Source of the DNA: Clostridia bacterium
GTDB lineage: Bacteria; Bacillota; Clostridia; Christensenellales; CAG-138
Assembly: GCA_017616435.1 (NCBI GenBank)
Contig: JAFZYC010000078.1
Location: 29,716-93,715 of the forward strand
DNA: 64,000 bases
Direction: 5' to 3'
Program-made: the position numbers and the translations under genes
The notes under the pieces: generated by a model
Told to the model about the DNA's origin: nothing
The model's input: only the letters and a program-made list of their open reading frames with translations
Databases searched by the model: none
Part shown: positions 1 through 64,000 of the stretch, in pieces
Numbering within the stretch: the stretch's first letter is position 1
How the letters are laid out: each line of letters begins with the position of its first letter

Positions 1-504
1 ATGTCCATATTCGGATGCCTTGGCGCCGAAAACTTCTCCTGCATGTATAAGATCAACGAGAAGACGCCCGAGACCCACAGGATGTATCTTGAGATCATCA
101 ACGAAAAGAACGGCCAGAAGGGCATGGAGGCGCTGAACAAGATCCGCGAATGGATGGAGAAGGGTGATGAAGACAGGAGGTTCAATATCGACATTGGCAC
201 AGATTATTCAATGGAGTACTGGATGATGCACTATACTCAGAACGAAGTCACGGATAAGCTCCCGAAGGATACTGACCCCGATTACTACAAGATAGTAAAG
301 ATATTCTGTAACGCCGGCCTTACGAACGACGTCAACAGGGCGAAGGTTATCACGGTAAACACATACAGCATAAAGTCGATAACCGAAGGAAGCGGCAGCT
401 ATACTTTCGCGCTCGATATCTCCGACAGCGATATGATCGATATAGAGAATCTGTTAAGCAGTTACTACTATTTTGATGACTCGATCGATTGGGAGTTCGA
501 ATGA
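1..504 (+). CDS. Hypothetical protein, probably 5'-truncated by the window edge
   Basis: Open frame from position 1 to TGA at 502-504 with plausible codon usage, followed by a terminator-like palindrome. No recognisable motif. Confidence 0.6.
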   Translation: MSIFGCLGAENFSCMYKINEKTPETHRMYLEIINEKNGQKGMEALNKIREWMEKGDEDRRFNIDIGTDYSMEYWMMHYTQNEVTDKLPKDTDPDYYKIVKIFCNAGLTNDVNRAKVITVNTYSIKSITEGSGSYTFALDISDSDMIDIENLLSSYYYFDDSIDWEFE

Positions 505-514
505 CACGACACAA

Positions 515-544
515 AAAGCCCCTGCGGTGCACCGCAGGGGCTTT
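515..544. terminator. Bidirectional intrinsic terminator between convergent genes
   Basis: Perfect 30-bp palindrome AAAGCCCCTGCGGTG/CACCGCAGGGGCTTT with A/T tails on both sides. Confidence 0.8.
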
Positions 545-554
545 GATGTTTCAT

Positions 555-1286
555 TTATTCGATCCCTACGGATTCTCCCAAGACCTTCCCGATGGAATCG
601 TTGATCACGAGGTTTGCATACCTGACGTAGGGCGTTTTCGATTTGTTGATCAATACGAGCTTTTCGCCGCGGTAGTAATCGATAAGCCCGGCGGCGGGGT
701 AGACCTGAAGGCTCGTTCCGCCGACGATGAGCATGTCCGCGCGCATGATATGCGTAACTGCGCCGTTAAGCGTTTCGTAATCGAGCCCTTCTTCATACAA
801 TACGACGTCGGGCTTTATTATTCCGCCGCATTCGCAGCGCGGTACTCCGGTACTGTTTGCAATGTACTCGTCATCGTAGAACTTGCGGCAGCGCATACAG
901 TGGTTGCGTTTGATCGAGCCGTGAAGCTCATAAACGTTCTTGCTTCCGGCCATTGTATGAAGCCCGTCGATGTTCTGCGTGGCGATGGCTGTGAGCTTTC
1001 CCTCCTTTTCGAGCTTTGCGAGGGCATAGTGCGCGGCATTGGGCTTTGCATTCCCGCTCATCAGGAGCGAACGGTAGTATTTGAAGAAGGTCTCGGGGTC
1101 GCGGTCGAAAAATGAGCGCGAGAGGAGCGTCTCTGGCGGATAACCGTATTCGCGTATCGCGTTGAAAATGCCGTTTTCACTGCGAAAATCGGGTATCCCG
1201 CTCTCTGTCGAAACGCCGGCGCCGCCTAAGAATACGATCCTGCCGCTTTCCTGTATCATGCTCTTTAACGTCTCTATCTCGTTCAT
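555..1286 (-). CDS. cobB: NAD-dependent protein deacylase, Sir2/sirtuin family
   Basis: GAGVSTESGIPDFRS, TQNIDGLH, HGS, CxxC...CxC zinc site, KPDVVLYEE. Confidence 0.95.
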   Translation of the reverse strand: MNEIETLKSMIQESGRIVFLGGAGVSTESGIPDFRSENGIFNAIREYGYPPETLLSRSFFDRDPETFFKYYRSLLMSGNAKPNAAHYALAKLEKEGKLTAIATQNIDGLHTMAGSKNVYELHGSIKRNHCMRCRKFYDDEYIANSTGVPRCECGGIIKPDVVLYEEGLDYETLNGAVTHIMRADMLIVGGTSLQVYPAAGLIDYYRGEKLVLINKSKTPYVRYANLVINDSIGKVLGESVGIE

Positions 1287-1318
1287 GATATCACCGCCTT
1301 CATATATTCTATGATCTG

Positions 1319-1346
1319 ATTATAACCTATACGGTCGTTTTGTCAA
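1319..1346 (-). promoter_or_regulatory. Sigma-A promoter of the sirtuin gene
   Basis: TTGACA-16 bp-TATAAT on the minus strand. Confidence 0.75.
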
Positions 1347-1380
1347 CTGTCAAAGCTGTATCGCTCTATCCATATCACTG

Positions 1381-1409
1381 TTGAAAAAAGCGCGAAAATA
1401 TGTTATCCT
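1381..1409 (+). promoter_or_regulatory. Sigma-A promoter of lpdA
   Basis: TTGAAA-17 bp-TATCCT with an extended TG, upstream of AAGGAGGA and ATG at 1438. Confidence 0.6.
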
Positions 1410-1437
1410 ATGCGCAGAACATAAGGAGGATATCATT

Positions 1438-2841
1438 ATGTGTCAGTATGATTACGATATAGCGGTATTGGGCGGCGGCCCCGGCGGTTACGTTGCTGCG
1501 ATCAGAGCCGCGCAGTACGGTAAAAAGGTCGCGCTCATCGAAGCGCGCGAACTCGGCGGCACATGCCTCAACCGCGGCTGCATCCCCACGAAAGCGCTCC
1601 TGCACTGCGCTGAGGTTTACGAGCAGTCTGTGAACGCAGCTTCATTCGGCGTGAACAGCTCGGAGATCGGCTTTGATTTCGGCAAGATGGCCGAGTTCAA
1701 GCAGATTACGGTAGATAAGCTCGTTTCCGGAATTGGAAGCCTTGAAAAAGCTCATGGAGTCAAGGTGATAAACGGATTCGGCCGATTGACCGACAACCAT
1801 AATATGACCGTTACCGATAAGGAAGGTACGGAGATCAATGTATCGTACGACCGGCTGATACTCGCGACCGGTTCGTCTCCCTCGCGTCCTCCCATCGAAG
1901 GCATCGACGGAAAGAACGTCGTGACCTCCGACGATATCCTCTCCATGCAGGAGCTTCCCGAAAGCTTCGTCATCATCGGCGGCGGCGTTATCGGTATCGA
2001 GTTCGCAACGCTGTTTGCAACTTTAGGCAGGCCTGTCACCGTTATTGAAATGATGCCTTCGATACTGCCTGGCGTGGATGCGGACGTTGTTCGTACCTGC
2101 CTTCGCGTGCTCAAAAAGAAAAAGGTCTCGATCGTCAACAACGCCAAGGTTACGAAGATTGAAGGCGGCGATACCGTTACCGTGAGCTATGAGCTGAATG
2201 GCGCGGTCAAGACCGCAGAAGGCGCATGCTGCGTCGTCAGCGTCGGTCGCAGGGCCGAAACGCGCGGCATTGGCCTTGAGGAGATCGGCGTCGAGTTCAA
2301 CAGGAACTTTATCGCGATCGACGATCATTGTCGTACCAATATCGATAACATATATGCGATCGGCGATATAACCGGCAAGATCCAGCTTGCGCATGTAGCC
2401 TCCGCACAGGGCCTTGTAGCGGCTGCAAACGCCGCAGGACACGATGAGACGATGAACTACGATGTAGTTCCCTCCTGCATATACACAAGCCCAGAGATCG
2501 CGTTTGTGGGCGTTTCAGAGGATAAGGCAAAAGCGCAGGGCATCGAGTACAAGATCGGGACTTTCAACGTCGCCGGAAACGGCCGCGCGATGGTAATGGG
2601 CGAGAACCTCGGTATCGCAAAGCTGATATCCGATATGGACGGCAAGCTTATCGGCGCGCAGCTCATGTGCCCCAGGGCGACAGACATGATCGCGGAGCTC
2701 GCCGCGGTCATGAAGCTCGGCGGGACAGTAAAGGACGTGGCGGATACCATCCACCCGCATCCCACTGTGAGCGAGGTCGTTATGGAGGCCGCGCATGATT
2801 GGGAAGGCCTTTGCTGCCACGGTATGCCGAAGAAGAAATAA
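1438..2841 (+). CDS. lpdA: Dihydrolipoyl dehydrogenase
   Basis: GGGPGG FAD motif, GGTCLNRGCIPTKA redox disulfide, GGGVIG NAD motif, C-terminal HPHPTVSE. Start moved to ATG 1438 behind AAGGAGGA. Confidence 0.95.
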   Translation: MCQYDYDIAVLGGGPGGYVAAIRAAQYGKKVALIEARELGGTCLNRGCIPTKALLHCAEVYEQSVNAASFGVNSSEIGFDFGKMAEFKQITVDKLVSGIGSLEKAHGVKVINGFGRLTDNHNMTVTDKEGTEINVSYDRLILATGSSPSRPPIEGIDGKNVVTSDDILSMQELPESFVIIGGGVIGIEFATLFATLGRPVTVIEMMPSILPGVDADVVRTCLRVLKKKKVSIVNNAKVTKIEGGDTVTVSYELNGAVKTAEGACCVVSVGRRAETRGIGLEEIGVEFNRNFIAIDDHCRTNIDNIYAIGDITGKIQLAHVASAQGLVAAANAAGHDETMNYDVVPSCIYTSPEIAFVGVSEDKAKAQGIEYKIGTFNVAGNGRAMVMGENLGIAKLISDMDGKLIGAQLMCPRATDMIAELAAVMKLGGTVKDVADTIHPHPTVSEVVMEAAHDWEGLCCHGMPKKK

Positions 2842-2852
2842 AAGAGCAATTG

Positions 2853-2884
2853 AAAAGTCCGCCGACTGTCCGGCGGGCTTTTTT
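2853..2884. terminator. Bidirectional intrinsic terminator
   Basis: AAAAGTCCGCCG-actgtc-CGGCGGGCTTTTTT between the convergent lpdA and UDG genes. Confidence 0.8.
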
Positions 2885-2891
2885 CATTCTG

Positions 2892-3479
2892 TTATAATTC
2901 TATCTCTTCACCGCGGTTGATCCTGTCGACAAGCTTCTTTGCCTGACACAGATCGAATACGAAATCGTTGGTGAACTCCTCACGCCGCAGGAGTGCAGCC
3001 GGGTGATATGTCGGAATAATGTAGAATATCCCGGCTTTCTTAACTCTGCCGCGCTGACGGGAGATCTGGATATCCCGGTCATATACGTATCGCGCGGCGA
3101 TCCTTCCAAGGCAGACGATAACTTTCGGCCTTACGAGCGCTATCTGTGCGCGAAGATAGGGGAGACACGCTTCCGCCTCATCGGGGAAGGGGTCGCGGTT
3201 CTGCGGCGGGCGGCATTTGACGATATTGCAGATATAGATCTTTTCCCTTTCAAGACCGGCTTCCTCCAGCAGATAGTTGAAAAGTCTTCCGGCCGCTCCG
3301 ACGAAGGGAACGCCCTGTTCGTCCTCCTCGCGGCCGGGGCCTTCGCCTATGAACATTATCTCGGCATGGGGATCTCCGTCCGCGATCACGATATTGGTGC
3401 GCTTTTCACAAAGCCTGCATCTGGTGCAGTCTTTTAGCTCTTCATATAACGTGTTCCAGTCGAACCTCAGCGTAGCCAT
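2892..3479 (-). CDS. Uracil-DNA glycosylase, family 4 (Fe-S)
   Basis: CxxCxLC, GEGPG, NIVKCRPP-NRDP, YHPAALLR. Confidence 0.92.
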   Translation of the reverse strand: MATLRFDWNTLYEELKDCTRCRLCEKRTNIVIADGDPHAEIMFIGEGPGREEDEQGVPFVGAAGRLFNYLLEEAGLEREKIYICNIVKCRPPQNRDPFPDEAEACLPYLRAQIALVRPKVIVCLGRIAARYVYDRDIQISRQRGRVKKAGIFYIIPTYHPAALLRREEFTNDFVFDLCQAKKLVDRINRGEEIEL

Positions 3480-3481
3480 AT

Positions 3482-4645
3482 TCAGCGGTTAAGATAGAAT
3501 GTGTGCGCCCTGCGGGAGATATCGCAGGTAACCTCGTAGTTGATGGTGTTGACCATTACGGCGACTTCCTCGGCGGAAATGCCGCCGTTGCCGAAGATAA
3601 CGACTTCGTCACCGCGCTTGACGTCGGAGCCGGTAACGTCGCACATGCACATATCCATGCAGACGCGGCCGATCTGCGGGAAGCGCTGACCGTTGATGGT
3701 CATGATCGCCTGGTTGGTGAGCCTCCTCGGGAAGCCGTCGGCGTATCCGATCGATATGACGGCGACCTTCATGTCGTGCTCCGCCTTAAAGAGCCTGCCG
3801 TAGCTTATAGTGGATCCTGCGGGGATGTCGCGAACCAGCGCGACGCGGGATTTGAGCGTCATTACGGGCTTCAACGGGCCTTCCTGAGGCTTGCTGTCGG
3901 GATACATACCGTAAAGGATGATACCTTCGCGAACGTAATCAAAGTGCAGCTCGGGGTATTCCATTATGGCTGCGGAATTGGAAACATGGCATTTCTCGAT
4001 GCTGATCCCTCGGGACAGCAGGCCGTTCCTGACATCGCAGTAATTCTGATACTGAGCCTTGGTATAATCGTATTGCTCGGGCGTGTCGGCCACGGCGAAA
4101 TGCGTGTAAAGACCGACAGTGTTGAGATTGGGCAGGTTGCAGATATGCTCCGCGTCGTCGATGGCCTTATCGATGACCTTGCGCCCGCCGACATGACCGT
4201 GCGCGTAGAGACCGATCCTGCCCATGCCGGTATCTATCTTGATGTGGACTTTGATCCTGACGTGAGCTTCCTCGGCGGCCTTATTGAGCTCTTCGGCATG
4301 GGAGACGTCGACGACGGTCTGCTCGAGATCGTAATAGGAGATCTCTTTTACGAAAATCGCGGGTGTGTATCCGAGGACCAGTATGGGTATGCTAATGCCG
4401 TTTTCGCGAAGCTCCAAGGCCTCCTCTATACAGGCGACGGCGAACATATCGGCGCCGTTGTCCTGAAGATACTTGCCGCACTCGACTGCGCCGTGACCGT
4501 AGGCGTCGCCCTTAATTACACAGATGACGGGCTTGCCGGATACGCGCTTTGCGTATTCGAGATTGGACTTCATCGCAGCGAGGTCGATCTCGGCCCATGT
4601 GCGGTAGCGGAGGTTGTTTTGGAATGTCACATTGTGAACGAACAT
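3482..4645 (-). CDS. alr: Alanine racemase
   Basis: WAEIDL, PLP lysine in VIKGDAYGHG, SYG catalytic Tyr, GYADG, GRVCMD. Confidence 0.93.
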   Translation of the reverse strand: MFVHNVTFQNNLRYRTWAEIDLAAMKSNLEYAKRVSGKPVICVIKGDAYGHGAVECGKYLQDNGADMFAVACIEEALELRENGISIPILVLGYTPAIFVKEISYYDLEQTVVDVSHAEELNKAAEEAHVRIKVHIKIDTGMGRIGLYAHGHVGGRKVIDKAIDDAEHICNLPNLNTVGLYTHFAVADTPEQYDYTKAQYQNYCDVRNGLLSRGISIEKCHVSNSAAIMEYPELHFDYVREGIILYGMYPDSKPQEGPLKPVMTLKSRVALVRDIPAGSTISYGRLFKAEHDMKVAVISIGYADGFPRRLTNQAIMTINGQRFPQIGRVCMDMCMCDVTGSDVKRGDEVVIFGNGGISAEEVAVMVNTINYEVTCDISRRAHTFYLNR

Positions 4646-4658
4646 GTTTCTGCCTTTC

Positions 4659-5732
4659 TTATTCCATGTCGATATAGTTTCTGTCGACGTACTTGCTTGT
4701 AAAGAGGTGGAGGAGCGCGCCGTAATCGGGAATGAAGCTTATCGTATCTCCGACATTGTATTCATGAGCGCACTCCGTGAGATTGACTATGAGGTGGTCG
4801 GAGCTAGCGCCGATGATCTCGACCTCGGGATCGACGGGAGTAAGACCGTCGACAGAAACGTCCTGACGGCCGATCGCTAGTATCGCGCGCTTCATCATTC
4901 CGCGGTCAGGATATTCGAGGTATTCGCCGAAAGCGTTGGGCCCTGATTTACCGATGGGCATTGAAGGCTTGGTCTGCAGCTCGACTATCTCGGCTTCCAG
5001 AACGAAGCAGTCGGTGTTAAGTCCTTCTGCCGGCTTTCCGATCGCGGTATCGTTTCCGAGCACGAAGCTTTCGCCGAGCCTCAGATGGTTGATGCCCGCG
5101 GGGACATCATGCGCCATGAGCAGGCCCAGAGTCGAGGAGTTCCCGCCCGAAACAACGGGTATTTCCTCGCCGAGATCATGTCTCAGCCTGTCAGCTATTG
5201 CGGCCAGCCCGCCCAGATTATTCTCGTCGGGGAGAATGCCGCCGTAACATGTCAGATTCACGCCTACGCCATACAGCTCGAGCCATTCGGAACCGGATAC
5301 GAACGACGCAGTCTCAAGTATCTTGGAATAATCGGTATTGAAAATGCCCTCGCGAAGATCGCCCATATCGATCATGAGTACTATCTTATGGACTTTGCCG
5401 TTATTCTTTGCGGCTTCCGAAAGAAGCATTATCGTCGACAGCTCGCTCTGCATTGAGATATCGGCGGAAGAAACGATGGCTTCTGCTTCGCTCTGCATGC
5501 CGATCCTGAGGAGCAGTTTGGGCTTGTTTGCCTTCATCCCCGCAAGGTTCTGTATGCGCGAATCCGCAAACATATCCGCGGAGCTTTTATCGATCAGCCC
5601 AACTATCCGTTCGTCCGCGCAGAATACTTTGGTCACGATTGCGACCGAAATACCCTGAGAATGACAGAGCTCTGTCAGAAAATCGAGATTTTGCTTAAGC
5701 TTGTTAAGATAAATATTGATTCTCGGGAACAT
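4659..5732 (-). CDS. orr: Ornithine racemase
   Basis: VTKVFCA PLP lysine, DMGDLREG, SGGNSS, RLGES; lies in the ornithine operon. Start set at ATG 5732 behind GGAGG. Confidence 0.88.
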   Translation of the reverse strand: MFPRINIYLNKLKQNLDFLTELCHSQGISVAIVTKVFCADERIVGLIDKSSADMFADSRIQNLAGMKANKPKLLLRIGMQSEAEAIVSSADISMQSELSTIMLLSEAAKNNGKVHKIVLMIDMGDLREGIFNTDYSKILETASFVSGSEWLELYGVGVNLTCYGGILPDENNLGGLAAIADRLRHDLGEEIPVVSGGNSSTLGLLMAHDVPAGINHLRLGESFVLGNDTAIGKPAEGLNTDCFVLEAEIVELQTKPSMPIGKSGPNAFGEYLEYPDRGMMKRAILAIGRQDVSVDGLTPVDPEVEIIGASSDHLIVNLTECAHEYNVGDTISFIPDYGALLHLFTSKYVDRNYIDME

Positions 5733-5743
5733 GTTTCCTCCGG

Positions 5744-7108
5744 TCAATCGAGCCCGAGGCTCTGCTTCATGAGCAGAAGCGCCGCTTCGGGATACTGCTT
5801 GCTCAGAACGCCGAGCGAAGCCATAATGTAATGGTCGTCATACAGGAGCTTCAGTACGGAAGGTTTGGGGAAGAGCATCATTCCGTTCTCGTTGGAATCG
5901 GCGATGCTGCGCATTATCGACCGCCTTTCCGGCAGCCGGGTCAGCGCTCCGCCCGTCGCGACAAGGTATTTGAGCTTCGTCAGATCCTTGCCTTCCGCGA
6001 TAGTCTGGCGGCCGCGCGGGGTATAGATATAACGCAGCGCGCCGGCGTGCCTTTCGATAGACGTCTTTCCAGCAGCTAAGCAAAGCCTCTGTGTGAGCTT
6101 GAACTGCTCCTCGGTATCGGGGATGGGCTTGTAATGCTCCATGACTGCGTCTATATCGAGGCCGAGCTCTTTTTCCAGCTTTTCGCGGCCGATCATGTCG
6201 ATAACGTTGTGTGCGTTCACATACATTCCGAGGTCGCCCTCAACAGTGCGCTTTGCGAAAGGCTCGGGTGTGGTTTGTATCGTAGCAATCTCGTCCGATC
6301 CCGCTGTGACGGAATGAACGTCCGTCGTTGCACCGCCGATATCTATGACGGCAAGATCGCCTATCTCGTTATAGAGGAGCTGAGCCGCTTCCATAACGGC
6401 GCCAGGGGTGGGGATGATATTGCCCTTGACCATGTCGCGGACATGCTCCATGCCCGCAGCCTTGACGATGTGCTCCTCGAAAACCTTGTGAATGATCTTT
6501 CTTGCGGGCTCGATGTTCAAAAGATCGAGTTTGGGGTAAACGTTTTCGGTTATGTAAAGGGGTATATCCGTCCCCTTGAATATTTCCGTGATCAGATGAT
6601 GGTTCTGAATATTGCCGCCGTAGATGACGGGGACCTTTAGCCCGGAGGCGGCGATCTTTTTTGCGTTCTCGATCGCGGTCTCCCGCTCGCCGTAATCGGT
6701 CCCGCCGGCAAGCAGTATAAGATTGGGGTTGATGGCCTTGACGTCTTCGATATCGTAATCAGACATTTTCCCGGCAGTCGCGTGCTTGATGATCGCACCG
6801 GCGCCGAGAGCCGCAGCCCTTGCTGCTTTTACGGTCATATCGTACACGAGGCCGTGTACGGTCATGCGAAGTCCGCCCGCCGCGCTGGACGTTGCGAACG
6901 CAATACCGTAATCAACATGATCCGTATTGAGATTCTTAGCGAGATCGTCGATAGCGGAGCTCAAGCCAACTCGTACGTCGCCCTCCAGAACGGAGGTAGG
7001 CGCCTGCCCCTGACCGATAAAGCGCGGTGAATCAGTGCCGATGCCGTTGAACGCATTGACAAGGGTAGTCGTTGATCCGATCTCATAAACAAGGATGTCG
7101 ATATTCAT
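5744..7108 (-). CDS. GlmL/MutL(glutamate mutase)-like reactivating factor for the B12-dependent ornithine aminomutase
   Basis: EIGSTTT, ATSSAAGGLRM, LAGGTDYG, DIGGATTD, KRTVEGDLG actin-like ATPase motifs; directly after oraE. Start could be ATG 7108 or TTG 7123. Confidence 0.88.
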   Translation of the reverse strand: MNIDILVYEIGSTTTLVNAFNGIGTDSPRFIGQGQAPTSVLEGDVRVGLSSAIDDLAKNLNTDHVDYGIAFATSSAAGGLRMTVHGLVYDMTVKAARAAALGAGAIIKHATAGKMSDYDIEDVKAINPNLILLAGGTDYGERETAIENAKKIAASGLKVPVIYGGNIQNHHLITEIFKGTDIPLYITENVYPKLDLLNIEPARKIIHKVFEEHIVKAAGMEHVRDMVKGNIIPTPGAVMEAAQLLYNEIGDLAVIDIGGATTDVHSVTAGSDEIATIQTTPEPFAKRTVEGDLGMYVNAHNVIDMIGREKLEKELGLDIDAVMEHYKPIPDTEEQFKLTQRLCLAAGKTSIERHAGALRYIYTPRGRQTIAEGKDLTKLKYLVATGGALTRLPERRSIMRSIADSNENGMMLFPKPSVLKLLYDDHYIMASLGVLSKQYPEAALLLMKQSLGLD

Positions 7109-7124
7109 TCGTTTTTCCCGCAAA

Positions 7125-7154
7125 CGGGAACCGCTGCGTCAACAGCGGCTCCCG
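7125..7154 (-). terminator. Intra-operon stem-loop between oraE and the reactivase gene
   Basis: 12-bp stem CGGGAGCCGCTG/CAGCGGTTCCCG (one G-U) with a 6-nt loop, followed by only TTT. Confidence 0.5.
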
Positions 7155-7179
7155 ATCAAGTATCCAGTGGGGTGAGGGA

Positions 7180-9405
7180 TCACATCTTGCCCTCTTTTTC
7201 CATTTCCCATCTCTTCTTTACAAGGAATGTTGCGTTATGAACGCCGTGACTGCCGCGGCCAAAGCCTTCGTCCGCGCCGGCCTTCCTCGCAAGTTCGGGT
7301 GTTACCTGCGTGCCGCCCGCGATGAATATGATCTTATCACGTATACCCATCTCGCGGCAGATCTGATCGATCTTCGCGATGTTCTTGTAATGGATATCGT
7401 CATGGCTGATTATTGTGGAAGCCATGATCGCGTCCGCGTGAGTTTCGATAGCCGCGTTGACGAGTTTCTCAGGCGGGCAGGAGGTACCGAGATATACGAC
7501 CTCCATACCGTACTTTTCGATGCCGCCGTGCTTGATATCGATTATCTCGCGCAGACCGACCGAATGCTCATCCTCGCCGACGGTAGCGGCGACGATCTTC
7601 ATGGGTCTGCGTTCGATATCGGCGCGGATCTCTTCGTCTGAGAGCACATCGGGCTCCTTGGGGATGACGAGCGAATCGACGTCGATCTCAAAGGGGACCT
7701 TGCCCTTGACCTCGATACGCGTGCCGTCCTGCGGATGCATGATCTCGCGCGAGATCACTTCACATTCGACGAGGTTCATTCGCTTCGCACATTCAAGTGC
7801 CGCAGCCTCGGCAATGGGCTTGGGAGCGGGGAAGAACATCGTGAGCATAACGGTTCCGTCAGCAAGCCATTCCATCTCCGGGCGGATCTTTTTGCCGCCG
7901 GGAGTGAACTCCTTCGTCTCGGCCATACGGACGTTGACGTTGTCGTTGTCGTCGAGCTCATCTATGTAGATGATCTTATCGGGGCACTCCAGAGTACAGC
8001 CGCCGATGAGCGCCGCGGGATCTGCGGGATCTCCGCCGTACTGCTCGACGTTGTTGTAGCCGTAATGAGCGGTAACGGGAGCCATGTACTGCTTGTCGCG
8101 CTTTACAATGGTGCCCGCGCCTATGCCGCCGTTTATCTTCCTGGCGATGCCGTCGCCGTTGCGCTCGGGATAGATGCCGGAGTCTACGAAGAAACCTTCC
8201 TCAACGGCAGCGAAATAACCGCCGAGCTCGAGCATTTCCTCCATGAACATGACGGCCCTTTCCTTGAGCTCACGGGCCTTTTCCCTGAGATAACCGTCCT
8301 TCTTGAGCTCGACCATCTCCATAAGCCCGTCCATACCGATGAGCGCCTGCTTCGCAGTATCGCAGGCTTCGATATTGTAGATGTGCCAGGGCACGTTTCG
8401 GCCTTCATCGGGGGTGATGGTGGACTGGATATCCGCGCTCGTCAGCTTGGAGATTACCATGTTTAGAACGTGGGTAACGGTCGCCTCACGGGTAGAGGAT
8501 TCGATGTACTTGGTGTTCATCTGCGCCCTCATGCGGTACTCGTGGAAGAGATCGCGCAGAGCTACCGCGTAGGGCAGATCCATGTGGATACAGGGCGCGG
8601 GAGTCGCGGTAGGGGGAACGGTGGAAAGGCAGATGTTTTTCTTGGGAACGCCGACCCTCGCGGAGAATATGGCGTTGATGCCGTGCTGCACCATGAGCTC
8701 GGGCATGACCTTCCATGCCTCGCGGGCGGTCGCGTTCGCGTTGTGCGCGCCGTCGATCTGCGCCATGCCTGCCCAGGCGATGAGCTTCTTCGATTCGCAG
8801 GCGTCTACGAACGAACGCATCATGTTGATATTGCGGTAGATGACGTTGTACTGCGGATCCTGATGGACGCCGTTGACGCCTTCCTCAGCAAACATGACGG
8901 CGATATCGGGACCGGCGACGCCGGAAACGTAGCTGTGATAATTTATGGGCCTGCCGACCTCGTCCTCGATCATGTCGAGGGCTTTGCGCTGAGCCCTGAC
9001 CTGCTTACGCGTGATGGGAACGCCGCCCATGCCCTGAGGAGTACCCTCTATAAGCCCGTCAAAATGGCTCTGACCGGCTGTACGGATGACCATTATATGA
9101 TCAGCGCCGTGGTGCGCAGCCATGCGCATACGGCGTATATCGTCCTCAAAACGGCCGGACGCGATCTCCGTGGTAATAACGGGAGCGGGCTGCGGGTCGA
9201 TGTCGCCAAAATAGTGAGCGGGGGGCAGGGGAACGGAGGATTTCAAAGGCTCCGTGGCATCCTGATACTCGAAGGGCCCCATGTGAAGGTTCGGAACGGG
9301 CTTGCGCCAGGTCCAACCCCTGCGGCGCGGACGGTACTTGTCAAGATCCTTTAATATCTCGGCTACATTGATGGGTGCATCGGGAGAAAGTTTGTAATCG
9401 CTCAT
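7180..9405 (-). CDS. oraE: D-ornithine 4,5-aminomutase, large subunit (AdoCbl/PLP)
   Basis: 741 aa; IASGRFEDDIRRMRMAAHHGADH; DEHSVG cobalamin-binding motif; DIKHGGIE PLP lysine. Confidence 0.96.
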   Translation of the reverse strand: MSDYKLSPDAPINVAEILKDLDKYRPRRRGWTWRKPVPNLHMGPFEYQDATEPLKSSVPLPPAHYFGDIDPQPAPVITTEIASGRFEDDIRRMRMAAHHGADHIMVIRTAGQSHFDGLIEGTPQGMGGVPITRKQVRAQRKALDMIEDEVGRPINYHSYVSGVAGPDIAVMFAEEGVNGVHQDPQYNVIYRNINMMRSFVDACESKKLIAWAGMAQIDGAHNANATAREAWKVMPELMVQHGINAIFSARVGVPKKNICLSTVPPTATPAPCIHMDLPYAVALRDLFHEYRMRAQMNTKYIESSTREATVTHVLNMVISKLTSADIQSTITPDEGRNVPWHIYNIEACDTAKQALIGMDGLMEMVELKKDGYLREKARELKERAVMFMEEMLELGGYFAAVEEGFFVDSGIYPERNGDGIARKINGGIGAGTIVKRDKQYMAPVTAHYGYNNVEQYGGDPADPAALIGGCTLECPDKIIYIDELDDNDNVNVRMAETKEFTPGGKKIRPEMEWLADGTVMLTMFFPAPKPIAEAAALECAKRMNLVECEVISREIMHPQDGTRIEVKGKVPFEIDVDSLVIPKEPDVLSDEEIRADIERRPMKIVAATVGEDEHSVGLREIIDIKHGGIEKYGMEVVYLGTSCPPEKLVNAAIETHADAIMASTIISHDDIHYKNIAKIDQICREMGIRDKIIFIAGGTQVTPELARKAGADEGFGRGSHGVHNATFLVKKRWEMEKEGKM

Positions 9406-9770
9406 TATTCGTTACCTCCCTTGAAAAGATCGGTGGCGTCATCCCAAAGATTGCCGTTCGCAAGCTCAAGACCGGCGGGACGTATCTCCAAACCCTTTGC
9501 TTTAGCTAGACGATAGACCACGTTGCCCGCGCCGTAGCACATCAAAGAGCGCTCGACGCAGCCCTCGACTATGGCTTTCGCTTCGATGGAAGAGAAGCCC
9601 ATGCGAAGAAGGACGCTTCGCTCGATGGCGGGGGACGTGTACTCTTTTCCCATCTCTAGGAGCGGATCGACGAGCTTGTTCGCAAGCTCCCAGAAGCGCT
9701 GCTCCAGCTGCTCGTCTGAAAGATCCTTCAGATGCTCATGGCGATCTTTAAAATCGTCGTCACGTTTCAT
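9405..9770 (-). CDS. oraS: D-ornithine 4,5-aminomutase, small subunit
   Basis: 121 aa; RFWEL, TSPAIERSVLLRMGFSSIEAK; stop overlaps the oraE start. Confidence 0.95.
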   Translation of the reverse strand: MKRDDDFKDRHEHLKDLSDEQLEQRFWELANKLVDPLLEMGKEYTSPAIERSVLLRMGFSSIEAKAIVEGCVERSLMCYGAGNVVYRLAKAKGLEIRPAGLELANGNLWDDATDLFKGGNE

Positions 9771-9800
9771 AACTGCAATTCCTCCGTGTTAATATGTTTA

Positions 9801-11195
9801 TCAAAGTGAAGCTACTACGCTGCGAACGTAATCTTCGTCAGTATTGGTCTCCTCGACAAGGAATCTGATGTCCTCGTCGGTGAGTTCGTCCTTGTGCGTT
9901 CCGACAGCCCTCTTGATGCGGCTCCTGCGCATGTGGTCAAGATCGAGATCGGTGACCTGTATAAGCGAGGGATGAGCGGGAAGTATTATGTTCTTTCCGG
10001 GGATCTCGTCCTTGGGATCGCCGAAATGGATATCTATCCCGTTCTGACGGGCGAAAGAGAGCTGCGGATTGATATGCTTGCCGGCGCCGGTGTACTCGGT
10101 CTCCTGAACGACGATGCACTGATCGCGATCAAGATCCTGAGCAAGACGGAAAGCGGCGGCGAGTGAGGTGTTGCCCGCGGGGCCCTTTTCCAGGCCTTCG
10201 AGGGAGGCAAGGCATTCCGTGATATAGAACACGCTGCCCTGAGTTACCGTTACGTACCTGTCCATATAGCGCAGGGGACGCGCGGCGCTCCTCGGAACGT
10301 CTGAATGATCGGGGTTAACGGAATAAGGAACACCGAAGCCGGTATGGCCGGTCGTAAAGCTCTTTTTGTTGAACTGGCTGTCGCTTGCCATGTGAAGTCC
10401 GGAAAGATTGACGGAAGCCGCTATGACCTTGGCGCTGCATCCTGCCTTTCTGAGGCCGCGGGCTGTACCGGTGAGGTTGCCGCCGCCTGCGTTCGTGCAG
10501 ACTACGACGTCGGGATCCTTGCCGACTTTAGCGCGGAACTGCTCCGCGATCTCGTAACCGAGCGTTTCAACGCCAGCGATACCGAAGGGGGTATAGAGAG
10601 AGGCGTTGAAGTATCCCGTTTCCTCAAGCAGCTGCAGCACAGTCGAGAAGAGCTCGGGCCCGACGGTGAGCTGTACTACCTCTGCTCCCAAAGCCTCGCA
10701 CTTGCGCGCCTTTTCGATTATCTCCGGCTGACCCACGCCGTGTGAATCGTAGCATTCCTGCACGACGATGCATTTAAGACCGGCCATTGCGGCGCAGCAT
10801 GCGACGGCGGCGCCGTAGTTGCCGCTCGTTGCCGTAACTACGCCCTTATAACCGAGCTTCTTTGCCTGATAGACGCTGGTGCACGCGCGGCGAGCTTTGA
10901 AGGATCCGGAGGGATTCGACGCCTCGTCCTTTATGAATATGCGGGCGCCCTTTCCCTCGGGTGCGCATTTGCGAGCGAGCTCGGTAAGGTTCTTGAGCTC
11001 GATAAGAGGCGTGTTGCCGATGGAGAACATGGACTGAACACGCCTGATCTCGTCGATGGTATAGCCGGTCGCTTCCATCATGGCTTCGTAATCGAAACCG
11101 ATGCCGGGCTTTTCGAACTTGTCGAAATCCATGCCGACCGCGTTCTTTATGATCTCGTTCTTGCGGGCCATTATGGCGTCATAACTGTTATCCAT
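9801..11195 (-). CDS. ortB: 2-amino-4-oxopentanoate thiolase, beta subunit (PLP)
   Basis: KDEASNPSGSFKARRA, ATSGNYG, GPAGNTSLAAA; operon context. Confidence 0.93.
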   Translation of the reverse strand: MDNSYDAIMARKNEIIKNAVGMDFDKFEKPGIGFDYEAMMEATGYTIDEIRRVQSMFSIGNTPLIELKNLTELARKCAPEGKGARIFIKDEASNPSGSFKARRACTSVYQAKKLGYKGVVTATSGNYGAAVACCAAMAGLKCIVVQECYDSHGVGQPEIIEKARKCEALGAEVVQLTVGPELFSTVLQLLEETGYFNASLYTPFGIAGVETLGYEIAEQFRAKVGKDPDVVVCTNAGGGNLTGTARGLRKAGCSAKVIAASVNLSGLHMASDSQFNKKSFTTGHTGFGVPYSVNPDHSDVPRSAARPLRYMDRYVTVTQGSVFYITECLASLEGLEKGPAGNTSLAAAFRLAQDLDRDQCIVVQETEYTGAGKHINPQLSFARQNGIDIHFGDPKDEIPGKNIILPAHPSLIQVTDLDLDHMRRSRIKRAVGTHKDELTDEDIRFLVEETNTDEDYVRSVVASL

Positions 11196-11494
11196 CAGTC
11201 TTCACCTCCGAACGTTATCTTGCGGACGGTATTTCCGATCTCGAGCACTTCGGGAACGAAAAACCCGAAATTGTGCTCGAAATATGGGTTGACCTTAACG
11301 ACTTCGCCCTTGGCGTGACGTCCGGTCCTTGTAACGACCTCGGCGACTTCGCCGATCTCGGCGTCCTCCGTAAGGTAGCCTTTTACCCACATTTCAAGGG
11401 GATTTGCTTTCGTATCCTCGGGAAGAGCTGAAGAACGCTCCTCGGGCGGAAGAACGACATTGTGTATTTGTACCCAATCGCCTTTCTTTGCCAT
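11195..11494 (-). CDS. ortA: 2-amino-4-oxopentanoate thiolase, alpha subunit
   Basis: 99 aa; KKGDWVQIH, PEDTKxxPLEMWVKG, TRTGR, HNFG. Confidence 0.92.
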   Translation of the reverse strand: MAKKGDWVQIHNVVLPPEERSSALPEDTKANPLEMWVKGYLTEDAEIGEVAEVVTRTGRHAKGEVVKVNPYFEHNFGFFVPEVLEIGNTVRKITFGGED

Positions 11495-11520
11495 AAATAC
11501 CTCCAGTTATTATAAAGTTC

Positions 11521-11548
11521 GGGAAGTCGGCGTAAGCGCCGGCTTCCC
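11521..11548 (-). terminator. Intra-operon stem-loop between ord and ortA
   Basis: GGGAAGTCGGCG-taag-CGCCGGCTTCCC, a 12-bp stem without a strong U-tract. Confidence 0.45.
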
Positions 11549-11558
11549 TGAATACCGT

Positions 11559-12605
11559 TTATTTTTCTATGTAGTCGCGGAAGTCGCCCATGATGGCATG
11601 GGGAACGGGCAGATCGATCATGGTCTTAAGACCGGGCTTCGCGTTGATGACATGGGGGATCATGTTGACGCACATCGCTATCGTACCCAGACCGCCCTCG
11701 ACCTCGGGAGTATTGGCAACATGGATAGCGGGGGTGCCTTCGATAACGACGTAATCGCCGGTATGCGTGCCTTCCATCTCGGGTTCGATCTGCTGGGGAT
11801 GGATGAGGTCGATCTTCATCTTGCCGTCGACATAGGCCTGCGCGGTCATGTTGACTCCGGCGACGTTGCCCGCGGCTGCAAAGCCGTAGGGAGCCTGACG
11901 GTCTACGCTCGTGACTATGGGAGCCATCTGCTTCTCGAACTTATCGATCTTCCAGCCAAGGGCTTCCGCGATCATGCCGGCGGACTCCTCAAAGCCTACG
12001 TGACCGGCCAGAGTGCCGTCTTCAACGCCCTTGTTGAACTCTTCGACAGTGATGCCAATGCCCTGCTCCTTCATGACGGCGGGACCGAAGGGGGAGAGGG
12101 AGTTGACGCGCTTGCACATGACGGACTCGACGTCGATCATGCAGCCGGAGAGGCAGATAGCAAGGAGGTCCATCATAAGGCCGGGATTGATGCCTGTGTC
12201 GAGTACGGAAACGCCGTTTTCCTTCGCTATACGGTCAAGCTCCGCGGCGAGCTCGGGATGCTGAGCCTTGGGATAGCTCATCTCTTCGGCAGTGGTCACG
12301 ACGTTGATCCCGTTCTCGAGAACGAACTTGATCTTCGGGAATACTGCGGGGACAAAGGAATCGGTCGCGACTATCGCGACGTCGGCAGCGCCCTTATAGA
12401 TGACAGTGTTGATATCATTGGAGATGAGCACGTCCTTGCGATCGCCCCTTTCGATGCCGAGCCGGTCGAAAATGCTCATGCCGTTGAGCTTATCCCACAT
12501 GTCGCAGACGCCTGTGATCTCCACGCCCTTTTTGCCGAGGAGCATTTTTGCAATGCCGGAACCCATTGCGCCGAAGCCCCAAATAGCAACTTTAACATTT
12601 TTCAT
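11559..12605 (-). CDS. ord: 2,4-diaminopentanoate dehydrogenase
   Basis: WGFGAMGSG Rossmann motif, TTAEEM, TGINPG, HVGF, EGGLGTIAM; first gene of the ornithine operon. Confidence 0.93.
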   Translation of the reverse strand: MKNVKVAIWGFGAMGSGIAKMLLGKKGVEITGVCDMWDKLNGMSIFDRLGIERGDRKDVLISNDINTVIYKGAADVAIVATDSFVPAVFPKIKFVLENGINVVTTAEEMSYPKAQHPELAAELDRIAKENGVSVLDTGINPGLMMDLLAICLSGCMIDVESVMCKRVNSLSPFGPAVMKEQGIGITVEEFNKGVEDGTLAGHVGFEESAGMIAEALGWKIDKFEKQMAPIVTSVDRQAPYGFAAAGNVAGVNMTAQAYVDGKMKIDLIHPQQIEPEMEGTHTGDYVVIEGTPAIHVANTPEVEGGLGTIAMCVNMIPHVINAKPGLKTMIDLPVPHAIMGDFRDYIEK

Positions 12606-12664
12606 AATTGACCTCCGTGTATGATGATTCGTTGATTGGATTAGGCATATTCTACCAAATAGAA

Positions 12665-12693
12665 ATTATATCATATCGCTTGTAGAACTGCAA
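12665..12693 (-). promoter_or_regulatory. Sigma-A promoter of the ornithine operon
   Basis: TTGCAG-17 bp-TATAAT with an extended TG. Confidence 0.75.
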
Positions 12694-12740
12694 ACCCCAG
12701 AATGCTCGAGAAAAGATTATATTTTTGACTTCCGGCATTG

Positions 12741-12769
12741 TTGCAATCGTTCGAAAAGGAAGGTATAAT
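12741..12769 (+). promoter_or_regulatory. Sigma-A promoter of the dockerin protease gene
   Basis: TTGCAA-17 bp-TATAAT, upstream of AAGGAGG and ATG 12815. Confidence 0.75.
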
Positions 12770-12814
12770 ATTGCCGCTGAGTTTTTGGCAAAGCATATAA
12801 AGGAGGACCGAAAC

Positions 12815-15223
12815 ATGAGCAAAAAGCTGATAGCGCTCATCGCCGTACTGGCAATGATTCTTTCGGCAGTTCCCGCATTTCCCGTTAGCGCGGATCCCGA
12901 GGCTGACCTGATAGGAACCGGCAGTCTCATACTTGATACAGACCCTGCTGGCGGCTACGAGGGCGATTATGTTGTTATCTACAATCCCTCGACATCCGCT
13001 TATACAAGCTATTCAACGGGCAACATGACGGGGCTTATAGAGACCGAAGCCGACCCCTATGCGAGCGTAGTCGGCTGCGACGCTGTTTCCGACGAACCCG
13101 TCAGGGTAGACGTTGACGGCTTAATTGCAAGGATCGACGCCGAAAGGCCCAAGGTAGATCCTCCCACAGCGGAGAAGACCTCGTATAACGTCGGCGACAT
13201 TAGGACGTTTACGATCAGCAATTACAGTCCCGGCTCTTCGAATCTCAGCTTCAAATGCGTTGCTAAAGGCGATCATTGCTACGTCTGGACGCCCTCCCAG
13301 AACGTTACTAACTATTATCCGCTCGACGTAATAGATCCGACGTACCCGCAGCTTATCTGCGACGAGTTCGAATCCAACTACGCACTCATGAACAGCTCGT
13401 TCGGCGATCATTCCAACGGTTCGAACGGCGACGGCAGGGTGCATCTTATGTTCTATAACATCGACGACGGATTCCAGCCCGGCGTAAGCAACAGCTATGT
13501 TGCGGGGTATTTCTCTTCATACGATTTTTCCACAAACGGTCTCCCCATGATCCACGTGGATACTTATCCCTGCATCTATTACGTCAATACCTCCGGAGAT
13601 GTGATACTGAGGCCCGAGAACTCTTTCAGCGTTTTCTGCCATGAATACCAGCATCTTATCAATTACTCCCAGACCGGCGGTATGGATTCATGGCTCAACG
13701 AATGCATGAGCGCGGCCGCGGAGGAGATCTGCTATCCCGGATCGAGTGTGATCCCCAGGATCCAGAGCTGGGAGAACTATTATTATTCAACGAACGACGA
13801 TTGGCTCGATCCTCCTCACGAGTTTGCGTACACGCCGGCTTATGAGCTTCATAACGGCTACTCCATGTACGATTGGAGCAACTATCTTGATTACGTTCTG
13901 CCCCTGTATTCGCAGGTATCGCTGTTCTCTCAGTATCTGTTTACTCATTACGGAAATCCGATATTCAAGACCATTACGCAGCAGTATACTGTCACGGACA
14001 ACTGCGTGTCTGCTATTGCCAACGCCACGGGGGCGAATACACCCGAGCTCGTTAAGAACTTCAGGATAGCGCTCGTCGCGAACGATTATGCCGCCTTTGA
14101 CGGAGAGTACGGCTTCGTTCCTCAGAACGGATACGATCCCGAAGAATATCATAACGTTGCGAACCCCTACGATCTGCTCGCACCCGTTATTTTCACCGGG
14201 AGCAGCTGTACGATCAGCGGCGGCGGAGCCATAACAGTAAAACCCATCGGCGGTGTTTACAATCCTCCGTCCAACGCCTCGTCCAGTCTTGTTTATATAG
14301 GCGTTACGCGCAATCTCAACACGGAGCCCGTGTCGCTTGAAGGCATCGAGCTTTCCGTCGACAACGCAACGGCCTATGTCGGCCATACCGTCTCGCTTTC
14401 CGTTATTCGCACTCCTTATAACGCCAACGATTACACTGTCACGTGGACCAGCACCAATCCCGCTGTAGCGACCGTGACCGGCTCAACCAGATCCGCTGTT
14501 GTAACCGGAGTATCGACCGGCAGGACAACGATCATCTGCCGCGCGACGGATAATATCACCAACAACACATATTCCGCTTTTGCCTCGGTCAACGTACTCG
14601 ACTTCCCGACTCTCGACGAAGCGCTTAACGTTCCCGGCGGGACTCTCCATTTCACCACCTCGTCCGGATATCCGTGGGAGGTAAACATCGATTCGAGCGG
14701 CAGGGCTTACGCAAACTCCACTAACGTCGGCGCAGACAGCTCTTCGTCGTCCGTTCAGACAACGATCCAGATGCAGGCGGGGGAGACTATTTCGTTCGAA
14801 TGGAGCGTCAGCAGCGAATCGGGGTATGATAAGCTCAAGTTCTACGTCAATAATACCGAGCAGTCCGGAAACATCAGCGGCAACGTTCCCTTCACGGCGG
14901 TAACTTATACGGCCCCTTCCACGGGTTCATACACTTTTAAGTGGTCATATGAAAAGGACTACTCCGTAAACAGCGGGAGCGATATGGGCTATCTTGACAA
15001 CGTTTCATACAGCGGAGACCCCGGAGTGGGCTTCCTCGCAGGAGACGTAGATATGGACGGCGACGTGGATTCTGCCGACGCCCTGATGATACTGCGCTAT
15101 GCTATGGGCGTGATCTCGCTCACCGACGAGCAGATACTCAGAGCAGAGGTCGACGGCGACGGGAACATTACTTCCGCCGACGCGATCTATGTATTGAGGA
15201 TCGCGCTTGGAATAATAGGCTGA
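12815..15223 (+). CDS. Secreted zinc metalloprotease (M30-like) with an Ig-like Big_2 domain, a beta-rich module and a C-terminal dockerin
   Basis: Signal peptide MSKKLIALIAVLAMILSAVPAFPVSA; HEYQH plus WLNE zinc motif; TWTSTNPAVATV Big_2 signature; duplicated dockerin repeat GDVDMDGDVDSADALMILRY / AEVDGDGNITSADAIYVLR. Confidence 0.85.
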   Translation: MSKKLIALIAVLAMILSAVPAFPVSADPEADLIGTGSLILDTDPAGGYEGDYVVIYNPSTSAYTSYSTGNMTGLIETEADPYASVVGCDAVSDEPVRVDVDGLIARIDAERPKVDPPTAEKTSYNVGDIRTFTISNYSPGSSNLSFKCVAKGDHCYVWTPSQNVTNYYPLDVIDPTYPQLICDEFESNYALMNSSFGDHSNGSNGDGRVHLMFYNIDDGFQPGVSNSYVAGYFSSYDFSTNGLPMIHVDTYPCIYYVNTSGDVILRPENSFSVFCHEYQHLINYSQTGGMDSWLNECMSAAAEEICYPGSSVIPRIQSWENYYYSTNDDWLDPPHEFAYTPAYELHNGYSMYDWSNYLDYVLPLYSQVSLFSQYLFTHYGNPIFKTITQQYTVTDNCVSAIANATGANTPELVKNFRIALVANDYAAFDGEYGFVPQNGYDPEEYHNVANPYDLLAPVIFTGSSCTISGGGAITVKPIGGVYNPPSNASSSLVYIGVTRNLNTEPVSLEGIELSVDNATAYVGHTVSLSVIRTPYNANDYTVTWTSTNPAVATVTGSTRSAVVTGVSTGRTTIICRATDNITNNTYSAFASVNVLDFPTLDEALNVPGGTLHFTTSSGYPWEVNIDSSGRAYANSTNVGADSSSSSVQTTIQMQAGETISFEWSVSSESGYDKLKFYVNNTEQSGNISGNVPFTAVTYTAPSTGSYTFKWSYEKDYSVNSGSDMGYLDNVSYSGDPGVGFLAGDVDMDGDVDSADALMILRYAMGVISLTDEQILRAEVDGDGNITSADAIYVLRIALGIIG

Positions 15224-15239
15224 GTAAAAGTATAATAAT

Positions 15240-15269
15240 ACGCTTCCGCTTGATAAGCGGAGGCGTTTT
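15240..15269. terminator. Intrinsic terminator between convergent genes
   Basis: ACGCTTCCGCTT-gat-AAGCGGAGGCGT-TTT. Confidence 0.7.
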
Positions 15270-15280
15270 GATACTGTCTG

Positions 15281-15886
15281 TCATGCCCAATCGTCTTTGC
15301 TTACGGGAATCCTGATGCCGCTCATTACGCCCTCGAAAGACCAAAGGAACCATTGATCCGTAGATGGCTTATGCCGCAATACCAGATACCTTTCCGAATC
15401 CGCGCCGGAGGATCGCAGGAACAGCTTAAGATAACCCTCGCTGATCTGGTCGCGGCTGTGTGCGAGTTCAAGAACGTTCACGGTGTAAGGAACGGAGGGA
15501 GTGTAGTCGTTCTGCGGGGAAGTACCCTCAAAATACGAACGCGGAACATAGTCGACGCCGTCCATGAACCTGTCCTTGATAAACGAAATGTCCATCGGAA
15601 CAAGGGGACGCGGACCTTTGATATAGTTCAGCATCTCAATAGAAGCGTCTTTGTTCTTCGGGAAAAGATCCAGCGCGGCGATAGTGAACGCGGCGACGGC
15701 ATAGGGATCCTTAAGATCGGAGCCGGGAAGCGCCATGAGCTCCGTTAGGTTTTCGGGAAGCTTGGCAAAAGCATAAGGATAGCTTTTGTTAGTCACAGCG
15801 TCCTTAGCAGCACCGCTTATACTGTCGGAAAGGCTTTTCTTCAAAGCTTTGCCTGCTTTTTTTAAAAGGTCGTCAAGGAAACTCAT
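15281..15886 (-). CDS. Conserved hypothetical protein (recalled as resembling DUF6935-type proteins)
   Basis: Pattern SYFxGxSPxNDYTP...SSGADSxR...WFLW...GIRxP...DDWA recalled from clostridial hypothetical proteins. GAGGTG precedes ATG 15886. Family name unverified. Confidence 0.65.
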   Translation of the reverse strand: MSFLDDLLKKAGKALKKSLSDSISGAAKDAVTNKSYPYAFAKLPENLTELMALPGSDLKDPYAVAAFTIAALDLFPKNKDASIEMLNYIKGPRPLVPMDISFIKDRFMDGVDYVPRSYFEGTSPQNDYTPSVPYTVNVLELAHSRDQISEGYLKLFLRSSGADSERYLVLRHKPSTDQWFLWSFEGVMSGIRIPVSKDDWA

Positions 15887-15957
15887 CAGGGCCACCTCTT
15901 TCTTATGTTATTCGAATTGTATATTAACACATGATCGTGTCATTTGCAAGAACAATG

Positions 15958-16818
15958 TCAATAAGGCGGGGGAGATGACGCGGCAAGAGAAGACTCATAT
16001 AGCTTTTTCAGCCAATCCTGCTCGTATTCTGCTTTTGCGCTGCGCTCTGCGGGAATGAGGCCTAACATACATATTGTGGATTGGGATTTAACGGAAAGAA
16101 CATACTCGATATAACTCTCCGCGTACGGGATTTTGTTTTGATCTATCCCGTTATAAACCCCAATCAATTGTTTTTTCAGACTGCCTTCGATGGGTTCTGC
16201 CTCAAAGTAAGGGCATTTTCCAATGAGCTCCGCACGGTAAAGGTCGCCCGCGCCCCTTATGTCGCAGATGCATGATGACGCCTTGCCCTTTTTGAACTGT
16301 TCGACTGGAGCTGCGTTTTGTATAAGCTCATCAAGATCTTTTACGATCGCCGCGGAAGGATCGTAAACGACCAGATCTCCCGTGGAGCAATACGGCCTTG
16401 CATAGGAAACGTTATAGATCGCTCCATCTGGGAAGCTGATAATATCCGGCCTAGAGCCGCGCATAAGCTGTTCTTCCGCTTCCATGGGAGAATATGCCTT
16501 CACGTTGAAATACACGCCAACGTATCCGTTGGCGAAGTCTGCTGCTTTGTTTTCCAGCCAACGGCTGAGGCTTCCCGTATAAGGCTTGAAACCTGCGATA
16601 TGCCAGATCTCGACGATCACGGTTTCGGGCTCTTTTTCAGGAAGGAACCATTCCCTGTATTGATCGGAGCTGAGTCCGTCCTTAAATAATTTAGGCGAAA
16701 TATAAACAAAAAAGCCTGCAGAGATAAGCAAAATCAGACACAGGATACGCTTCCTAAGCAGGCTTATATTCGTCTTATTCATCCCCGTTTTTTTCATAAG
16801 GGATAATATGAAGATCAA
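15958..16818 (-). CDS. Membrane-anchored exported protein, solute-binding-protein-like
   Basis: N-terminal basic plus hydrophobic anchor; IWH...PDIISF segment resembles solute-binding proteins. Start uncertain (16818/16797/16782). Confidence 0.55.
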   Translation of the reverse strand: MIFILSLMKKTGMNKTNISLLRKRILCLILLISAGFFVYISPKLFKDGLSSDQYREWFLPEKEPETVIVEIWHIAGFKPYTGSLSRWLENKAADFANGYVGVYFNVKAYSPMEAEEQLMRGSRPDIISFPDGAIYNVSYARPYCSTGDLVVYDPSAAIVKDLDELIQNAAPVEQFKKGKASSCICDIRGAGDLYRAELIGKCPYFEAEPIEGSLKKQLIGVYNGIDQNKIPYAESYIEYVLSVKSQSTICMLGLIPAERSAKAEYEQDWLKKLYESSLAASSPPPY

Positions 16819-16825
16819 AGGGCCG

Positions 16826-17929
16826 TTATTCGTCGCCTTGATCGAGGTGAGGGGGGAGAGGATCGTCCTCCGGCTCGTTTTCGCCGCGCAGCTTGACTAC
16901 TTCAGCCGCCAGTCTTCGCCTGTCCTCGCTCATTGCGGCGTAATGCTTCCTCGTGGTGTTCACGTCCTTATGGCCCAAAACATCGGCGACAAGGTAGATA
17001 TCTCCGGTCTCGCGATATAGCATAGTACCGTAAGTGCTGCGCAGCTTATGCGGAGAGATCTTTTTGAGCGGCGCCGCTATCCTTGCGTACTTCTTGACAA
17101 GGACTTCTACGGAACGAACGCTCATACGCTTTTTTTGCAAGGAGAGAAACAGCGCGTTTTCATGTCCCTCGGCGGCGATCATTCCTTCGCGATACAGCAT
17201 GTAACGAAGAAGCGCCTGCCTGACCTCCGAGCCGAAAACTATCTGCTCTTCGTTTCCGCCTTTTCTTGTGATACGTACTTCATTGGACATGAAGTTCAGA
17301 TCGTCAAGATCTATCCCGACGAGCTCGCTGATACGCATTCCGGTACCCAGAAATAATGTAATAATTGCTGTGTCTCGTATTGCGTTCGTCTGATGATATA
17401 TTCTTTGCTTTTCGGTCAAGCCGTCGCCGTTTTCAACGGTTTCGAGCAGTTTTTCCATCTCGTCCGGCTCAAGCCTTATTATAGGCTTTTCGTGAAGCTT
17501 GGGAGTATCGACGAGGGCGGGGGCGTTGTTTTTGATGCGTTCCTTTTTGTAAAGATATTTGAACAAAGCCCTGATAGCGGAAAGCTTGCGCGCTTTCGCG
17601 CGTTCGCCGTTGATGACGAGCTCATCGGAATCTTCGTCGGGCTGGTACAGGGATACGTATTCAAGATAACATTCTATGCAGACAGAATCGATCTTTTCGA
17701 GCACAGCATAATCTATCTGCCGCATGGATTCCAAACCTTCGCAGATATCCGTACCCAAAAGATACGTAAAAAAGGTTTTAAGATCGACCGCATAGCCGTA
17801 TCGCGTCATGATACCGGTCGTAAGCTCGATACCGCGAAAGAAGTCCGTACAGCATGGCGGAAGCGTTAATACGAGCTCTCGCAGCTTGAGCGTGTATTTC
17901 TTTGTCTTTTCGATAGAGTATTCGCTCAT
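16826..17929 (-). CDS. Chromosomal tyrosine recombinase, XerC/XerS-like
   Basis: Full catalytic set: GMRISEL (R), RKGG (K), HKLR (HxxR), LGH, RKHY (Y); 367 aa; RBS AAGGAGG. Confidence 0.93.
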   Translation of the reverse strand: MSEYSIEKTKKYTLKLRELVLTLPPCCTDFFRGIELTTGIMTRYGYAVDLKTFFTYLLGTDICEGLESMRQIDYAVLEKIDSVCIECYLEYVSLYQPDEDSDELVINGERAKARKLSAIRALFKYLYKKERIKNNAPALVDTPKLHEKPIIRLEPDEMEKLLETVENGDGLTEKQRIYHQTNAIRDTAIITLFLGTGMRISELVGIDLDDLNFMSNEVRITRKGGNEEQIVFGSEVRQALLRYMLYREGMIAAEGHENALFLSLQKKRMSVRSVEVLVKKYARIAAPLKKISPHKLRSTYGTMLYRETGDIYLVADVLGHKDVNTTRKHYAAMSEDRRRLAAEVVKLRGENEPEDDPLPPHLDQGDE

Positions 17930-17956
17930 GGGGAAGCCTCCTTATGTGCTGAGCTC

Positions 17957-17985
17957 ATTATAACACAACATTGCGTTAAAGACAA
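17957..17985 (-). promoter_or_regulatory. Sigma-A promoter of the recombinase gene
   Basis: TTGTCT-17 bp-TATAAT with an extended TG. The -35 sits in the spacer of the palindrome. Confidence 0.7.
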
Positions 17986-18001
17986 GTTTAACGCAATGTT
18001 G
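17966..18001. repeat. Perfect 15-6-15 inverted repeat; candidate recombinase-binding/dif-like site
   Basis: CAACATTGCGTTAAA-GACAAG-TTTAACGCAATGTTG, 36 bp upstream of the recombinase start. The repeat is certain; its function is inferred. Confidence 0.85.
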
Positions 18002-18024
18002 AATACGCTTTTTGGTAAAATATA

Positions 18025-18513
18025 TTATTTAAGGTCTTCCGAAGGATCTTCGGGCTTATTTTCGGGTTCAAGCTGTTTCTTGAGTTTTTTGATCTCGCTT
18101 CTCGCAAGTTCGTCGCAGCGGTTGTTGAATTCGTTATCTGAATGACCTTTGACCTTATGCCAGCTCACCTTGTGAATCGCAGTAAGCTGGATCATGCGTT
18201 CCCACAGATCGCGATTCTCGACCGGATGTTTATTCGATTTTTTCCAACCGTTGTTTTCCCAGTTGGTCAGCCATCCCTTTAAGAATGAATCGCTCAGATA
18301 CGCGCTGTCCGTATAGATATCGACCTCGCAGCTTTGTTTCAAAGCCTCAAGGCCTTTTATGGCTGCAGTGATCTCCATGCGGTTGTTAGTGGTTTCCGCC
18401 TCGCCGCCGGATATCTCTTTAGCGACTGTCTTGTACATCAGTATCGCCGCCCAGCCGCCTATGCCCGGATTTACCGAGCAGGCGCCGTCGGTATAGATCG
18501 TGACCTTTTTCAT
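18025..18513 (-). CDS. rnhA: Ribonuclease HI
   Basis: YTDGAC, TNNRMEITA, YTDSAY, KVKGHS, NNRCDELA. Start at ATG 18513 overlaps the nitroreductase stop. Confidence 0.95.
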   Translation of the reverse strand: MKKVTIYTDGACSVNPGIGGWAAILMYKTVAKEISGGEAETTNNRMEITAAIKGLEALKQSCEVDIYTDSAYLSDSFLKGWLTNWENNGWKKSNKHPVENRDLWERMIQLTAIHKVSWHKVKGHSDNEFNNRCDELARSEIKKLKKQLEPENKPEDPSEDLK

Positions 18514-19253
18514 GCTTCGAGATTGTAATCGGCCGTGAACAACGGAAGCCTGTCTTCGACCTGCCAGTCGCCGTATACGCCGCAGTGAGCCGCGCCGATC
18601 TCGATATGCAGCATAGCTATGCCGCAGTCGATGCCTCCGTAACCGAAGTTCTTTGAAACGCACGCGATCTGCATTGAATCCGACAAAACGTCAAACTCCC
18701 ATGGCTGAACGTTCCTTGCTGAAGGCGCAAGCCTGCCGCACTCGATCGCGCACCGCTGCCAATCGGGAAGGTTTTTAAAAGCTTCTTCATCAAGACCGGT
18801 AAGATTATATATTGTTTTGCGCGTCCTTTTATGTGTGGGCTGCTGATCGAAATGTCCAATGGATATCATGCAGCGGAGTTTTTCGTCGTTATCGAGGCGA
18901 AGGAACGATTTTGCGAGCGCTTTGTTATAGGAAAGCCCAAGCCAGCAGGTGCCGTATCCCAGGGCGGTGCATTCAAGAACAAAAGCTTCTCCGACAGTTC
19001 CGACCATATAATCGTTATCGTCGCCGCGTGATATTATCGCCGCGAACGTATCCGTTCCGGAGATTGTTTTGCCTATGATGGGATCGAACATCCCGTCCTT
19101 TTTTCCGACGATGATCCTTACATCGTCAGTGCTGAAATATTGAGCGGCTTCCTTTAACGTCAGCAGTTCATCGCGGCTTACGCTTCTTGAATATTTGCGA
19201 ACGGAAACCCTTTTCCATATCGCTTCATACCATCTTTCCATTGAAGGTTCCAC
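18510..19253 (-). CDS. Nitroreductase family protein
   Basis: RVSVRKYS, LGYGTCW, LAPSARNVQPW, IDCGIAMLH. Confidence 0.85.
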   Translation of the reverse strand: MEPSMERWYEAIWKRVSVRKYSRSVSRDELLTLKEAAQYFSTDDVRIIVGKKDGMFDPIIGKTISGTDTFAAIISRGDDNDYMVGTVGEAFVLECTALGYGTCWLGLSYNKALAKSFLRLDNDEKLRCMISIGHFDQQPTHKRTRKTIYNLTGLDEEAFKNLPDWQRCAIECGRLAPSARNVQPWEFDVLSDSMQIACVSKNFGYGGIDCGIAMLHIEIGAAHCGVYGDWQVEDRLPLFTADYNLEA

Positions 19254-19277
19254 AGTGCCCTCTCCCCCGTCCTTTTG

Positions 19278-22103
19278 TTATTTTCTGAGTATTTCATTAA
19301 GAAATTGACCGGTGTAGCTTTTTTTGCACGCGGCCACTTCTTCGGGAGTGCCGCATGCGACAACGGTTCCGCCGTCATTACCGCCCTCGGGACCGAGATC
19401 GATTATGTAGTCGGCAGATTTGATCACGTCGAGATTATGCTCGATAACGAGCACTGAGCTCCCGCCGTCGCAGAGCCGCTGCAGTATCTGCAGAAGCCTC
19501 TCTACATCGGCCACATGTAGACCGGTCGTCGGCTCGTCGAGCACGTAGAGCGTACGCCCGGTGTTCTTGCGCGCAAGCTCGGTAGCAAGCTTTACTCGCT
19601 GCGCCTCTCCGCCCGAAAGCGTTGTGGAGGGTTGCCCGAGCTTGATATAGCCGAGGCCGACGTCGCAGAGCGTTTCGAGCTTCTTTGCGATCTTGGGCAG
19701 CGGCTTAAAGAAATGATAAGCCTCCTCGGCGGTCATGTCAAGCACTTCCGCGATGGTCTTGCCCTTGTATCTGACCTCGAGCGTCTCCCTGTTGTATCGC
19801 TTGCCCTTGCAGACCTCGCACGGGACGTATACGTCGGAAAGGAAATGCATCTCGATCTTAAGTATACCGTCGCCGGAGCAGGCTTCGCATCGTCCGCCCT
19901 TGACATTGAAGCTGAACCTTCCGGCACTGTAGCCGCGCAGCTTCGCATCGGGCGTCTGTGCGAATACCTCCCTGATGAGATCGAACACGCCCGTATAAGT
20001 TGCGGGGTTGCTCCTCGGCGTGCGTCCTATCGGTGACTGGTCGATGTCTATGATCTTATCCAGAGCTTCGACGCCTTCGATGGAATCGTGATCGCCGGGA
20101 CGAATCCTTGCGCGGTTAAGGTCGCGAAGCAGGCTCTTTTTGATTATCTCGTTTACAAGGCTCGATTTGCCCGAGCCGGAAACGCCCGTTACGCAGGTAA
20201 ACACGCCGAGCGGGATACTGACGTCGATATTCTTGAGATTGTTGACGCGAGCCCCCTTTACAGTGAGCCACTTGTCTCCGATACTGCGGCGTTTTTCGGG
20301 TATCAGAATAGCGCGCTTTCCTGTCAGGAACTGGCCGGTAACCGATTCCGGAACGGCCATAATCTCCTCAAGTGAACCCTGCGCGATAATGTTTCCGCCG
20401 TGTTCGCCGGCGCCGACGCCAATATCCACGATGTGATCCGCAGTTCGGATCGTTTCCTCGTCATGCTCAACGACTATGAGCGTGTTGCCGAGGTCCCGTA
20501 GCCCGCACAACGCGTCGAGAAGCTTTCTGTTGTCGCGCTGATGCAGCCCGATGCTTGGCTCGTCGAGTATGTAAAGAACGCCAACAAGGCCGGAGCCTAT
20601 TTGAGTAGCGAGCCTGATCCTTTGCGCTTCGCCGCCAGAAAGCGAAGAGGACGAACGCGAGAGCGTAAGATAATCGAGACCTACGTTGATCAGGAAACCG
20701 AGCCTCGAATCGAGCTCCTTGACGATCTGCTCGGCTATCATAGCCTCCGATTGTGTGAGCTTGAGGCCGTTCAAGAACTCCTTTGCCTTCCTGATGGACA
20801 TATCCGAAACGTCGGCGATCGAAAGCCCGCCGACAGTCACGGCAAGCGTTTCGGGCTTAAGCCTCTTTCCGTGGCAGGCAGAACAGGGCGTGTTGCGCAT
20901 GTACTGCTCAAGCTCCTGCTTTGCCCAGTCGGACTGCGTTTCCCTGTAACGCCTCTGCAGATTGGGTATAACGCCTTCAAATGGCGTGTCGAACGTTCCG
21001 CTGCCGTATTCCTTCTGATACTTGACATGGAGCTTCTTTTCTCCGGTGCCGTAAAGCAGCGCGCGGCGTCCGGCTTCGGGGATATCTTTCCAAGGCGTAT
21101 CCCCCGTGAAGCCGTATTCCTTTTCGATCGCAGTCAAATACATGCTCGCGATAGTGTTTTTGGAATTGCTCTGCCAGCCTGAAACGGAGATCGCGCCGTC
21201 GTTGAGCGAAAGCTTCGTATCTGGAACGACGAGCTGCTCGTCGATGGTAAGCGTGAAGCCCAAACCGGTACATTCCGGACATGCGCCGAATGGGCTGTTG
21301 AACGAGAACATCCTCGGAGTGAGTTCCTCGATGCTTATACCGCAGTCGGGACATGCGTAGTTCTGCGAAAACAGAAACTCCTCCCCGTCGGTCTTCACTA
21401 CCTTTGCCAATCCGTCGCCGAAACTGAAGGCGGTTTCGAGCGAATCGCTCAGTCTCGAAGCGACGCCGGGCCTTACAACGAGCCTGTCGACGACCGCGTC
21501 GATCGTATGCTTCTTCTTTTTGTCGAGATCCGGCACTTCATTTATGTCATAGATCTCACCGTCGACTTTTACACGGACGTAACCCTCTTTGCGTATCCGT
21601 TCGAATACGCTCTTATGCTCGCCCTTTCTCGCCCTTACGACAGGAGCTATAACGAGTATGCGCGTACCCTCTTCAAACGCCATGACGCGGTCGACGACCT
21701 GATCTATGCTCTGTTTTTCAATGGGCTTTCCGCACTGAGGACAATGCGGATGACCGATCCGCGCATAAAGCAGACGCAGATAATCGCTAATTTCCGTAAC
21801 AGTGCCGACTGTCGAACGGGGATTGTTCGAAGTGCTCTTCTGATCTATAGATATCGCCGGCGAAAGCCCCTCTATATGATCGACTTCGGGTTTATCCATC
21901 TGGCCCAAAAACTGGCGTGCGTAAGCGGAAAGCGACTCGACATATCTCCTCTGCCCCTCCGCGTAGATCGTGTCGAACGCGAGCGATGATTTACCCGAAC
22001 CGGAAACGCCGGTAAACACTATTAACTTATTTCGGGGGAGTTCAAGCGTGACGTTTTTGAGGTTGTTTTCCCTTGCTCCCTCTATATAGATGCAGTCCTT
22101 CAT
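19278..22103 (-). CDS. uvrA: Excinuclease ABC subunit A
   Basis: Two GVSGSGKSS Walker A motifs, two LSGGEAQR signatures, zinc fingers; 941 aa. Confidence 0.98.
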
Positions 22104-24124
22104 TTTCTGGTCCTTTGCTTTGCTTTTCTTCTGCTGCCGACAGTGCCGGGAACAGGCCTGTCTGTGCCGTCGGGTTCCTTGCCCTGAAGCCTATAGAGTT
22201 CGTCGCGAAGCTTGGCCGCTTCCTCGAACTCGAGCTCCATAGCCGCCTGACGCATCTGTTCGGAGATGAGCCTTATCCTCTCCTCCCTCTCTGCTTCGGT
22301 CATGCCTTCCTTTGAGGGCTTTGCCTTAGAGCTTATCTCAATGACGTCGTGCACCGCTTTTCTGATGCTTTGCGGAGTGATCCCGTGCTCTTCGTTGTAT
22401 TTATTCTGTTTATCGCGGCGCCTGTTTGTTTCGTCTATCGCGCGCTGCATGGAATCGGTTATCGTGTCGGCATACATTATGACCCTGCCGTCTACGTTCC
22501 TCGCGGCTCGTCCGACCGTCTGAACGAGCGAAGTAGTCGAGCGCAGGAAGCCCTCCTTGTCTGCGTCAAGTATTGCGACAAGTCCGACCTCGGGAAGATC
22601 CAGCCCCTCTCGCAGCAGATTTATGCCGACTAAGACATCGAACTCGCCGAGGCGAAGATCTCGTATGATCTCCATCCTTTCGATGGTCTCGATATCGGAA
22701 TGCATGTATCGGACGCGAACGCCCATTCCGTCGAGGTATTCCGTCAGCATCTCCGCCATTCGCTTGGTAAGCGTCGTTACGAGCGTCCTGTAGCCCTTCT
22801 GAGCCGTTTGCCTTATCTCGCCGAGAAGATCATCGACCTGGCCTGTGACGGGCCGTATGACTATCTCGGGATCCACAAGACCGGTAGGCCTGATTATCTG
22901 CTCCGCGATCTGCGATGCGTGCGAGAGCTCGTATTCGGCGGGTGTTGCGCTAACGCAAATAAGCTGGTTCACGCGGTCTTCGAATTCGTCGAATGTCAGT
23001 GGGCGGTTGTCGTACGCGCTCGGTATCCTGAAACCGTATTCGACAAGTTCGGTTTTGCGTGAGAGATCCCCCCGGTACATGGCTCTGAGCTGAGGAAGAG
23101 TTACATGCGATTCGTCAATGATTGTCAGGAACCCCTTCGGGAAATAGTCCATGAGAGTAAACGGAGGCTCGCCTGGCTTTCTGCCGTCGAAATACCTTGA
23201 ATAGTTCTCGATCCCCTGACAGTAGCCTATCTCGCGTATCATCTCCATATCGTACGTCGTGCGCTGTTCGATACGCTGCGCTTCCAAAAGCTTGTTTTCT
23301 GCCTTGAACTCTTCGACGCGTTTCATCATATCACGCTTTATTTCGTCCAGGGCATCCTCCGTCTTATCCTTGTCCGCAGCATAATGTGTCGCGGGGAATA
23401 TGACGACATGCGCGAGCGTTCTGATCGGCGCGCCTGTCACGACGGTTATTTCGGAGATGTTCTCTATCTCATCTCCGAATAGCTCTATCCTGATCGCCTT
23501 TTCCGCCTCGTTCATCGGGAAGACCTCTATCACGTCCCCCTTCACCCTGAACGTGCCGCGGGAAAAATCGAGCTCGTTTCTCTGATACTGCATGTCTACG
23601 AGCTTATGGAGTATCGTGTCGCGCTCTATGTTCATTCCTATACGGAGCGATAAGCTCATCCGCATGTATTCCTCGGGAGAACCGAGTGCGTATATGCATG
23701 AAACGGATGCGACTATAATGACGTCCCTGCGCTCATTGAGCGCGCAGGTCGCGCTGTGACGAAGACGATCTATCTCCTCGTTTACGGTGGATTCTTTTTC
23801 GATATAGGTATCGGAGGACGCGATATAAGCCTCCGGCTGGTAGTAATCGTAGTAGCTTACGAAGTACTCTACGGCCGAATCCGGGAAGAACTCTCTCAGC
23901 TCGGAGCAAAGCTGCGCCGCGAGCGTCTTGTTGTGCGCGATGACGAGTGTGGGCATCTGCACCTTTTCTATGACCTTCGCCATCGTGAAGGTCTTGCCGG
24001 AGCCAGTAACGCCCAGCAGTACCTGGAGCCTGTCGCCGCGCAGCACGCCCTCCGCAAGCTTGTCGATCGCCTGCGGCTGATCGCCCGTCGGTTCGAATGG
24101 CGATACTGCTTTGAATACGTTCAT
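22100..24124 (-). CDS. uvrB: Excinuclease ABC subunit B
   Basis: [41 protein letters not shown]-terminal UVR domain. Start set at ATG 24124 behind GGGAG. Confidence 0.98.
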
Positions 24125-24189
24125 GATCGGATTCTCCCTAAATAATCTCAATCTGCATTATACCACCAAACGACCCGATATGAAAGCAT

Positions 24190-24203
24190 CAAATGTATGT
24201 TTC
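24190..24203. promoter_or_regulatory. Possible LexA (SOS) box upstream of uvrB
   Basis: CAAATGTATGTTTC has two mismatches to the Firmicute consensus CGAACRNRYGTTYC and lies next to the uvrB -35 region (extended -10 TGGTATAAT, hexamer at 24157-24162). Confidence 0.4.
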
Positions 24204-24283
24204 CCTAAATTGGCGCGAGTACCATTATTCCACGATTGAATGAATTATAATGCGCATGCTATCATCATTCCGAGGTGAATACC

Positions 24284-24454
24284 ATGTTCAGATCGATCCT
24301 GTTTGCCGTGTATGCAATGCTTATTCCGGTTGTCCCGCTGTACGGCGTCGGACACTACCGCAAAAACAAAGACCGAACAAAGGAGATCTGCTGCTGGGTC
24401 TTATTTGCTTTGCAGCTGCTTGTTTCGGTCGGAAGCGTTATCGCTTACGTATAA
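24284..24454 (+). CDS. 56-aa small membrane protein (not in the ORF track)
   Basis: GAGGTG RBS 6 nt before ATG; MFRSILFAVYAMLIPVVPLYGVGHYRKNKDRTKEICCWVLFALQLLVSVGSVIAYV; TATAAT at 24246-24251; fills an otherwise empty gap. Confidence 0.7.
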   Translation: MFRSILFAVYAMLIPVVPLYGVGHYRKNKDRTKEICCWVLFALQLLVSVGSVIAYV

Positions 24455-24478
24455 AAAAGGCCGGAGATTTCTCCGGCC
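24453..24478 (-). terminator. Intrinsic terminator of the ECF S-component gene
   Basis: GGCCGGAG-aaat-CTCCGGCC-TTTTTT on the minus strand. Confidence 0.8.
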
Positions 24479-24493
24479 GAATGTGTAATAGTA

Positions 24494-25339
24494 TTATTTC
24501 TTTGCGATGCTCTTTTCGCCGATGCGTATCAGCATGACGATAGCGGGACTTAGTATAAGGTTTATCACAAGCTCGAATATGAAGTTCATTCCGACAAGGC
24601 CTACGATCATGAACGTGCCGACATTGGTTCCGCCGGCCCATTCTTTGATAGTATCAAAGAAGAACAGATAGCAGCCGAGAAGGAATATTCCGGTGTTGAC
24701 GATCGGGCAAACCGCAGCTGATACGAATACCGCAGCTGAAACGTCCAGCACGGGACGCTTGATTAAAGTGTACGCGATAAGCGCAAGGCCAACTGCCGCG
24801 AGTATCGCGCCTATCACTATGAGAGTCGTACCCGACATAGTGGAGACCGATTCATTACCTGTGGAACTGCGGACCACAGCCGATACCTCGGGAATCGCGC
24901 CGGTGTTTTGCTTAACGCCGAATATGATGAGGAAAGCGCCTGCGGCCATCAGAAGCACACTGCCTATGCACATGGCAAGACGGCCGGTCGTTTCCTTGCC
25001 CGAAAGGAGTCTGTAAACGAGGCCGGATACAAGACCGGCGAGTATGCCCTTTGCAAGCACTGTGACGATAGTGCCGAAGGGGTTTATGGTCATAAACAAG
25101 TGCGCGTCGCCCGAGATTAGCACGACCAAGCCGAAAACAAGACCGAGCCATGCGCCTGCGCCGACGCCGTAAAGAGCGGCGCCAACTACTATGGGCATGA
25201 GCACAAGGGATACGGAGAATGTACCGAACCTGATAGTCGCGCCGATAAGCTGAAGCACGACCACTATAGCGGTCAGAAGCCCAAGGCCGACGAGCTTTCT
25301 CGTATCGAAGCCCCTGGTTGCGCTTTTGGTAACACTCAT
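24494..25339 (-). CDS. ECF transporter S component (PanT-like) with an internal insertion
   Basis: LVLMPIVVGAALYG...GAWLGLVFG, CPIVNTGIF, NFIFELVINLILSP; highly hydrophobic. Confidence 0.8.
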   Translation of the reverse strand: MSVTKSATRGFDTRKLVGLGLLTAIVVVLQLIGATIRFGTFSVSLVLMPIVVGAALYGVGAGAWLGLVFGLVVLISGDAHLFMTINPFGTIVTVLAKGILAGLVSGLVYRLLSGKETTGRLAMCIGSVLLMAAGAFLIIFGVKQNTGAIPEVSAVVRSSTGNESVSTMSGTTLIVIGAILAAVGLALIAYTLIKRPVLDVSAAVFVSAAVCPIVNTGIFLLGCYLFFFDTIKEWAGGTNVGTFMIVGLVGMNFIFELVINLILSPAIVMLIRIGEKSIAKK

Positions 25340-25377
25340 TTGATCATTCCTCCATAAGTATCAAGAATAACAAGGCA

Positions 25378-25406
25378 ATTATACAGTTTAAGTATCGGCA
25401 TGTCCA
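25378..25406 (-). promoter_or_regulatory. Sigma-A promoter of the ECF S gene
   Basis: TGGACA-17 bp-TATAAT. Confidence 0.65.
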
Positions 25407-25418
25407 ATATATTACCGA

Positions 25419-26063
25419 TCATTTGGCCGGCTCCAAAACCACGGTAAGGAGCTTGTCGGTTTTGGAATATTTGAACTCGGCGAGGCGTATCCCGTAGACG
25501 AAGCTCGTTTTCGAAGACCCTGCCAGCAGTATATCGAGAGCGCCGCGTATCTTTGCGAGCGCATCATCCCTGTCGGAAGGGGCGGCTGCATGGGACAGAC
25601 AGAGCAATAACTCCTCCGCTATCATATCGAGCTTCTGTGACGAATCGTTGTCCGGCTCCTGGGTGCTGAAAGTGCTGCCCTCAAACATATCCTCGGTCTG
25701 CTGAGGCGATTCATCAGGTTCGAGCGTCCGGACTATCTGCATGCACAGCACTCCCGACTTGCAGTAAGCGGTGACGGTGGCAAATGTATCGTCTGCTTTG
25801 CTTTTATATGACAGCGATGAAAGGTCCTTGCCGTCGGTGTACTCTCCACCGAGCTCAGCTGCCAAGGCGTGTATAGCTTCATAACAGGGATCCTCGGTCG
25901 GAGCGGGCGTCGGATTGCCGCCGTACTGTCCGGTAAGGTTCTTTTTTCCGAATACGGCGCAAAGTATTATGAAAGCGGCGACCGCGGCGACGCATAGCGC
26001 GGGTATGACCGTTTTCTCAAAGCGCATCCTTCTTTCGAGCTTTGCTTTTTCTCCTGTACTCAT
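25419..26063 (-). CDS. Hypothetical single-pass membrane protein
   Basis: One N-terminal hydrophobic helix, then a PTPAPTE linker and an acidic exported domain; follows leuS. Confidence 0.7.
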   Translation of the reverse strand: MSTGEKAKLERRMRFEKTVIPALCVAAVAAFIILCAVFGKKNLTGQYGGNPTPAPTEDPCYEAIHALAAELGGEYTDGKDLSSLSYKSKADDTFATVTAYCKSGVLCMQIVRTLEPDESPQQTEDMFEGSTFSTQEPDNDSSQKLDMIAEELLLCLSHAAAPSDRDDALAKIRGALDILLAGSSKTSFVYGIRLAEFKYSKTDKLLTVVLEPAK

Positions 26064-26113
26064 AGCCTATAAACTGTCGGAAGGCGCGCAGCAGTATCCT
26101 GTGCGCCGTTCTT

Positions 26114-28522
26114 TTACACTACTACGACGTTAACTATGTTCTTAATTGCGATGAACTTCTTAAGAGTCTTGCCCTCAATGAAGGGAGCAAGATCGGGACA
26201 GCTCATTACGAGCTCCTGCAGATCCTCCTTGGAGATATCCGCAGGCACGGTCAGCCTTGTGCGCAGCTTTCCGTTGACCTGGATGCCCAGCTCCATCTCG
26301 TTCTTGACGAGCGCGCTCTCATCCCATTTGGGCCAGCTGGCCTCATAGAGAGGAGCAAAGCCCAGCTTCTCGTTCATCTCCTCGGCGATATGAGGTGCAA
26401 ACGGATCGAGCAGTATGAGCAGGGTCCGCATCTCGTCGCGAGTGATGCTGCCGTTCGCATAGATATCGTTGACGAAGCTCATCATGCCGGCGATCGCCGT
26501 ATTGAACTTCATTCGCTCGATATCCTCCGTCACCTTCTTTATGCAGGTGTGGAGCGCGCAGCGCATCTCGGGACGCTCCCCTTCCCCTTTTACCATATCA
26601 AGCATGCGCCAGACGCGGTCAAGGAACCTGCGGCAGCCCATTACGCCCGTTGTGGACCAGGGTATTGTCTGCTCGAATGCGCCTATGAACATCTCATAGA
26701 GTCTCACGGTATCGGCGCCGAGATCGCGGCAGAGATCGTCCGGATTGATTACATTGCCGAAGCTCTTGGACATTTTACGCCCGTCCTCGGCCAATATCAT
26801 GCCGTGGCTCGTACGCTTGAGATAGGGCTCGGGGCAGCTCACGACGCCTATATCGTAGAGGAACTTATGCCAGAACCTCGAATACAGCAGATGCAGGGTG
26901 GTGTGTTCCATGCCTCCGTTGTACCAGTCGACGGGCATCCAGTAATCGAGCGCCTCCTTGGAAGCGAGCGCCTTGTCGTTATGCGGATCGCAGTATCTGA
27001 GGAAGTACCAGCTAGAGCCCGCCCAGTTGGGCATAGTGTCGATCTCCCTTTCCGCGGGAGCGCCGCACTTCGGGCAGGTCGTGTGTATCCAGTCAGTCGC
27101 CCTCGCGAGCGCGGAAGAACCGTCGTCTGCGGGTTTGTAATTGTCGATCTCGGGAAGAGTCAGCGGGAGCTGATCCTCGGGTATGGGCACCCAACCGCAG
27201 TGCTCGCAGTACACAAGGGGGATCGGCTCGCCCCAATACCTCTGACGGGAGAACAGCCAGTCGCGGAGCTTGAAGTTCGTCTTCTTGTGCCCGATGCCCT
27301 TCTTCTCCAAATAATCGATGATAGCTTTTTTCGCTTCTTCGACCTGCATCCCGTTGAGGAATCCGGAATTGACCATGACGCCGGTCTCGCAATCGGTGAA
27401 GGCTTCCTTCTCGATATCGCCGCCGGCGACGACCTCTATAACAGGAATGTTGAACTTCCTTGCGAACTCCCAGTCGCGGGTGTCGTGCCCGGGAACTGCC
27501 ATGATCGCGCCGGTGCCGTATCCCATAAGGACGTAATCGGATATCCAAACGGGTATGGGCTCGTTCGTGCAGGGATTTATTGCGTAAACGCCTTCAAGCG
27601 GGACGCCGGTCTTATCCTTAGCGAGCTCGCTGCGTTCGAAATCGCTCTTATGGGAAGCCTGCTCGCGGTATTCGAGCACTGCGTCCATGTTCTTGATGCG
27701 ATCCTTCATAGCGTCGACGAGAGGATGCTCGGGAGCGACGACCATGTATGTCGCTCCGAACATCGTATCTGGCCTTGTGGTATAGATCTTCAAGCCCTCG
27801 GGGTAACCGTCGATGGCAAAAGTGACCTCGGCGCCGGTCGATCGTCCGATCCAATTGCGCTGAGTGGCCTTGACCCTGTCGATGAAATCGACCTTGTCGA
27901 GGTCGTCGATCAGCCTGTCGGCGTAAGCCGTGATCTTGAGCATCCACTGGCTCCTGACCATGCGTACAACAGGCGCGCCGCATCGCTCGCAGGTGCCGTC
28001 TATCACCTCTTCGTTGGCAAGGCCAACCTTGCAGGAAGTACAGAAATTGATGGGCAGCTCCGCCTTGTAGGCAAGCCCCTTTTCAAACAGCTTCAGGAAT
28101 ATCCACTGCGTCCATTTATAGTATTCGGGATCGGAGGTGTAAAGCTCCCTTGAATAATCGAAGCTTAATCCGAGCATCTGCATCTGACGGCGGAAGACGG
28201 AGATGTTGCGCTCCGTGACCTTTCTGGGATGTTCGCCCGTCTTGATCGCGTAATTCTCTGTGGGGAGGCCGAAGCTGTCGTAACCGATCGGGAAAAGCAC
28301 GTTGTAGCCCTCAAGCCTCTTTTTCCTCGCGATCACGTCCAGCGCGGTATAGGGGCGCGGATGACCGACATGCAGTCCTGCTCCGCTCGGGAACGGGAAC
28401 TCGATCAGCGCATAATACTTGGGAAGCGAATGATCCTCTTTCGCTTCAAAGCAATGCGCGTTTGTCCATTTGTCCTGCCATTTTCTTTCAATGGCGATAT
28501 GGTCGTATCTGTCTGCTGCCAT
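26114..28522 (-). CDS. leuS: Leucine--tRNA ligase
   Basis: PFPSGAGLHVGH (HIGH), TTRPDT and GTGAIMAVPGHD editing motifs, KMSKS; preceded by a Leu T-box. Confidence 0.98.
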   Translation of the reverse strand: MAADRYDHIAIERKWQDKWTNAHCFEAKEDHSLPKYYALIEFPFPSGAGLHVGHPRPYTALDVIARKKRLEGYNVLFPIGYDSFGLPTENYAIKTGEHPRKVTERNISVFRRQMQMLGLSFDYSRELYTSDPEYYKWTQWIFLKLFEKGLAYKAELPINFCTSCKVGLANEEVIDGTCERCGAPVVRMVRSQWMLKITAYADRLIDDLDKVDFIDRVKATQRNWIGRSTGAEVTFAIDGYPEGLKIYTTRPDTMFGATYMVVAPEHPLVDAMKDRIKNMDAVLEYREQASHKSDFERSELAKDKTGVPLEGVYAINPCTNEPIPVWISDYVLMGYGTGAIMAVPGHDTRDWEFARKFNIPVIEVVAGGDIEKEAFTDCETGVMVNSGFLNGMQVEEAKKAIIDYLEKKGIGHKKTNFKLRDWLFSRQRYWGEPIPLVYCEHCGWVPIPEDQLPLTLPEIDNYKPADDGSSALARATDWIHTTCPKCGAPAEREIDTMPNWAGSSWYFLRYCDPHNDKALASKEALDYWMPVDWYNGGMEHTTLHLLYSRFWHKFLYDIGVVSCPEPYLKRTSHGMILAEDGRKMSKSFGNVINPDDLCRDLGADTVRLYEMFIGAFEQTIPWSTTGVMGCRRFLDRVWRMLDMVKGEGERPEMRCALHTCIKKVTEDIERMKFNTAIAGMMSFVNDIYANGSITRDEMRTLLILLDPFAPHIAEEMNEKLGFAPLYEASWPKWDESALVKNEMELGIQVNGKLRTRLTVPADISKEDLQELVMSCPDLAPFIEGKTLKKFIAIKNIVNVVVV

Positions 28523-28538
28523 ATTCTGCTCCTTATAT

Positions 28539-28781
28539 AAAAATACGCCCCGTCTCCTAAGGAGACGAAGCTGAGATTGCTCCGCGGTACCACTCCGGTT
28601 GATGCCATAAGCACCCGCTCGAATACGGTTAACGCCCGTCTACGCCCTCCCTATCGCATAAGCCTCGGCAAGGGGGCTCCGCGGTGAGATTCGGTATCTG
28701 CTCTGCCGTCTTGCACCGACCGACGGCTCTCTGTAAATAGGCGGGATACCTACTGCTCCGCTTCACAGCCTTTATTTTGTT
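28539..28781 (-). ncRNA. T-box riboswitch leader with Leu (CUC) specifier
   Basis: AGTA and AGAGAG stem-I motifs, GGTG, GAATCTCACC (specifier CTC at 28686-28688), T-box GGAGTGGTACCGCG, terminator CGTCTCC-tta-GGAGACG...TTTTT. Confidence 0.92.
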
Positions 28782-28787
28782 CTGCTA

Positions 28788-28816
28788 ATTATAATCAGAC
28801 TGAAATAATATGTCAA
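28788..28816 (-). promoter_or_regulatory. Sigma-A promoter of T-box-leuS
   Basis: Perfect TTGACA-17 bp-TATAAT. Confidence 0.9.
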
Positions 28817-28837
28817 GAGGGATTATTAAAGAAATGC

Positions 28838-28860
28838 AAAAGGCGCCTTTGTCCGGCGCC
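28838..28860 (-). terminator. Terminator of spoVT
   Basis: GGCGCC-7 nt-GGCGCC-TTTT on the minus strand. Confidence 0.55.
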
Positions 28861-28872
28861 CCGATTCTTTCG

Positions 28873-29427
28873 TCAGTTCTCCATCTGCTTTCCCATGAAA
28901 CCCGAAGCGGTCTCGCATACTTTGATATCTGCATGATCAAAAACTGCCCCTTCATCCTTCGAAAGGAGTATAACAGCGCCGATGGAATCGCCTGCCGAGA
29001 TGATCGGAATGATCAGCTCCGCAGTGTACCTGTCGCCGCTGTCGTCCGTAGTTACGGGAAGCAGCTTCTCCCCCGCTTTTGCGCTCGCACATACGCGTGT
29101 GCGATCCTGCATAAGCTGCTCAATTTCCTCGTTTATCGGGCGATCAAGCAGTTCCTTCTTTCCGGCGCCCGAGACCGCTATTATAGTATCCCTGTCGCAG
29201 ATGGCAGCGATATGCCCTACGGATTGATGGATGGATTCGGCGTACTCCTTGGCAAAATCGCCGAGCTCACCGATCGGTGAATACTTTTTCAGTATGACGC
29301 CTCCCTCGCGGTCGACGAAGATCTCGAGCGGATCGCCCTCGCGTATGCGCAGCGTGCGCCTTATCTCCTTTGGAATAACGACCCTGCCGAGCTCATCGAT
29401 CCTTCTGACTATACCCGTAGCTTTCAT
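28873..29427 (-). CDS. spoVT: Stage V sporulation protein T (AbrB-family regulator)
   Basis: MKATGIVRRIDELGRVVIPKEIRRTLRIREGDPLEIF plus a C-terminal GAF-like domain. Confidence 0.96.
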   Translation of the reverse strand: MKATGIVRRIDELGRVVIPKEIRRTLRIREGDPLEIFVDREGGVILKKYSPIGELGDFAKEYAESIHQSVGHIAAICDRDTIIAVSGAGKKELLDRPINEEIEQLMQDRTRVCASAKAGEKLLPVTTDDSGDRYTAELIIPIISAGDSIGAVILLSKDEGAVFDHADIKVCETASGFMGKQMEN

Positions 29428-29458
29428 TTTTTTGTTCTCCTCCAGGTTATTATGCTTC

Positions 29459-29487
29459 TATTATCTGCGGAAGCCGATCGATTATTC
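29459..29487 (-). promoter_or_regulatory. Possible forespore sigma-G-type promoter of spoVT
   Basis: GAATA-17 bp-GATAATA resembles GHATR-N17/18-CATAHTA. Confidence 0.4.
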
Positions 29488-29503
29488 TTTACCAACTTTT
29501 TAC

Positions 29504-29532
29504 TTGACAGACGCGGCACGCATGTTTATAAT
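29504..29532 (+). promoter_or_regulatory. Sigma-A promoter of the ABC/GntR operon
   Basis: Perfect TTGACA-17 bp-TATAAT. Confidence 0.88.
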
Positions 29533-29555
29533 TGTGCTTATCAGATAATCACAAT
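29531..29555. promoter_or_regulatory. Putative GntR (YtrA-type) operator
   Basis: 25-bp palindrome with one mismatch, ATTGTGCTTATC-A-GATAATCACAAT, over the transcription start. Confidence 0.65.
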
Positions 29556-29568
29556 TAAGGAGGACGAA

Positions 29569-30432
29569 ATGAACCTGCTTGAAGTAAAGGGATTGACGAA
29601 AAGATATCCCGGATTCACGCTCGATAACGTATCTTTCACGATCGAGCCGGGTTATATAATGGGCTTTATCGGCCGCAACGGAGCCGGTAAGACGACTACG
29701 ATGAAATCGATGCTCAACCTGATAAAGAAGGACGGCGGAGAGGTGCTGTTCGACGGTATCGATTACATCGCGAATGAGAAGCGCTGCAAACAGCAGATCG
29801 GCTTTGTCAACGGAGAGTTCAACTGTTACTCAAGATCGAAGCTCAAGACGCTCGTAAATGTCACAAAGCGTTTCTATGACGAATGGGACGACGAGCTATA
29901 CTCTCATTTCATGAAGCGATTCTCTCTTGACGAAAACAAAAAGGTCAGCGAGCTATCAGCAGGTATGCGCGTCAAGTTCGCTTTGGTGCTCGCGCTTTCG
30001 CACAACGCAAAGCTGCTCATACTCGACGAGCCGACGAGCGGTCTCGATCCGATATCGAGGGACGATCTTCTCGACGTGTTCCGCTCGATAATCTCGGACG
30101 GCGAAAGAAGCATACTCTTCTCAACGCATATCATATCCGATCTTGAAAAGTGCGCGGACATGATAACTTATATCAAGAACGGCAGGATTTTCGCGTCCAC
30201 CGACATCGAAAGCTTTAAATCCGGATATCTTCTTGTGTCCGGCGATGAAGAAGCGCTTAACGATCTCCTTCCCCGCCTTATCGGAGTCAAGAAGCATGCG
30301 TTCGGTTTTACCGGCCTTATAAGAGCCGAGGACGAGGAGTTTGCCGCCGGGTGCAGGACAGCTCCCGCGGATCTCGAATCCATTATGATCTATATCGAAC
30401 AGGAGGACGCCGATGAAAAATCTGCTCTATAA
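29569..30432 (+). CDS. ABC transporter ATP-binding protein
   Basis: GRNGAGKTT, LSAGM, ILDEPTSGLDP, STH. Start at ATG 29569 behind AAGGAGG. Confidence 0.95.
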   Translation: MNLLEVKGLTKRYPGFTLDNVSFTIEPGYIMGFIGRNGAGKTTTMKSMLNLIKKDGGEVLFDGIDYIANEKRCKQQIGFVNGEFNCYSRSKLKTLVNVTKRFYDEWDDELYSHFMKRFSLDENKKVSELSAGMRVKFALVLALSHNAKLLILDEPTSGLDPISRDDLLDVFRSIISDGERSILFSTHIISDLEKCADMITYIKNGRIFASTDIESFKSGYLLVSGDEEALNDLLPRLIGVKKHAFGFTGLIRAEDEEFAAGCRTAPADLESIMIYIEQEDADEKSAL

Positions 30433-31096
30433 AGAATACAGGCTTTGCATGCAGCCGATGGTCTTCATCTTCTTCGGCTTCGTGCTTATGCTACTCATAC
30501 CGAATTACCTTTATACTATCCCCTGCTTCTTCATCGGGAACGCTATCTTCAATTCGTTCCAGTATGCAGTGTCTGATAACGATTCGCTGTTTACCGCGAT
30601 GCTCCCCGTTGCAAAGCGCGACGTGGTAAAGTCGAAGCTGATATTTATCGTGAGCATCCAGCTCATAATGCTGCTGCTCTATATCCCGATGATAGCGCTG
30701 AACAATGCGATAATGACGGAGGGCAATAAGGCCGGTATCGACGCATGCCCCGCGTTGCTCGGGTCTTGCTTCGTACTGTTCGGAATATTTAATGTAACGT
30801 TCCTGCCCTCGTTCTACAAAACCGGCTATAAGACCGGGAAGAGCTTCCTTATCTCGACGATAGCTGTCTTTATATGGATATTCCTTTCGGAAGGCTTCTT
30901 CGTTGCGGCTGTTGCCGCGAGGAATGCTGTCCCCTTCTTCGAGTGGATCGAGACACATATCGACTGTGTTCCCAAGGAAGCCTCGGCATGGGCGGCTCAG
31001 CTAATATACCTCGCCGCAGGCGCGCTCATATACGTTCTTCTTACGGTGATCACCGATAAAAAGGCGTCAAAAGCATTTGATCTGGTGAATGTGTAA
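30413..31096 (+). CDS. ABC-2 type transporter permease
   Basis: About six hydrophobic helices; LPVAKRDVVKSK motif; overlaps the ATPase gene. Confidence 0.88.
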   Translation: MKNLLYKEYRLCMQPMVFIFFGFVLMLLIPNYLYTIPCFFIGNAIFNSFQYAVSDNDSLFTAMLPVAKRDVVKSKLIFIVSIQLIMLLLYIPMIALNNAIMTEGNKAGIDACPALLGSCFVLFGIFNVTFLPSFYKTGYKTGKSFLISTIAVFIWIFLSEGFFVAAVAARNAVPFFEWIETHIDCVPKEASAWAAQLIYLAAGALIYVLLTVITDKKASKAFDLVNV

Positions 31097-31461
31097 TGCG
31101 GCTGTCGTTGCTTCCGAACAGCTCAATACCCGCGTATAAACAGCTTTACGATCAGCTGTTTAAAGAGATCGTCTCAGGCGAGCTCGTTGCGGGCTATGCG
31201 CTCCCGCCCATCCGCACTGTCGCTAAGGAACTTGGGATAAGCGTGATTACCGTACGCAGCGCATGGGACGCACTGCTTTCAGACGGTCTTATCGAGACTG
31301 TCGCGGGGAGCGGATGCTTCGTTGCGGAGCTTTCATACGACGAGCGTTTAGAACGAAAAATAGAAGCGCTGAAAAAGCCCGCAGAGGACCTTGCAGCACT
31401 TGCCAAAAGCCTTGGATTCAGTGCGGAAGAGACTGAAAAGCTCGTTCGCGACAGCTTCTGA
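31096..31461 (+). CDS. GntR-family (YtrA subfamily) transcriptional regulator
   Basis: PAYKQLYDQL, LPPIRTVAKELGISVITVRSAW, GSGCFV; 121 aa. Confidence 0.92.
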   Translation: MRLSLLPNSSIPAYKQLYDQLFKEIVSGELVAGYALPPIRTVAKELGISVITVRSAWDALLSDGLIETVAGSGCFVAELSYDERLERKIEALKKPAEDLAALAKSLGFSAEETEKLVRDSF

Positions 31462-31472
31462 AAAGCATAAAT

Positions 31473-31507
31473 AACGACGCCTGCAAAGCAGACGCCGTTT
31501 TCTTTTT
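31473..31507. terminator. Bidirectional terminator between gntR and polC
   Basis: 12-bp stem (fully paired with G-U on the minus strand) with a 3-nt loop and T-rich flanks. Confidence 0.65.
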
Positions 31508-31515
31508 ATCTGTTT

Positions 31516-34500
31516 TTAGAAGAACTTCAACTGATCAGTATCCGGCAGACCGGCAAAGCATCCGAGAGCGTCCAGCTTATCCATGATGCTCGTATTCGCC
31601 TTTGTGCGGATCGCGAAATCCTCTTTAGAGGAGTATTCCCCGTCCTTGGCGGCGTTCTCGATCATTACAGCCACGCTTTCACCAAGACCCGCAACCGCCG
31701 TAAACGGAGGACGGATCTTGCCGTCTTCGATCGTGAAAGTATTGGCCTTGGATCTGTAAAGATCGATCGGGAGAAGCTCATAACCGCGCATGTTCATCTC
31801 GGCGACGACCTCCAATATGGTGATCGCGTCCTTCTCCTTCTGATCGGGCTTGTCCTTGGCTTTGAGCAGTTTAAGATTGTTCATTACATTATCCAGTCCG
31901 CCCTGACACAGCTCGATATCGAACGTATCGGCTCTTACCGTATAATAAACGGCGTAGAACTCGAGCGGATAATGGACCTTGTAATACGCTATGCGGAAGC
32001 TCATCATAACGTAAGCGGCCGCATGCGCGCGCGGGAACATGTACTTGATCTTTTTACAACTGTCAATGAACCATTCCGGAACGCAAATGGAGCGCATCAT
32101 CTCCTCCATCTCGGGTTTCAGTCCCCTGCCCTTTCGGACGTTTTCCATCGTCTTGAAGGAAAGCGACGGCTCACCGCCCTTGGAGATGAGGTAGTTCATT
32201 ATGTCGTCGCGTGTACAGATTACTTCCATCAGAGTAGCGGTATGGTTCTGTACAAGCAGCTGCGCGTTGTTCGTCCAAACGTCCGTTCCGTGGGAAAGGC
32301 CCGCGATTCGTACGAGCTCCTCCATGGTGGTCGGACGGGTCTCCATGAGCATGCCTCTTACAAAACCCGTGCCGAACTCCGGGATCGCGAAGGAGCCTAC
32401 GTCCGCTCCGAGCGGCTTAAGGCTGACGCCCAGGGCTTCATCCGTGCGGTAAATTGACATTGTTTCGGGATCGTCGAGCGGTATCGAGCGAGGATCGAGG
32501 CCGGTAAGATCCTTAAGCATCCTAAGCGCGGTCGGATCGTCGTGACCGAGTATACCGAGCTTTACGAGTTTATCGTCGAGCGCATGGAAATCGAAATGAG
32601 TCGTAACGCTCCCGCTGTCGTTCTTATCCGCGGGATGCTGAACGGGACAGAAATCGAAGATCTCATAATCCTCAGGAACTATAACTATCCCGCCGGGATG
32701 CTGGCCGGAGGTCTTTTTTACGCCCAAACAGCCCTGAACGAGCCTATTGATCTCGGCTTCGGATTTCTTGAGATCGTTATCCTCGCAGTAATGCTTTACA
32801 TATCCGTAAACAGTCTTATCCTGCACCGCAGAGATCGTTCCTGCGCGGAAAGCATGGCCTGCACCGAACATCTCTTCGGTGAATCTGTGAGCTATAGGCT
32901 GGTATTCACCGGAGAAGTTGAGGTCGATATCGGGCGTTTTGTCGCCCTTGAAGCCCAGGAAGACTTCGAAGGGGATATCATAGCCCTCCTTGCGCAGCTT
33001 GGTACCGCAGTTCGGGCAGAGTTTGTCGGGCAGGTCGATTCCGCAGCGGGAATGCTCCTCAAGCTTGAACTCGCTATATTTGCAGTTGGGGCAAAGATAA
33101 TGCGGAGGAAGCGCGTTTACCTCAGTTATTCCGAGCATCGTCGCGACGAAAGAAGAACCGACGGAGCCCCTTGAACCGACGAGATATCCGTCACTGAGGG
33201 ACTTTGAAACGAGCTTCTGCGCGACCATGTAGAGCGAAGAATAGCCGTTGCCGATTATCGAATGCAGTTCCTTATCAAGTCTTGCCTGAACTATCGGCGG
33301 CAGCGGATCGCCGTATCGCCTGTGGGCTTCGCCCATTGTCATGCTTTCGAGTATCTCTTTGGCGTTCGGAAGCTCCGGGGAATATGTGAACTTTTCATCG
33401 AGGAAGGGGTGCAGCTGCTCGCCGCACAATTCGGCGATCTTATTCGGATTCGTAACGACTACTTCCTTCGCCCTCTCCTCGCCCAAATACGAGAACTCCT
33501 TCAGCATCTCGTCTGTAGTCCTGAAATAGAGCGGCGTCATTCGCATAGAATCCTTGTATCCCTGCGAATGGAGCAGGATCGAGCGGAAGATCGCGTCATC
33601 CGGCTCAAGGAAATGCACGTCGCATGTCGCCACAGTGAGCTTACCGAGCTCGTCCCCCAATTCGACGATGCGCCTGTTGTAATCTCGGAGGTCCTCGGCG
33701 GTGAGCTTCGACCCTTCGGCCTCAACCATGAACATATTGTTGTCAAGAGGCTGTATCTCAAGATAATCATACCAATCGGCGATCGAACGAAGCTCGTCTT
33801 GAGAGGCACCGCGAACGACGGCTCTGTAAAGCTCGCCGGCTTCGCAGGCAGAGCCCAGAAGCAGGCCCTCTCGCATCATGTTGAGAAGGCTCTTGGGTAT
33901 GCAGGGACGCTTGAAATAATACTGGAGATGCGAATACGAAACGAGCTTGTAGAGATTTTTGAGTCCCGCAAGGCTAGCAGCAAGTATGATGATGTGGTAA
34001 CGCTGGAGTTTTTTGTAATCGGGGAAACGGCGATCCCAATACGGGATCTCAGTCACTCCGCGGTCCTTAAGCTCATTAATAAGTCCGGTAAGGAGCCGGC
34101 ATATCTCGTCGGCGTTTTCTTGAGCCGGCTTTTCGGGGATAGATTCATATCTGCCTTCAATAGGAGCGCAGCCGCTCTCCATACTGTAATCCTTGATGTC
34201 GAGATGCGCGTTCAGCTCGAGCTTATTGATATCGACAAACTCATAAGGAACTTCGCCCTCGTTATGCAGGACCGAAGAAAGACCGTCGAGCGTTGACTCA
34301 TTATATGCGGCGAATACAGTGCCTTCTGCGAACTCAAGGAGCTTTTTGACCGCTTCAGCGGGATCCGGAGCAGCCTTAACATCTTCTTCAACGATGCCGC
34401 AGTTTTTGACAGCCCATTTGGGGACTGAAATGCCTGGATCAGCCAAGGTATCGAATCTGCCGAGCACATTGCCCGCTGAATTGAACTTGACTGCGGAGAT

Positions 34501-35805
34501 CGCGAATATCGAAGTGCCGGAAGCGGAGGACTGAACCGTAGTCGCCACTGCCGTATACGGCCTTTCATCGATCTCATGAATAGAGGAATCGTTGACAAGA
34601 TATCCTTCGCAGCCGAAAATGACCTTGATATTATTGGCTTTTGCCGCTTTCATCGCCTCGGGAAGGGAATGAACGACGCCGTGATCGGTGATCGCGATGG
34701 CCTTATGTCCCCACTCCGCTGCGGTTGAAATGACTTCCGAGACCTTTGTGAGCGCGTCCATAGTCGACGCCTGAGTATGGAGATGCAGCTCGACTCGCTT
34801 TTCGCCGTCGGGAGCATTGTCCTTTCTCTTTTCGGCTGCGCAGCGGTTTATGTCGTTCGCAAGGAGTACGTAATCCCTTGAAAACGTATCGTATTTGTAG
34901 TTGCCGCGAACGACGATCAAGTCGCCGGCGTCCATAATGTTCTTGATCTTATCCTCTATGGATCTTGCTTTATCGCTTTCGGGGAAGAACTTGACGGAAA
35001 CAGTGTTCGTATTGTCGGAGAAATCGAGTTTGAAAATCGTCCTTGATTTGTCGCGGGTTTCCGTTATCTCATAACTGATGACAGCGCCGATCGCGACGGC
35101 ATTGCCCGTCGTTTCGCCGAACTCGCTCATGGGAGTGATATCGCGCTTTACGATCTCTTTGCCGATAACGATGTCGGCAGGATCCATCGCCTTTTTATTA
35201 GGGGCTTTTTTCTTCGCGGAAGACGGCGCAGCCTGACCTGCCGAAACCGTCTGGATCCTATGCCTTGCGACGGAGCCGCCAATGCAGCGGCCTACGTCAA
35301 CGGCTTTGAGCTCAGATATGCTTTCGTCGGGCACGAGATCCACCGCAAAATGCCAATTCCAGAGCTCAGCGGCTTTTATCTTGAGTTCGGTCACCCTCTC
35401 GGAATGGATCGCCTTTATCACATCGGGCGACGAGCGGATAGAAAATACGGTATTCCCCTCCACTGCTTTTGAGACGGTGATCCGTGAGTTTGCGAGCACG
35501 GGATAGATCTCCGGGGAAAGCTGTCCCCATGCGTCGCGGAAGAACGATACTATATCCTCCTCCGGAAGCTCGGAAAAACTTGCGATTGCTTTTGAAAAAT
35601 CGAAATCGATATTGACGAGAGAGGTCATCAGCTTGTCGCATATCAGCCTTTTCACGCTCTCTATCTCGAACGGCAGAAGCATCCTCAAAGCGGAGACGCT
35701 GATATTGAACGTCCCCGTTGCTGAAGATCTCGCCGCACGTGTGATCGCGAATGCGGAAGCTTTTTGAAGCTCGTTACCGAGTTTTATGTAGTCCTCTCCG
35801 CTCAT
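31516..35805 (-). CDS. polC: DNA polymerase III, PolC type (exonuclease domain degenerate)
   Basis: OB fold, PHP ELHLHT/AITDHG, zinc finger, PDIDLNF, GQHPGG, GLSHGTDVW, MFPRAHAAAY; 1429 aa. Confidence 0.97.
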   Translation of the reverse strand: MSGEDYIKLGNELQKASAFAITRAARSSATGTFNISVSALRMLLPFEIESVKRLICDKLMTSLVNIDFDFSKAIASFSELPEEDIVSFFRDAWGQLSPEIYPVLANSRITVSKAVEGNTVFSIRSSPDVIKAIHSERVTELKIKAAELWNWHFAVDLVPDESISELKAVDVGRCIGGSVARHRIQTVSAGQAAPSSAKKKAPNKKAMDPADIVIGKEIVKRDITPMSEFGETTGNAVAIGAVISYEITETRDKSRTIFKLDFSDNTNTVSVKFFPESDKARSIEDKIKNIMDAGDLIVVRGNYKYDTFSRDYVLLANDINRCAAEKRKDNAPDGEKRVELHLHTQASTMDALTKVSEVISTAAEWGHKAIAITDHGVVHSLPEAMKAAKANNIKVIFGCEGYLVNDSSIHEIDERPYTAVATTVQSSASGTSIFAISAVKFNSAGNVLGRFDTLADPGISVPKWAVKNCGIVEEDVKAAPDPAEAVKKLLEFAEGTVFAAYNESTLDGLSSVLHNEGEVPYEFVDINKLELNAHLDIKDYSMESGCAPIEGRYESIPEKPAQENADEICRLLTGLINELKDRGVTEIPYWDRRFPDYKKLQRYHIIILAASLAGLKNLYKLVSYSHLQYYFKRPCIPKSLLNMMREGLLLGSACEAGELYRAVVRGASQDELRSIADWYDYLEIQPLDNNMFMVEAEGSKLTAEDLRDYNRRIVELGDELGKLTVATCDVHFLEPDDAIFRSILLHSQGYKDSMRMTPLYFRTTDEMLKEFSYLGEERAKEVVVTNPNKIAELCGEQLHPFLDEKFTYSPELPNAKEILESMTMGEAHRRYGDPLPPIVQARLDKELHSIIGNGYSSLYMVAQKLVSKSLSDGYLVGSRGSVGSSFVATMLGITEVNALPPHYLCPNCKYSEFKLEEHSRCGIDLPDKLCPNCGTKLRKEGYDIPFEVFLGFKGDKTPDIDLNFSGEYQPIAHRFTEEMFGAGHAFRAGTISAVQDKTVYGYVKHYCEDNDLKKSEAEINRLVQGCLGVKKTSGQHPGGIVIVPEDYEIFDFCPVQHPADKNDSGSVTTHFDFHALDDKLVKLGILGHDDPTALRMLKDLTGLDPRSIPLDDPETMSIYRTDEALGVSLKPLGADVGSFAIPEFGTGFVRGMLMETRPTTMEELVRIAGLSHGTDVWTNNAQLLVQNHTATLMEVICTRDDIMNYLISKGGEPSLSFKTMENVRKGRGLKPEMEEMMRSICVPEWFIDSCKKIKYMFPRAHAAAYVMMSFRIAYYKVHYPLEFYAVYYTVRADTFDIELCQGGLDNVMNNLKLLKAKDKPDQKEKDAITILEVVAEMNMRGYELLPIDLYRSKANTFTIEDGKIRPPFTAVAGLGESVAVMIENAAKDGEYSSKEDFAIRTKANTSIMDKLDALGCFAGLPDTDQLKFF

Positions 35806-36845
35806 TCAAGCTCCTTTAAAACGTCTTCGATGAACCTGTCGACAACAAACGGAAGCTTGTCTGTATAGCAAAGCTCGCCCTTTTTGAACACGACAGCATT
35901 GACGCTGCCGAAAGCGATGCCTATATCGGCCTCTCTCGCTTCGCCAGGGCCGTTTACAGCGCATCCCATCACGGCTACGCGTAAATGCTTATCCGTATCG
36001 GGAAGCGCTTCCTCGACCTTTTTAACGATCTTGGCGAGATCCACTCTGGTTCTGCCGCATGTCGGGCAGCTTATGACCTCGACGCCTTCGGAACGAAGCC
36101 CGACTGCCTTCAATATGCGTTTTGCGGCGTAGACCTCTCTGACAGGATCTCCGGTCAGTGAAACTCTTATGGTATCGCCGATCCCGTCAAGCAGAAGCGA
36201 ACCGATACCTATCGATGATTTTACAAGCGCTGATTCGCTCATCCCCGCTTCGGTAACTCCGAGATGCAGAGGATAAGGGGTCTTCTCCCTTGCCAGACGG
36301 TTTGCTTCAACGGTTTTCGATACTGTCGAGGCTTTAAGCGAGATCACGATATCCTCGAATCCGCATTTTTCGAGTATCGACACATGCGCAAGAGCGCTCT
36401 CAAGCATACCCTCGGCCGTAACGCCGTATTTTTTGAGGATGTCCTTTTCGAGCGATCCGCCGTTGACGCCTATCCTTATGGGAACGCCGTGATCCCTTGC
36501 GCAGGCAACGAGCTCTCGCACCTTTGATTCGGAGCCTATGTTTCCGGGATTGATCCTGACCTTGTCTGTTCCGTTTTCTATAGCGGCAATGGCAAGTCTG
36601 TGATCAAAATGGATATCCGCGACGAGCGGGATATGCGTGCGCTTTCGTATCTCGGGGATAGCCGCGGCGCAGGCTTCGTCATAGACGGAAAAACGGACGA
36701 TCTCACAGCCTGCGTTTTCAAGCGCGAGTATCTGTTCGGAGGTCGCAATAGCGTCGCGCGTGTCGGTGTTCGTCATAGACTGGATCGTGGCCGGCGCGCC
36801 GCCGCCTATCTCCGTATCCCTGATTTTAAAGCGTTTTGTTTTCAT
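35802..36845 (-). CDS. ispG: (E)-4-hydroxy-3-methylbut-2-enyl-diphosphate synthase
   Basis: IQSMTNT, ADIHFD, RINPGNIG, CPTCGR, GCAVNGPGE. Confidence 0.97.
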   Translation of the reverse strand: MKTKRFKIRDTEIGGGAPATIQSMTNTDTRDAIATSEQILALENAGCEIVRFSVYDEACAAAIPEIRKRTHIPLVADIHFDHRLAIAAIENGTDKVRINPGNIGSESKVRELVACARDHGVPIRIGVNGGSLEKDILKKYGVTAEGMLESALAHVSILEKCGFEDIVISLKASTVSKTVEANRLAREKTPYPLHLGVTEAGMSESALVKSSIGIGSLLLDGIGDTIRVSLTGDPVREVYAAKRILKAVGLRSEGVEVISCPTCGRTRVDLAKIVKKVEEALPDTDKHLRVAVMGCAVNGPGEAREADIGIAFGSVNAVVFKKGELCYTDKLPFVVDRFIEDVLKELE

Positions 36846-36852
36846 AGTTACC

Positions 36853-37944
36853 TCAACTGAACATACCGTTGAACAAGCCGCGAACGTCGCCTATCGTTAC
36901 ATAGATCATCAGCAAAATGAGCAGTCCGAAGCCGATCATGCTCAAAGTGTTCTGTATACTGCGGGGCACGGGCTTGCCGAATATGAGCTCTATCGTATCG
37001 AACAGCAAATGTCCGCCGTCCATGGGCAGTATCGGCAGAAGGTTCATTATGCCGAGGCTCATTGAAATAAGGATCATGATGAGCAGCAGATAATATCCGC
37101 CCATCGAAGCCATCTTCATCGTGATCGCGATAGTTGCGACCGGACCGGAGAAATCGCCTTGGTTGAAGCCGTTTCGGAAGCCGTTTGCAATCGCTTCAAA
37201 GGTCGTCTTTACGATCTTTTCCATAAAGCCGAAGCCGCCTTTTAACGATGCGCCAAGGCCGCAGCGCTCACAATATTCCGTGATCCCCATAGTGATACCG
37301 AGGAAATTGGAGTTCTCGGCTTCGTTATAGATATCGGATACGAAGACGTCGATTGTATCTTCTCCGCGGAGCACGGTAAGAGTAATCCCTTCGTGCGGAG
37401 CTTCCTTGATGGCTTTTGAGATCGCCGCCGTCTTTTCGTCGAAGGAAGAACCGGCGTTTTCTATATCGGCGCCGTTCACGAAGAGGAGGATATCCTCGGG
37501 CATAACTCCCGATCTCTGTGCCGGGCCGCCTTCAACGACGGAGTTTACAGTTATCGCATAATCGCCGTTGCCGTAGCAGACCGTTTCCCTGTTTCCGAAG
37601 CAAAGGAGCATAAGCACGGATAATACGTATGCAAGCACAAAGTTCATGAAAGGGCCCGCGAATATGACGATAAGGCGCTTCCACGCCTTTTGCGAGTTAA
37701 ACGAGACCGCGTCTATCGGATCGTCCTCTTCCCCGTAGAAACGGCAGGCGCCGCCAAGCGGTATCGCCCTTAATGCATAATTGATGTCTTTTTTCTTGAA
37801 TTGGAAAATAGCCGGTCCGAAGCCAATCGAAAAATCGAGTATCTTGAATCCCAAAAGCCTTCCGGCCGTATAGTGACCGAGCTCATGTATGAAGATCATG
37901 AGCGCAAGTACAAGCAATGCTATCAAAAAGTAGAGTATACTCAT
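36853..37944 (-). CDS. rseP: Intramembrane zinc metalloprotease RseP (M50, PDZ)
   Basis: HELGH, FAGPFMN, one PDZ domain, NLLP..MDGG. Confidence 0.94.
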   Translation of the reverse strand: MSILYFLIALLVLALMIFIHELGHYTAGRLLGFKILDFSIGFGPAIFQFKKKDINYALRAIPLGGACRFYGEEDDPIDAVSFNSQKAWKRLIVIFAGPFMNFVLAYVLSVLMLLCFGNRETVCYGNGDYAITVNSVVEGGPAQRSGVMPEDILLFVNGADIENAGSSFDEKTAAISKAIKEAPHEGITLTVLRGEDTIDVFVSDIYNEAENSNFLGITMGITEYCERCGLGASLKGGFGFMEKIVKTTFEAIANGFRNGFNQGDFSGPVATIAITMKMASMGGYYLLLIMILISMSLGIMNLLPILPMDGGHLLFDTIELIFGKPVPRSIQNTLSMIGFGLLILLMIYVTIGDVRGLFNGMFS

Positions 37945-37946
37945 TA

Positions 37947-39092
37947 TTACCTCTTAACTGCAAACTCTTTTGCGAGCCTGCGCGCTTCTGAATCGGCATA
38001 CAACAGCGCGTCGATATCGTTGATCGCGATATCTTCTATCATGCCCATAACATGCTCTACGCAGTCTGCGATATCGGTAAAACGCAGCTCTCCCTTTATG
38101 AACCTGTCGACAGCGACCTCGTTCCCGGAATTGTACGCGATGGGAAGACTGCCGCCCTTTTCAAGCGCCCTGTACGCCATTGGGATCGCAGGGAATCTGT
38201 CGGTATCGGGTTCAAAGAACGAAAGACCGTTAAAGGAAGCGAGATCGAGCGGCGCAGCGGGAGACGGGATCCTGTCGGGATATGTCAGAGCGTACTGAAT
38301 CGCGAGCCTCATATCGGGAACGCCTAGCTGAGCAATTACGGAATTGTCGCAGAACTCTACCATTGAGTGCACTACGGACTGCGGATGGATGAGTACGGAG
38401 ATCGACGAAGCATCCATATCGAAAAGGAATGCCGCTTCCATTATCTCAAGTCCCTTATTGAACATAGTAGCCGAATCGATGGTGATTTTGCGCCCCATGT
38501 TCCAGTTGGGATGCTTCATCGCCATTTCCGGAGTGACGTCCTTGAGCCTTTCAAGCGGAGTTTCACGGAACGCTCCGCCGGATGCGGTAAGGATAATCCT
38601 TTTTACCTCTTCCTTCCTGCCCGCTGTAAGGCATTGGAATATGGCGCTCTGCTCGCTGTCAACGGGCAGTATTTTTCCCCCGCCGCAATTTAGTGCTTCG
38701 GCAACGAGACGCCCGGCGCAGACGACGCTCTCCTTATTCGCAAGCGCGACCGTTTTGCCCGAGCGCAGCGCCTTTATGAGCGGGAACGTTCCGTTAAAGC
38801 CGCTGACTCCGTTGACGACTATATCTATGCCGTCCATTTGGGCGATATCCCACACAGCTGTTCCCGATATTATCTCCTTATCGGGGAAGGCTTCACGGAC
38901 TGCCGCAGCGGCTCTGTTGTCGAAAACGCCCACGATCTTCGGATCGTATTCGAGGATCTGCTTAATTCCGGCATCCGCATTTGAGCCGAATATGAGCGCA
39001 TAAATACCGAACTCATTCCTGTGCATACTGCAAACGGAGAGAGTCTGACTGCCTATAGATCCGGTCGAACCGAAAACCGCTACGTTCTTCAT
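37947..39092 (-). CDS. dxr: 1-deoxy-D-xylulose-5-phosphate reductoisomerase
   Basis: GSTGSIG, LANKES, PVDSE, KHPNWNMG, NKGLE, HPQSVVHS. Confidence 0.97.
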   Translation of the reverse strand: MKNVAVFGSTGSIGSQTLSVCSMHRNEFGIYALIFGSNADAGIKQILEYDPKIVGVFDNRAAAAVREAFPDKEIISGTAVWDIAQMDGIDIVVNGVSGFNGTFPLIKALRSGKTVALANKESVVCAGRLVAEALNCGGGKILPVDSEQSAIFQCLTAGRKEEVKRIILTASGGAFRETPLERLKDVTPEMAMKHPNWNMGRKITIDSATMFNKGLEIMEAAFLFDMDASSISVLIHPQSVVHSMVEFCDNSVIAQLGVPDMRLAIQYALTYPDRIPSPAAPLDLASFNGLSFFEPDTDRFPAIPMAYRALEKGGSLPIAYNSGNEVAVDRFIKGELRFTDIADCVEHVMGMIEDIAINDIDALLYADSEARRLAKEFAVKR

Positions 39093-39098
39093 ATCAGA

Positions 39099-39905
39099 TC
39101 AACGAATAAAGTAATGGAACACGGCGGCGACTACCGGCGCGAAAACCATCGCGCTGTCGAGCCTGTCCATGACCCCGCCGTGCTTGGGGAATATTGAGCC
39201 GAAATCCTTGATACCTGCCCAACGCTTGAACGTCGAGGCAAACAGATCTCCGAGCTGGCCGACAACCGCGCCGACAAGTCCGAGGCCTACGAGCCAAGCC
39301 CAGTGAATGTCGAGCCCCCAGAGCTTCTGGAGGAAGTATACGAGCAGTCCGCCGATGGGGCCCCCGACAAGACCGGCAACGAAGCCTTCGACTGTCTTCT
39401 TGGGACTTATTGCAGGGCAAAGCTTATGCTTGCCGAACTTCATACCGAACAGATAGGCGTTGTTGTCCGCCATGCTGGGACCGGCAAATACCATGAGCAG
39501 AGCCGCCCTAGATACATCGGTCTTATCAAACCCGAAGAACCCGAAGCAGAGCAGCAGCGCGAGCGGATAGATCATTGTGAAGCCGGTAGCGACGGTATCC
39601 TCTGTCTTCCTGTTCTTGTTGAGGATCCTGTCGAAAAGGATCCAGAGGAAGCAAACGACATAGAGCAATGGCAGATATTTGGGAACAAGATACAGAAGGA
39701 GATACTGCAGACCGCCCATGAGGAACAGCGGTACAAGGCAGATGTTGACATCCTTCTTTTTGAACATGCGGCTCATCTCTATCACCGCAACTACCGAGAA
39801 AGCGGTAAGAGCTATGACCTGCACCCATCCGCCGAATATGACTATGAGCGCTAGTATCGCAAGCAGCCCGATTGCTACGATCGTCCTTATTCCAAGCTCG
39901 CTCAT
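39099..39905 (-). CDS. cdsA: Phosphatidate cytidylyltransferase
   Basis: SPKKTVEG, GDLFASTFKR, KDFG..HGGVMDRLDS. Confidence 0.94.
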   Translation of the reverse strand: MSELGIRTIVAIGLLAILALIVIFGGWVQVIALTAFSVVAVIEMSRMFKKKDVNICLVPLFLMGGLQYLLLYLVPKYLPLLYVVCFLWILFDRILNKNRKTEDTVATGFTMIYPLALLLCFGFFGFDKTDVSRAALLMVFAGPSMADNNAYLFGMKFGKHKLCPAISPKKTVEGFVAGLVGGPIGGLLVYFLQKLWGLDIHWAWLVGLGLVGAVVGQLGDLFASTFKRWAGIKDFGSIFPKHGGVMDRLDSAMVFAPVVAAVFHYFIR

Positions 39906-40651
39906 TATTCCACGACCTTTCCGAAGCGCCTGGTACGCTTCATAAACTCTATAATACAGCGTCTGAACTCAGCGGTGTCGAAATCCGGCCAGCAGACAGG
40001 AGTGAATACGAACTCCGCGTAGGCAGCCTGCCAAAGCAGGAAATTGGAGAGCCTCTCCTCTCCCGCCGTACGGATGATAAGATCGAGCTCGGGAAGTCCT
40101 GCGGTATAAAGATTTGACGTGACCGTATCCTCGCCAACTTCATCCGCAGGCACGCCGGAAAGCATGATCTTTTTTATGGCACGGACAATTTCTGCCCTCG
40201 AACCGTAGTTTATCGCAATGCAGAAGCTAAGGCCGGTATTGTTTTTCGTCCGCTCTATGGCGTCAGTCATGCAGGCCTTTACCTTCTGAGGGAAGGGATC
40301 GAGATCACCAAGCGCCACTATCCTGACGCCGTTGGCATCGAGTTCGTCGATCTCCTTCTCGAAGTATTCGGTCAACAGGCCGAAGAGCGCGTTTACTTCC
40401 TGCACCGGCCTGCGCCAGTTCTCGGTGGAAAACGCGTAGACTGTCAGCGCTTTGATCCCTAGGCAGTGAGCCTCGCGCACGATCTCGTGCAGCGCCTCCA
40501 TTCCTGCCCTGTGGCCGAATGTGCGCGGCATCAGCCGCTGTTTTGCCCAACGGCCGTTTCCGTCCATAATTATACCGACATGCTCCGGGATCCGGCCGGA
40601 CAGGCCTATTTCATTCAGCTCGGCTTCGGTATAGCGTTCGTATATACGCAT
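39905..40651 (-). CDS. uppS: Undecaprenyl diphosphate synthase
   Basis: IIMDGNGRWA, AFSTENW, NYGSR, IRTAGEERLSNFLLWQ. Confidence 0.97.
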   Translation of the reverse strand: MRIYERYTEAELNEIGLSGRIPEHVGIIMDGNGRWAKQRLMPRTFGHRAGMEALHEIVREAHCLGIKALTVYAFSTENWRRPVQEVNALFGLLTEYFEKEIDELDANGVRIVALGDLDPFPQKVKACMTDAIERTKNNTGLSFCIAINYGSRAEIVRAIKKIMLSGVPADEVGEDTVTSNLYTAGLPELDLIIRTAGEERLSNFLLWQAAYAEFVFTPVCWPDFDTAEFRRCIIEFMKRTRRFGKVVE

Positions 40652-40679
40652 GATACTTCCCTTTCAAGGGACGGCGGCG

Positions 40680-40877
40680 TCAAACCGCAGTCTTAAAAAT
40701 CGAGTACGCAAGGTAAACGGTATTTTCCGATTCGACCAAGCGTACCCGTATAACTCTTTTATCGTCCCCGTCGGGTACGCCCTTTTTAGAGCGTACCTCG
40801 CGGCTGACGACAGTATAGCCTTCGGCTGTGAGGATATCCTCGGCGAGCCGAAGCTCAAGCCCGCGGACGTCCGTCAA
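40680..40877 (-). CDS. 65-aa hypothetical protein, PASTA-like pattern
   Basis: ATG overlaps the frr stop (ATGA); fills the frr-uppS gap; TDVRGLELRLAEDILTAEGYTV resembles a PASTA N-terminus. Confidence 0.7.
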   Translation of the reverse strand: MTDVRGLELRLAEDILTAEGYTVVSREVRSKKGVPDGDDKRVIRVRLVESENTVYLAYSIFKTAV

Positions 40878-41428
40878 AACTCCATTATCTCCTTTTCCTT
40901 TTCGGAAGCGATGCGATCGATCTCCTTGATGGAATCGTCGGTGATCTCCTGCGCTTCCTTTTCGAGATTCTTCTGATCGTCTTCGGTGATCTCGCTGTCC
41001 TTCTTCTGCTTCTTCAGCGTCTCGTTCGCGTCGCGGCGAATGGACCTGATCGCGACCTTGGCGTCCTCCGCCTTTTTCTTGATGGTCTTGACAAGATCCT
41101 TGCGGCGCTCCTCCGTGAGCTCGGGGAAAACGAGCCTGATGAGCTTGCCGTCATTGGTGGGGTTGATGCCGAGGTCGGACTTCTGAATGGCCTTTTCAAC
41201 AGCGGGGATCATCTTGGGATCCCAAAGGTTGATCACAAGAAGCCTGGGTTCCGGCGAACTGATATTGCCCATCTGATTGATGGGAGTAGGCATTCCGTAG
41301 TAATCAGCGGTGATTCGCTCCAGAAGCTGGGGATTTGCACGGCCGGCGCGAAGGCCGCCGAGATCACGCTTCAATACGGCGATGGTTTTATTCATTTTTT
41401 CAAATGCGATATCGATAACTTCACTCAT
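40874..41428 (-). CDS. frr: Ribosome recycling factor
   Basis: RAGRANP, LGINPTNDG, PELTEERR, IRSIRRD. Start at ATG 41428 behind AAGGAGG. Confidence 0.97.
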   Translation of the reverse strand: MSEVIDIAFEKMNKTIAVLKRDLGGLRAGRANPQLLERITADYYGMPTPINQMGNISSPEPRLLVINLWDPKMIPAVEKAIQKSDLGINPTNDGKLIRLVFPELTEERRKDLVKTIKKKAEDAKVAIRSIRRDANETLKKQKKDSEITEDDQKNLEKEAQEITDDSIKEIDRIASEKEKEIMEF

Positions 41429-41463
41429 GATCAATTACCTCCTTATGAATAATTTACCGAAAT

Positions 41464-41492
41464 ATTGTATTAGATACACGTCCGATTGTCAA
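41464..41492 (-). promoter_or_regulatory. Sigma-A promoter of frr
   Basis: TTGACA-17 bp-TACAAT. Confidence 0.75.
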
Positions 41493-41535
41493 CGGTGAAA
41501 TATCGGACGCGGTACCTCCGACGTTAAAGATCGGA

Positions 41536-42237
41536 TCAAGATATAACGGTACCGACGTTCTCACCTGCTGCGGCTTTTAAGAACGCGGAATCGTCCTCCA
41601 TCGAGAATACTACGATGGGCATGCACGTCTCACGGCAGAGCGTGATGGCGGTAAGATCGGTGGCGCGAAGCTGCCGCGAGATGACCTCGTCATAGGTCAG
41701 CTTGTCGTACTTCACGGCGGTAGGATCCTTCTTGGGGTCGGCGGAATAAACACCGTCTACGTTTTTTGCGAGCAGCATCGCGTCGGCATGTATCTGAGCC
41801 GCGCGGAGCGCCGAAGCAGTATCCGTCGAGAAGAAGGGCAGCCCCGAACCGCAGGCGAATACAACGACTTCACCGTTGTCGAGAGAGTTGTTAGCGAGCC
41901 TTGCTGAATAGGTATCCATGAAAAGCTCGATCGAAACGGCTGAAAGAACGCGGACCGGAACGCCGATATCGATGAGCGCCTGCTCGAGCGACAGCGCATT
42001 GATTGCTGTCGCCAGCATTCCCATCGCGTCCGCGCGGTTCCTGTCCATAGAGCCGGAATCGCGGCCGCGCATTATGTTGCCTCCGCCGACGACTACGCCG
42101 ACCTGGACGCCCGCGTCGTGCAGAACCTTAATATGCTTTGCGGCCTCCGCGACTTTATCGCTGTCGACGGGCGCCTTTTCGGAGCTCAGCACCTCGCCGC
42201 TCATTTTAAGCAGAACACGCTTGTATTTCAGTTCCAT
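41536..42237 (-). CDS. pyrH: UMP kinase
   Basis: LLKMSGE, VGGGNIMRG, FFSTDT, VDGVYSADP. Start at ATG 42237 behind GGAGG. Confidence 0.97.
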   Translation of the reverse strand: MELKYKRVLLKMSGEVLSSEKAPVDSDKVAEAAKHIKVLHDAGVQVGVVVGGGNIMRGRDSGSMDRNRADAMGMLATAINALSLEQALIDIGVPVRVLSAVSIELFMDTYSARLANNSLDNGEVVVFACGSGLPFFSTDTASALRAAQIHADAMLLAKNVDGVYSADPKKDPTAVKYDKLTYDEVISRQLRATDLTAITLCRETCMPIVVFSMEDDSAFLKAAAGENVGTVIS

Positions 42238-42414
42238 AACAGCCTCCACGTTCTTTTTCAATTTATTATTATACCATATCTTTCCGGGTTTGAAAATAAC
42301 CTTTATGTAAAAATCGGGTAAAATATCCTGCGAATAAGGTCTTATTACCTGTGCTCGAATACTTTTTTAAAGAAATATATATCTCGCAAACAGGCGTTTT
42401 TTTGAAAAATTGGG

Positions 42415-42443
42415 TTTACACAGACGACCGATTATGATATTAT
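42415..42443 (+). promoter_or_regulatory. Sigma-A promoter of the EF-G paralog
   Basis: TTTACA-17 bp-TATTAT with an extended TG. Confidence 0.65.
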
Positions 42444-42507
42444 GCTATTTGGTGTGTTTATGCGCCCGAATTGATAACTATAACCGTTAGGGGGATAATA
42501 CCGAATT

Positions 42508-44583
42508 ATGAAGAATTACAAAGCTGACGCTATTCGCAATGTCTGTGTATTGGGTCACGGCGGCGAAGGCAAGACCACTCTGACAGAGGCTATGCTCTTT
42601 AACGCCGGCCTTCTCGACCGTATGGGCCGCGTTGAAGATGGGTCCACTACGACCGACTATGACGCCGAGGAGACCAAGCGTCATATCTCCATCGCCACCG
42701 CCCTCGCTCCCTTTGAGTGGAAGGACTCCAAGATCAATCTAATCGACGCCCCCGGCTTCTTTGATTTCTATGGCGAAGTTTACGAAGCTATGGCTCTTGC
42801 GGACTCCGCTATCATCCTTTGCAGCGCTGTCTCCGGTCCCGTCGTAGGAACCGAGAAGGCCATGACGATGTGCAAAAAGGCTTCTATGCCCCGCATGCTG
42901 GTCGTCAACCAGATGGATAAGGAAAACGCCAATTTCGACAAGTGCATGGAAGCCATCAAGGAGAAGTTCGGCGTGTCCGCCGCTCCCATCCAGCTCCCCA
43001 TCGTAGAAAAGGGCGCGTTCGTCGGTTATGTCGATCTCATCAACATGACCGCCAAGAGGTTCGATGGCAAGAACGAGAAAGAGATCCCCGTTCCCGCCGA
43101 TCTCGCTTCCCATGCGGAAGAGCTTCGCGAATCCCTTGTTGAGGCCGTTGCGGAGTGCGATGAAGAGCTCATGGAGATCTATTTCGAAAATATGGATCTC
43201 ACCCATGACGAGCTTGTAAAGGGCATCAACATCGGCGTCCTTTCCGGCATGCTCACCCCCGTTGCCTGCTGCTGCGCGGCTTCCAACATCGGCGTTACCA
43301 CGCTCATGGACAACATCGTCAAGCTCATGCCCACCGCCAATATGTGCAAGGCCCGCCCCGCCGTCAACGCCAAGACCGGCGAACCCGTCGAGGTCAAGAT
43401 GGGCGGCAAGCTCGCAGCGCAGGTCATTAAGACCGTTGCGGACCCCTTCGTCGGCAAGATCTCCATTTTCAAGGTCTACTCCGGCGCTATCTCCGCTGCC
43501 GTTTCTCCCTACAACTCCACTCAGGATAAGACCGAGAAGAGCGGCAACGTATTCATCATGCGCGGCAGCAAGACCATCCCCGTCGACGCGATCGTCGAGG
43601 GTGATATCGGCGCCATGGCCAAGCTCCAGTTCACCGCTACCGGCGACACCCTGACCGATGCTTCCGAGCCCGTAAAGTTCGATCCCATCGACTTCCCCCT
43701 CCCCTGCATCAATCTTGCCGTCACCGCCAAGAAGAGCGGCGAAGAGGATAAGGTCTTCGCAGGCCTTAACAGGCTCACCGAAGAAGATCCCACTATGCGC
43801 ATCGAGCGCAATGCCGAGACCGGCGATGTTCTCATCTGCGGCCTTGGTGAGATGCATATCGACGTTATATGCGCGAAGCTCCGCAACAAGTTCAAGGTAG
43901 AAGCCGCGCTCTCCGATCCCCGCATCCCCTACCGTGAGACCATCCGTTCCACCGCTTCCGCCGAAGGTAAGCATAAGAAGCAGTCCGGCGGCGCAGGTCA
44001 GTTCGGCGTTGTTCAGATCAAGTTCGAGCCGAAAGACGACGGAGATTTCGAGTTCGTAGACGCTATCGTTGGCGGCGTTGTTCCCAACCAGTTCATTCCC
44101 GCCGTTGAAAAGGGTCTTGTCGAGGCTATGAAGAAGGGCGTACTTGCCGGCTATCCCATGATCGGCGTCAAAGCCACCCTGTACGATGGCAAGTATCATC
44201 CCGTTGATTCCAAGGAAGTTGCCTTCAAGTCCGCTGCGCGCCTCTCCTATAAGGCCGCTTGTGCAAAGGCTTCCCCTGTTCTTATCGAGCCGATCTACCG
44301 CTATGACATCCAGGTTCCCATGGATTACATGGGAGATATCATGGGCGATATCAGCCGCCGCCGCGGACGTCTCATCGGTTCCAATCCCCTCTCCGACGGC
44401 CAGACCGAGGTCATCGCAGAGGCGCCTCTCTCCGAGATGTTCAAGTATGCGACCGACCTGAGGTCCATGACTCAGGGCCGCGGCTCTTTCCGCAGCGAGT
44501 TCGTCCGTTATGAGGATGTTCCCGCCAACGTGGCTCAGAAGATCATCGAGAACGCCAAGAAGGAAGAGGAAGAAGAAGAGTAA
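42508..44583 (+). CDS. Elongation factor G paralog (EF-G2-like)
   Basis: GHGGEGKT, RHISI, DAPGFFDF, NQMD, GLGEMHIDV, KKQSGGAGQFG, LRSMTQGRG; 691 aa; outside the str operon. Confidence 0.93.
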   Translation: MKNYKADAIRNVCVLGHGGEGKTTLTEAMLFNAGLLDRMGRVEDGSTTTDYDAEETKRHISIATALAPFEWKDSKINLIDAPGFFDFYGEVYEAMALADSAIILCSAVSGPVVGTEKAMTMCKKASMPRMLVVNQMDKENANFDKCMEAIKEKFGVSAAPIQLPIVEKGAFVGYVDLINMTAKRFDGKNEKEIPVPADLASHAEELRESLVEAVAECDEELMEIYFENMDLTHDELVKGINIGVLSGMLTPVACCCAASNIGVTTLMDNIVKLMPTANMCKARPAVNAKTGEPVEVKMGGKLAAQVIKTVADPFVGKISIFKVYSGAISAAVSPYNSTQDKTEKSGNVFIMRGSKTIPVDAIVEGDIGAMAKLQFTATGDTLTDASEPVKFDPIDFPLPCINLAVTAKKSGEEDKVFAGLNRLTEEDPTMRIERNAETGDVLICGLGEMHIDVICAKLRNKFKVEAALSDPRIPYRETIRSTASAEGKHKKQSGGAGQFGVVQIKFEPKDDGDFEFVDAIVGGVVPNQFIPAVEKGLVEAMKKGVLAGYPMIGVKATLYDGKYHPVDSKEVAFKSAARLSYKAACAKASPVLIEPIYRYDIQVPMDYMGDIMGDISRRRGRLIGSNPLSDGQTEVIAEAPLSEMFKYATDLRSMTQGRGSFRSEFVRYEDVPANVAQKIIENAKKEEEEEE

Positions 44584-44600
44584 TCCCCAAAATAATAATC

Positions 44601-44636
44601 GGCTGCTCCGCATTTCGCGGGGCAGCCTTTATTTAT
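44601..44636 (+). terminator. Terminator of the EF-G paralog
   Basis: GGCTGCTCCGC-atttc-GCGGGGCAGCC-TTTATTTAT. Confidence 0.8.
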
Positions 44637-44651
44637 TGTTTGGATGATATG

Positions 44652-45095
44652 TTAAAAACAAAGGAAATACAGAACGACTTCTCTGTCTTTTGCGTTTTTA
44701 TAGATATAACCGTCTGTCTCAAATCCTAGCTTTTTATGAAGAGCGATGCTTGCCTGATTATCGATCCGCACCTGATCGATGATTACACGATAACCGAGCG
44801 ACCTTGCTTTTTCGATCATCAGTTTCACCGCTTCAGACGCATACCCCCTCCCTCTTTCTTCCGGGAAGATCTCAACTCCGAGAGAAGCCGAGTGTTCGCT
44901 GCGTTCAAACAATGATACGCTTCCGACTACGGCGTCGTCCATCGTAATTGCAAGCATCTCGAAGTACTTGCAGTTATAGGACTTGGATACCCATTTTTTG
45001 ATAAAGGAGAGGACTTCTTCAATCGAGGAGTCAGGCATCTGATTTATGCGCAGATTGTCTGCGTCGTTGTTGTTGAATGGGCGTAATATGATCAA
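44652..45095 (-). CDS. GNAT (RimJ/RimL-like) N-acetyltransferase
   Basis: IILRPF, VGSVSL, ERGRGYASEA, NQASIALHKKLGF. Likely TTG start at 45095 behind GGAGG. Confidence 0.88.
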   Translation of the reverse strand: MIILRPFNNNDADNLRINQMPDSSIEEVLSFIKKWVSKSYNCKYFEMLAITMDDAVVGSVSLFERSEHSASLGVEIFPEERGRGYASEAVKLMIEKARSLGYRVIIDQVRIDNQASIALHKKLGFETDGYIYKNAKDREVVLYFLCF

Positions 45096-45147
45096 GGAAG
45101 CCTCCGGAGGGTTATGTTTTGGTTGCAGCAAAATATAATACGGGGAA

Positions 45148-45873
45148 CTATATTAATTCGTCACAATTAATACTTGCAGAGAACTCCAGATTTTGAAGAA
45201 TCCTATTGGGTTTAACCGATTCATCAAAAACATTTTTGAAGCCATAAACACGAATCGTACCGTTATCTCCGCGTTCGATTCGGTTTACACAATAGTCCTC
45301 ATGTCCGTCCGTGAACTCTTTGCAGGAAAAAGAATGAATTGTATTCAGTGTTCCGGCTTCGATAAGATCCCACTGTCTTGCTTTGATCTGGCAGATAATA
45401 TAGCGATTGTCAATTGCCGTAAAACCCCATGAGGTTACCCGTCTCTCGGCAATAGCTTCACCGGTTTTGATATCCAATAGCTGTAGTGCACGATCATGCT
45501 GCTGACATAAAACGCTGTCATCCAAAACGAATACATTCGTTATTCCGCGTTTGCTCTTCGTCCTCCAAACCTTTTCTCCGGTTTTTGCGTTGTAGCAAAA
45601 CAGACCGTTATCCCATGTTTGAAGAAAGATATAGTTTCCATCATTGCTGACCGCGATTCCAAACTGGTCTGTATATGCGCCGACATACTTCGTATTCCAA
45701 ATGTGTTTTTCACCTGAACGATAGAAAACTGAAATTGTTCCGGGAATATTGGTGTCATAATGATACGGAATATAAGTTATCTTTGAAATTGCGCCATTAT
45801 CGTACAAATATATATGATTACTGTTCTCACGCAGGATACAGTATCTACTGTGAAATATCCTTTCTGCAGTCAT
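45148..45873 (-). CDS. Hypothetical protein with PQQ/WD40-like beta-propeller repeats
   Basis: LFCYNAKTGEKVW, LLDIKTGE, LIEAGTLN blade-like repeats; ATG 45873 behind GGAGG; AT-richer than its neighbours. Confidence 0.7.
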   Translation of the reverse strand: MTAERIFHSRYCILRENSNHIYLYDNGAISKITYIPYHYDTNIPGTISVFYRSGEKHIWNTKYVGAYTDQFGIAVSNDGNYIFLQTWDNGLFCYNAKTGEKVWRTKSKRGITNVFVLDDSVLCQQHDRALQLLDIKTGEAIAERRVTSWGFTAIDNRYIICQIKARQWDLIEAGTLNTIHSFSCKEFTDGHEDYCVNRIERGDNGTIRVYGFKNVFDESVKPNRILQNLEFSASINCDELI

Positions 45874-45980
45874 TATTCCGCCTCCGAAATGCAATTGTTG
45901 AATATAATGTGATTATATCATGCAAAGAAACATTTAGCTATATGATTCATTCAAAGATGATGGCATAAAGGGTAATAACA

Positions 45981-46136
45981 GACGGGGATGGATTCGCCCG
46001 CCTACGGGCGGTCCGGGGCGGCTCTGACCGTCCACAGGACGGTCATTCACTTCCGCCCTTCGAATCCATTAAATCTTTTGACCAACAAAAAAACCGGCTT
46101 TGCCGGTCCTTTTGTTGGTGGACGGGGATGGATTCG
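45981..46136. repeat. tRNA-3'-derived 16-bp direct repeat enclosing a multi-hairpin REP-like element
   Basis: GACGGGGATGGATTCG at 45981-45996 and 46121-46136 (the second copy is inside tRNA-Tyr); nested inverted repeats lie between them. Confidence 0.8.
46081..46119 (-). terminator. Terminator of tRNA-Tyr
   Basis: ACCGGC-aaa-GCCGGT-TTTTTTT on the minus strand, nested in the ACCAACAAAA/TTTTGTTGGT inverted repeat. Confidence 0.7.
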
Positions 46137-46200
46137 AACCATCGTAGTCTGTGACAACGGATTTACAGTCCGCTCCCTTTGGCCGCTCGGGAACCCGTCC
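46116..46200 (-). tRNA. tRNA-Tyr (GTA)
   Basis: 85 nt; acceptor stem GGACGGG/CCCGTCC, anticodon loop CT-GTA-AA, long variable arm, GGTTCGAATCC, encoded CCA. Confidence 0.97.
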
Positions 46201-46221
46201 GTATTCATTTTCAACGATGAT

Positions 46222-46249
46222 ATTATACATGATTTCGTCCGATTGTCAA
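46222..46249 (-). promoter_or_regulatory. Sigma-A promoter of tRNA-Tyr
   Basis: TTGACA-16 bp-TATAAT. Confidence 0.85.
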
Positions 46250-46379
46250 CATATATTATTTGTCGTTTCAACATAGCGATTTCAAAATCAAACATTGTTG
46301 ACTGATCCCCTTTAATACTTTACTTTGCATCTGATAAGGTATATAATAAATTAGTAAATAATCGAAAGGAATCCTTTAT

Positions 46380-47210
46380 ATGGGCATCATTCTCGGGATC
46401 GACGTGGGCGGCTCCACGACTAAGATCGTTGGTATGCATCCGGATCGTACTCTTATCTCTACAATGATGGTCAAAGCTTACGACCAGCTTACATCGCTTT
46501 ACGGCGCGCTCGGCAATTATATGGACACCAACTCCCTCCCGCTTTCGGATGTTGAACGCATCTACATCACAGGCGTCGGTGGCTCGTACCTCAGCGGCAA
46601 CATTTACGGCATCCCCACTTACCGCGTGCAGGAGTTCTCCGCGATCGGCAAAGGCGGACTTTGGCTTTCCGGTTTGGAGAAAGCGATCGTTATCAGCATG
46701 GGCACCGGTACCGCGTTTGTAAAGGCCGACCTAAAGGAGGATAACTATATCCATCTCGGCGGCAGCGGAGTAGGCGGCGGCACTTTGGTTGGCCTTGGCC
46801 GAAGGCTCACCTCCGCGGAGGATTTTGAGGCGCTTTGCGCACTCGCTAAAAAAGGCAGTTTGAAAAACGTCGATCTGACCATCGGCGCGATCTCGAAGGA
46901 AAGCATTTCGACGTTGGGCGCCGATATCACGGCCGCCAACTTCGCCAACCTCAACAGCTACACGACGGAAGCCGATATTGCGCTCGGCCTTATCAACTTG
47001 GTACTGCAGACTGTATTCTCACTCGGCATATTCGCCGCGAGAGGAACGGATAATCCCGAAGGGCCGATAGTTTTGACAGGATCGCTCACCGATCTTGAGC
47101 AGATCGAGGCAACGATAGAAAGCTTTGCTGTGCTGTATCCCAACAAGTTTATTCTTCCCCCTCAAGCTGCGTTCGCAACGGCGATAGGCGCCGCGCTCCA
47201 TGGCTGCTGA
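46380..47210 (+). CDS. Type II pantothenate kinase (CoaW-like)
   Basis: GIDVGGSTTK, SMGTGT, GSGVGGGTL, DLTIGAI, AANFA, AIGAAL (ASKHA fold). Confidence 0.82.
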   Translation: MGIILGIDVGGSTTKIVGMHPDRTLISTMMVKAYDQLTSLYGALGNYMDTNSLPLSDVERIYITGVGGSYLSGNIYGIPTYRVQEFSAIGKGGLWLSGLEKAIVISMGTGTAFVKADLKEDNYIHLGGSGVGGGTLVGLGRRLTSAEDFEALCALAKKGSLKNVDLTIGAISKESISTLGADITAANFANLNSYTTEADIALGLINLVLQTVFSLGIFAARGTDNPEGPIVLTGSLTDLEQIEATIESFAVLYPNKFILPPQAAFATAIGAALHGC

Positions 47211-47305
47211 CAGGTAAATACTGTTAATTATATTTTAAAAAAATATGCACTTTTTCGACCGGATGTGCTATAATGTATTTATAAAGATTTCTTTGGGAGA
47301 GCGCA

Positions 47306-48862
47306 ATGTTCAGGATCGTTAAATACGTTGCTTCCGCTGTTGTCAGCGCAGCGGCGATCTATCTTATCGTAAAGACCGCAGGAGGCGTTTACGATAAAGG
47401 TATGACGTCCTATATAGACAACATCAACGCCGATGTCGAAGCCAAGCGCGCCGAGCTTGTTTCGACTGGCGTTTTTCATGATGGGGTTACCGTCAACGGC
47501 ATTCCGATAGGCGGACTGACTTTTGATGAAGCAAAAGAAGCCCTTCGTCCTTTCGAGTCGAGCTTGGTTCAGGATATTGGTTTTGAGCTCAAATACGGCG
47601 ATGATTCCACGCTCGAGATCGGCAGGGACTACTTCACAGTCGGATACAATACAGACGAGATACTTTCAGAGGCAATAATGCTTGCTAGCGACGGCGAGCT
47701 TGAGGCAATCAGGCAGCAGATAGACGACATTGCTCAAAACGGCCGCAATTACGAGATCAGTTATCAGGTCAAGATCGACGCCGACAGAGTGACTTCCGAG
47801 GTCACGGAAATCGGTGAATCGCTTAAAAAGTCTCCCAAGAACGCATCCTGCAAACCCAATCCCGACAGCGTCTACAACGGCGGTGACCGGTTCAAGTACA
47901 AAGAAGGCCGTAACGGTTACGAGGCCGATTATGAGAAAGCCATTGCGGAGATCCTCTCCCGCGCAGAATCCGGCGATTACGGAACTGTAGTTATGGAAGG
48001 CAGAGTGATCGAGCCCGATATCAAGCTTTCGGATCTCATGGGTAAGATCGTAAAGCGTTCATCCTACCGTACAAGCTTCGCTTCCGGTCAGTATGCTGCT
48101 CCCAACCGTGTATTCAATATCGATAAAGCAAGCAGGCTGGTTAACGGATACATTCTTCCTCCCAAGAGCAGCGATTCCGGAGATAAGAGCTATGTGTTCT
48201 CCATGAACTCCACCCTCGGCGACAGGACTGAGGCCCTTGGCTGGCTGCCCGCTCCCGGCTTTGTAAACGGCGGTGCAAACAGCGTCGATTCCCCCGGCGG
48301 CGGAGTCTGCCAGGTATCGAGCACGCTTTATAATGCTGTCATCCGTGCCGACCTTAAGATAGTTTACCGCATCAATCACTCCTCACACGTCGGTTATGTG
48401 CCATGGGGCCTTGATGCGACTATCGATACAGGAAGGATCGACTTCAAGTTCTCCAATAATACGAAGAGCAACATCTACATATTCATGTGGGTGAATGAGA
48501 GCAAGCAGACCTGCAACTGTGAGATCTGGGGCGAGCCCTTCCCCTCCAACTTCGATTCCATTGATTTCTATGCGGAACTCATCGAGGAGACTCCGCCCAC
48601 TGATACGGTCTACATCCAGACTTCGCAGCTCTCCGCGCCTTATTGGTACATCGGCAATCCCGCCAAGACCGGTTACAAGTATCAGTCTTATAAGCAGTAT
48701 TACAAGAACGGCGAAGCCATTGGTGAACCCATCAAGGTCGCCACTTCCGAATACAGGATGCATCCGAAGCGCATATACGTATGGCCCGGGTTCAACCCGG
48801 AATACGATGTCCTGTATCCCATCTACAGGATAGATCCGGAAGCCGAAGAAGAAGGCAATTGA
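47306..48862 (+). CDS. VanW-family, membrane-anchored putative peptidoglycan-binding protein
   Basis: N-terminal TM helix; GVTVNGIPIGGLT; VanW motifs FSMNSTLG, GGGVCQVSSTLYNA, GLDATID. Confidence 0.88.
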   Translation: MFRIVKYVASAVVSAAAIYLIVKTAGGVYDKGMTSYIDNINADVEAKRAELVSTGVFHDGVTVNGIPIGGLTFDEAKEALRPFESSLVQDIGFELKYGDDSTLEIGRDYFTVGYNTDEILSEAIMLASDGELEAIRQQIDDIAQNGRNYEISYQVKIDADRVTSEVTEIGESLKKSPKNASCKPNPDSVYNGGDRFKYKEGRNGYEADYEKAIAEILSRAESGDYGTVVMEGRVIEPDIKLSDLMGKIVKRSSYRTSFASGQYAAPNRVFNIDKASRLVNGYILPPKSSDSGDKSYVFSMNSTLGDRTEALGWLPAPGFVNGGANSVDSPGGGVCQVSSTLYNAVIRADLKIVYRINHSSHVGYVPWGLDATIDTGRIDFKFSNNTKSNIYIFMWVNESKQTCNCEIWGEPFPSNFDSIDFYAELIEETPPTDTVYIQTSQLSAPYWYIGNPAKTGYKYQSYKQYYKNGEAIGEPIKVATSEYRMHPKRIYVWPGFNPEYDVLYPIYRIDPEAEEEGN

Positions 48863-49231
48863 TCATTTCTTTGTTTTCGGTCTGAAAACAAGAGCAGTTA
48901 AATAACCGAACACGATCGCCGCGGATACTCCTGCGGCGGTCGCTTTTATTCCGCCGGTCAACGCGCCGAGTATTCCCTCCTCTCCCGCCCCCTTGAGCGC
49001 CCCCCTTGCCAATGCATATCCGAAACCGGTCAAGGGCACTGTCGCGCCTGCTCCGCCAAGCTTTACTACCGGTTCGTAGATCCCGACGCCTGTCAATACG
49101 ACTCCTGCTGTGACGAATACCACAAGCACTCTTGCAGGCGTTAACCTTGTGAGGCTGATCAGCAGCTGACCTATCACGCAGAGCGCTCCTCCGATTACGA
49201 ATGCCCATATATAGTCTCTGAATGCGCTCAC
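48863..49231 (-). CDS. spoVAE: Stage V sporulation protein AE
   Basis: AFVIGGALCVIGQLL, GAGATVPLTGFG. GTG start at 49231 overlaps the spoVAD stop. Confidence 0.92.
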   Translation of the reverse strand: MSAFRDYIWAFVIGGALCVIGQLLISLTRLTPARVLVVFVTAGVVLTGVGIYEPVVKLGGAGATVPLTGFGYALARGALKGAGEEGILGALTGGIKATAAGVSAAIVFGYLTALVFRPKTKK

Positions 49232-50265
49232 AGGCTTTTCCTTTCCAGCACGGCTGCATGTGCTATCGATGGTATCGTTTCGCCCTGGAGGGCTGACAGA
49301 GGGCTTAAAAGTGCTCCTGTCGCAACAAAAAGAATCCTTGACAGTTTCCCGCTGTTCAGATCGGGAAGTATCCGAGCGCTCAGCACTGAAGCGCAGCATC
49401 CGCATCCGCTTCCGCCGCACATAACATTCTGATCCGGGGAGAATATGATCATCCCGCAGTCGGAGTGATTATTACTCAAATCATATCCCTTTGCATCACA
49501 AAGCTCATATAGCATTTGAGTTCCGAAAGATCCGAGATCGCCCGTGAATATCCTGTCGTAATGATCGGGGCATATCCCATAATCGGCAAAATGCGTGCAT
49601 ATAGTTGACGCCGCGGCAGGTGCCATCGCCGCTCCCATATTGCTCGCGTCCGTAATTCCGTAATCCTGAACGCTGCCTATAGTTCCGCCGACGACGGCAA
49701 TATCGCTGTAGAACGGATCTTCGATCTTATAATCACTTGAACAAATAGCAACGGCCGCTGCGCCTGTAACGGTTCTCTGCGAAGTCGGGGACGACTGCGT
49801 ACCCATCTCGAGCGGATAGCGAAACTCTCTTTCCGATGATGAAAAATGGCTGCTTGCTCCGCATATCGAAAGGTCGGAGAATCCGCCGTCCGTGAGCATC
49901 GCAGCGGTAATAATGCTTTCCGCCATTGTTGAACATGCGCCGTACATCCCCATGAACGGAGATCGAAGTTCACGCGCGGCAAATCCGGCGGAGATTATCT
50001 GACTCAACAGATCGCCGCCGAGGAATATGTCGATATCCTCAGGCGATCGGTCGATCTTTCTAAGCGCGAGCTTCACTGCGCTCTGCAGCATCCTGCTTTC
50101 TGCCTGTTCCCAGCTGTCGAGTCCAACCGTATCATCCTTACAGACGACGTCGAACATCTTCCCCAAGGGTCCATCGCCCTCCTTATTACCGACAAAAGCA
50201 GCCGAAGATACGATCCTCGGCTTTAAAGGAAGAATAAACGATTGTCTTCCGATTTTCTTTTTCAT
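49228..50265 (-). CDS. spoVAD: Stage V sporulation protein AD
   Basis: KEGDGPLG, SWEQAE, GDLLSQ, YGACSTMAE, SNMGAAMAPAA, TGDLG, GGSGCGC, ATGALLSP. Confidence 0.96.
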   Translation of the reverse strand: MKKKIGRQSFILPLKPRIVSSAAFVGNKEGDGPLGKMFDVVCKDDTVGLDSWEQAESRMLQSAVKLALRKIDRSPEDIDIFLGGDLLSQIISAGFAARELRSPFMGMYGACSTMAESIITAAMLTDGGFSDLSICGASSHFSSSEREFRYPLEMGTQSSPTSQRTVTGAAAVAICSSDYKIEDPFYSDIAVVGGTIGSVQDYGITDASNMGAAMAPAAASTICTHFADYGICPDHYDRIFTGDLGSFGTQMLYELCDAKGYDLSNNHSDCGMIIFSPDQNVMCGGSGCGCCASVLSARILPDLNSGKLSRILFVATGALLSPLSALQGETIPSIAHAAVLERKSL

Positions 50266-50291
50266 ATCCGATCCTTAATGCTTGATGATAG

Positions 50292-50321
50292 TATTTTCAG
50301 CAGAAAGGAATCATTATATGC
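50292..50321 (-). promoter_or_regulatory. Possible forespore sigma-F/G-type promoter of spoVAD-AE
   Basis: GCATA-15 bp-GCTGAAAATA, one mismatch to GYATA-N15-GGnnAnAHTR. Confidence 0.35.
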
Positions 50322-50324
50322 AAT

Positions 50325-50347
50325 AAAAAAGAGGCCGAAGCCTCTTT
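50325..50347 (-). terminator. Terminator after eda
   Basis: AAAGAGGC-TTCG-GCCTC-TTTTTT (UUCG tetraloop) on the minus strand. Confidence 0.8.
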
Positions 50348-50362
50348 GCGTTCTTTTTTAGT

Positions 50363-50998
50363 TCATTCAAGAGCCAAATAAAACTCGGCAGCGGCGTTTT
50401 TGATCCTTTCCATATCTTTGCTTTCGATCGCATCTTTGATGTAAAGACTGCTGCTTATTCCGAATGCCGCAGCTCCTGCATCCGCGAATGCGCGGATGTT
50501 CTCCGTTGTTACTGCGGCGACCGCAGCCATTGGGATATGCGATAGCGGTGCGCGTACGGCCTTGAAATACTCGGCGCCGAGTATGCCGGCAGGGAAAACC
50601 TTTACTATGTCCGCGCCGAAAGAATACGCGGCCGAGATCTCGGTCGGAGTCATTGCCCCCGGTATAGATACCAGCCTGAGTTCTTTAGCCTCTTCGATAA
50701 CTGCTTTGTCCGTGTTCGGTGAAATGATGAACGAAGCTCCGGCTTTATATGCCGCCCTAACCTGCTCCGTATCCATAACGGTTCCTGCGCCTACAGCGGT
50801 ATCGGAAGGGAGCGCTCCTATCAGCTTCGAAATACAGTTTACTGTGGTCTCAATGGGCTTGTCTTGCTCGAAGGTCACCTCAAAAGCGCGAACGCCGCCT
50901 TCATACAGCGCCAACGAAGCGGGGATAAGATCATCTGCACCGATCCCTCTCGCGATAGCAATGAGTTTTGATTTTTTGATCAATTCAAGCGCATCCAT
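50363..50998 (-). CDS. eda: KDPG/KHG aldolase family protein
   Basis: FEVTF, VGAGTV, ISPN, PGAMTPTEI, Schiff-base Lys in VKVFPA. Confidence 0.85.
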   Translation of the reverse strand: MDALELIKKSKLIAIARGIGADDLIPASLALYEGGVRAFEVTFEQDKPIETTVNCISKLIGALPSDTAVGAGTVMDTEQVRAAYKAGASFIISPNTDKAVIEEAKELRLVSIPGAMTPTEISAAYSFGADIVKVFPAGILGAEYFKAVRAPLSHIPMAAVAAVTTENIRAFADAGAAAFGISSSLYIKDAIESKDMERIKNAAAEFYLALE

Positions 50999-51002
50999 TA
51001 TA

Positions 51003-51464
51003 TCAGATCATTCCTTTGAATCCGTTCTGTCTGAAAGCCTCGTAAACCACGACCGCGACCGAGTTTGAAAGATTCAGAGAGCGTTCGTTGGGTCTCATAG
51101 GGATCCTGTAAATGCAGTCTTTATGCGAGGACAGTATTTTTTCACCAAGACCAGCGGTCTCTTTTCCGAAAACGAGAAAGTCGCCTTCCCTGTATTCCGC
51201 CTCAGCATAGCTTCTATCAGCATGAGTAGAGAACAGGAAGAAGCGCGATCCTCTGTTCCTCTCCTCCACCTCTTCAAAGCTGTCGTAGTAATAGATCGAA
51301 AGATCTTTCCAATAATCAAGGCCGGCTCTTTTCAGCTGCCTGTCGTCAACGGAAAAGCCGAGCGGACGAACAAGATGCAGAGCGCAGCCCGTAACGGCGC
51401 AAGTCCTTGAAATGTTGCCGGTGTTTTGCGGTATCTCCGGCTCGACCAATACGATGTTGAACAT
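51003..51464 (-). CDS. trmL: tRNA (cytidine/uridine-34-2'-O)-methyltransferase
   Basis: VLVEPEIPQNTGN, RAGLDYW, FGKETAGL, RIPM, RSLNLSNS. Confidence 0.95.
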   Translation of the reverse strand: MFNIVLVEPEIPQNTGNISRTCAVTGCALHLVRPLGFSVDDRQLKRAGLDYWKDLSIYYYDSFEEVEERNRGSRFFLFSTHADRSYAEAEYREGDFLVFGKETAGLGEKILSSHKDCIYRIPMRPNERSLNLSNSVAVVVYEAFRQNGFKGMI

Positions 51465-51469
51465 GGGTA

Positions 51470-52510
51470 TCAATATGTACCTATCCCGTAGAAGAAGCAA
51501 TTTCCTTCGATAGTGGCGTAGTACTGCATGTAGCTCGCCCAAGTCGTTCCCAAATAAGCCGCCCGGTAGAAGAGCACCTTCTTGGGTAGCGTGGCTCCGT
51601 GTTCTTGGAAAACGTATCTTGCAGCCGCAAGCGTTTGCGCTGTAGGCTCAACTCCCTCCAGCGCGGATTCGGGAAGGAACTGGTTGTGCTGGAAAAGCAC
51701 TTCCGGTACTGTATCGGGGAAATGCCATGTCTCGTTCAGCACGCGGTTCAGGATAACGCTCGATATCGCACGCAGTCCGAGCTGTGTCGCGCCAGGCGCC
51801 TCAACAACGAGGAACCTCGCGACAAGTTCGACGTCCTCATCGGAGAATTGACCGGGAGAGACGGTATAGTAGGAAGGCTTAGGAGTGGGAGTAGGCGTAG
51901 GCCTCGGCGTTGCCGTGGGTTTCGGGGTCTTTGTGGGCTTGGGAGTAGGAGTTGCGGTCGGTTTTGGTGTTTTGGTCGGTTTAGGGGTTGGAGACGGCGT
52001 AGGCTTGGGAGTCTTAGTCGGCTTGGGTGCAGGAGAAGGAGTGGGCTTAGGGGTCGGCTCCGGAGTATCGGTCGGAACGGGAGTTGGCGCAGCGCCCAAT
52101 GTAATGAACTGCTTGGCAACGAATCCGGTATGGTTGCCGACTTTTACGCGGTACCATTCATCGGTCTCCCCCGTTATCACTACCTCCCTTCCGAAAAGGA
52201 GCATTGTCATAACGGCAGCGTCCTTTGAAGGCGAACGTCTGTAATTCACTCCGTTGCTGTTAACATAACCCGCAAGATCATCAAGGGGCAGTATTTCGAT
52301 CGGTTCTTCGGTAGGTTCTTCTGTCGGCACCTCGGTCGGTTCCTCGGTATCTATGATTTCGTCTGCGATGATCTCGTTATCCGAACTTTCGATGTTCATC
52401 CCGGGAATACCCGCGACAGGCACATCGATAACGGCGGTCTCGGGCGTTCTGCCGCACCCGACCGCGGATAACATGATTATCAATATAGCTGCCGCAAGTA
52501 ACCTTTTCAT
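51470..52510 (-). CDS. Lipoprotein cell-wall hydrolase (SH3 plus Hydrolase_2/SleB-like)
   Basis: Lipobox AVGC; SH3b VNYRRSPS...WYRV...GFV; Pro/Thr linker; [10 protein letters not shown]...VILNRV...NQF catalytic domain. Confidence 0.88.
51875..52087 (-). repeat. Low-complexity Pro/Thr/Lys linker (TPKPT repeats)
   Basis: [30 protein letters not shown]... with degenerate codons. Confidence 0.85.
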
Positions 52511-52544
52511 GATATCGATCCCTTTCTTCTGTTTGCTCCCCCTA

Positions 52545-53942
52545 TCAGACTATGTACTTGTTCAGATCCTCAGTCGTCTTTGACATATTAAGATGAGACT
52601 CGACATAAGCCCTGTCTATTACGATGTCTATAATTGGGTGATCCCCTGTTGCGTTGAAGGAAATATCGTCGAGCAGATTTTCGATTATCGTGTGGAGCCT
52701 TCTCGCTCCGATGTTCTCGCTGGTCTCGTTTGCCGCGAAAGCCGCTTCCGCAATAGCGTGTTTTGCGCCGTCGTCGAATGAAAGACGTACGTTATCTGTC
52801 TCAAGCAGTGCCTCGTACTGCTTTGTTACAGCGTTCTCCGGTTGTGTGAGTATCCGCTCGTAGTCTTCAACTGTGAGCGCGTTTAGCTTTACCCTTATCG
52901 GGAAACGGCCCTGAAGCTCCGGAATAAGATCGCTGACCTTCGAAACGTGGAATGCGCCGGCTGCGATGAAAAGCATGTAATCAGTCTTGACAGGCCCGTA
53001 TTTCGTGTTGACGGTACTGCCCTCAACTATGGGCAGTATGTCGCGTTGTACGCCCTCTCGCGAGACGTCGGCGCCGCCGATATTGCCTGATGCGGCTATC
53101 TTGTCGATCTCATCGATGAATATTATGCCGTCCTGCTCCGCACGTTCGATAGCGCGATCGATAACCTCGTCCATATCGATAAGCTTATCGGATTCTTCCG
53201 CAACGAGTATGCGGCGCGCCTCGGACACAGGCACCTTGCGCTGCTTTTTCTTTTTCGGCAGCATGCCCCCGAACATCTCGTTTATGTTGAGATCTATGCC
53301 CATAGCGAGCATTGCGTCATTACCGGAGTTGGATTCGGTGACTTCTACGGTGACTATCTCGTTCTCCAGATCGCCTCTGCGGAGCGCTTCCAGCGTGGAA
53401 CGGCGCTTTTCCGCTCTCTTGTATTTTTCTTCCTCGCTGACCTCCGGCTCAGAACCGCCGTCGGCTTTCGTGCCCAGGAGCATCTGCAGACCGAAAAGGT
53501 TCGCAGCCTTGCTGTGCTTCTTGTTTGCGGCAGGATCCTCGTTCAGCAGTTCGACGAGTCTCTGCTCCGCGGCAGCTTCCGCCATCATACGTACCTTTTC
53601 GTATTCGCCCTGTTTGCACAGCCTGATGGACGCTTCAACAAGATCTCGTACCATGGAATCTACGTCACGGCCGACGTATCCGACTTCGGTGAACTTAGTC
53701 GCTTCGACTTTGACAAAAGGCGCCTCGACGAGCTTGGCGAGCCTTCTTGAGATCTCTGTCTTGCCGACGCCGGTGGGACCCATCATGATGATATTCTTCG
53801 GAGTTATCTCCTCGCGCATTTCGACGGGAAGCCTCGATCTGCGGTAACGGTTGCGCAGAGCTATGGCGACGGAGCGCTTTGCTTCGTCCTGACCGATTAT
53901 GTATCTGTCGAGCTGTTCAACTATCTGTTTCGGAGTAAGCAT
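52545..53942 (-). CDS. hslU: ATP-dependent protease ATPase subunit HslU (ClpY)
   Basis: [45 protein letters not shown]. Start at ATG 53942 behind GGAGG. Confidence 0.97.
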
Positions 53943-53943
53943 A

Positions 53944-54480
53944 TCATACCTCCTCCACGGTAACGTTATTGTTGGTATAAACGCAAATATCGGATGCGAT
54001 AAGTATCGCCTTTTTCGCGATCTCATTTGCCGGCAGATCCGTATTCTGCTTCAAAGCCCTGGCGGCGGCAAGCGCATACATACCGCCGGAACCGATGGCG
54101 GCGATTCCGTCGTCGGGATAAATGACCTCGCCGGTTCCCGATACTATCAATAATTCATCCTTGTCGGCACAGATCAGGAGCGCCTGAAGCTGACGCATGA
54201 CCTTGTCGCTCCTCCAATCCTGCGCGAGAGCTACGGCTGCACGCGACAGACCGCCTCCGAACTGTTCGAGCTTGCTCTCGAACCTGTCGCATAGCGTGAA
54301 CGCATCCGCTACCGAGCCCGCAAATCCGACGACGACTTTATCGTTATAGATCCTGCGTACTTTTTTTGCGGTGTGCTTCATTATGGTATTTTCGCCCAAT
54401 GTCACCTGTCCGTCGCCAGCGATAGCGCAGCCGGTCTCTGACTTGACGGCTACTATTGTCGTACCCTTAAACTCTTCCAT
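53944..54480 (-). CDS. hslV: ATP-dependent protease subunit HslV (ClpQ)
   Basis: [35 protein letters not shown]. Confidence 0.97.
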
Positions 54481-55792
54481 CGAACAATCCTTCCTTACAT
54501 AATTCGTCGATCCTATTCAGCGCGCGTTCGGCTATCGCCGCGTATCTCGCACGCTTGTTTCGCGGTGCGTTGGGGATAGGATCGATTATCCCGAACGTTA
54601 CGTTCATCGGCTGAAAATCCGAGCCGTTGTATTCCGATACATAGTGGCCGAGAGAGCCGATAGCTGTATCGCTGCCGAAATCGATCAGCGGTTTGCCCAT
54701 CAGCCTTCTTGCAAGGTTCACACCCGCGGTAAAGCCGGACGATGCGCTCTCAACGTACCCTTCAACTCCCGTTATCTGCCCCGCGAAGAACAATCCATCG
54801 CGTGTTTTCAGTTCATAGACCGGGCTCAGCTTGCCGGGAGAATCCATATAAGAGTTGCGGTGCATAACGCCGTATCTGACGTATTCGGCGTTTTCAAGGC
54901 CGGGGATAAGGCCGAAAACGCGCCTCTGCTCCGGGAACCTAAGGTTGGTCTGGAAGCCGACGATATTGTAAAGCGTGCCGGCTTCGTTATCCTGCCGCAG
55001 CTGAACAACGGCGAAGGGCTGTTTCCCGGTTCTGGGATCTATGAGCCCGACCGGTTTCATCGGCCCGTATGCAAGCGTCATCTCGCCGCGCTTAGCCATG
55101 ATCTCGACAGGCATGCAGCCTTCGAATACGCGGGGCGTTTCAAAGCCATGCAGCGGAGCGGTCTCTGCCGAAACAAGCTCGCGTACGAACCTGAAATACT
55201 TTTCCGCGTCAAGCGGGCAATTGAGATAATCGGAGCCGGATCCCTTTTCGTATCTTGAAGACTCAAAGACCTTATCAAGATCCAGCGATTCCTTGGTTAC
55301 GATCGGCGCGGCGGCGTCGTGGAAATGGAGCGACGCGCCTACGGCCTTTTCGATGCTTTCAAGCATAGCTCCGTCCGTTAGAGGACCGGTCGCAACGACG
55401 CATGGGCCGTTGGGGATCTCCTCGATCTCGCAAGTTACGGTATCGATAAGCGGATGCGCTTTGATCCTTTCCGTAACGAGCTGAGAAAACACTGTTCTGT
55501 CAACTGCAAGCGCGCCGCCTGCAGGGACTCTTGAGGCCTCGGCGCATTCCATGATTAGAGAGCGCATACGCCGAAGCTCTTCTTTAAGAAGGCCGACCGC
55601 GTTTTCGATGTTGTCCGACCTTAAAGAATTGGAGCAGACAAGTTCGCAGTAAGTGCCGATCTTATGGGCGGGCGAAAGCCGATCGGGCTTCATATCGATT
55701 AGCGTTACAGGTATGCCCCGCTCCGCAAGCTGCCAAGCCGCTTCGCACCCAGCCAGCCCCGCACCTATTACTTTTGCTCGAACGCTGTCCAT
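54467..55792 (-). CDS. trmFO: Folate/FAD-dependent tRNA m5U54 methyltransferase
   Basis: [50 protein letters not shown]. Start at ATG 55792 overlaps the topA stop. Confidence 0.97.
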
Positions 55793-57900
55793 CAATCCTC
55801 TTCTTCGGTTTTCTTTGAGCCGGACTGTCTCAATACATAACCGCAGTTTTCGGTATCGGAGCACTGCTTGTAGCTTCCGTTCTTGCCTATCTTCTGTACC
55901 ATGTATTTGCCGCATTTCGGGCAGTTTTCTCCGGTGGGCTTGAGCCATGACACAAAATCGCATTCCGGGTGACGTTCGCATCCGTAGAACGCTCTGCCCT
56001 TTTTGGTGTGGAGCTTGATAAGATCCGACCCGCACTTGGGGCATTTTACGTTTATCTTCTCTACAATGGGCTTTGTGTTCTTACAGGTCGGATAGTTCGG
56101 GCAAGCGAGGAACTTGCCGAATCTGCCCACCTTGTAGACCATCATTGCGCCGCATTTATCGCACTTTACGTCGGAGACCTCGTCGGCTATCTTGATATGT
56201 TCGACGTTTTTGAACGCCTCCTCCACGGATTCCTCAAACGGACCGTAGAAGTCGCGAATGACCTTGCGCCACTGCTTTTTACCCTCCTCGACCTCGTCGA
56301 GCTTGGATTCCATATCCGCGGTGAAAGTAACGTCGACAATATCACTGAAATTATCCTTCATCAGCTGCGTCACGACAAAACCGAGCTCGGTCGGCAGAAG
56401 CTGCTTCTTTTCGCGGCAGACATATCCACGGTCGATGATCGTCGTGATAGTCGGCGAATAAGTGCTCGGACGGCCAATACCCTTTTCCTCGAGCGCTTTG
56501 ACCAAAGACGCCTCCGTGTAGCGTGCGGGCGGCTGAGTGAGATGCTTTACGCCAGAGATATCGTTAGCGGTCAAAGAAGAACCGACTTCTATCTCGGGAA
56601 GCGTACCCTCCTTCTCCTCAGTATCGTCGCTTGCCTCGGTATAGAGCTTCGTATAGCCGTCAAATACCGTCTTGATACCGCTCGCGCGATATGTGCAGGG
56701 TCCGGCATTGAAAGAAAGCTGAGTCGTTTCATAAACAGCGCTGGTCATCTGACTTGCGAGGAATCTGTCGTAGATGAGCTTGTAGAGCCTGTAAAGGCCG
56801 GATCTAAGCGAATCCTTGAGCATAGAGGGCTCGAGCAGCAGATTGGTAGGACGGATAGCTTCATGCGCGTCCTGAGCGTTGCTGCGGCCCTTATAAGTAT
56901 TGGGACGGGACGGAACGTACTTATCGCCGTACCCGGACTTGATGAACTCGAGCGCCATGGTCTGTGCTTCCGCAGAGACCCTTACGGAGTCGGTACGGAT
57001 ATAAGTAATGAGGCCGACGCTCCCCTTGCCGCCTATCTCAACGCCCTCGTAGAGCTGCTGAGCGAGACTCATTGTCATCTTCGGAGTAAGGCCGAGCTTG
57101 CGCGAAGCTTCCTGAAGCATGCTGCTCGTTGTAAAGGGCGCCGGCGCGTGACGGATCTTCTCTGTCTTCTTCTCATCGGACATAATGAACGGAACGCCGG
57201 TGCTCTGTTCTATCACCTTATTTGCATCGGCTTCGTTCCTGATATCGGTCTTTTCCCCGTTGTAGCCATAGAACTTTGCTTCAATAGGCTTTCTTGCATG
57301 AGGAACATGAAGATATGCGGTGATCGTCCAGTATTCTTCCGGATTGAAATCCATGATCTCCTGTTCGCGATCGCAGATGATTCTTGTCGCAACGGACTGG
57401 ACACGCCCGGCAGAAAGGCCTTTGCGGACCTTCGCCCAAAGAAGCGGGCTTATCTTATAGCCGACGAGCCTGTCTAGAACACGTCTTGCCTGCTGTGCGT
57501 CGACAAGGTTTTCGTCGATCGGACGCGCCTTCTTGATAGAAGCCTGCAGTACGGACTTTGTGATCTCATTGAATACAACGCGGCAGTTCTTGGCAGGATC
57601 CATCTTGAGAGCGGCGGCAAGATGCCAGGAAATCGCTTCTCCTTCGCGGTCAGGGTCGGTCGCGAGCAGGACTTTTTTAGCCTGCTTAGCTTCCTTCTTT
57701 ATCTTTTCGAGGACGTCTCCCCTGCCGCGCAGCGTGATGTACTTGGGCTCAAAATCATTTTCGATATCGACTCCCATCTGGCTTTTGGGCAGATCGCGGA
57801 TGTGGCCGTTGGAAGCGACGACCTTATACTTGGAGCCAAGATATTTTGCGATAGTCTTTGCTTTTGCGGGGGACTCAACGATTACGAGTGTGTCTGTCAT
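55792..57900 (-). CDS. topA: DNA topoisomerase I
   Basis: VESPAKAKTI, DPDREGE, SAGRVQS, ITYIRTDS (catalytic Tyr), AHEAIRPT, C-terminal zinc ribbons. Confidence 0.98.
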   Translation of the reverse strand: MTDTLVIVESPAKAKTIAKYLGSKYKVVASNGHIRDLPKSQMGVDIENDFEPKYITLRGRGDVLEKIKKEAKQAKKVLLATDPDREGEAISWHLAAALKMDPAKNCRVVFNEITKSVLQASIKKARPIDENLVDAQQARRVLDRLVGYKISPLLWAKVRKGLSAGRVQSVATRIICDREQEIMDFNPEEYWTITAYLHVPHARKPIEAKFYGYNGEKTDIRNEADANKVIEQSTGVPFIMSDEKKTEKIRHAPAPFTTSSMLQEASRKLGLTPKMTMSLAQQLYEGVEIGGKGSVGLITYIRTDSVRVSAEAQTMALEFIKSGYGDKYVPSRPNTYKGRSNAQDAHEAIRPTNLLLEPSMLKDSLRSGLYRLYKLIYDRFLASQMTSAVYETTQLSFNAGPCTYRASGIKTVFDGYTKLYTEASDDTEEKEGTLPEIEVGSSLTANDISGVKHLTQPPARYTEASLVKALEEKGIGRPSTYSPTITTIIDRGYVCREKKQLLPTELGFVVTQLMKDNFSDIVDVTFTADMESKLDEVEEGKKQWRKVIRDFYGPFEESVEEAFKNVEHIKIADEVSDVKCDKCGAMMVYKVGRFGKFLACPNYPTCKNTKPIVEKINVKCPKCGSDLIKLHTKKGRAFYGCERHPECDFVSWLKPTGENCPKCGKYMVQKIGKNGSYKQCSDTENCGYVLRQSGSKKTEEED

Positions 57901-57949
57901 AGTGTTTCTTAGGTGTCCTTTCGATAGATAGTGCCTTTATTTCCGGCTG

Positions 57950-59074
57950 TTAAACAGCATATATACCATTCGGTAATTGCTTTATTATTCCCGATAATTC
58001 CATTTCTGTCAAGTATGTATTCAGTTCTGCGACCGAATAACCCAGCTTTTCGCACAGTTCGTCCGCGGATTTTTCGCCGAGCAGAAGCTCTTCGAGTATA
58101 AGCGCCTGCTCGTGAGGAAGGTCGCGGGACTTGGCTTTTACAGACGGCGGAGCTTTGAATCCGGTGAAAACGCCGTATTCATACATGATGTCGTCAACGC
58201 CGAACACCGCTTTAGCCGCGCCGCTCTTTATCAAGCCGTTAGTGCCCACGCTCATAAGATCGTTCAGCCTTCCCGGAACGGCGAAAACGTCCCTGCCCTG
58301 ATCGTGAGCGTATCCTACAGTAATGCTGGTGCCGCTGTGGACGCCCGCTTCGATAACGAGAACGCCCTTTGAAAGCCCGCTGATGATGCGGTTCCTTTGC
58401 GGAAAGCTTCCCCTTGGGGGCTTGCTGAAGGGTTTGTATTCGGATACGACCGCACCGCGCTCGGCTATCATATCATAAAGTTTATGACTGCTTTGCGGAT
58501 ACACGTCGTTTATTGCGGTACCCAAGACCGCTATTGTCGGATAATCCTTGTCGGTTGAAAGCGCGCCCTGAGCCGCTATCGAATCACAGCCCGCGGCCAT
58601 TCCCGATATCACGCAAGCGCCTTCGTTCGCTAGTTCCCTTCCGAAGTATTCCGCCATCTCCTTTCCGTAATCGGAGCATTTGCGGGAGCCGATGACCGCT
58701 ATAGGATACTTGACTTCCGCTTGAAGTCTGCCCTTGACATACAGGACAGTAGGCGGATCGTAGATCTCGCGAAGGAGCTTGGGATAATCCTCCCCCGACC
58801 TTGTTACTGCGTATACGCCGCAATTGTCAAGTGTGCTTATGAAATCATCTATGCACGCGTCGCTGCAGGATGATAAGAGCGCCTGCTGCTGGATGGGTTT
58901 TATGCCGTCGGGGAAGCGTAAAGTTCTCCCGCTGCGGGCAGAAGTAAAGAGAGGTATAAGACCGTCGTTTGCGTAGACGAGCTGTTCCGTTGAAACTACG
59001 CTGGATCCTAAAGTCATGTTCAGCCATAACCAGGCTCTGTCTTTTTCGGAATACTCTCTCATAGTCAGGATCAT
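57950..59074 (-). CDS. dprA: DNA-processing protein DprA
   Basis: IYDPPTVLYVKG, VIGSR, FPQRNRIISGLS, GRDVFAVPG, C-terminal winged helix. Confidence 0.95.
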   Translation of the reverse strand: MILTMREYSEKDRAWLWLNMTLGSSVVSTEQLVYANDGLIPLFTSARSGRTLRFPDGIKPIQQQALLSSCSDACIDDFISTLDNCGVYAVTRSGEDYPKLLREIYDPPTVLYVKGRLQAEVKYPIAVIGSRKCSDYGKEMAEYFGRELANEGACVISGMAAGCDSIAAQGALSTDKDYPTIAVLGTAINDVYPQSSHKLYDMIAERGAVVSEYKPFSKPPRGSFPQRNRIISGLSKGVLVIEAGVHSGTSITVGYAHDQGRDVFAVPGRLNDLMSVGTNGLIKSGAAKAVFGVDDIMYEYGVFTGFKAPPSVKAKSRDLPHEQALILEELLLGEKSADELCEKLGYSVAELNTYLTEMELSGIIKQLPNGIYAV

Positions 59075-60603
59075 CTTGCGCCCCAGTATTTTTCGTCAAG
59101 GCCGCGATACTGGACAGCTTCAAGAACATGCGCCTTTCCGATCGTATCCTTGCCTTCGATATCGGCGATAGTCCTTGCTACTTTTATGACGCGTGTATAA
59201 GCCCTTGCAGAAAGCTTGAACTTATAATATGCGGAATGCAGCAGCTCCTCCGCTTCTGCCGTCATACGGCAGTATTTTCGCATAAGAGGCGTTGTGAGCT
59301 GAGAGTTGAATAAGATTCCATCATCCTTATAACGCTCCTTCTGGCGCTTTCTGGCGGCCGTAACGCGGGCTCTGATGGCTGCGGATGATTCGCCGGCCTT
59401 TGCGGAGGTAAGATCGTCGTAGTTGACTTCATTCATCTCAACATGGATATCAAGCCTGTCAAGAAGCGGCGAGCTTATCCTATTACGGTATTTTTCGATC
59501 TGAACGGCGGAACAGCGACATTCCTTCGTCTTTGAACCGTAATTACCGCAAGGGCACGGGTTCATTGCGGCTACGAGCATGAACTCTGCGGGGAACTCCG
59601 TCTTTGCGGCTGCGCGTGTGATCGTGATTACACCGTCCTCAAGCGGCTGACGAAGCGCCTCTAGCACGGTCGAAGGAAACTGAGGAAACTCATCCATGAA
59701 CAGCACGCCGTAATGTGCGAGGCTTATCTCCCCGGGCAGGGCCCTCGATCCTCCTCCAACCAGCGCAGGAATGGACGCGGAATGATGCGGAGACCTGAAC
59801 GGGCGCTCGGTCACGATTCCCGTTCGCCCCTTGAGTTCGCCTGCTACGGAATGTATGCGTGTTATCTCAAGCGATTCCTCCATCGTGAGTTCCGGGAGTA
59901 TAGACGGTATGCTCCTTGCGAGCATGGTTTTTCCCGAACCCGGGCTGCCAATTAGCAATAGGTTGTGATTACCGGCGACCGCGATCTCAGCCGCGCGTTT
60001 TGCGGCCATCTGGCCCTTGATCTCGGAGAAGTCATAAGGAAACGTCTTCTTCTGCTCGCTCCATTTGAGCGGCGGATTCGGAGGGATCACTGCAGTGCCA
60101 TTAAGATGCCCGCATGCTTCGTTCAGAGAACGAACGGGGATAACGTTCATATCCGAGAAGAAGGATGCTTCCGCTGCGTTATCAAAAGGCAGCATGATAT
60201 TGCGGAAGCCGCGTTCGTGCGCGTTTATGACCATTGGAAGGACTCCGGTCACGGAACGGACTTTACCGTCCAAGGCAAGCTCGCCAATGATTATGTAATC
60301 ATCTGCTGAATGGAGCGGGATAACGCCTCTGGCGGCGAGAATACCCAAGGCGATGGGCAGATCGTAGACCGTGCCCTCTTTTCGGATATCGGCAGGGGCA
60401 AGATTTACAAGCACGCGCATCTCGGGGTAATTATACCCGCTGTTGACGATCGCAGAACGAACGCGCTCACGGGATTCCTTAACGGCGTTATCGGGCAGGC
60501 CGACAGTATCCGCGCGCTGCATGCCGCGGGAAATGTCGACCTCGACACTGATCGGACAGCCCTCTATGCCTATGAGTCCGTAGCTGTTCAGCTTTGCGAG
60601 CAT
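59071..60603 (-). CDS. comM: YifB/ComM Mg-chelatase-like AAA+ ATPase
   Basis: VGLPDNAVKESRER, NLAPADIRKEG, GSPGSGKTMLA, RPFRSPHH, NPCPCG, LSARAY. Confidence 0.94.
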   Translation of the reverse strand: MLAKLNSYGLIGIEGCPISVEVDISRGMQRADTVGLPDNAVKESRERVRSAIVNSGYNYPEMRVLVNLAPADIRKEGTVYDLPIALGILAARGVIPLHSADDYIIIGELALDGKVRSVTGVLPMVINAHERGFRNIMLPFDNAAEASFFSDMNVIPVRSLNEACGHLNGTAVIPPNPPLKWSEQKKTFPYDFSEIKGQMAAKRAAEIAVAGNHNLLLIGSPGSGKTMLARSIPSILPELTMEESLEITRIHSVAGELKGRTGIVTERPFRSPHHSASIPALVGGGSRALPGEISLAHYGVLFMDEFPQFPSTVLEALRQPLEDGVITITRAAAKTEFPAEFMLVAAMNPCPCGNYGSKTKECRCSAVQIEKYRNRISSPLLDRLDIHVEMNEVNYDDLTSAKAGESSAAIRARVTAARKRQKERYKDDGILFNSQLTTPLMRKYCRMTAEAEELLHSAYYKFKLSARAYTRVIKVARTIADIEGKDTIGKAHVLEAVQYRGLDEKYWGAR

Positions 60604-61140
60604 TTACTCTTCTGCCTTTCCTTCTTCTTTGCGTTTGAAAACGAATAGCTTGTTGAGAATAAAGTTTACCGGGATACAGATGCATGTAGCGAGCAGCGAG
60701 CAGAACAGATCCCCGGTTATGACCTTCCTGATGATCCCGGGAAGCTCAAGTCCCATCCAGTAATCGTTAAGATGGAGCAGATCTTTAAATATCTTAATGA
60801 GCCCGAATGAGATTAGAAGCACTGCGATATTGACTGTGATAAAGCTGATCTTTTCACGCGCATCCCTTCTGCGTTCTTCACGGAAGGTCCAGCTGCTGTT
60901 CAAAATATAACTGTTGAGTATGCCGCAGCCGTAGCCGACGGTCTTTGCCGCATAAACGATCCATCCGCCGCTGAAAATGAGATTCAGCACGAATGAAACG
61001 ATCGTATTGACGATCATGTCGACGACGGTATTGCTCGCGCCGACAACGGCGAACTTCAAAAGCTGTATAAGGCTCTTCCCCTTCTTGGGTTCGGTCTTCT
61101 CGGCTTTTTCGTATTCAGATTCAAAATTAATGTTTTCCAT
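60604..61140 (-). CDS. GtrA-family membrane protein
   Basis: QLLKFAVVGASNTVVD, NSYILNSSWTF, NFILNKLFVF. Confidence 0.9.
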   Translation of the reverse strand: MENINFESEYEKAEKTEPKKGKSLIQLLKFAVVGASNTVVDMIVNTIVSFVLNLIFSGGWIVYAAKTVGYGCGILNSYILNSSWTFREERRRDAREKISFITVNIAVLLISFGLIKIFKDLLHLNDYWMGLELPGIIRKVITGDLFCSLLATCICIPVNFILNKLFVFKRKEEGKAEE

Positions 61141-61149
61141 TTATCTGCC

Positions 61150-63969
61150 TTACTTCTGTATGATAGTGAGCTGTCCGTCAGTGATCTGTCGAGGCTCGTA
61201 ATCGAGGAAGCGCCAACCCATCCTCAATGTGCGGATCACGTTGCCGTCCGCGTCGCGGATCTCCCATTTATGGAAAGGAACCCACTGCAGGATTGCGATG
61301 TACTCATACGGGACTTCCATACCGGAAATGACCGGATAGAACAGTATGAACATAAGGCCGGCAATTACCATCCAGATATACTTTATCTTGGGCACTATAC
61401 CGGGCGACTGCTTCTTTTCGGCCTTCTTCAATGCATCGACGTCCTCCCAGTAGCCGATCAGATATCCGGTTGCAAGCGTGATATAAGGCACTGTAGCGAA
61501 GAAATGATACGCGTACGTGCTCCTTGTAACGAATACCCAGGGCAGCAGCGACGATGCTATGCACACGAACAGGAAGTACGGCTCAAGCGGGAATTTTCTC
61601 CTGTGGAAGATGAGCACGACGATCAAAATTAATGTCGCAATATTGCAGAACAGCCACACCGCCGGATTACCGAAAGTGCTGATCGTGCCTACGTATCCAT
61701 GCGGATTATCGTGGCCTCCTACATAGAACCATGTCGGGCGGAGATTCGCAAGCCACATCCACCAGGGAGAAGCGGCGGAGTGATCGGACTTGAGCTGGCT
61801 GTGGTAATTATACATATCCTGCTGGTTCTTGATAACGCCGCTGATATAGGTATTGACGGAATCGGTGAATCCGAGCTTGACTTCGGAAGAGGAAGCGTAT
61901 TCCTCAGTATTCGCTGCGTAGATCTGCGCTTGCCTTGCGGGCTTCCACTGAGCGGAATAGTAGCGGCAGTAGGAGGCGCAGTAAATAACAGCGGGAACGA
62001 CTATGAAGAATATGACGCACCAGCAGCAGAGCGTGAGCACGTTGCTCCAGTACTTCTTGACGAGCTTCCTGTCCTTGTACTTTGCGAGCCTGGAGAGCCG
62101 ATAGCTCTTCCTGCCCATTATGACAAGCTTGACAAAGAACATGAGCGCAAGTCCCGCTCCGGTATAGAGACAGATCCATTTGCTTGCGCATCCGAGCCCG
62201 AAGAATATGCCGGAGAGCGCGAGAGGCTTCATCATGCTCTTAACGCTGTCGCCTATGTCCATAGATATGAACTCGTACATGAAGTACGTCATCAGCAGTA
62301 TGAAGAACACGCCGTATACGTCGACAGTCGCGATCCTCGTCTGCGTAAAGTGCATGAAATCGAATGTGAACAGGAATGTCGAGAAAAGAGCAAGCTCCGA
62401 TCGTTTAAGCAAGCGTTTGCCGAAGCAGTACATTATCGGCACCATGAATATTCCAAATAAAGTGCCCATCACACGCCAGCCGAAGGGCTTCATCCCGAAT
62501 ATGAGAATGCCTAAAGCTATTATCAGTTTGCCAAGCGGCGGATGAGTCCATTCGTAAACGGACATGTTATTGATATGTTCCAGCGCGGTACGGCCGTGGT
62601 AGAGCTCGTCGAAATACATGCCGTTGAAGTAATTGGGGTACTTGGGAACGGTCTTTTGCTCATCGAAAAGCGCCGCTGCAGACTCGTCTACTGTGCAGTT
62701 GATGATTTCTCCGTTCTCATCGAAGAATACCAGTTCGTTCATTATGAGATCCGGATCATTGGGCCTTCCTGTATCGCCGCCCAATACTTCGAGCGTCACT
62801 CCCGTTGTCGCGGTCGGATCGTTATCGAGCTTCGCCCAGCGGAACATATGGCCGTATTCTGTCCTGTTTTTGGACGAGAATGCGATCTCTTCGCCGTTGT
62901 CGGTCCTTAAAACGTAATTGGTATAAGAAATGCCAGAATTCTGCCAAACCTCGGAGATCGTGTACGTTCCGCCGAAGTCTATCCTTACGGTATCACCCGC
63001 ATAACCGTTCCATGCGTTGGTCGGGAAGCTCAGCGTTCCGAGACGGAACAGAGCAATGAAACCGTAGACTACAGTCAGCGCTATGATATAGATCCTGTCC
63101 TTCTTTGTGAAGTGTAACTTCAGATCGGTCGGGTGCGGCATTACGTCGGATCTTGTGTCGAAGAAAGACCTTCCTTTAAGCTCTTGCATGGGAGAAAGCT
63201 TGCGAGCCTTGTCATTCGTATAGCTCGAAACGGAAGGCAGCGGCTCCCCTGTTTTTACGCTATTTTTGTTTTTACGGACAATGAACCAGATCGCAGCTGC
63301 AGCGATAAGAAGCGCGGCCGCGCAGACAAGGACTATCGGGAGCACGTTTCCGTTTTCATCGCCAGCGTCGTCGTCCGATACTTCGCCGCTGTAAAAAGGC
63401 ATAACGTCGCCCTCCCAGCTGTCGAGCTTTTCGATAGTGAAATCATCGAACCATGCCTGCCCGTGAGAGATCGCGCTGTATCCGCCGATACGGCAGGAAA
63501 CCACGAGGTATGTCTGCTCGGGGCCGGTCTTGCCCACGAGCTCGACAAGCGTCCAATCATTTGTGCCATATAAGCCGTCGGACGTCGCAATGATCTCGCG
63601 AAGCGCGATATTTGCTCCGGCGCCGTTTTCCACGTTCTTGGTCTTTATGTAACAGCTCAAACGATAGATCGAAAGCGGTTCAACGGCGATCTTTTGGAAT
63701 ACGGCGGCGTCGTCATCGGAATTCGCGCTTATATAGAGCACCGTCGAAGACCTATCATCATCAAACTCACAGAACGCAGATGAGTTGCCGTAGTTCTCTT
63801 TGTATTCCTCTTCGTAGGAATGGAAACTCCAAAAGCTCGGAAAATTATCCGCACCGTCGTGGTCTTCAAATCCGCCGTTCCTGATAAGGTCAGCGTTTTC
63901 GCCGAATACCGGCGAGGCGGCGGCTATTACGAATATTATGGCAAGAAGTATGGGCAGTATCTTCTTCAC
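61150..63969 (-). CDS. GT39/PMT-like lipid-carrier-dependent glycosyltransferase with an N-terminal carbohydrate-binding-like domain
   Basis: Signal peptide; LIRNGGFE CBM4/9-like domain; YFDELYH (DE motif), HPPLGK, WR, TRIA, SKW, YHSQL..H..ASPWW.W, GNPAVW; many TM helices; GTG start behind AAAGGA. Confidence 0.88.
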   Translation of the reverse strand: MKKILPILLAIIFVIAAASPVFGENADLIRNGGFEDHDGADNFPSFWSFHSYEEEYKENYGNSSAFCEFDDDRSSTVLYISANSDDDAAVFQKIAVEPLSIYRLSCYIKTKNVENGAGANIALREIIATSDGLYGTNDWTLVELVGKTGPEQTYLVVSCRIGGYSAISHGQAWFDDFTIEKLDSWEGDVMPFYSGEVSDDDAGDENGNVLPIVLVCAAALLIAAAAIWFIVRKNKNSVKTGEPLPSVSSYTNDKARKLSPMQELKGRSFFDTRSDVMPHPTDLKLHFTKKDRIYIIALTVVYGFIALFRLGTLSFPTNAWNGYAGDTVRIDFGGTYTISEVWQNSGISYTNYVLRTDNGEEIAFSSKNRTEYGHMFRWAKLDNDPTATTGVTLEVLGGDTGRPNDPDLIMNELVFFDENGEIINCTVDESAAALFDEQKTVPKYPNYFNGMYFDELYHGRTALEHINNMSVYEWTHPPLGKLIIALGILIFGMKPFGWRVMGTLFGIFMVPIMYCFGKRLLKRSELALFSTFLFTFDFMHFTQTRIATVDVYGVFFILLMTYFMYEFISMDIGDSVKSMMKPLALSGIFFGLGCASKWICLYTGAGLALMFFVKLVIMGRKSYRLSRLAKYKDRKLVKKYWSNVLTLCCWCVIFFIVVPAVIYCASYCRYYSAQWKPARQAQIYAANTEEYASSSEVKLGFTDSVNTYISGVIKNQQDMYNYHSQLKSDHSAASPWWMWLANLRPTWFYVGGHDNPHGYVGTISTFGNPAVWLFCNIATLILIVVLIFHRRKFPLEPYFLFVCIASSLLPWVFVTRSTYAYHFFATVPYITLATGYLIGYWEDVDALKKAEKKQSPGIVPKIKYIWMVIAGLMFILFYPVISGMEVPYEYIAILQWVPFHKWEIRDADGNVIRTLRMGWRFLDYEPRQITDGQLTIIQK

Positions 63970-64000
63970 AGCAGATGGTCCTTTCTGTTATTCCGACAAT

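Follow-up and report, generated by a model that had tools for sequence, protein, structure and literature searches.

Resolving chromosome dimers is one of the core housekeeping tasks of a cell. In the textbook view of the Firmicutes it is carried out by XerCD (CodV/RipX) or, in the Streptococcaceae, by XerS. Cre, a recombinase that belongs to phage P1 and serves plasmid maintenance, has a site (loxP) composed of 13-bp arms and an 8-bp spacer. Known systems with a single recombinase are XerS/difSL, XerH/difH, the archaeal XerA and, since 2022, XerL (PMC9765430). XerS/difSL has been described in Streptococcus and Lactococcus (Le Bourgeois 2007, PMC1914069; Nolivos 2010, PMC2965235). The difSL site comprises 31 bp with imperfect arms of unequal length and a central region reported as 11 bp (PMC5357621). 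XerH/difH is the system of Helicobacter and Campylobacter (Carnoy and Roten 2009, PMC2731167; Bebel 2016, PMC5241119). For the Firmicutes, Kono et al. predicted XerCD-type dif sites, a prediction that failed for two Clostridium genomes. A description of a clostridial single-Xer system was not found in the literature searched, which does not prove its absence.

The stretch of DNA analysed here (the window, 64,000 nucleotides) originates from a Clostridia bacterium whose genome is a draft of 102 contigs and 91% completeness. Placed between two minus-strand genes, rnhA and then the ORF of a tyrosine recombinase (P0001), the window contains a palindrome (Table 1) that we take, with a probability of roughly 85%, to be the dif site of the chromosome, the adjacent gene encoding a single Xer-type recombinase predicted to act there. 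A single-recombinase chromosome dimer resolution module had been proposed for this locus in a first-pass annotation, and the proposal is now supported by the terminus position, the conservation and the presence of a sole Xer-like enzyme.

Table 1 Features of the candidate Xer/dif locus, in positions of the window
Feature	Position	Strand	Evidence and remarks
Replichore junction signals, window's own contig	12428..15281	.	Cumulative GC-skew maximum at about 12428; convergent gene switch at about 15223-15281
Xer-type tyrosine recombinase P0001, 367 aa, XerS-like	16826..17929	-	PF00589, 1.1e-33
Shine-Dalgarno AAGGAGG of the recombinase gene	17937..17943	-	Read from the sequence; conserved in genus relatives
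Predicted sigma-70-type promoter of the recombinase gene	17957..17985	-	Promoter scan 10/12, with TG
Candidate dif-type recombination site	17966..18001	.	Perfect inverted repeat, genome-unique, conserved, at the terminus in closed relatives
Left arm of the site	17966-17980
Central region of the site	17981-17986		Plus-strand centre GACAAG
Right arm of the site	17987-18001
rnhA (RNase HI)	18025..18513	-	PF00075, 4.3e-42; NF001236, 210.5 bits, above cut-off

The palindrome reads CAACATTGCGTTAAA-GACAAG-TTTAACGCAATGTTG. Its arms are 100% complementary, its geometry is 15-6-15 and its spacer of 6 nt is asymmetric, in full agreement with the perfect site of identical arms that the first reading had described. 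The distance of 36 bp given there between the site and the recombinase also agrees with the coordinates of the palindrome and of the recombinase ATG. On the other side, the palindrome starts 23 nt past the stop codon of rnhA, the neighbour upstream of the recombinase gene; the last base of this codon is 18025, on the minus strand, and a transcript of rnhA would read into the palindrome. The rnhA start is likely at 18513, because the domain begins at an internal methionine (MKKVTIY). The genome contains 47 perfect inverted repeats with arms of at least 12 bp and a 6-bp spacer, nearly all of the terminator type with an A-run, a GC-stem and a T-run, and palindromy was therefore dropped as evidence. 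The palindrome stands out by being AT-rich, unique in the genome and conserved, and by where it lies. Its GC content is 36% against 56.6% genome-wide, it is intergenic and present as a single copy in the genome of the window (G000), and it was unchanged in contigs spanning it from independent gut metagenome runs. Among sequencing runs, the region turned up in DNA contigs of gut metagenomes and in no RNA-seq run.

Among the NCBIfam models, XerS (NF003462) gave the best score for P0001 with 187.8 bits, below its equivalog cut-off of 267, and XerC, XerD and archaeal XerA scored 151, 147 and 140 bits; the cut-offs for XerC and XerD (TIGR02224, 335 bits; TIGR02225, 330 bits) lie far above these values. 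XerS was likewise the top-scoring family for 13 of the 13 orthologs tested. The earlier designation as XerS-like thus holds for the best model and fails at the cut-off, and the family placement is one by profile scores. The intact R-K-H-R-H-Y recombinase noticed at first reading was corroborated: residues R199, K223, H294, R297, H320 and Y330 are invariant in alignments of 13 and of 40 orthologs, and the set aligns with the catalytic residues of XerD. An AlphaFold model of P0001 reached a mean pLDDT of 76.8, with low confidence in the tyrosine loop (residues 321-333). Its best fold matches among solved structures were XerD, XerA and XerH, XerD being the closest both by sequence (86 bits) and by fold, and the recombinase-fold repressors MrpR, YopR and SroF appeared among the distant matches. 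The R-K-H-R-H/W-Y set found together with core-binding and catalytic domains points to an active tyrosine recombinase, as predicted from sequence and model. In public databases the protein is labelled merely as "tyrosine-type recombinase/integrase" or "XerD".

The locus resembles XerS/difSL in having a single recombinase of about 360 aa, a gene adjoining its own site at the replication terminus and an FtsK in the genome. It differs in the site, which has perfect 15-bp arms around 6 bp, is unrelated in sequence to difSL and departs from the difSL consensus, as well as in the score of P0001 below the equivalog cut-off and in the host, which belongs to the Clostridia and not to the Streptococcaceae. 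The clostridial system is thus predicted to work like XerS/difSL, yet the curated threshold keeps P0001 out of the XerS family, and neither the sequence nor the geometry of the site is that of difSL. Points in common with XerH/difH are the use of one recombinase, of comparable length, the proximity of site and gene, the position at the GC-skew peak and arms that end in an A-tract beside a centre of about 6 bp. The similarity of P0001 to XerH is weak, with 35 bits to 5jjv against 86 to XerD, and the arms of difH are imperfect, their asymmetry ordering cleavage, whereas the clostridial arms are identical. The order of strand exchange can consequently not come from arm asymmetry, unlike in XerH-difH; an order that is not set by arm asymmetry is a feature shared with loxP and with the dif site of XerL. 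The XerL/dif system of the Legionellales is also similar in its single recombinase, in the long uninterrupted inverted-repeat arms and in a phage-like element with a dif mimic (PMC9765430). In contrast, dif and xerL lie more than 400 kb apart in Legionella pneumophila (PMC9765430), as opposed to 36 bp in the window.

The two-enzyme systems XerC/XerD-dif of E. coli and CodV/RipX-dif of Bacillus subtilis have in common with this locus the 6-bp centre, the position at the terminus and a low-GC, intergenic, single-copy site. Furthermore, the arms of relatives (TGCGCAAAA) resemble the XerC arm TGCGCATAA. The first-pass annotation had counted 6 matches over 11 positions between the arm in the window and the XerC arm of E. 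coli; the arithmetic is right and the match is weak, and the arms of relatives (TTTTGCGCATA) agree with the same arm at 8 of 11 positions (E. coli dif sequence from PMC2731167). The clostridial system differs from XerC/XerD by its one enzyme instead of two, by scores far below the cut-offs, by identical arms that are not specific for XerC and XerD, and by the linkage of the gene to the site. Cre-loxP comes close in design, with identical arms, one recombinase and a spacer whose asymmetry is the sole source of direction, but Cre is a distant fold match of P0001 (rank 36), and the clostridial site is chromosomal and located at the terminus.

Orthologs of the recombinase gene were present as one per genome in 37 of 41 relatives, their identities falling from 75-90% at genus level to 55-63% at family level and 49-54% at order level. 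Vertical descent is indicated by identity that tracks taxonomy, together with the single copy in each genome. When one genome per species was scanned, at least 599 further ortholog loci emerged, whose labels include Christensenella, Christensenellaceae, Caldicoprobacterales and many Lachnospiraceae (Blautia, Roseburia, Enterocloster, Hungatella); one relative in the databases bears the name Clostridium sp. CAG:138. The conserved arm-6-arm motif that the first reading had expected upstream of orthologous recombinases was indeed recovered, a site of like design lying within 900 bp upstream of the ortholog at 70 of 110 loci and up to about 800 bp from the gene in some of them. At many Lachnospiraceae orthologs a recognisable site was missing within 700-900 bp upstream, hence the linkage of gene and site is not universal. 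The gene order rnhA-site-xer is kept in many relatives and genera, and at three loci (L028, L029 and L030) the upstream gene is not rnhA and the site is still present.

The consensus of the recovered sites is AACTATTCGTTAAA-CTTGTC-TTTAACGAATAGTT. Along the spacer, the bases C, T, T, G, T and C are held at 64, 65, 61, 66, 57 and 46 of the 70 sites, respectively; the 6-bp spacing itself occurs in 70 of 70, as was demanded by the search pattern. Outer arm positions tend to change in both arms together, ACATTGCG pairing with CGCAATGT in the genus of the window and ACTATTCG with CGAATAGT elsewhere. The spacer is oriented toward the gene at 45 loci and away from it at 25; its orientation is not fixed relative to replichores or gene, and no rule could be derived. 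Across the order, the site pattern was found in 135 of 151 genomes, mostly exactly once, with a pattern of 24 positions and one mismatch allowed, for which a reversed-pattern control gave mostly zero. A loose pattern (CGYWAAA-N6-TTTWRCG) was dropped in favour of this longer, controlled one, being too noisy because terminator-like hairpins match it.

Cumulative GC skew and the polarity of KOPS/SRS motifs had been suggested in the first-pass annotation as checks on a terminus location, and the former bears the location out. Three relatives from the same order have closed, single-contig genomes (G023, G033 and G028). Within the 400 kb examined around the orthologous site in each of them, cumulative GC skew peaks 48, 312 and 1293 bp away from that site, and the sign of the skew changes cleanly on either side of it. 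The distance from the site to the point opposite dnaA is 52 kb in G023, 18 kb in G033 and 79 kb in G028, equal to 0.7-3% of the genome length. Coding-strand bias also flips at the site in closed relatives; in G028, for instance, the plus-strand share goes down from 90% to 10%. The KOPS-like word GGGNAGGG switches polarity in an interval that contains the site in G023, in G033 and in G010, a genome of the same genus, and this switch is confounded with GC skew. The only long contig from the same genus, that of G010, has a weak GC skew with a local peak at the site and a maximum within 400 kb that lies 66.6 kb off, and its skew was discounted as support.

For the species of the window itself, the terminus signals were read within one contig of the 102-contig draft (C25, 118.5 kb) and are not global. 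This contig shows much the pattern of the closed relatives, though less sharply. The skew is positive to about 40 kb and negative beyond, its cumulative maximum being located at C25:42143, 5.5 kb from the site and not on it. Genes run on the plus strand as far as C25:44938 and on the minus strand from 44996 onward, a convergence at about C25:44.95 kb (about 15.25 kb in the window) and 2.7 kb from the site, and the coding-strand bias changes from 64% plus on the left of the site to 28% plus on the right. The earlier caveat that gene orientation does not flip here is contradicted by this convergence and is true for the immediate neighbours only. Taken by the features that define dif sites in PMC2731167, the palindrome was found to combine a skew peak, an intergenic position, a low GC content, inverted repeats around a hexanucleotide and a single-copy occurrence.

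Other PF00589 matches in the genome number four: two Tn916-type integrases that are almost identical, an integrase of phage type and a fragment. A second Xer-like gene of the xerC/xerD type, for which a search had been advised, was not found in the 91%-complete draft, the missing 9% of which could hold one. The XerD model scored above its cut-off in two of 41 relatives and in none of 13 genomes of the same genus. Since the remaining PF00589 matches are of the element type or a fragment and the XerD model is so rarely above its cut-off in relatives, P0001 appears to be the sole Xer-like enzyme. Searches of G000 with up to 7 mismatches gave no match for an E. coli-type dif, nor for a B. subtilis-type dif. 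One FtsK/SpoIIIE-family protein with a gamma domain is encoded in the genome.

The predicted promoter of the recombinase gene consists of a -35 box TTGTCT (17985-17980), a 17-bp gap and a -10 box TATAAT (17962-17957) on the minus strand. The -10 box is extended (TGnTATAAT) and ends at 17957, just outside the arm, while the -35 hexamer is made up of five spacer bases and one arm base, so that the overlap of the spacer with the -35 box reported at first reading was reproduced by the promoter scan. The distance from the spacer to the -10 box is identical in relatives of the genus and of the family. Because the -35 box sits inside the site in the genus of the window and in many relatives, a bound recombinase would probably repress its own gene in the genus of the window, and the overlap suggests a simple self-regulation. 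The spacer is nevertheless kept when it points the other way from the recombinase gene, as it does at 25 of 70 loci. Being conserved whichever way it faces the gene, it does not owe its conservation to the promoter or the -35 box. Its conservation hence belongs to the recombination site as such, in keeping with what a region of strand exchange would lead one to expect.

Several features of the palindrome could also be read as those of a transcription terminator of rnhA or an RNA-stability hairpin, with the proximity of the recombinase being incidental. It lies shortly past the rnhA stop codon, its folding energy as RNA is about -18 to -24 kcal/mol (z-score -3.3), and the genome is rich in perfect hairpin terminators. 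The first-pass annotation had itself raised this reading, while already noting an AT-rich stem and the lack of a U-tract. Both observations were upheld: where an intrinsic terminator would show a G+C-rich stem followed by a U-tract, the stem here is AT-rich, inspection of the sequence revealed no T-run 3' of the hairpin, and the terminator scan did not call it. Moreover, the loop has kept its sequence throughout the order and in lineages outside it, unlike the loops of terminators, and the site occurs at the terminus in either orientation and next to upstream genes other than rnhA (L028, L029, L030). A terminator or stability hairpin is accordingly considered highly improbable.

An explanation without recombination would be that the palindrome is an operator only, at which the recombinase-like protein or another dimeric regulator controls transcription in the manner of recombinase-derived phage repressors. 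The position of the site over the -35 box would fit such a role, as would the occurrence of the repressors MrpR, YopR and SroF among the distant fold matches. The six catalytic residues are, however, invariant across the family, the site is reversed at 25 of 70 loci and up to about 800 bp away from the gene, and its coincidence with the exact GC-skew switch in three genomes is not expected of an operator; we therefore regard this explanation as very unlikely. Much the same applies to an integrase/att module of a mobile element that came to lie near the terminus by chance. For such a module, the single copy per genome, the identities that follow taxonomy and the flanking rnhA conserved in many genera would be difficult to reconcile, a second att copy or an element border was not found in the genome, and the integrases of element type in this genome are different proteins. 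A chance insertion of this kind has, in our judgement, hardly any probability.

Under the preferred reading as a dif site with its own Xer-type recombinase, one recombinase monomer would bind to each of the identical arms over 13-15 bp. Two sites would coexist only once homologous recombination has joined the sister chromosomes into a dimer, and they would meet at the septum as it closes, probably through the action of the one gamma-domain FtsK of the genome, which probably also supplies the timing. On the two synapsed sites, four monomers (a homotetramer of P0001) would then exchange strands across the asymmetric 6-bp centre GACAAG. As the asymmetry of the spacer holds the two sites in direct repeat, the product would be two monomers and not an inversion. 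From the sequence we infer the binding of the recombinase, the positions of cleavage, the dependence on FtsK and the autoregulation alike.

Somewhat less firmly, we favour the view that the locus represents a distinct single-recombinase Xer/dif family beside XerS, XerH, XerA and XerL. Such a family would constitute the main dimer-resolution system of an order that apparently includes Christensenella and CAG-138, and would extend to the Lachnospiraceae and other Clostridia. Its hallmark would be a loxP-like dif with identical arms and an asymmetric 6-bp centre under strong conservation, often placed on the promoter of its own recombinase gene and thereby self-limiting, and it would apparently be mimicked by integrase-less filamentous phages. 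If this holds true, a large part of the Clostridia in gut and rumen would rely on another system, one with a single enzyme. The site would then provide an exact, sequence-defined marker of the terminus for orienting draft genomes and metagenome-assembled genomes, and could offer a tool for marker excision in genetically intractable organisms.

In these bacteria, the site would in addition be a likely attachment site for integrase-less phages. An exact search of viral contigs with the full site gave no match, and a search with one arm plus the spacer retrieved two contigs. One of them, L178 (5.3 kb), encodes a Zot-like morphogenesis protein. Among its ORFs of at least 50 aa, only those of 336 aa and 524 aa are long enough for a typical integrase; of these, within a screen of five ORFs, the 336-aa ORF had as its only hit a weak one to a PHROG of unknown function, while the 524-aa ORF matched no PHROG. 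On the contig, CTATTCGTTAAA-CTTGTC leads into a second arm of degenerate sequence, and this arm-plus-spacer arrangement hints at an attachment site of the form expected for a phage that borrows the Xer enzyme of its host.

An arrangement that could account for the lineage differences in spacer orientation relative to xer, the gene of the XerS-like tyrosine recombinase P0001 and its orthologs, was found in G104 and G155, two genomes from another family of the same order. Each encodes an ORF of 372 amino acids, which we take to be a xer ortholog, flanked by two dif-like sites with about 1.3 kb between them. Since the 6-bp spacers of the paired sites are reverse complements of one another, both pairs constitute inverted repeats. 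The arrangement could represent an invertible xer cassette, and inversion of such a cassette might be the reason why the spacer faces either way in different lineages. The coordinates of these and further features are listed in the table.

Coordinates of dif-like sites, recombinase genes and related features outside the window
Feature	Genome and contig	Position	Remark
dif-like site pair	G104:C9:105027-106346	L175 1528-1551 and 2824-2847	spacers CGCGAG / CTCGCG
dif-like site pair	G155:C23	L176 1528 and 2802	spacers TGCAAC / GTTGCA
Full site	G016:C1 (L171-L173)	38868-38899	
Lone extra left arm	G016:C1 (L171-L173)	39095-39110	ACTATTCGTTAAAC
True XerD (above cut-off) and P0001 ortholog	G029:C1	970080-970943 and 994272-995324	
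Locus in a relative with both true XerD (above cut-off) and P0001 ortholog	G025:C2	478935-479798	
Site mimic	viral contig L178	1703-1720	one consensus-site arm and spacer, then degenerate arm
Tn916-type integrase gene	G000 C83	2877-3383	nearly identical to that on C92
Tn916-type integrase gene	G000 C92	120103-120609	nearly identical to that on C83

A 316-nt contig from metagenome run X3, obtained from another sample, matches the window over 47 bp only (17957-18003), corresponding to the site and the -10 box. Its flanks are unrelated to those of the window and, in a comparison by eye, resemble those of the same-genus genome G011 (L011). If the flanks are indeed G011-like, the core of the site would be identical among related species and the flanks divergent. 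In the genome G016, a second copy of the left arm is located 227 bp past the full site, immediately before the xer promoter. It may be a scar left when a sequence inserted into the site or was excised from it.

Two relatives, G029 and G025, encode a XerD scoring above its cut-off alongside the P0001 ortholog, and no palindrome was seen upstream of the ortholog in G029. Some lineages may therefore possess two Xer systems at once or be in transition.

The site mimic lies on a small viral contig of 5259 bp (L178, IMGVR_UViG_3300027800_000111), which encodes a Zot-like morphogenesis protein. None of the five ORFs screened on it was integrase-like, and a 336-aa ORF matched a PHROG of unknown function only weakly. 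The contig is a candidate phage that would use the host recombinase for integration.

The loose palindrome pattern had 12 matches over several contigs of the genome G118 (e.g. C7:46905-47769). The majority are variants of CGCAAAATCAGGATTTTGCG, and some are grouped within 1 kb; they have the appearance of a repetitive palindromic element with no relation to dif. The two Tn916-type integrase genes on different contigs of the window's own genome (G000) suggest one conjugative or integrative element present twice.

Upstream of the probable dif site, rnhA likely starts at the ATG at 18513, judging by where its RNase H domain lies; the longer alternative, a GTG-started ORF extending to 18663, is probably spurious. 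This start and the stop codon of the nitroreductase-family gene upstream overlap by four bases (18510-18513), which suggests translational coupling of rnhA to that gene.

Follow-up and report, generated by a model that had tools for sequence, protein, structure and literature searches.

Three 'active' proofreaders are usual in Clostridia (PMC12926913). PolC variants without the Exo insertion are known in Clostridia and Negativicutes; they occur only where DnaE1 partners PolC, and the PHP metal site of this DnaE1 is always perfect (PMC3919608). The PHP domain proofreads in the DnaE1 of M. tuberculosis (PMC5636811), and a change in the PHP Cys ligand of C. thermocellum PolC, C669Y, gives an approximately 30-fold mutator (bioRxiv 10.1101/2021.07.30.454558). 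The mutator effect of C669Y could stem from structural destabilisation instead of the loss of PHP catalysis. Vestigial 3'-5' exonuclease domains have been described in Taq Pol I, in bacterial PolB2 and in actinobacterial PolA2/APEX, where the vestigial domain of PolA2 acquired a new interaction motif (PMC12926913). An exonuclease-dead PolC has also been engineered in E. faecium through the double substitution D431A/E433A in ExoI (PMC12592400).

The stretch of DNA analysed here, which we call the window, is 64,000 nucleotides long and carries an intact polC reading frame on the reverse strand (31516..35805), encoding a PolC-type DNA polymerase III alpha subunit of 1429 amino acids. This full-length, syntenic gene is the single PolC match in the whole genome. 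A second intact polC, which the earlier note had itself named as evidence against its reading, was not found in the 91%-complete MAG. The NCBIfam scores of the protein are at equivalog level (1495 bits for NF001688, cut-off 873; 1360 bits for TIGR01405, cut-off 1043), its Pfam domains are PHP, a partial RNase_T, DNA_pol3_alpha, finger and HHH_6, and its architecture is N-terminal domain, OB, PHP(Exo), Pol3 and HhH. The AF2 model of residues 230-1429 resembles 3f2b (TMt 0.92) and 9qpc (TM 0.78). Upstream, on the same strand, lie dxr (37947-39092), rseP (36853-37944) and ispG/gcpE (35802-36845), recognised by the Pfam families DXP_reductoisom, Peptidase_M50 with PDZ, and GcpE; the dxr-rseP-ispG-polC synteny of this block (35802..39092) is conserved and is the usual polC neighbourhood. 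The window PolC thus shares family, architecture and chromosomal slot with the canonical enzymes of B. subtilis, G. kaustophilus (3F2B) and E. faecium (9QPC/9QRN), and compared with the solved PolC structures it has an identity of 43-44% and TM values of 0.77-0.92. It differs from them in that its DEDDh site is wholly substituted and in that a genus-specific loop replaces the segment preceding ExoIII.

The DnaQ-like domain inserted in the PHP domain spans residues ~406-598 (34012..34590, reverse strand), and each of its five DEDDh catalytic positions is substituted. The earlier note had reported three substituted motifs at 34080-34560, an interval that covers residues ~416-575 and hence the domain core, and an alignment of 80 sequences confirmed all three. 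The ExoI remnant, YTAVATTVQS (residues 417-426; 34528..34557, reverse strand, as for all features below), has A421 and T423 in place of the catalytic D and E, where exonuclease-intact relatives read Y/FVVFDIETTG. In the ExoII remnant, AAYNESTLD (residues 499-507; 34285..34311), the catalytic D is replaced by L506 and N502 is kept; intact relatives have VAHNASFD. The ExoIII remnant, IPEKPAQENADE (residues 556-567; 34105..34140), has K559 for the catalytic H and N564 for the D of the intact motif xxHHRAxDDA. These five columns hold D, E, D, H and D in 36-37 of the 37 exonuclease-intact PolCs of the alignment. D507, one residue past the ExoII column, is not conserved across the genus, which mostly has N there, and the beta-1 strand is devoid of a carboxylate in 9 of the 11 aligned genus-clade sequences, including that of the window. 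Because the catalytic residues are replaced and the beta-1 carboxylate is missing in these nine sequences, we term the insert a pseudo-exonuclease; judged from sequence, it is not a DnaQ-like DEDDh exonuclease in the functional sense. Its natural A..T in ExoI mimics the engineered E. faecium enzyme at the same two positions. The contigs of four public runs showed zero differences over window positions 33950-34650, so that the exonuclease sequence is an artefact neither of base calling, which the earlier note had already discounted, nor of assembly.

Despite its substituted catalytic site, the domain is predicted to fold. Although Pfam RNase_T matches the window PolC only at residues 430-510 (30 bits), hhalign aligned the dead-clade profile with the profile of intact exonucleases over 168 columns with a probability of 98.8%, and the AF2 model of the domain alone had a pLDDT of 83.9 and a pTM of 0.81. 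In Foldseek this model matched the exonuclease domain of PolC best (9qpc/9qrn; E 3e-9, TMq 0.65), followed by DnaQ, ERI and epsilon; Orn was a further match. In these models the dead domain still adopts the DnaQ exonuclease fold, in agreement with the scaffold survival noted earlier. In the dead clade, the dN/dS of the exonuclease domain was 0.10-0.34 versus 0.015-0.07 for the PolC core, and dN(exo)/dN(core) was 4.5-12 in pairs of dead sequences, compared with mostly 1.6-2.5 in intact pairs, one low-count pair reaching 5.5. These values point to relaxed but real purifying selection on the dead domain. Of the columns with a conservation of 90% or more among intact PolCs, the dead clade has lost 17, of which 15 lie in the exonuclease domain and 0 in PHP.

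The helix and loop preceding ExoIII are replaced by a genus-specific conserved segment, EFVDINKLELNAHLDIKDYSMESGCAPIEGRYESI (residues 522-556; 34138..34242). Its polar residues are invariant or near-invariant among 35 unique sequences, and its AF2 pLDDT was 51-67 when the domain was modelled alone and 63-79 in a 1200-aa context. We found no conserved antisense ORF over this segment. Residues 502-554 contain a dense cluster of conserved polar residues, which a purely structural role does not explain.

The same dead exonuclease is present in every species of the window's genus, and its dead motifs recur in over 40 orthologues originating from independent studies. In a tree from which the exonuclease columns had been left out, 30 dead PolCs, belonging to the window's genus, its sister MAGs and MAGs labelled Christensenellaceae or CAG-138, formed a clade with an SH-aLRT support of 100%, and the derived ExoII change of D to L/M/I/V is common to all 30. 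The lineage-wide alignment proposed in the earlier note thus dates the loss as old. Every member of the clade keeps a full-length PolC and its synteny, and no polymerase or PHP column has lost constraint. In a survey of the GTDB family, a strong PolC-embedded RNase_T match was present in ~60 of 130 genomes (19 genera) and absent from ~70 (~21 genera), that is, from about half the genera. Inactivation probably happened once, on the evidence of this phylogeny, in the ancestor of a large uncultured clade of rumen and gut Clostridia. The earlier note had framed the loss as a matter of one lineage; that framing missed both its spread over many genera and the insert-less clostridial PolCs already described (PMC3919608).

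The window PolC resembles these Exo-less variants in that neither has a DnaQ-type proofreader on PolC. The variants have deleted the insert, whereas the window PolC, with the 1429 amino acids of a typical full-length PolC, keeps an insert of ~190 residues that is folded, selected and inactivated. Because Pfam detects the insert of the window only partly and that of most relatives not at all, the survey of Timinskas et al. (PMC3919608) may have counted PolCs with a dead insert among those 'lacking Exo'. A retained but dead PolC insert appears to be undescribed so far, whereas insert-less PolCs have been known since 2013. In the polymerases with vestigial exonucleases, as in the window PolC, the DnaQ-like fold has outlasted the catalytic carboxylates; those, however, are repair or accessory enzymes of families A and B, and the window PolC is a C-family replicase.

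In contrast to the exonuclease, the PHP metal site of the window PolC is complete, as had been noted. Its N-terminal part (residues 336-405; 34591..34800; Pfam PHP) holds the ligands H341, H343, D350, H375 and E400, which are invariant in the genus-level alignment, and its C-terminal part (residues ~599-790; 33436..34011; Pfam and alignments) holds H604, C654, D729 and H731, so that all nine are present. C654 corresponds to the Cys altered by C669Y in C. thermocellum, the mutator that offers the sole indirect hint in vivo of proofreading by a PolC PHP site. We found no PHP column with altered conservation in the dead clade, and the nonad HHDHEHCDH is complete in 80 of 80 PolCs, with dead and intact exonucleases alike. 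The DnaE1 of the window's genome (1159 aa) likewise has a full nonad, HHDHEH(C/H)DH, which is also complete in all 30 relatives checked. Both polymerases thus have the same complete nine-residue trinuclear metal site as the PHP-proofreading DnaE1 of M. tuberculosis and Thermus DnaE, and the alpha subunit would itself do the editing, as it does in those enzymes, without a DEDD exonuclease. The difference is that the M. tuberculosis and Thermus enzymes belong to the DnaE1 type and lack a DnaQ insert, whereas the window PolC has a dead DnaQ domain inside its PHP fold. To our knowledge, 3'-5' exonuclease activity has never been demonstrated for any PolC PHP domain.

The opposite outcome occurs in the same order. 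Five genomes have no PolC polymerase and possess only DnaE1 and a protein of 511-538 aa with an N-terminal domain, an OB fold and an intact exonuclease. In one related genome, such a polymerase-less mini-PolC occupies the polC slot (ispG, mini-PolC, nusA). These mini-PolCs (~510 aa), found in Christensenellales-like lineages, uncouple the two activities of PolC at the same locus but in reverse, with the exonuclease intact and the polymerase and PHP gone, whereas the window PolC has kept its polymerase and PHP parts and lost exonuclease catalysis. The retention of a separate DEDDh exonuclease by lineages that lost the PolC polymerase suggests that the DnaE1 PHP alone is not always enough under selection.

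We consider it probable that the window polC is the orthologous housekeeping replicative PolC, that its dead exonuclease is kept as a folded pseudo-enzyme and that editing falls to the PHP sites. The lost catalytic residues, the kept fold, the selection on the domain, the breadth of the clade, the intact PHP sites of both polymerases and the lack of another DnaQ-like gene in this MAG are observed; that the PHP sites proofread is inferred. Clostridia with PolC and DnaE1 normally have three candidate proofreaders, namely the DnaQ domain and the PHP site of PolC and the PHP site of DnaE1. All five DEDDh residues of the first would have been replaced once, in the ancestor of the clade, and the dead domain, retained because PHP strands flank it on either side, would then have served as a structural module that in the window's genus gained a new conserved surface. 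Only the two PHP trinuclear metal sites, both intact, remain in this lineage; 3'-5' editing at the fork would be the work of the PolC PHP in cis, of the DnaE1 PHP or of the two together, backed up by MutS-dependent mismatch repair. The earlier note had suggested that proofreading moved to the PHP site. PHP is indeed the most plausible mechanism, but 'moved' does not hold, because relatives with an intact exonuclease have PHP sites that are just as complete; intact PHP sites are not specific to the exonuclease-dead lineages and give no comparative signal of compensation. As far as the sequences tell, the lineage has lost one candidate proofreader out of a redundant set of three, with no transfer to PHP.

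An unlikely alternative is that DnaE1 is the principal replicase of the order and proofreads by its own PHP domain, PolC being reduced or auxiliary and its proofreader dispensable. In that case the loss of the exonuclease would mark a stage in the sub-functionalisation of polC across the lineage. The intact PHP nonads of DnaE1 in the window's genome and its 30 relatives, the five genomes of the order that lack a PolC polymerase, and the possibility raised by Timinskas et al. for systems with PolC and DnaE1 (PMC3919608) agree with it. It fits poorly, however, with the strong constraint on the dead-clade PolC core (dN/dS 0.015-0.07) and with polymerase and PHP columns that have lost no constraint; core selection, column constraint, length and synteny are all kept in the clade, a pattern typical of an essential and heavily used enzyme. 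The same core constraint weighs against the suggestion, made at the outset, that the lineage is a constitutive mutator. In its mild form, in which nothing proofreads at the PolC active site and errors are fixed by mismatch repair or accepted, we regard this as improbable. The loss of all DEDDh residues, the lack of a trans DnaQ in the MAG search, the putative status of any PolC PHP activity and the small genomes (1.4-2.4 Mb) speak for such a mutator, but the dead exonuclease has persisted through the radiation of ~20 genera, MutS is present in the window's genome, and the G+C content of ~52% shows no AT drift. Moreover, the root-to-tip distances of DnaE1 do not differ between dead (0.34-0.59) and intact genera (0.40-0.59), and the invariance of nine PHP ligands in both polymerases is hard to explain if they are functionless.

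Proofreading by a separate exonuclease in trans, either a stand-alone RNase_T/DnaQ-like protein or a DUF2779 protein (Cas4-like plus RNase-H-like) of the MAG, seems very unlikely. Some members of the genus do hold stand-alone RNase_T ORFs of ~190-365 aa, and the DUF2779/Cas4 protein, which has DEDD-like motifs, adjoins a gene resembling a PolC fragment. Stand-alone RNase_T genes are patchy, however (5/14 genus genomes; 3/9 among those at least 90% complete), and equally so in exonuclease-intact genera. The epsilon-like protein envisaged in the earlier note did not emerge either: neither PF00929 nor a maximum-sensitivity HMM derived from the exonuclease domains of intact PolCs matched anything but PolC, even with HMMER filters off, in a MAG of 102 contigs and 91% completeness whose missing 9% could accommodate a small dnaQ-like gene. 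That the exonuclease loss is itself an artefact, whether through mis-assembly, through a chimeric contig in the MAG or because the gene is a decaying pseudogene, can be given almost no credence. The MAG is of low depth (contig depths ~3-9x), and one codon outside the exonuclease, that of Gly1084, does resemble a low-depth variant, but an exonuclease region identical in four runs, an open 1429-aa frame, more than 40 orthologues and purifying selection refute this reading.

The DUF2779/Cas4 protein (449 aa) is encoded on another contig of the MAG, immediately upstream of a 386-aa protein resembling the PolC palm and Zn finger. Of 14 genus genomes, 6 have DUF2779 and 3 have the mini PolC-like gene, one copy adjoining a restriction-type nuclease; on this distribution, the two genes follow an accessory or mobile pattern.

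Alignment columns place the polymerase catalytic aspartates at D959 and D961 (PDIDLNF; 32923..32931). The third catalytic codon (32554..32556) reads GGT in the window, encoding Gly1084, whereas two other samples yielded near-identical contigs with GAT (Asp). The palm triad is accordingly DDG in the window alone; all 77 other PolCs with coverage of these columns have DDD. One run has C at position 32555 and two others have T, and the contigs of the run with C break at 32561-32564. Judging from these contigs and columns, Gly1084 probably reflects low depth, as a variant or an error.

PolC is the textbook replicase with a built-in DnaQ proofreader, and the window encodes a PolC whose DnaQ-like exonuclease domain, inserted in the PHP domain (window 34012–34590, residues ~406–598), has lost its catalytic residues. 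The gene (window 31516–35805, minus strand) is a single open frame of 1429 codons, directly preceded by dxr, rseP and ispG/gcpE, which is the usual polC neighbourhood. Its product reached 1495 bits with NF001688, the NCBIfam PolC equivalog (cut-off 873), and 1360 bits with TIGR01405; it is 56% identical to one exonuclease-intact relative. The Pfam PHP, DNA_pol3_alpha, finger and HHH_6 domains were all matched; RNase_T gave only a partial match (residues 430–510, 30 bits). The alignment comprised this protein and 79 further PolC ORFs drawn from fetched loci, 10 of them duplicates of another locus. The five catalytic columns held the DEDDh residues in 36–37 of the 37 exonuclease-intact PolCs, and A421, T423, L506, K559 and N564 in the window PolC. 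The substituted exonuclease motif strings described in the earlier note were all recovered, as were its nine PHP ligands (H341, H343, D350, H375, E400, H604, C654, D729 and H731). An exonuclease-dead E. faecium PolC was made for cryo-EM by placing alanine at just the two ExoI residues (PMC12592400), and the engineered “AVATT” of that protein aligns in HMMER to the natural “AVATT” of the window PolC. Because the β1 strand carries no carboxylate, a canonical two-metal site is excluded in the pseudo-exonuclease. The sequence of the region is real, since the contigs of four public metagenome runs agree without a difference over window 33950–34650. This agreement, together with more than 40 orthologues of the same kind, rules out an assembly artefact and bears out the previous assertion that the changes are not a base-call error.

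A search with the exonuclease region matched 28 full-length PolCs, which are 43–68% identical there, and the motifs were missing in all 28. When species-representative genomes were scanned, 50 loci were returned and sorted by exonuclease-domain type. The window-type domain was present in ten rumen or gut MAGs (“Clostridia bacterium” RGIG/RUG/RUI), an intermediate type in two loci (L016 and L017), and a different version without catalytic residues (“dead”), with a 12-residue deletion, in 17 MAGs labelled Christensenellaceae, Christensenella sp., CAG:138 or similar; the remaining loci are exonuclease-intact. The dead domain was found in loci L021, L025 and L034, from MAGs labelled Christensenellaceae or Christensenella sp. 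In a survey of 130 genomes of the family, each at least 90% complete, a strong RNase_T match within a PolC-sized frame was present in about 60 (19 genera) and missing from about 70 (about 21 genera). In a tree computed from PolC columns 600–1429 only, with the exonuclease columns omitted, 30 dead PolCs formed one clade (SH-aLRT 100%); its neighbours were a further dead pair (genomes G015 and G023) and, from the same GTDB family, eight PolCs with an intact exonuclease. The dead PolC of genome G027 branches apart from this clade, which implies at least two losses. Alignment of PolC across the lineage, a check proposed in the earlier note, found the dead state to be clade-wide. A hydrophobic residue replaces the ExoII aspartate in 30 of 30 clade members, and both subclades frequently have threonine for the ExoI glutamate; these shared residues fit one ancestral inactivation for the 30-member clade. 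Overall, the original observation is confirmed, and what it describes is a pseudo-exonuclease shared across the clade, whose PolC is otherwise normal.

Profile–profile comparison of the dead and intact domains gave a probability of 98.8% over the whole length. An AlphaFold2 model of residues 396–606 had a mean pLDDT of 83.9 and a pTM of 0.81, and Foldseek matched it best to the E. faecium PolC exonuclease domain (9qpc/9qrn; E 3e-9, TMq 0.65) and then to many DEDDh nucleases. A 1200-residue PolC model gave a TMt of 0.92 to 3f2b and a TM of 0.78 to 9qpc. The dN/dS of the exonuclease region was 0.10–0.34 in dead pairs (0.66 in one low-count pair) and 0.03–0.17 in intact pairs; for the core, the values were 0.015–0.07 and 0.01–0.10, respectively. 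The ratio dN(exo)/dN(core) was 4.5–12 in dead pairs and mostly 1.6–2.5 in intact pairs (5.5 in one low-count pair). The dead domain is not decaying: constraint on it is relaxed yet clearly remains, and constraint on the remainder of PolC is unchanged in the dead clade. Seventeen columns with conservation of 90% or more among intact PolCs are lost in the dead clade; 15 fall in the exonuclease domain, every motif position included, and none in PHP, fingers or HhH. The other two, each changed throughout the dead clade, are E311D in the N-terminal/OB region (window about 34873–34875) and T1053C in the palm (window about 32647–32649), where the dead clade has FDFCPVQHPA versus YDFTPIQYPA in intact PolCs. 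A compensatory change in PHP or polymerase was rejected, because these two are the only systematic changes outside the exonuclease and PHP is unchanged.

In the window's genus, residues 502–554 are densely set with polar positions that vary little or not at all (N502, E/D503, E516, E522, D525, N527, K528, N532, H534, D536, K538, D539, Y540, S541, E543, C546, R552 and E554). An almost invariant polar segment at residues 522–556 (window 34138–34242), which reads …EYVDINKLELNxHLDIKDYSMESGCAPISGRYE…, is genus-specific. The loop HLDIKDYSMESGCAPISGRYE, within residues 502–554, occupies the place of the canonical helix and of the loop leading to the ExoIII histidine; its pLDDT was 51–67 in the domain-only model and 63–79 in the 1200-residue model, which is low to moderate confidence. 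An overlapping antisense gene was ruled out as the source of the loop's conservation, the antisense frames ranging from 88 to 808 aa among relatives. In the Christensenellaceae-type subclade the loop is absent, with 12 residues deleted there and MLMQYLRRDLKxEER conserved instead.

The PHP nonad HHDHEHCDH is complete in 80 of 80 PolC and 30 of 30 DnaE1 sequences. PHP proofreading is supported for the DnaE1 of M. tuberculosis (PMC5636811), and in C. thermocellum a change of the PolC PHP cysteine ligand, whose counterpart in the window PolC is C654, led to a ~30-fold mutator phenotype (bioRxiv 10.1101/2021.07.30.454558). Because Clostridia usually have three “active” proofreaders (PMC12926913) and the nonads are complete, the parsimonious reading would be that a redundant proofreader was lost and that the PHP sites carry on. 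The mechanism that we consider most likely, with moderate confidence, is editing at the PHP site of PolC, of DnaE1 or of both. The earlier interpretation is therefore partly supported: the PHP site is retained as the probable place of editing, and the idea of a transfer falls, because PHP is equally intact in the exonuclease-intact relatives and nothing has “moved” to it. A constitutive mutator had been offered as another possibility, and of this there is no sign. MutS is encoded in the window genome, the G+C content (~52%) is normal, and DnaE1 root-to-tip distances are 0.34–0.59 in dead genera versus 0.40–0.59 in intact genera, with no excess branch length; none of these sequence-based indicators shows a mutator signature. 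The trait has, moreover, persisted through a multi-genus radiation.

Editing in trans by an epsilon-like protein, as had also been suggested, is not borne out by the gene content. The window MAG (1.94 Mb, 91% complete) has one PolC and a 1159-aa DnaE. PF00929 matched PolC alone in this MAG, and an HMM of 37 intact PolC exonuclease domains, run with filters off against its 14,544 six-frame ORFs, retrieved nothing beyond PolC. Searches of these ORFs with PF00929, PF07733, PolC protein and the custom exonuclease HMM yielded PolC and DnaE1 only, with neither a second polC nor a dnaQ, whether fused or free-standing. Across the genus, 5 of 14 genomes carry stand-alone RNase_T genes, a distribution as patchy as that in exonuclease-intact genera. 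Two weak PF07733 matches in the window's own genome are PolC-fragment-like proteins of 386 aa (contig C68) and 305 aa (contig C13). Both have PolC-like palm-N and Zn-finger parts and no catalytic aspartates, and one has a fingers-like C-terminus. On C68, the fragment-like gene (L006:1474–2634) directly follows a gene for a 449-aa Cas4-like + DUF2779 protein with DEDD-like motifs (L006:23–1372); on C13, it (L005:1348–2265) lies near a REase-ARP nuclease. Of the 14 genomes of the genus, 6 carry DUF2779 and 3 the fragment-like gene; given this patchiness, the fragment-like genes could be part of a mobile or defence module. The missing aspartates of the fragments and the patchy, accessory occurrence led us to reject these proteins and DUF2779/Cas4 as general proofreaders.

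In 5 of 41 relatives, all of the same order, there is no PolC polymerase, and DnaE1 is accompanied instead by a 511–538-aa frame with a full RNase_T domain. The remnant in genome G031 (locus L117, G031:C1:124500–130500, ORF 1737–3272), located between ispG and nusA, is a 511-aa protein with the PolC N-terminal domain, the OB fold and an intact DEDDh exonuclease, and has no PHP and no polymerase. These lineages keep the exonuclease and lose the polymerase, whereas the window clade keeps the polymerase and has a non-catalytic exonuclease. Because such remnants exist beside dead-exonuclease PolCs, the polymerase and the exonuclease of PolC are separately dispensable in sister lineages. This leaves room for the view, speculated by Timinskas et al. 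(PMC3919608), that DnaE1 may be the main replicase, here in the window lineage; that the PolC core is so strongly constrained, however, argues against a marginal PolC. A more far-reaching reading, which we consider rather unlikely, is that the order's polC has been taken apart along functional seams. The remnant (N-terminal domain, OB and DEDDh) would then be a trans proofreader for DnaE1, and the loop from N502 to E554 would be a new functional site in the window's genus, which could act as a docking surface, or as a metal or ligand sensor coupling PolC to PHP-based editing or to DnaE1. Were this reading right, these bacteria would hold the first natural PolC replicases that depend wholly on PHP proofreading.

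Timinskas et al. reported that 6% of PolCs are without the Exo insertion, and that these come from Clostridia or Negativicutes, groups in which DnaE1 accompanies PolC, the sole exception being an extra copy in Thermotogae (PMC3919608). Since Pfam seldom detects the remnant domain, that figure may include PolCs of the window type. In the 2026 survey (PMC12926913), the inactivated part of Pol III alpha subunits is the PHP domain, not the DnaQ proofreader; the large, naturally occurring window clade shows the reverse, the DnaQ part being inactivated and PHP intact. Neither these two papers nor the others returned by full-text searches seem to describe a DnaQ insert that is kept, folded and under selection in a replicative PolC yet catalytically dead. 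Annotation is affected, as the dead-domain proteins carry the ordinary label “PolC-type DNA polymerase III”. The dead clade is a natural experiment on whether the PolC PHP is a real proofreading nuclease, a question that dates from the first PolC structure. It could show how the clostridial PolC + DnaE1 replisome divides polymerisation and editing, and it has a bearing on the mutation rates to be expected of the abundant Clostridia of rumen and gut.

Residue 1084 of the window PolC, the third polymerase catalytic position (window 32554–32556), is Gly (GGT); of 78 PolCs with coverage at these columns, the other 77 have Asp. Metagenome run X1, the probable source run, has C at position 32555 and contigs that break at 32561–32564, 6–9 bp from the codon; runs X3 and X4 have near-identical contigs with T at that position (GAT, Asp). 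Gly1084 is probably a low-depth variant or an error and does not indicate that a loss of polymerase activity has become fixed.

A single-residue change was also seen in L075, the PolC of genome G021 from the same family, whose exonuclease is otherwise intact: Tyr stands at the place of the first aspartate of ExoI (HVVFYIETTG), which may be an early inactivation step of separate origin, or an error.

Follow-up and report, generated by a model that had tools for sequence, protein, structure and literature searches.

A PMT-type glycosyltransferase next to comM in a Clostridia bacterium as one half of a probable two-transferase glycosylation machine

Bacterial GT39 proteins are annotated in thousands of genomes, but almost all studies of them concern actinobacteria. 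The locus analyzed here, which lies at the edge of a 64,000-nucleotide stretch (the window) of contig JAFZYC010000078.1 from a Clostridia bacterium (assembly GCA_017616435.1), raises the question of which process is served by a 939-aa GT39 protein that is encoded together with a GtrA-family protein and directly followed by comM (Table 1). The original prediction saw here a Firmicute O-glycosylation system with a single transferase of the PMT type, a type known for transferring mannose. The PMT fold, a GT2 synthase and a homologue in Caldicellulosiruptor bescii spoke for such a system; mannose is doubtful, and there are two transferases.

Table 1. Features of the glycosyltransferase locus and its surroundings (window positions, unless another frame is named)
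Feature	Position	Strand	Basis and remarks
939-aa GT39/PMT-type GT-C gene	61150-63969	-	ORF, GTG start; proposed initiating O-glycosyltransferase
Signal peptide, aa 1-23 (N-terminus MKKILPILLAIIFVIAAASPVFG)	63901-63969	-	Read from sequence; predicted
Extracytoplasmic CBM-like beta-jelly-roll, aa 27-182	63424-63891	-	Foldseek, profile
TM anchor helix, aa 209-236	63262-63345	-	AF2; followed by K/R-rich cytoplasmic linker, aa 237-288
Beta-sandwich of ~120 aa in external loop 1, aa ~317-434	62668-63021	-	AF2
DE motif, D454-E455	62605-62610	-	Invariance and alignment to Pmt4
PMT transmembrane core and PMT_4TMC module, aa 446-898	61276-62634	-	Pfam, AF2, Foldseek, alignments
gtrA, 178-aa GtrA-family membrane protein, putative lipid-linked-sugar flippase	60604-61140	-	Pfam
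comM, Mg-chelatase-like AAA+ protein	59071-60603	-	Pfam; syntenic neighbour, outside glycosylation function
First part of the 65-nt spacer toward the partner GT-C gene	63970-64000	-	Rest of spacer beyond window edge
Partner GT-C, 674 aa, CBM + GT87/ALG6/PIG-M-like	L003 4751-6775 = G000:C25:93750-95774		65 nt upstream of the 939-aa gene

The catalytic body of the 939-aa protein was recognized by the Pfam models PMT (aa 448-665, 55.8 bits), PMT_4TMC (PF16192, aa 711-898, 64.2 bits against a cut-off of 32.4) and PMT_2, all above their gathering cut-offs. When its AF2 model (pLDDT 84.7) was searched with Foldseek, ranks 1-7 were taken by Pmt4, Pmt1 and Pmt2 (best E 2.4e-12, TMt 0.71). ArnT came out far lower (E 1.5e-5, TMt 0.42), as did PglB (TMt ~0.32). 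As judged from this model, the enzyme is of the PMT type and groups with the fungal proteins, apart from ArnT and PglB; the grouping with ArnT that the original prediction had named as evidence against itself was therefore not observed, and the PMT identity that it had assigned stood up to the structural comparison with Pmt1. The signal peptide, TM helix, cytoplasmic linker, full GT39/PMT body and D454-E455 pair that it had described were likewise all present.

With regard to the motifs, D454-E455, within MYFDELYHGRTA, was invariant in 50 of 50 homologues; its counterpart in C. thermophilum Pmt4 is FDE, and in the Caldicellulosiruptor GT39 it aligned with YFDEIYHARTA. Going by the topology (signal peptide, TM anchor, K/R-rich linker, TM1), the pair is predicted to lie in external loop 1, outside the cytoplasm. 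The core further contains a D537/H540/R545/D550 block, a beta-hairpin at aa 746-765 and R816-x2-Y819, and the family profile could be aligned to the signature blocks of the PMTs. FDE...HPPLGK, R-x2-Y-x-YH and the D-x2-H...R...D block have counterparts in Pmt4 and were invariant across the family. The loop-5 R-x2-(Y/F) motif is present as PWVFVTR816STY819AYH, which aligned with PFFLMARQKFLHHY of Pmt4. R441 and Y444 are essential in MtPMT (PMC12331936), and the motifs of the 939-aa protein correspond in kind to the essential residues described there. The equivalog model for actinobacterial Pmt (NCBIfam NF058602) gave 90.7 bits against a cut-off of 800, and the protein represents a distant subfamily rather than an orthologue of Rv1002c-type Pmt.

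Ahead of this core, the signal-peptide region was modelled as an N-terminal helix of low pLDDT, and the jelly-roll that follows matched CBM70, CBM4 (1gui), CBM16 and CBM61 at TM values of about 0.6-0.7, with a TMt of 0.71 for the CBM70 structure 4d0q, whose sequence was also matched by the profile of the domain (A1) at E 1.4e-5. Pfam CBM_4_9 reached 15.0-21.4 bits against a cut-off of 25.9, and CBM_4_9_1 was likewise below its own; the CBM4/9-like domain that had been predicted was thus borne out at the level of the fold, but not at that of the Pfam family. The linker at aa 237-288 had low pLDDT, and positive residues (RKNKNSVK ... HFTKKDR) flank the cytoplasmic side. A beta-sandwich lies between PMT TM1 (aa 289-307) and the DE motif (strands 320-416, pLDDT about 85-94); it is kept in close relatives and had no match in Pfam or the PDB by sequence. 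This domain was absent from the earlier description of the protein. The CBM-like domain and the loop-1 beta-sandwich lie on the outer face, where their role is probably to bind the product glycan or to keep the acceptor in place.

The window ends 31 nt into the spacer that separates the 939-aa gene from a second GT-C gene, and the module delimited in the original prediction, although correct as to the PMT-like gene and gtrA, was therefore incomplete. The protein encoded beyond base 64000 begins with a module of the same CBM type (36% identity to the CBM-like domain of the 939-aa protein), so that the CBM fold occurs in both enzymes, and its gene is closely preceded by a promoter-like site (11 of 12 positions matched). 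Pfam GT87 (PF09594) scored 23.0 bits against a cut-off of 25, and many homologues have precomputed GT87 hits; the profile of the partner matched GPI mannosyltransferase 1 (E 1.3e-9), and its fold was closest to ALG6 (TMt 0.60), both of which put sugar onto a glycan. By tblastn, 72 of 80 loci had the bodies of the two enzymes side by side or joined in one protein (67 of 76 by ORF), and 46 of 76 had the fusion. Where a single transferase had been read, there are thus two, and the window carries one half of a Firmicute glycosylation machine that is widespread and little studied.

On the donor side, GtrA matched Pfam GtrA_DPMS_TM (PF04138) with 98.9 bits, and gtrA lies downstream of the PMT-like gene in at least 27 related loci. 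The GT2 polyprenol-phosphate sugar synthase for which the original prediction had suggested a search was found on contig 33 (20189-21124, 310 aa), unlinked to the PMT locus, as a GtrB-type protein with C-terminal TM helices; its best models were PgfS (234.8 bits) and then ArnC (148 bits), both under the equivalog cut-offs. In at least 21 loci, a gtrB whose product is 46-55% identical to this protein lies directly downstream of the transferase pair, often with gtrA; the pair has such an orthologue next to it in Paenibacillus, Oscillospiraceae, Acetivibrio and Geobacteraceae. We infer that the contig-33 GtrB serves the PMT pathway in the present genome.

The folds, the motifs, the pairing and fusion of the genes and the association with GtrB and GtrA are observed, and the module is very probably a four-part lipid-linked extracytoplasmic glycosylation system, whose parts are a GtrB-type synthase for the donor, GtrA and the two GT-Cs, the PMT-like one as proposed initiator and the GT87-like one as proposed extender. 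How the two GT-Cs share the work, on which acceptor and with which sugar, we infer as follows. The contig-33 GtrB would move one sugar from a nucleotide sugar to undecaprenyl phosphate; the GT39/PMT-fold enzyme, with D454 as catalytic base, would start the chain by placing a first sugar on Ser/Thr of exported proteins, most plausibly within Pro/Thr-rich linkers; and the GT87/ALG6/PIG-M-like GT-C would extend it by another sugar drawn from that donor, so that a short chain, e.g., a disaccharide, results. That the 939-aa protein initiates such a pathway outside the cytoplasm, with the partner as extender and Ser/Thr of exported proteins as acceptor, is the reading that we favour, with some reserve.

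The nearest tested relative is C. bescii Cbes_1864, a single GT39 whose deletion abolishes glycosylation of the secreted cellulases, as seen by PAS staining, which did not separate direct from indirect effects (PMC6151902). The Caldicellulosiruptor GT39 that we compared, whose ORF has the 1701 bp of Cbes_1864, was 28% identical to the 939-aa protein over 467 aa (E 1e-47), and the gene that follows it encodes a homologue of the partner GT-C (26% over 435 aa, E 2e-25). Both are Firmicute GT39 proteins with PMT_4TMC and a GT87-like GT-C as direct neighbour, they have in common the block L(F/V)DEQ...YFDE(L/I)YH(G/A)RTA...HPPLGK, and gtrB and gtrA of Caldicellulosiruptor are, similarly to the contig-33 gene, located elsewhere in the genome. 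A sugar-binding-like domain is reported at the same loop-1 position of Cbes_1864 (PMC6151902); the two inserts are equivalent in position and matched colinearly, though weakly, in hhalign (E 7e-4), so that their homology is only weakly supported. In contrast to the 939-aa enzyme, Cbes_1864 lacks an N-terminal CBM/TM module, its gene precedes that of the GT87-like protein, the reverse of the present order, and it lies in a glucan-degradation locus with cellulase genes, a WG-repeat protein and a PrsA-like PPIase instead of the slot between yraN and comM.

A protein (Ser/Thr) acceptor is suggested by this homology, at the 28% identity given above. At least 12 exported proteins of the present genome have PT-type linkers according to an S/T/P-tract filter; among the three substrates named in the original prediction, only the TPKPT lipoprotein (window 51470-52510, minus strand) passed it. 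A similar logic operates in the streptococcal GtrB/PgtC2 and S. mutans Pgf (PgfS, PgfM1) systems, which O-glycosylate Ser/Thr-rich disordered regions (10.1101/2024.05.05.592596): a GtrB-type GT2 makes the Und-P-sugar, and a GT-C transfers it to extracytoplasmic Ser/Thr-rich regions. There, however, the GT-C is of the YfhO family rather than GT39, a single sugar is added, and neither a second, extending GT-C nor a CBM is involved; no YfhO was found in the present genome.

The strongest competing explanation, which we regard as a minority prospect, is that the pair decorates or builds an envelope glycopolymer (secondary wall polysaccharide, peptidoglycan-linked glycan, lipoteichoic acid or exopolysaccharide), with the CBM-like domains holding the growing or acceptor glycan. 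Fusion of a CBM to a GT-C typifies enzymes that build polysaccharides, such as the mycobacterial EmbC and AftD with their lectin-like CBM domains, and here the CBM fold occurs in both enzymes; however, it is missing from many Paenibacillus fusion proteins, so that it is dispensable. The resemblance of the partner to the glycan-acting ALG6 and PIG-M, the fact that no conserved acceptor gene stood beside the module in any of 80 loci, and the core-genome slot, with the module in 109 of the 201 genomes sampled from the order (gut and rumen Clostridia), would all fit a general envelope role. In addition, the GtrA/GtrB/GtrX, CsbB/GtcA/YfhO and EmbC/AftD systems follow the same logic of lipid-linked monosaccharide, flippase and GT-C. 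GtrA/GtrB systems glycosylate O-antigen and teichoic acids (PMC5836110), and a glucan exopolysaccharide of L. johnsonii requires GtrA/GtrB (PMC7117936). Nevertheless, the GT-C cores of the GtrX, YfhO and Emb-type enzymes, which act on O-antigen, teichoic acids or arabinan, are not PMT-like, whereas the catalytic body studied here has the PMT-specific 4TMC module and the loop-4 hairpin and does not group with the polymer-modifying GT-Cs of the ArnT or YfhO type. The homologous Caldicellulosiruptor pair is tied to protein glycosylation, and the module also occurs in diderm Geobacteraceae/Desulfuromonadaceae, groups without teichoic acids; these points argue for O-glycosylation of proteins over a role in building the envelope.

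Within protein O-glycosylation, the identity of the sugar has to be weighed against classical, actinobacterial-type O-mannosylation, in which a DPMS-like enzyme would supply polyprenol-phosphate-mannose, GT39 would attach the first mannose and the GT87-like protein an alpha-1,2-mannose; we consider this improbable for the present genome. In mycobacteria, the O-mannose chains of proteins are begun by PMT (GT39) and lengthened by PimE (GT87), and all biochemically characterized GT39 and GT87 members are mannosyltransferases (PMC12757957). The likeness of the actinobacterial Ppm1 (GT2)/Pmt (GT39, e.g., Rv1002c)/PimE (GT87) system is extensive: a GT39 initiator is combined with a GT87-type extender, both use one lipid-phosphate monosaccharide on the outer face, as proposed here, Pmt has the DE motif, the R-x2-Y motif and the loop-4 hairpin, and Pro/Thr linkers in secreted enzymes, for instance in Cellulomonas, are typical substrates. 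A possible DPMS-like enzyme is encoded on contig 8, where a GT2 is joined to a TM domain of the GtrA/DPMS type; this protein, which weakly matches polyprenyl-phosphate sugar synthases, represents a second possible donor synthase.

However, the actinobacterial genes are unlinked and never fused, Pmt has neither CBM nor loop-1 domains, and the 939-aa protein scored far under the cut-off of the actinobacterial Pmt equivalog model. The actinobacterial synthase is of the Ppm1 type and uses GDP-mannose, whereas the pair studied here is accompanied across phyla by a GtrB-type synthase. ManC (GDP-mannose pyrophosphorylase) was not found in the present genome, in which GlgC and GlgD were the only NTP_transferase genes, an absence that is not proof because the genome is 91% complete. 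The CelA glycan of C. bescii was reported as a galactose disaccharide (PMC7142884), a report that a 2025 review doubts, calling the product inconsistent with the enzyme family. Taken together, the GtrB-type synthase, the missing ManC and the reported galactose make mannose doubtful, and the donor sugar is probably a different one.

Initiator-plus-extender O-glycosylation of Pro/Thr-rich linkers with a non-mannose undecaprenyl-phosphate sugar is the most likely function. Our more specific proposal, which is tentative and which we rate below an even chance, is that a GT39 lineage has moved off mannose and uses a GtrB-made undecaprenyl-phosphate hexose (e.g., galactose) to place a defined disaccharide on Pro/Thr linkers of exported proteins, with the CBM-like and the lectin-like loop-1 domains reading the nascent glycan and so setting chain length.

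As for the genomic setting, gtrA follows the 939-aa gene after 9 nt and comM starts on the base after the gtrA stop, both as originally predicted; the 3' end of comM overlaps dprA by 4 nt. The flanks form a housekeeping block, with ffh, rimM, trmD, rplS, ylqF, rnhB and yraN on one side and comM, dprA, topA and trmFO on the other. The module was said to lead into comM-dprA, which is accurate as synteny only. A link to natural competence or DNA uptake, considered because gtrA abuts comM-dprA and co-transcription is probable (zero spacer, no terminator-like site found between gtrA and comM, and the order yraN-[module]-comM-dprA kept in ~30 loci), is most improbable given the housekeeping nature of these flanks, the absence of comM from gtrB-type loci and the occurrence of the module at other sites, without comM, in Paenibacillus, Oscillospiraceae, Acetivibrio, Geobacteraceae and Caldicellulosiruptor.

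Cbes_1864 is needed for the glycosylation and stability of industrially important cellulases, and the present locus and its relatives provide a testable model for such enzymes, made up of a GtrB-type synthase, GtrA, a PMT-like initiator and an often-fused GT87-like extender. If a GT39 lineage independent of mannose is confirmed, it would settle the dispute over how an enzyme of a "mannosyltransferase family" yields galactose disaccharides on C. bescii CelA, and would amount to a general system of O-glycosylating proteins in Clostridia, Paenibacillus and some Desulfuromonadales. About half of the sampled genomes of the order carry the module, which would therefore shape the surface and secreted proteome of much of the gut and rumen flora.

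The original prediction of an O-glycosylation module proved right in kind but incomplete, as the system comprises two transferases, a domain in external loop 1 of the PMT-like enzyme and an unlinked GtrB. The gene layout that had been claimed (939-aa PMT-like protein, gtrA, comM) was borne out by ORF calls, with dprA, topA and trmFO following comM in that order. The GtrA-family product scored 98.9 bits with Pfam. The PMT body and the DE motif were likewise recovered, given that PMT (aa 448-665), PMT_2 and the PMT-specific PMT_4TMC (aa 711-898) all exceeded their Pfam cut-offs in the 939-aa protein and that D454-E455, inside MYFDELYHGRTA, was invariant across 50 full-length homologues. The observation on the locus is real and exceeds chance.

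Coordinates of the module, its protein segments and the compared loci (AF2, AlphaFold2; G000, genome of the window; G402, Caldicellulosiruptor-type genome; L101 and L104, loci extracted from G402)
Feature	Position	Strand	Basis or remark
939-aa frame	61150-63969	(-)	ORF call
GtrA-family gene, 178 aa	60604-61140	(-)	9 nt downstream of 939-aa frame
comM	59071-60603	(-)	first base directly after gtrA stop
Signal peptide	aa 1-23		AF2 model
Beta-jelly-roll	aa 27-182		AF2 model
Acidic disordered tether	between jelly-roll and TM helix		AF2 model
TM helix	aa 209-236		AF2 model
K/R-rich cytoplasmic linker	aa 237-288		AF2 model
PMT TM1	aa 289-307		AF2 model
Beta-sandwich insert, ~120 aa (loop 1)	aa 317-434		AF2 model; absent from the original description
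DE motif and PMT core	up to ~aa 898		AF2 model
Small C-terminal three-stranded beta element, KWEIRDADGNVIRTLRMGWRF...QLTIIQK	61150-61269, aa 900-938	(-)	AF2 model
346-aa predicted lipoprotein, long TPKPT-type linker	51470-52510 (G000:C25:81185-82225)	(-)	
GT39 and GT87-like partner, then WG-repeat protein and PrsA-like PPIase	L101 (G402:C1:1948000-1967900) 5669-9813	(-)	
gtrB and gtrA	L104 (G402:C1:438245-442162)		8-nt overlap; unlinked to GT39; between two other PMT_2-type GT-C genes

The AF2 model of the 939-aa protein, computed from the homologue alignment, was confident (pLDDT 84.7, pTM 0.72). By its topology, the jelly-roll, the loop-1 insert and the DE motif are all extracytoplasmic, as needed in a PMT. 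With regard to the CBM4/9-like domain claimed for the N-terminus, the jelly-roll matched structures of CBM70, CBM4, CBM16 and CBM61 (Foldseek, TM 0.6-0.7) and the family profile matched a CBM70 sequence (E 1.4e-5), but Pfam CBM_4_9 stayed below cut-off; the domain is thus CBM-like by fold, its membership of CBM4/9 being unproven. The loop-1 insert had no sequence relative in Pfam (24 members tested) or in a PDB profile search, with matches at chance level only. The C-terminal beta element reaches beyond the point at which fused relatives terminate.

In the Foldseek comparison with the PDB, the top ranks were held by Pmt4 of C. thermophilum and yeast and by yeast Pmt1/Pmt2 (E 2.4e-12 to 2.7e-8), the Pmt4 membrane core reaching a TMt of 0.71 against the 939-aa model. 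ArnT ranked far lower (E 1.5e-5, TMt 0.42) and PglB gave a TMt of ~0.32, so that this ranking ruled out a grouping with either, the former having been set beforehand as refuting. The family profile aligned with Pmt4 in three blocks, namely YFDELYHxRTA...HPPLGK with vFDEVHFGK...HPPLGKL, FDFMHFTQTRIATIDV with LDNAHIGQTRLILLDA, and PWVLVSRSxYxYHY with PFFLMARQKFLHHY, the last being the R-x2-(Y/F) motif, whose Arg and aromatic residue are essential in the M. tuberculosis PMT, as is the DE aspartate (PMC12331936). Pmt4 and Pmt1 were reached by the family profile only, as a single-sequence phmmer search of the 939-aa protein against the PDB gave no match. The NCBIfam equivalog for actinobacterial Pmt scored 90.7 bits, where the cut-off is 800. 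The protein belongs to the GT39 family, in a separate subfamily far from actinobacterial Pmt.

A whole-assembly search revealed a 674-aa protein encoded just outside the window, on the same strand and 65 nt upstream; it shares the N-terminal module of the 939-aa protein, with 36% identity across signal peptide, CBM-like domain and tether. Its membrane body gave weak Pfam matches to PMT_2 and GT87, its family profile matched GPI mannosyltransferase 1 (E 1.3e-9), and yeast ALG6 was nearest to its AF2 model (pLDDT 86.8; TMt 0.60). Enzymes of the GPI mannosyltransferase 1/ALG6 class are GT-Cs that add hexose from a polyprenyl-phosphate donor to an existing glycan. The single transferase that had been claimed is present as a PMT-like enzyme, yet accounts for one of two transferases. 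Among the top homologues of the 939-aa protein, around half are ~1250 aa long and carry the second body fused ahead of the insert and PMT body. The two GT-C bodies were adjacent or fused in 72 of 80 related loci by tblastn, and at ORF level they were fused in 46 and split in 21 of 76 loci. The CBM-like module is optional, since it is absent from many Paenibacillus fusions.

Of the 201 sampled genomes of the window's order, 109 had the PMT-like gene, as did 7 of the 8 from its family; presence was almost all-or-none by family, and copies in the order lie mostly in fused frames. The module is common, not rare, and the arrangement at the window, split and with two copies of the CBM, is a minority one. 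In two same-order relatives (G045:C1:814483-816495 and G004:C1:2222110-2223963) the PMT-like match is interrupted by one in-frame stop, TAA in one and TGA in the other, which may reflect a pseudogene, a frameshift or a split gene.

On the donor side, the polyprenol-phosphate sugar synthase sought among the seven GT2 genes of the genome has a candidate on contig 33, unlinked to the module and of classical GtrB/CsbB type with two C-terminal TM helices (best models PgfS and ArnC, both under equivalog cut-offs). A gene sharing 46-55% identity with it is found directly downstream of the pair in Paenibacillus, Cohnella, Gorillibacterium, Oscillospiraceae, Acetivibrio mesophilus and Geobacteraceae/Desulfuromonadaceae, and gtrA usually comes next; this defines the full system as GtrB, GtrA and two GT-Cs. 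In the window's lineage gtrB is unlinked, and gtrA and the two GT-C genes are flanked by yraN and comM within a run of housekeeping genes. Past the window edge, a promoter-like site, TTGATA-17-TATAAT (11/12 positions; locus L003, 6808-6836 (-)), occupies the spacer that separates yraN from the 674-aa GT-C gene, and may give the module a promoter of its own within this block. No terminator-like site was found between gtrA and comM. Such sites are no more numerous in the region than by chance. Diderm Desulfuromonadales MAGs (L062, L066, L089; Desulfuromonadaceae/Geobacteraceae) carry the set of CBM-PMT, gtrB, GT87-like gene and gtrA, the latter two on the opposite strand, which suggests horizontal spread past Firmicutes. 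On contig 8 of the window's genome (~19872-20972 (+)), the gene next after mreD and the PBP2-like pbp2 encodes a 368-aa protein that joins a GT2 to a four-helix TM domain of GtrA/DPMS type; with weak matches to the polyprenyl-phosphate sugar synthases PpgS and AglJ, it could serve as a second synthase of the lipid-sugar donor.

Regarding the acceptor, the same family pairing as here is established in mycobacteria, where protein O-mannose chains are initiated by PMT (GT39) and lengthened by PimE (GT87) (PMC12757957, PMC12331936). Firmicutes O-glycosylate Ser/Thr-rich extracytoplasmic regions by means of a GtrB-type synthase and a YfhO-family GT-C (10.1101/2024.05.05.592596). The GT-C of streptococcal protein glycosylation belongs to that family, whereas a YfhO-type GT-C looked for in this genome was absent. 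At least 12 exported proteins or lipoproteins in the genome carry (TP)n or TPKPT-type linkers, among them the 346-aa lipoprotein, which is hence a candidate acceptor; these proteins fit a protein acceptor and prove nothing. GT-Cs bearing a CBM are typical of enzymes that build polysaccharides, and ORF clustering of 80 related loci for a linked acceptor or polysaccharide gene recovered just module parts and housekeeping genes, with no acceptor gene kept beside the module. Because of these two points we retain, as unlikely though of real weight, the reading that the pair decorates or builds a glycopolymer, either secreted or of the wall, as Gtr systems do or as with the L. johnsonii glucan that depends on GtrAB (PMC7117936). 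A 221-aa sortase-like and a 269-aa secreted protein recur downstream of gtrA in 5-6 loci (L058, L065, L072 and others), in Paenibacillus only, and may reflect synteny peculiar to that lineage or else a surface protein linked to the module. A functional tie to competence, raised by the module "leading into comM-dprA", was rejected as synteny alone, since comM is absent beside the module in all gtrB-type loci and in Caldicellulosiruptor.

Of the published work on the acceptor, the most direct is from Caldicellulosiruptor bescii: a strain deleted for Cbes_1864, the only GT39 there, lost the PAS-detectable glycosylation of its secreted proteins, showed increased proteolysis of the secreted cellulase CelA and failed to grow on crystalline cellulose (PMC6151902). 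Cbes_1864 has a sugar-binding-like domain (aa 32-124) in loop 1 (PMC6151902), the same position as the insert of the 939-aa protein. In G402, a GT39 ORF of exactly 1701 bp, matching the length of Cbes_1864 in PMC6151902, opens a four-gene cluster between GH9-CBM3-GH5 and CBM3-GH48 giants. Its alignment with the 939-aa protein spans 467 residues at 28% identity (E 1e-47) and takes in the family-specific block LxDEQ...YFDE(L/I)YH(G/A)RTA; the loop-1 domains were colinear but weakly matched (hhalign E 7e-4). The adjacent gene is homologous to the 674-aa partner (26% over 435 residues, E 2e-25); its 486-aa product has no Pfam match and is "hypothetical" in the literature, yet is a GT-C homologue. 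As a clue to the donor, the gtrB-gtrA pair of G402 is ambiguous, flanked as it is by two other PMT_2-type GT-Cs: it may serve another system or be shared, and with these neighbours it may form a separate three-component system.

Mannose, the sugar originally proposed, is probably wrong. No GDP-mannose pyrophosphorylase (ManC) or GDP-mannose synthesis was found in the window's genome, an absence that is no more than suggestive at 91% completeness, and the NTP_transferase genes there number just two, GlgC and GlgD. CelA is reported to carry galactose disaccharides on its Pro/Thr linkers (PMC7142884), which a 2025 review found hard to reconcile with GT39 (PMC12757957). Cbes_1864 is the nearest tested member and actinobacterial Pmt with PimE the nearest mechanistic model. 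A GtrB-type donor acting with an initiator and an extender would explain both the non-mannose sugar of CelA and its chain length of two.
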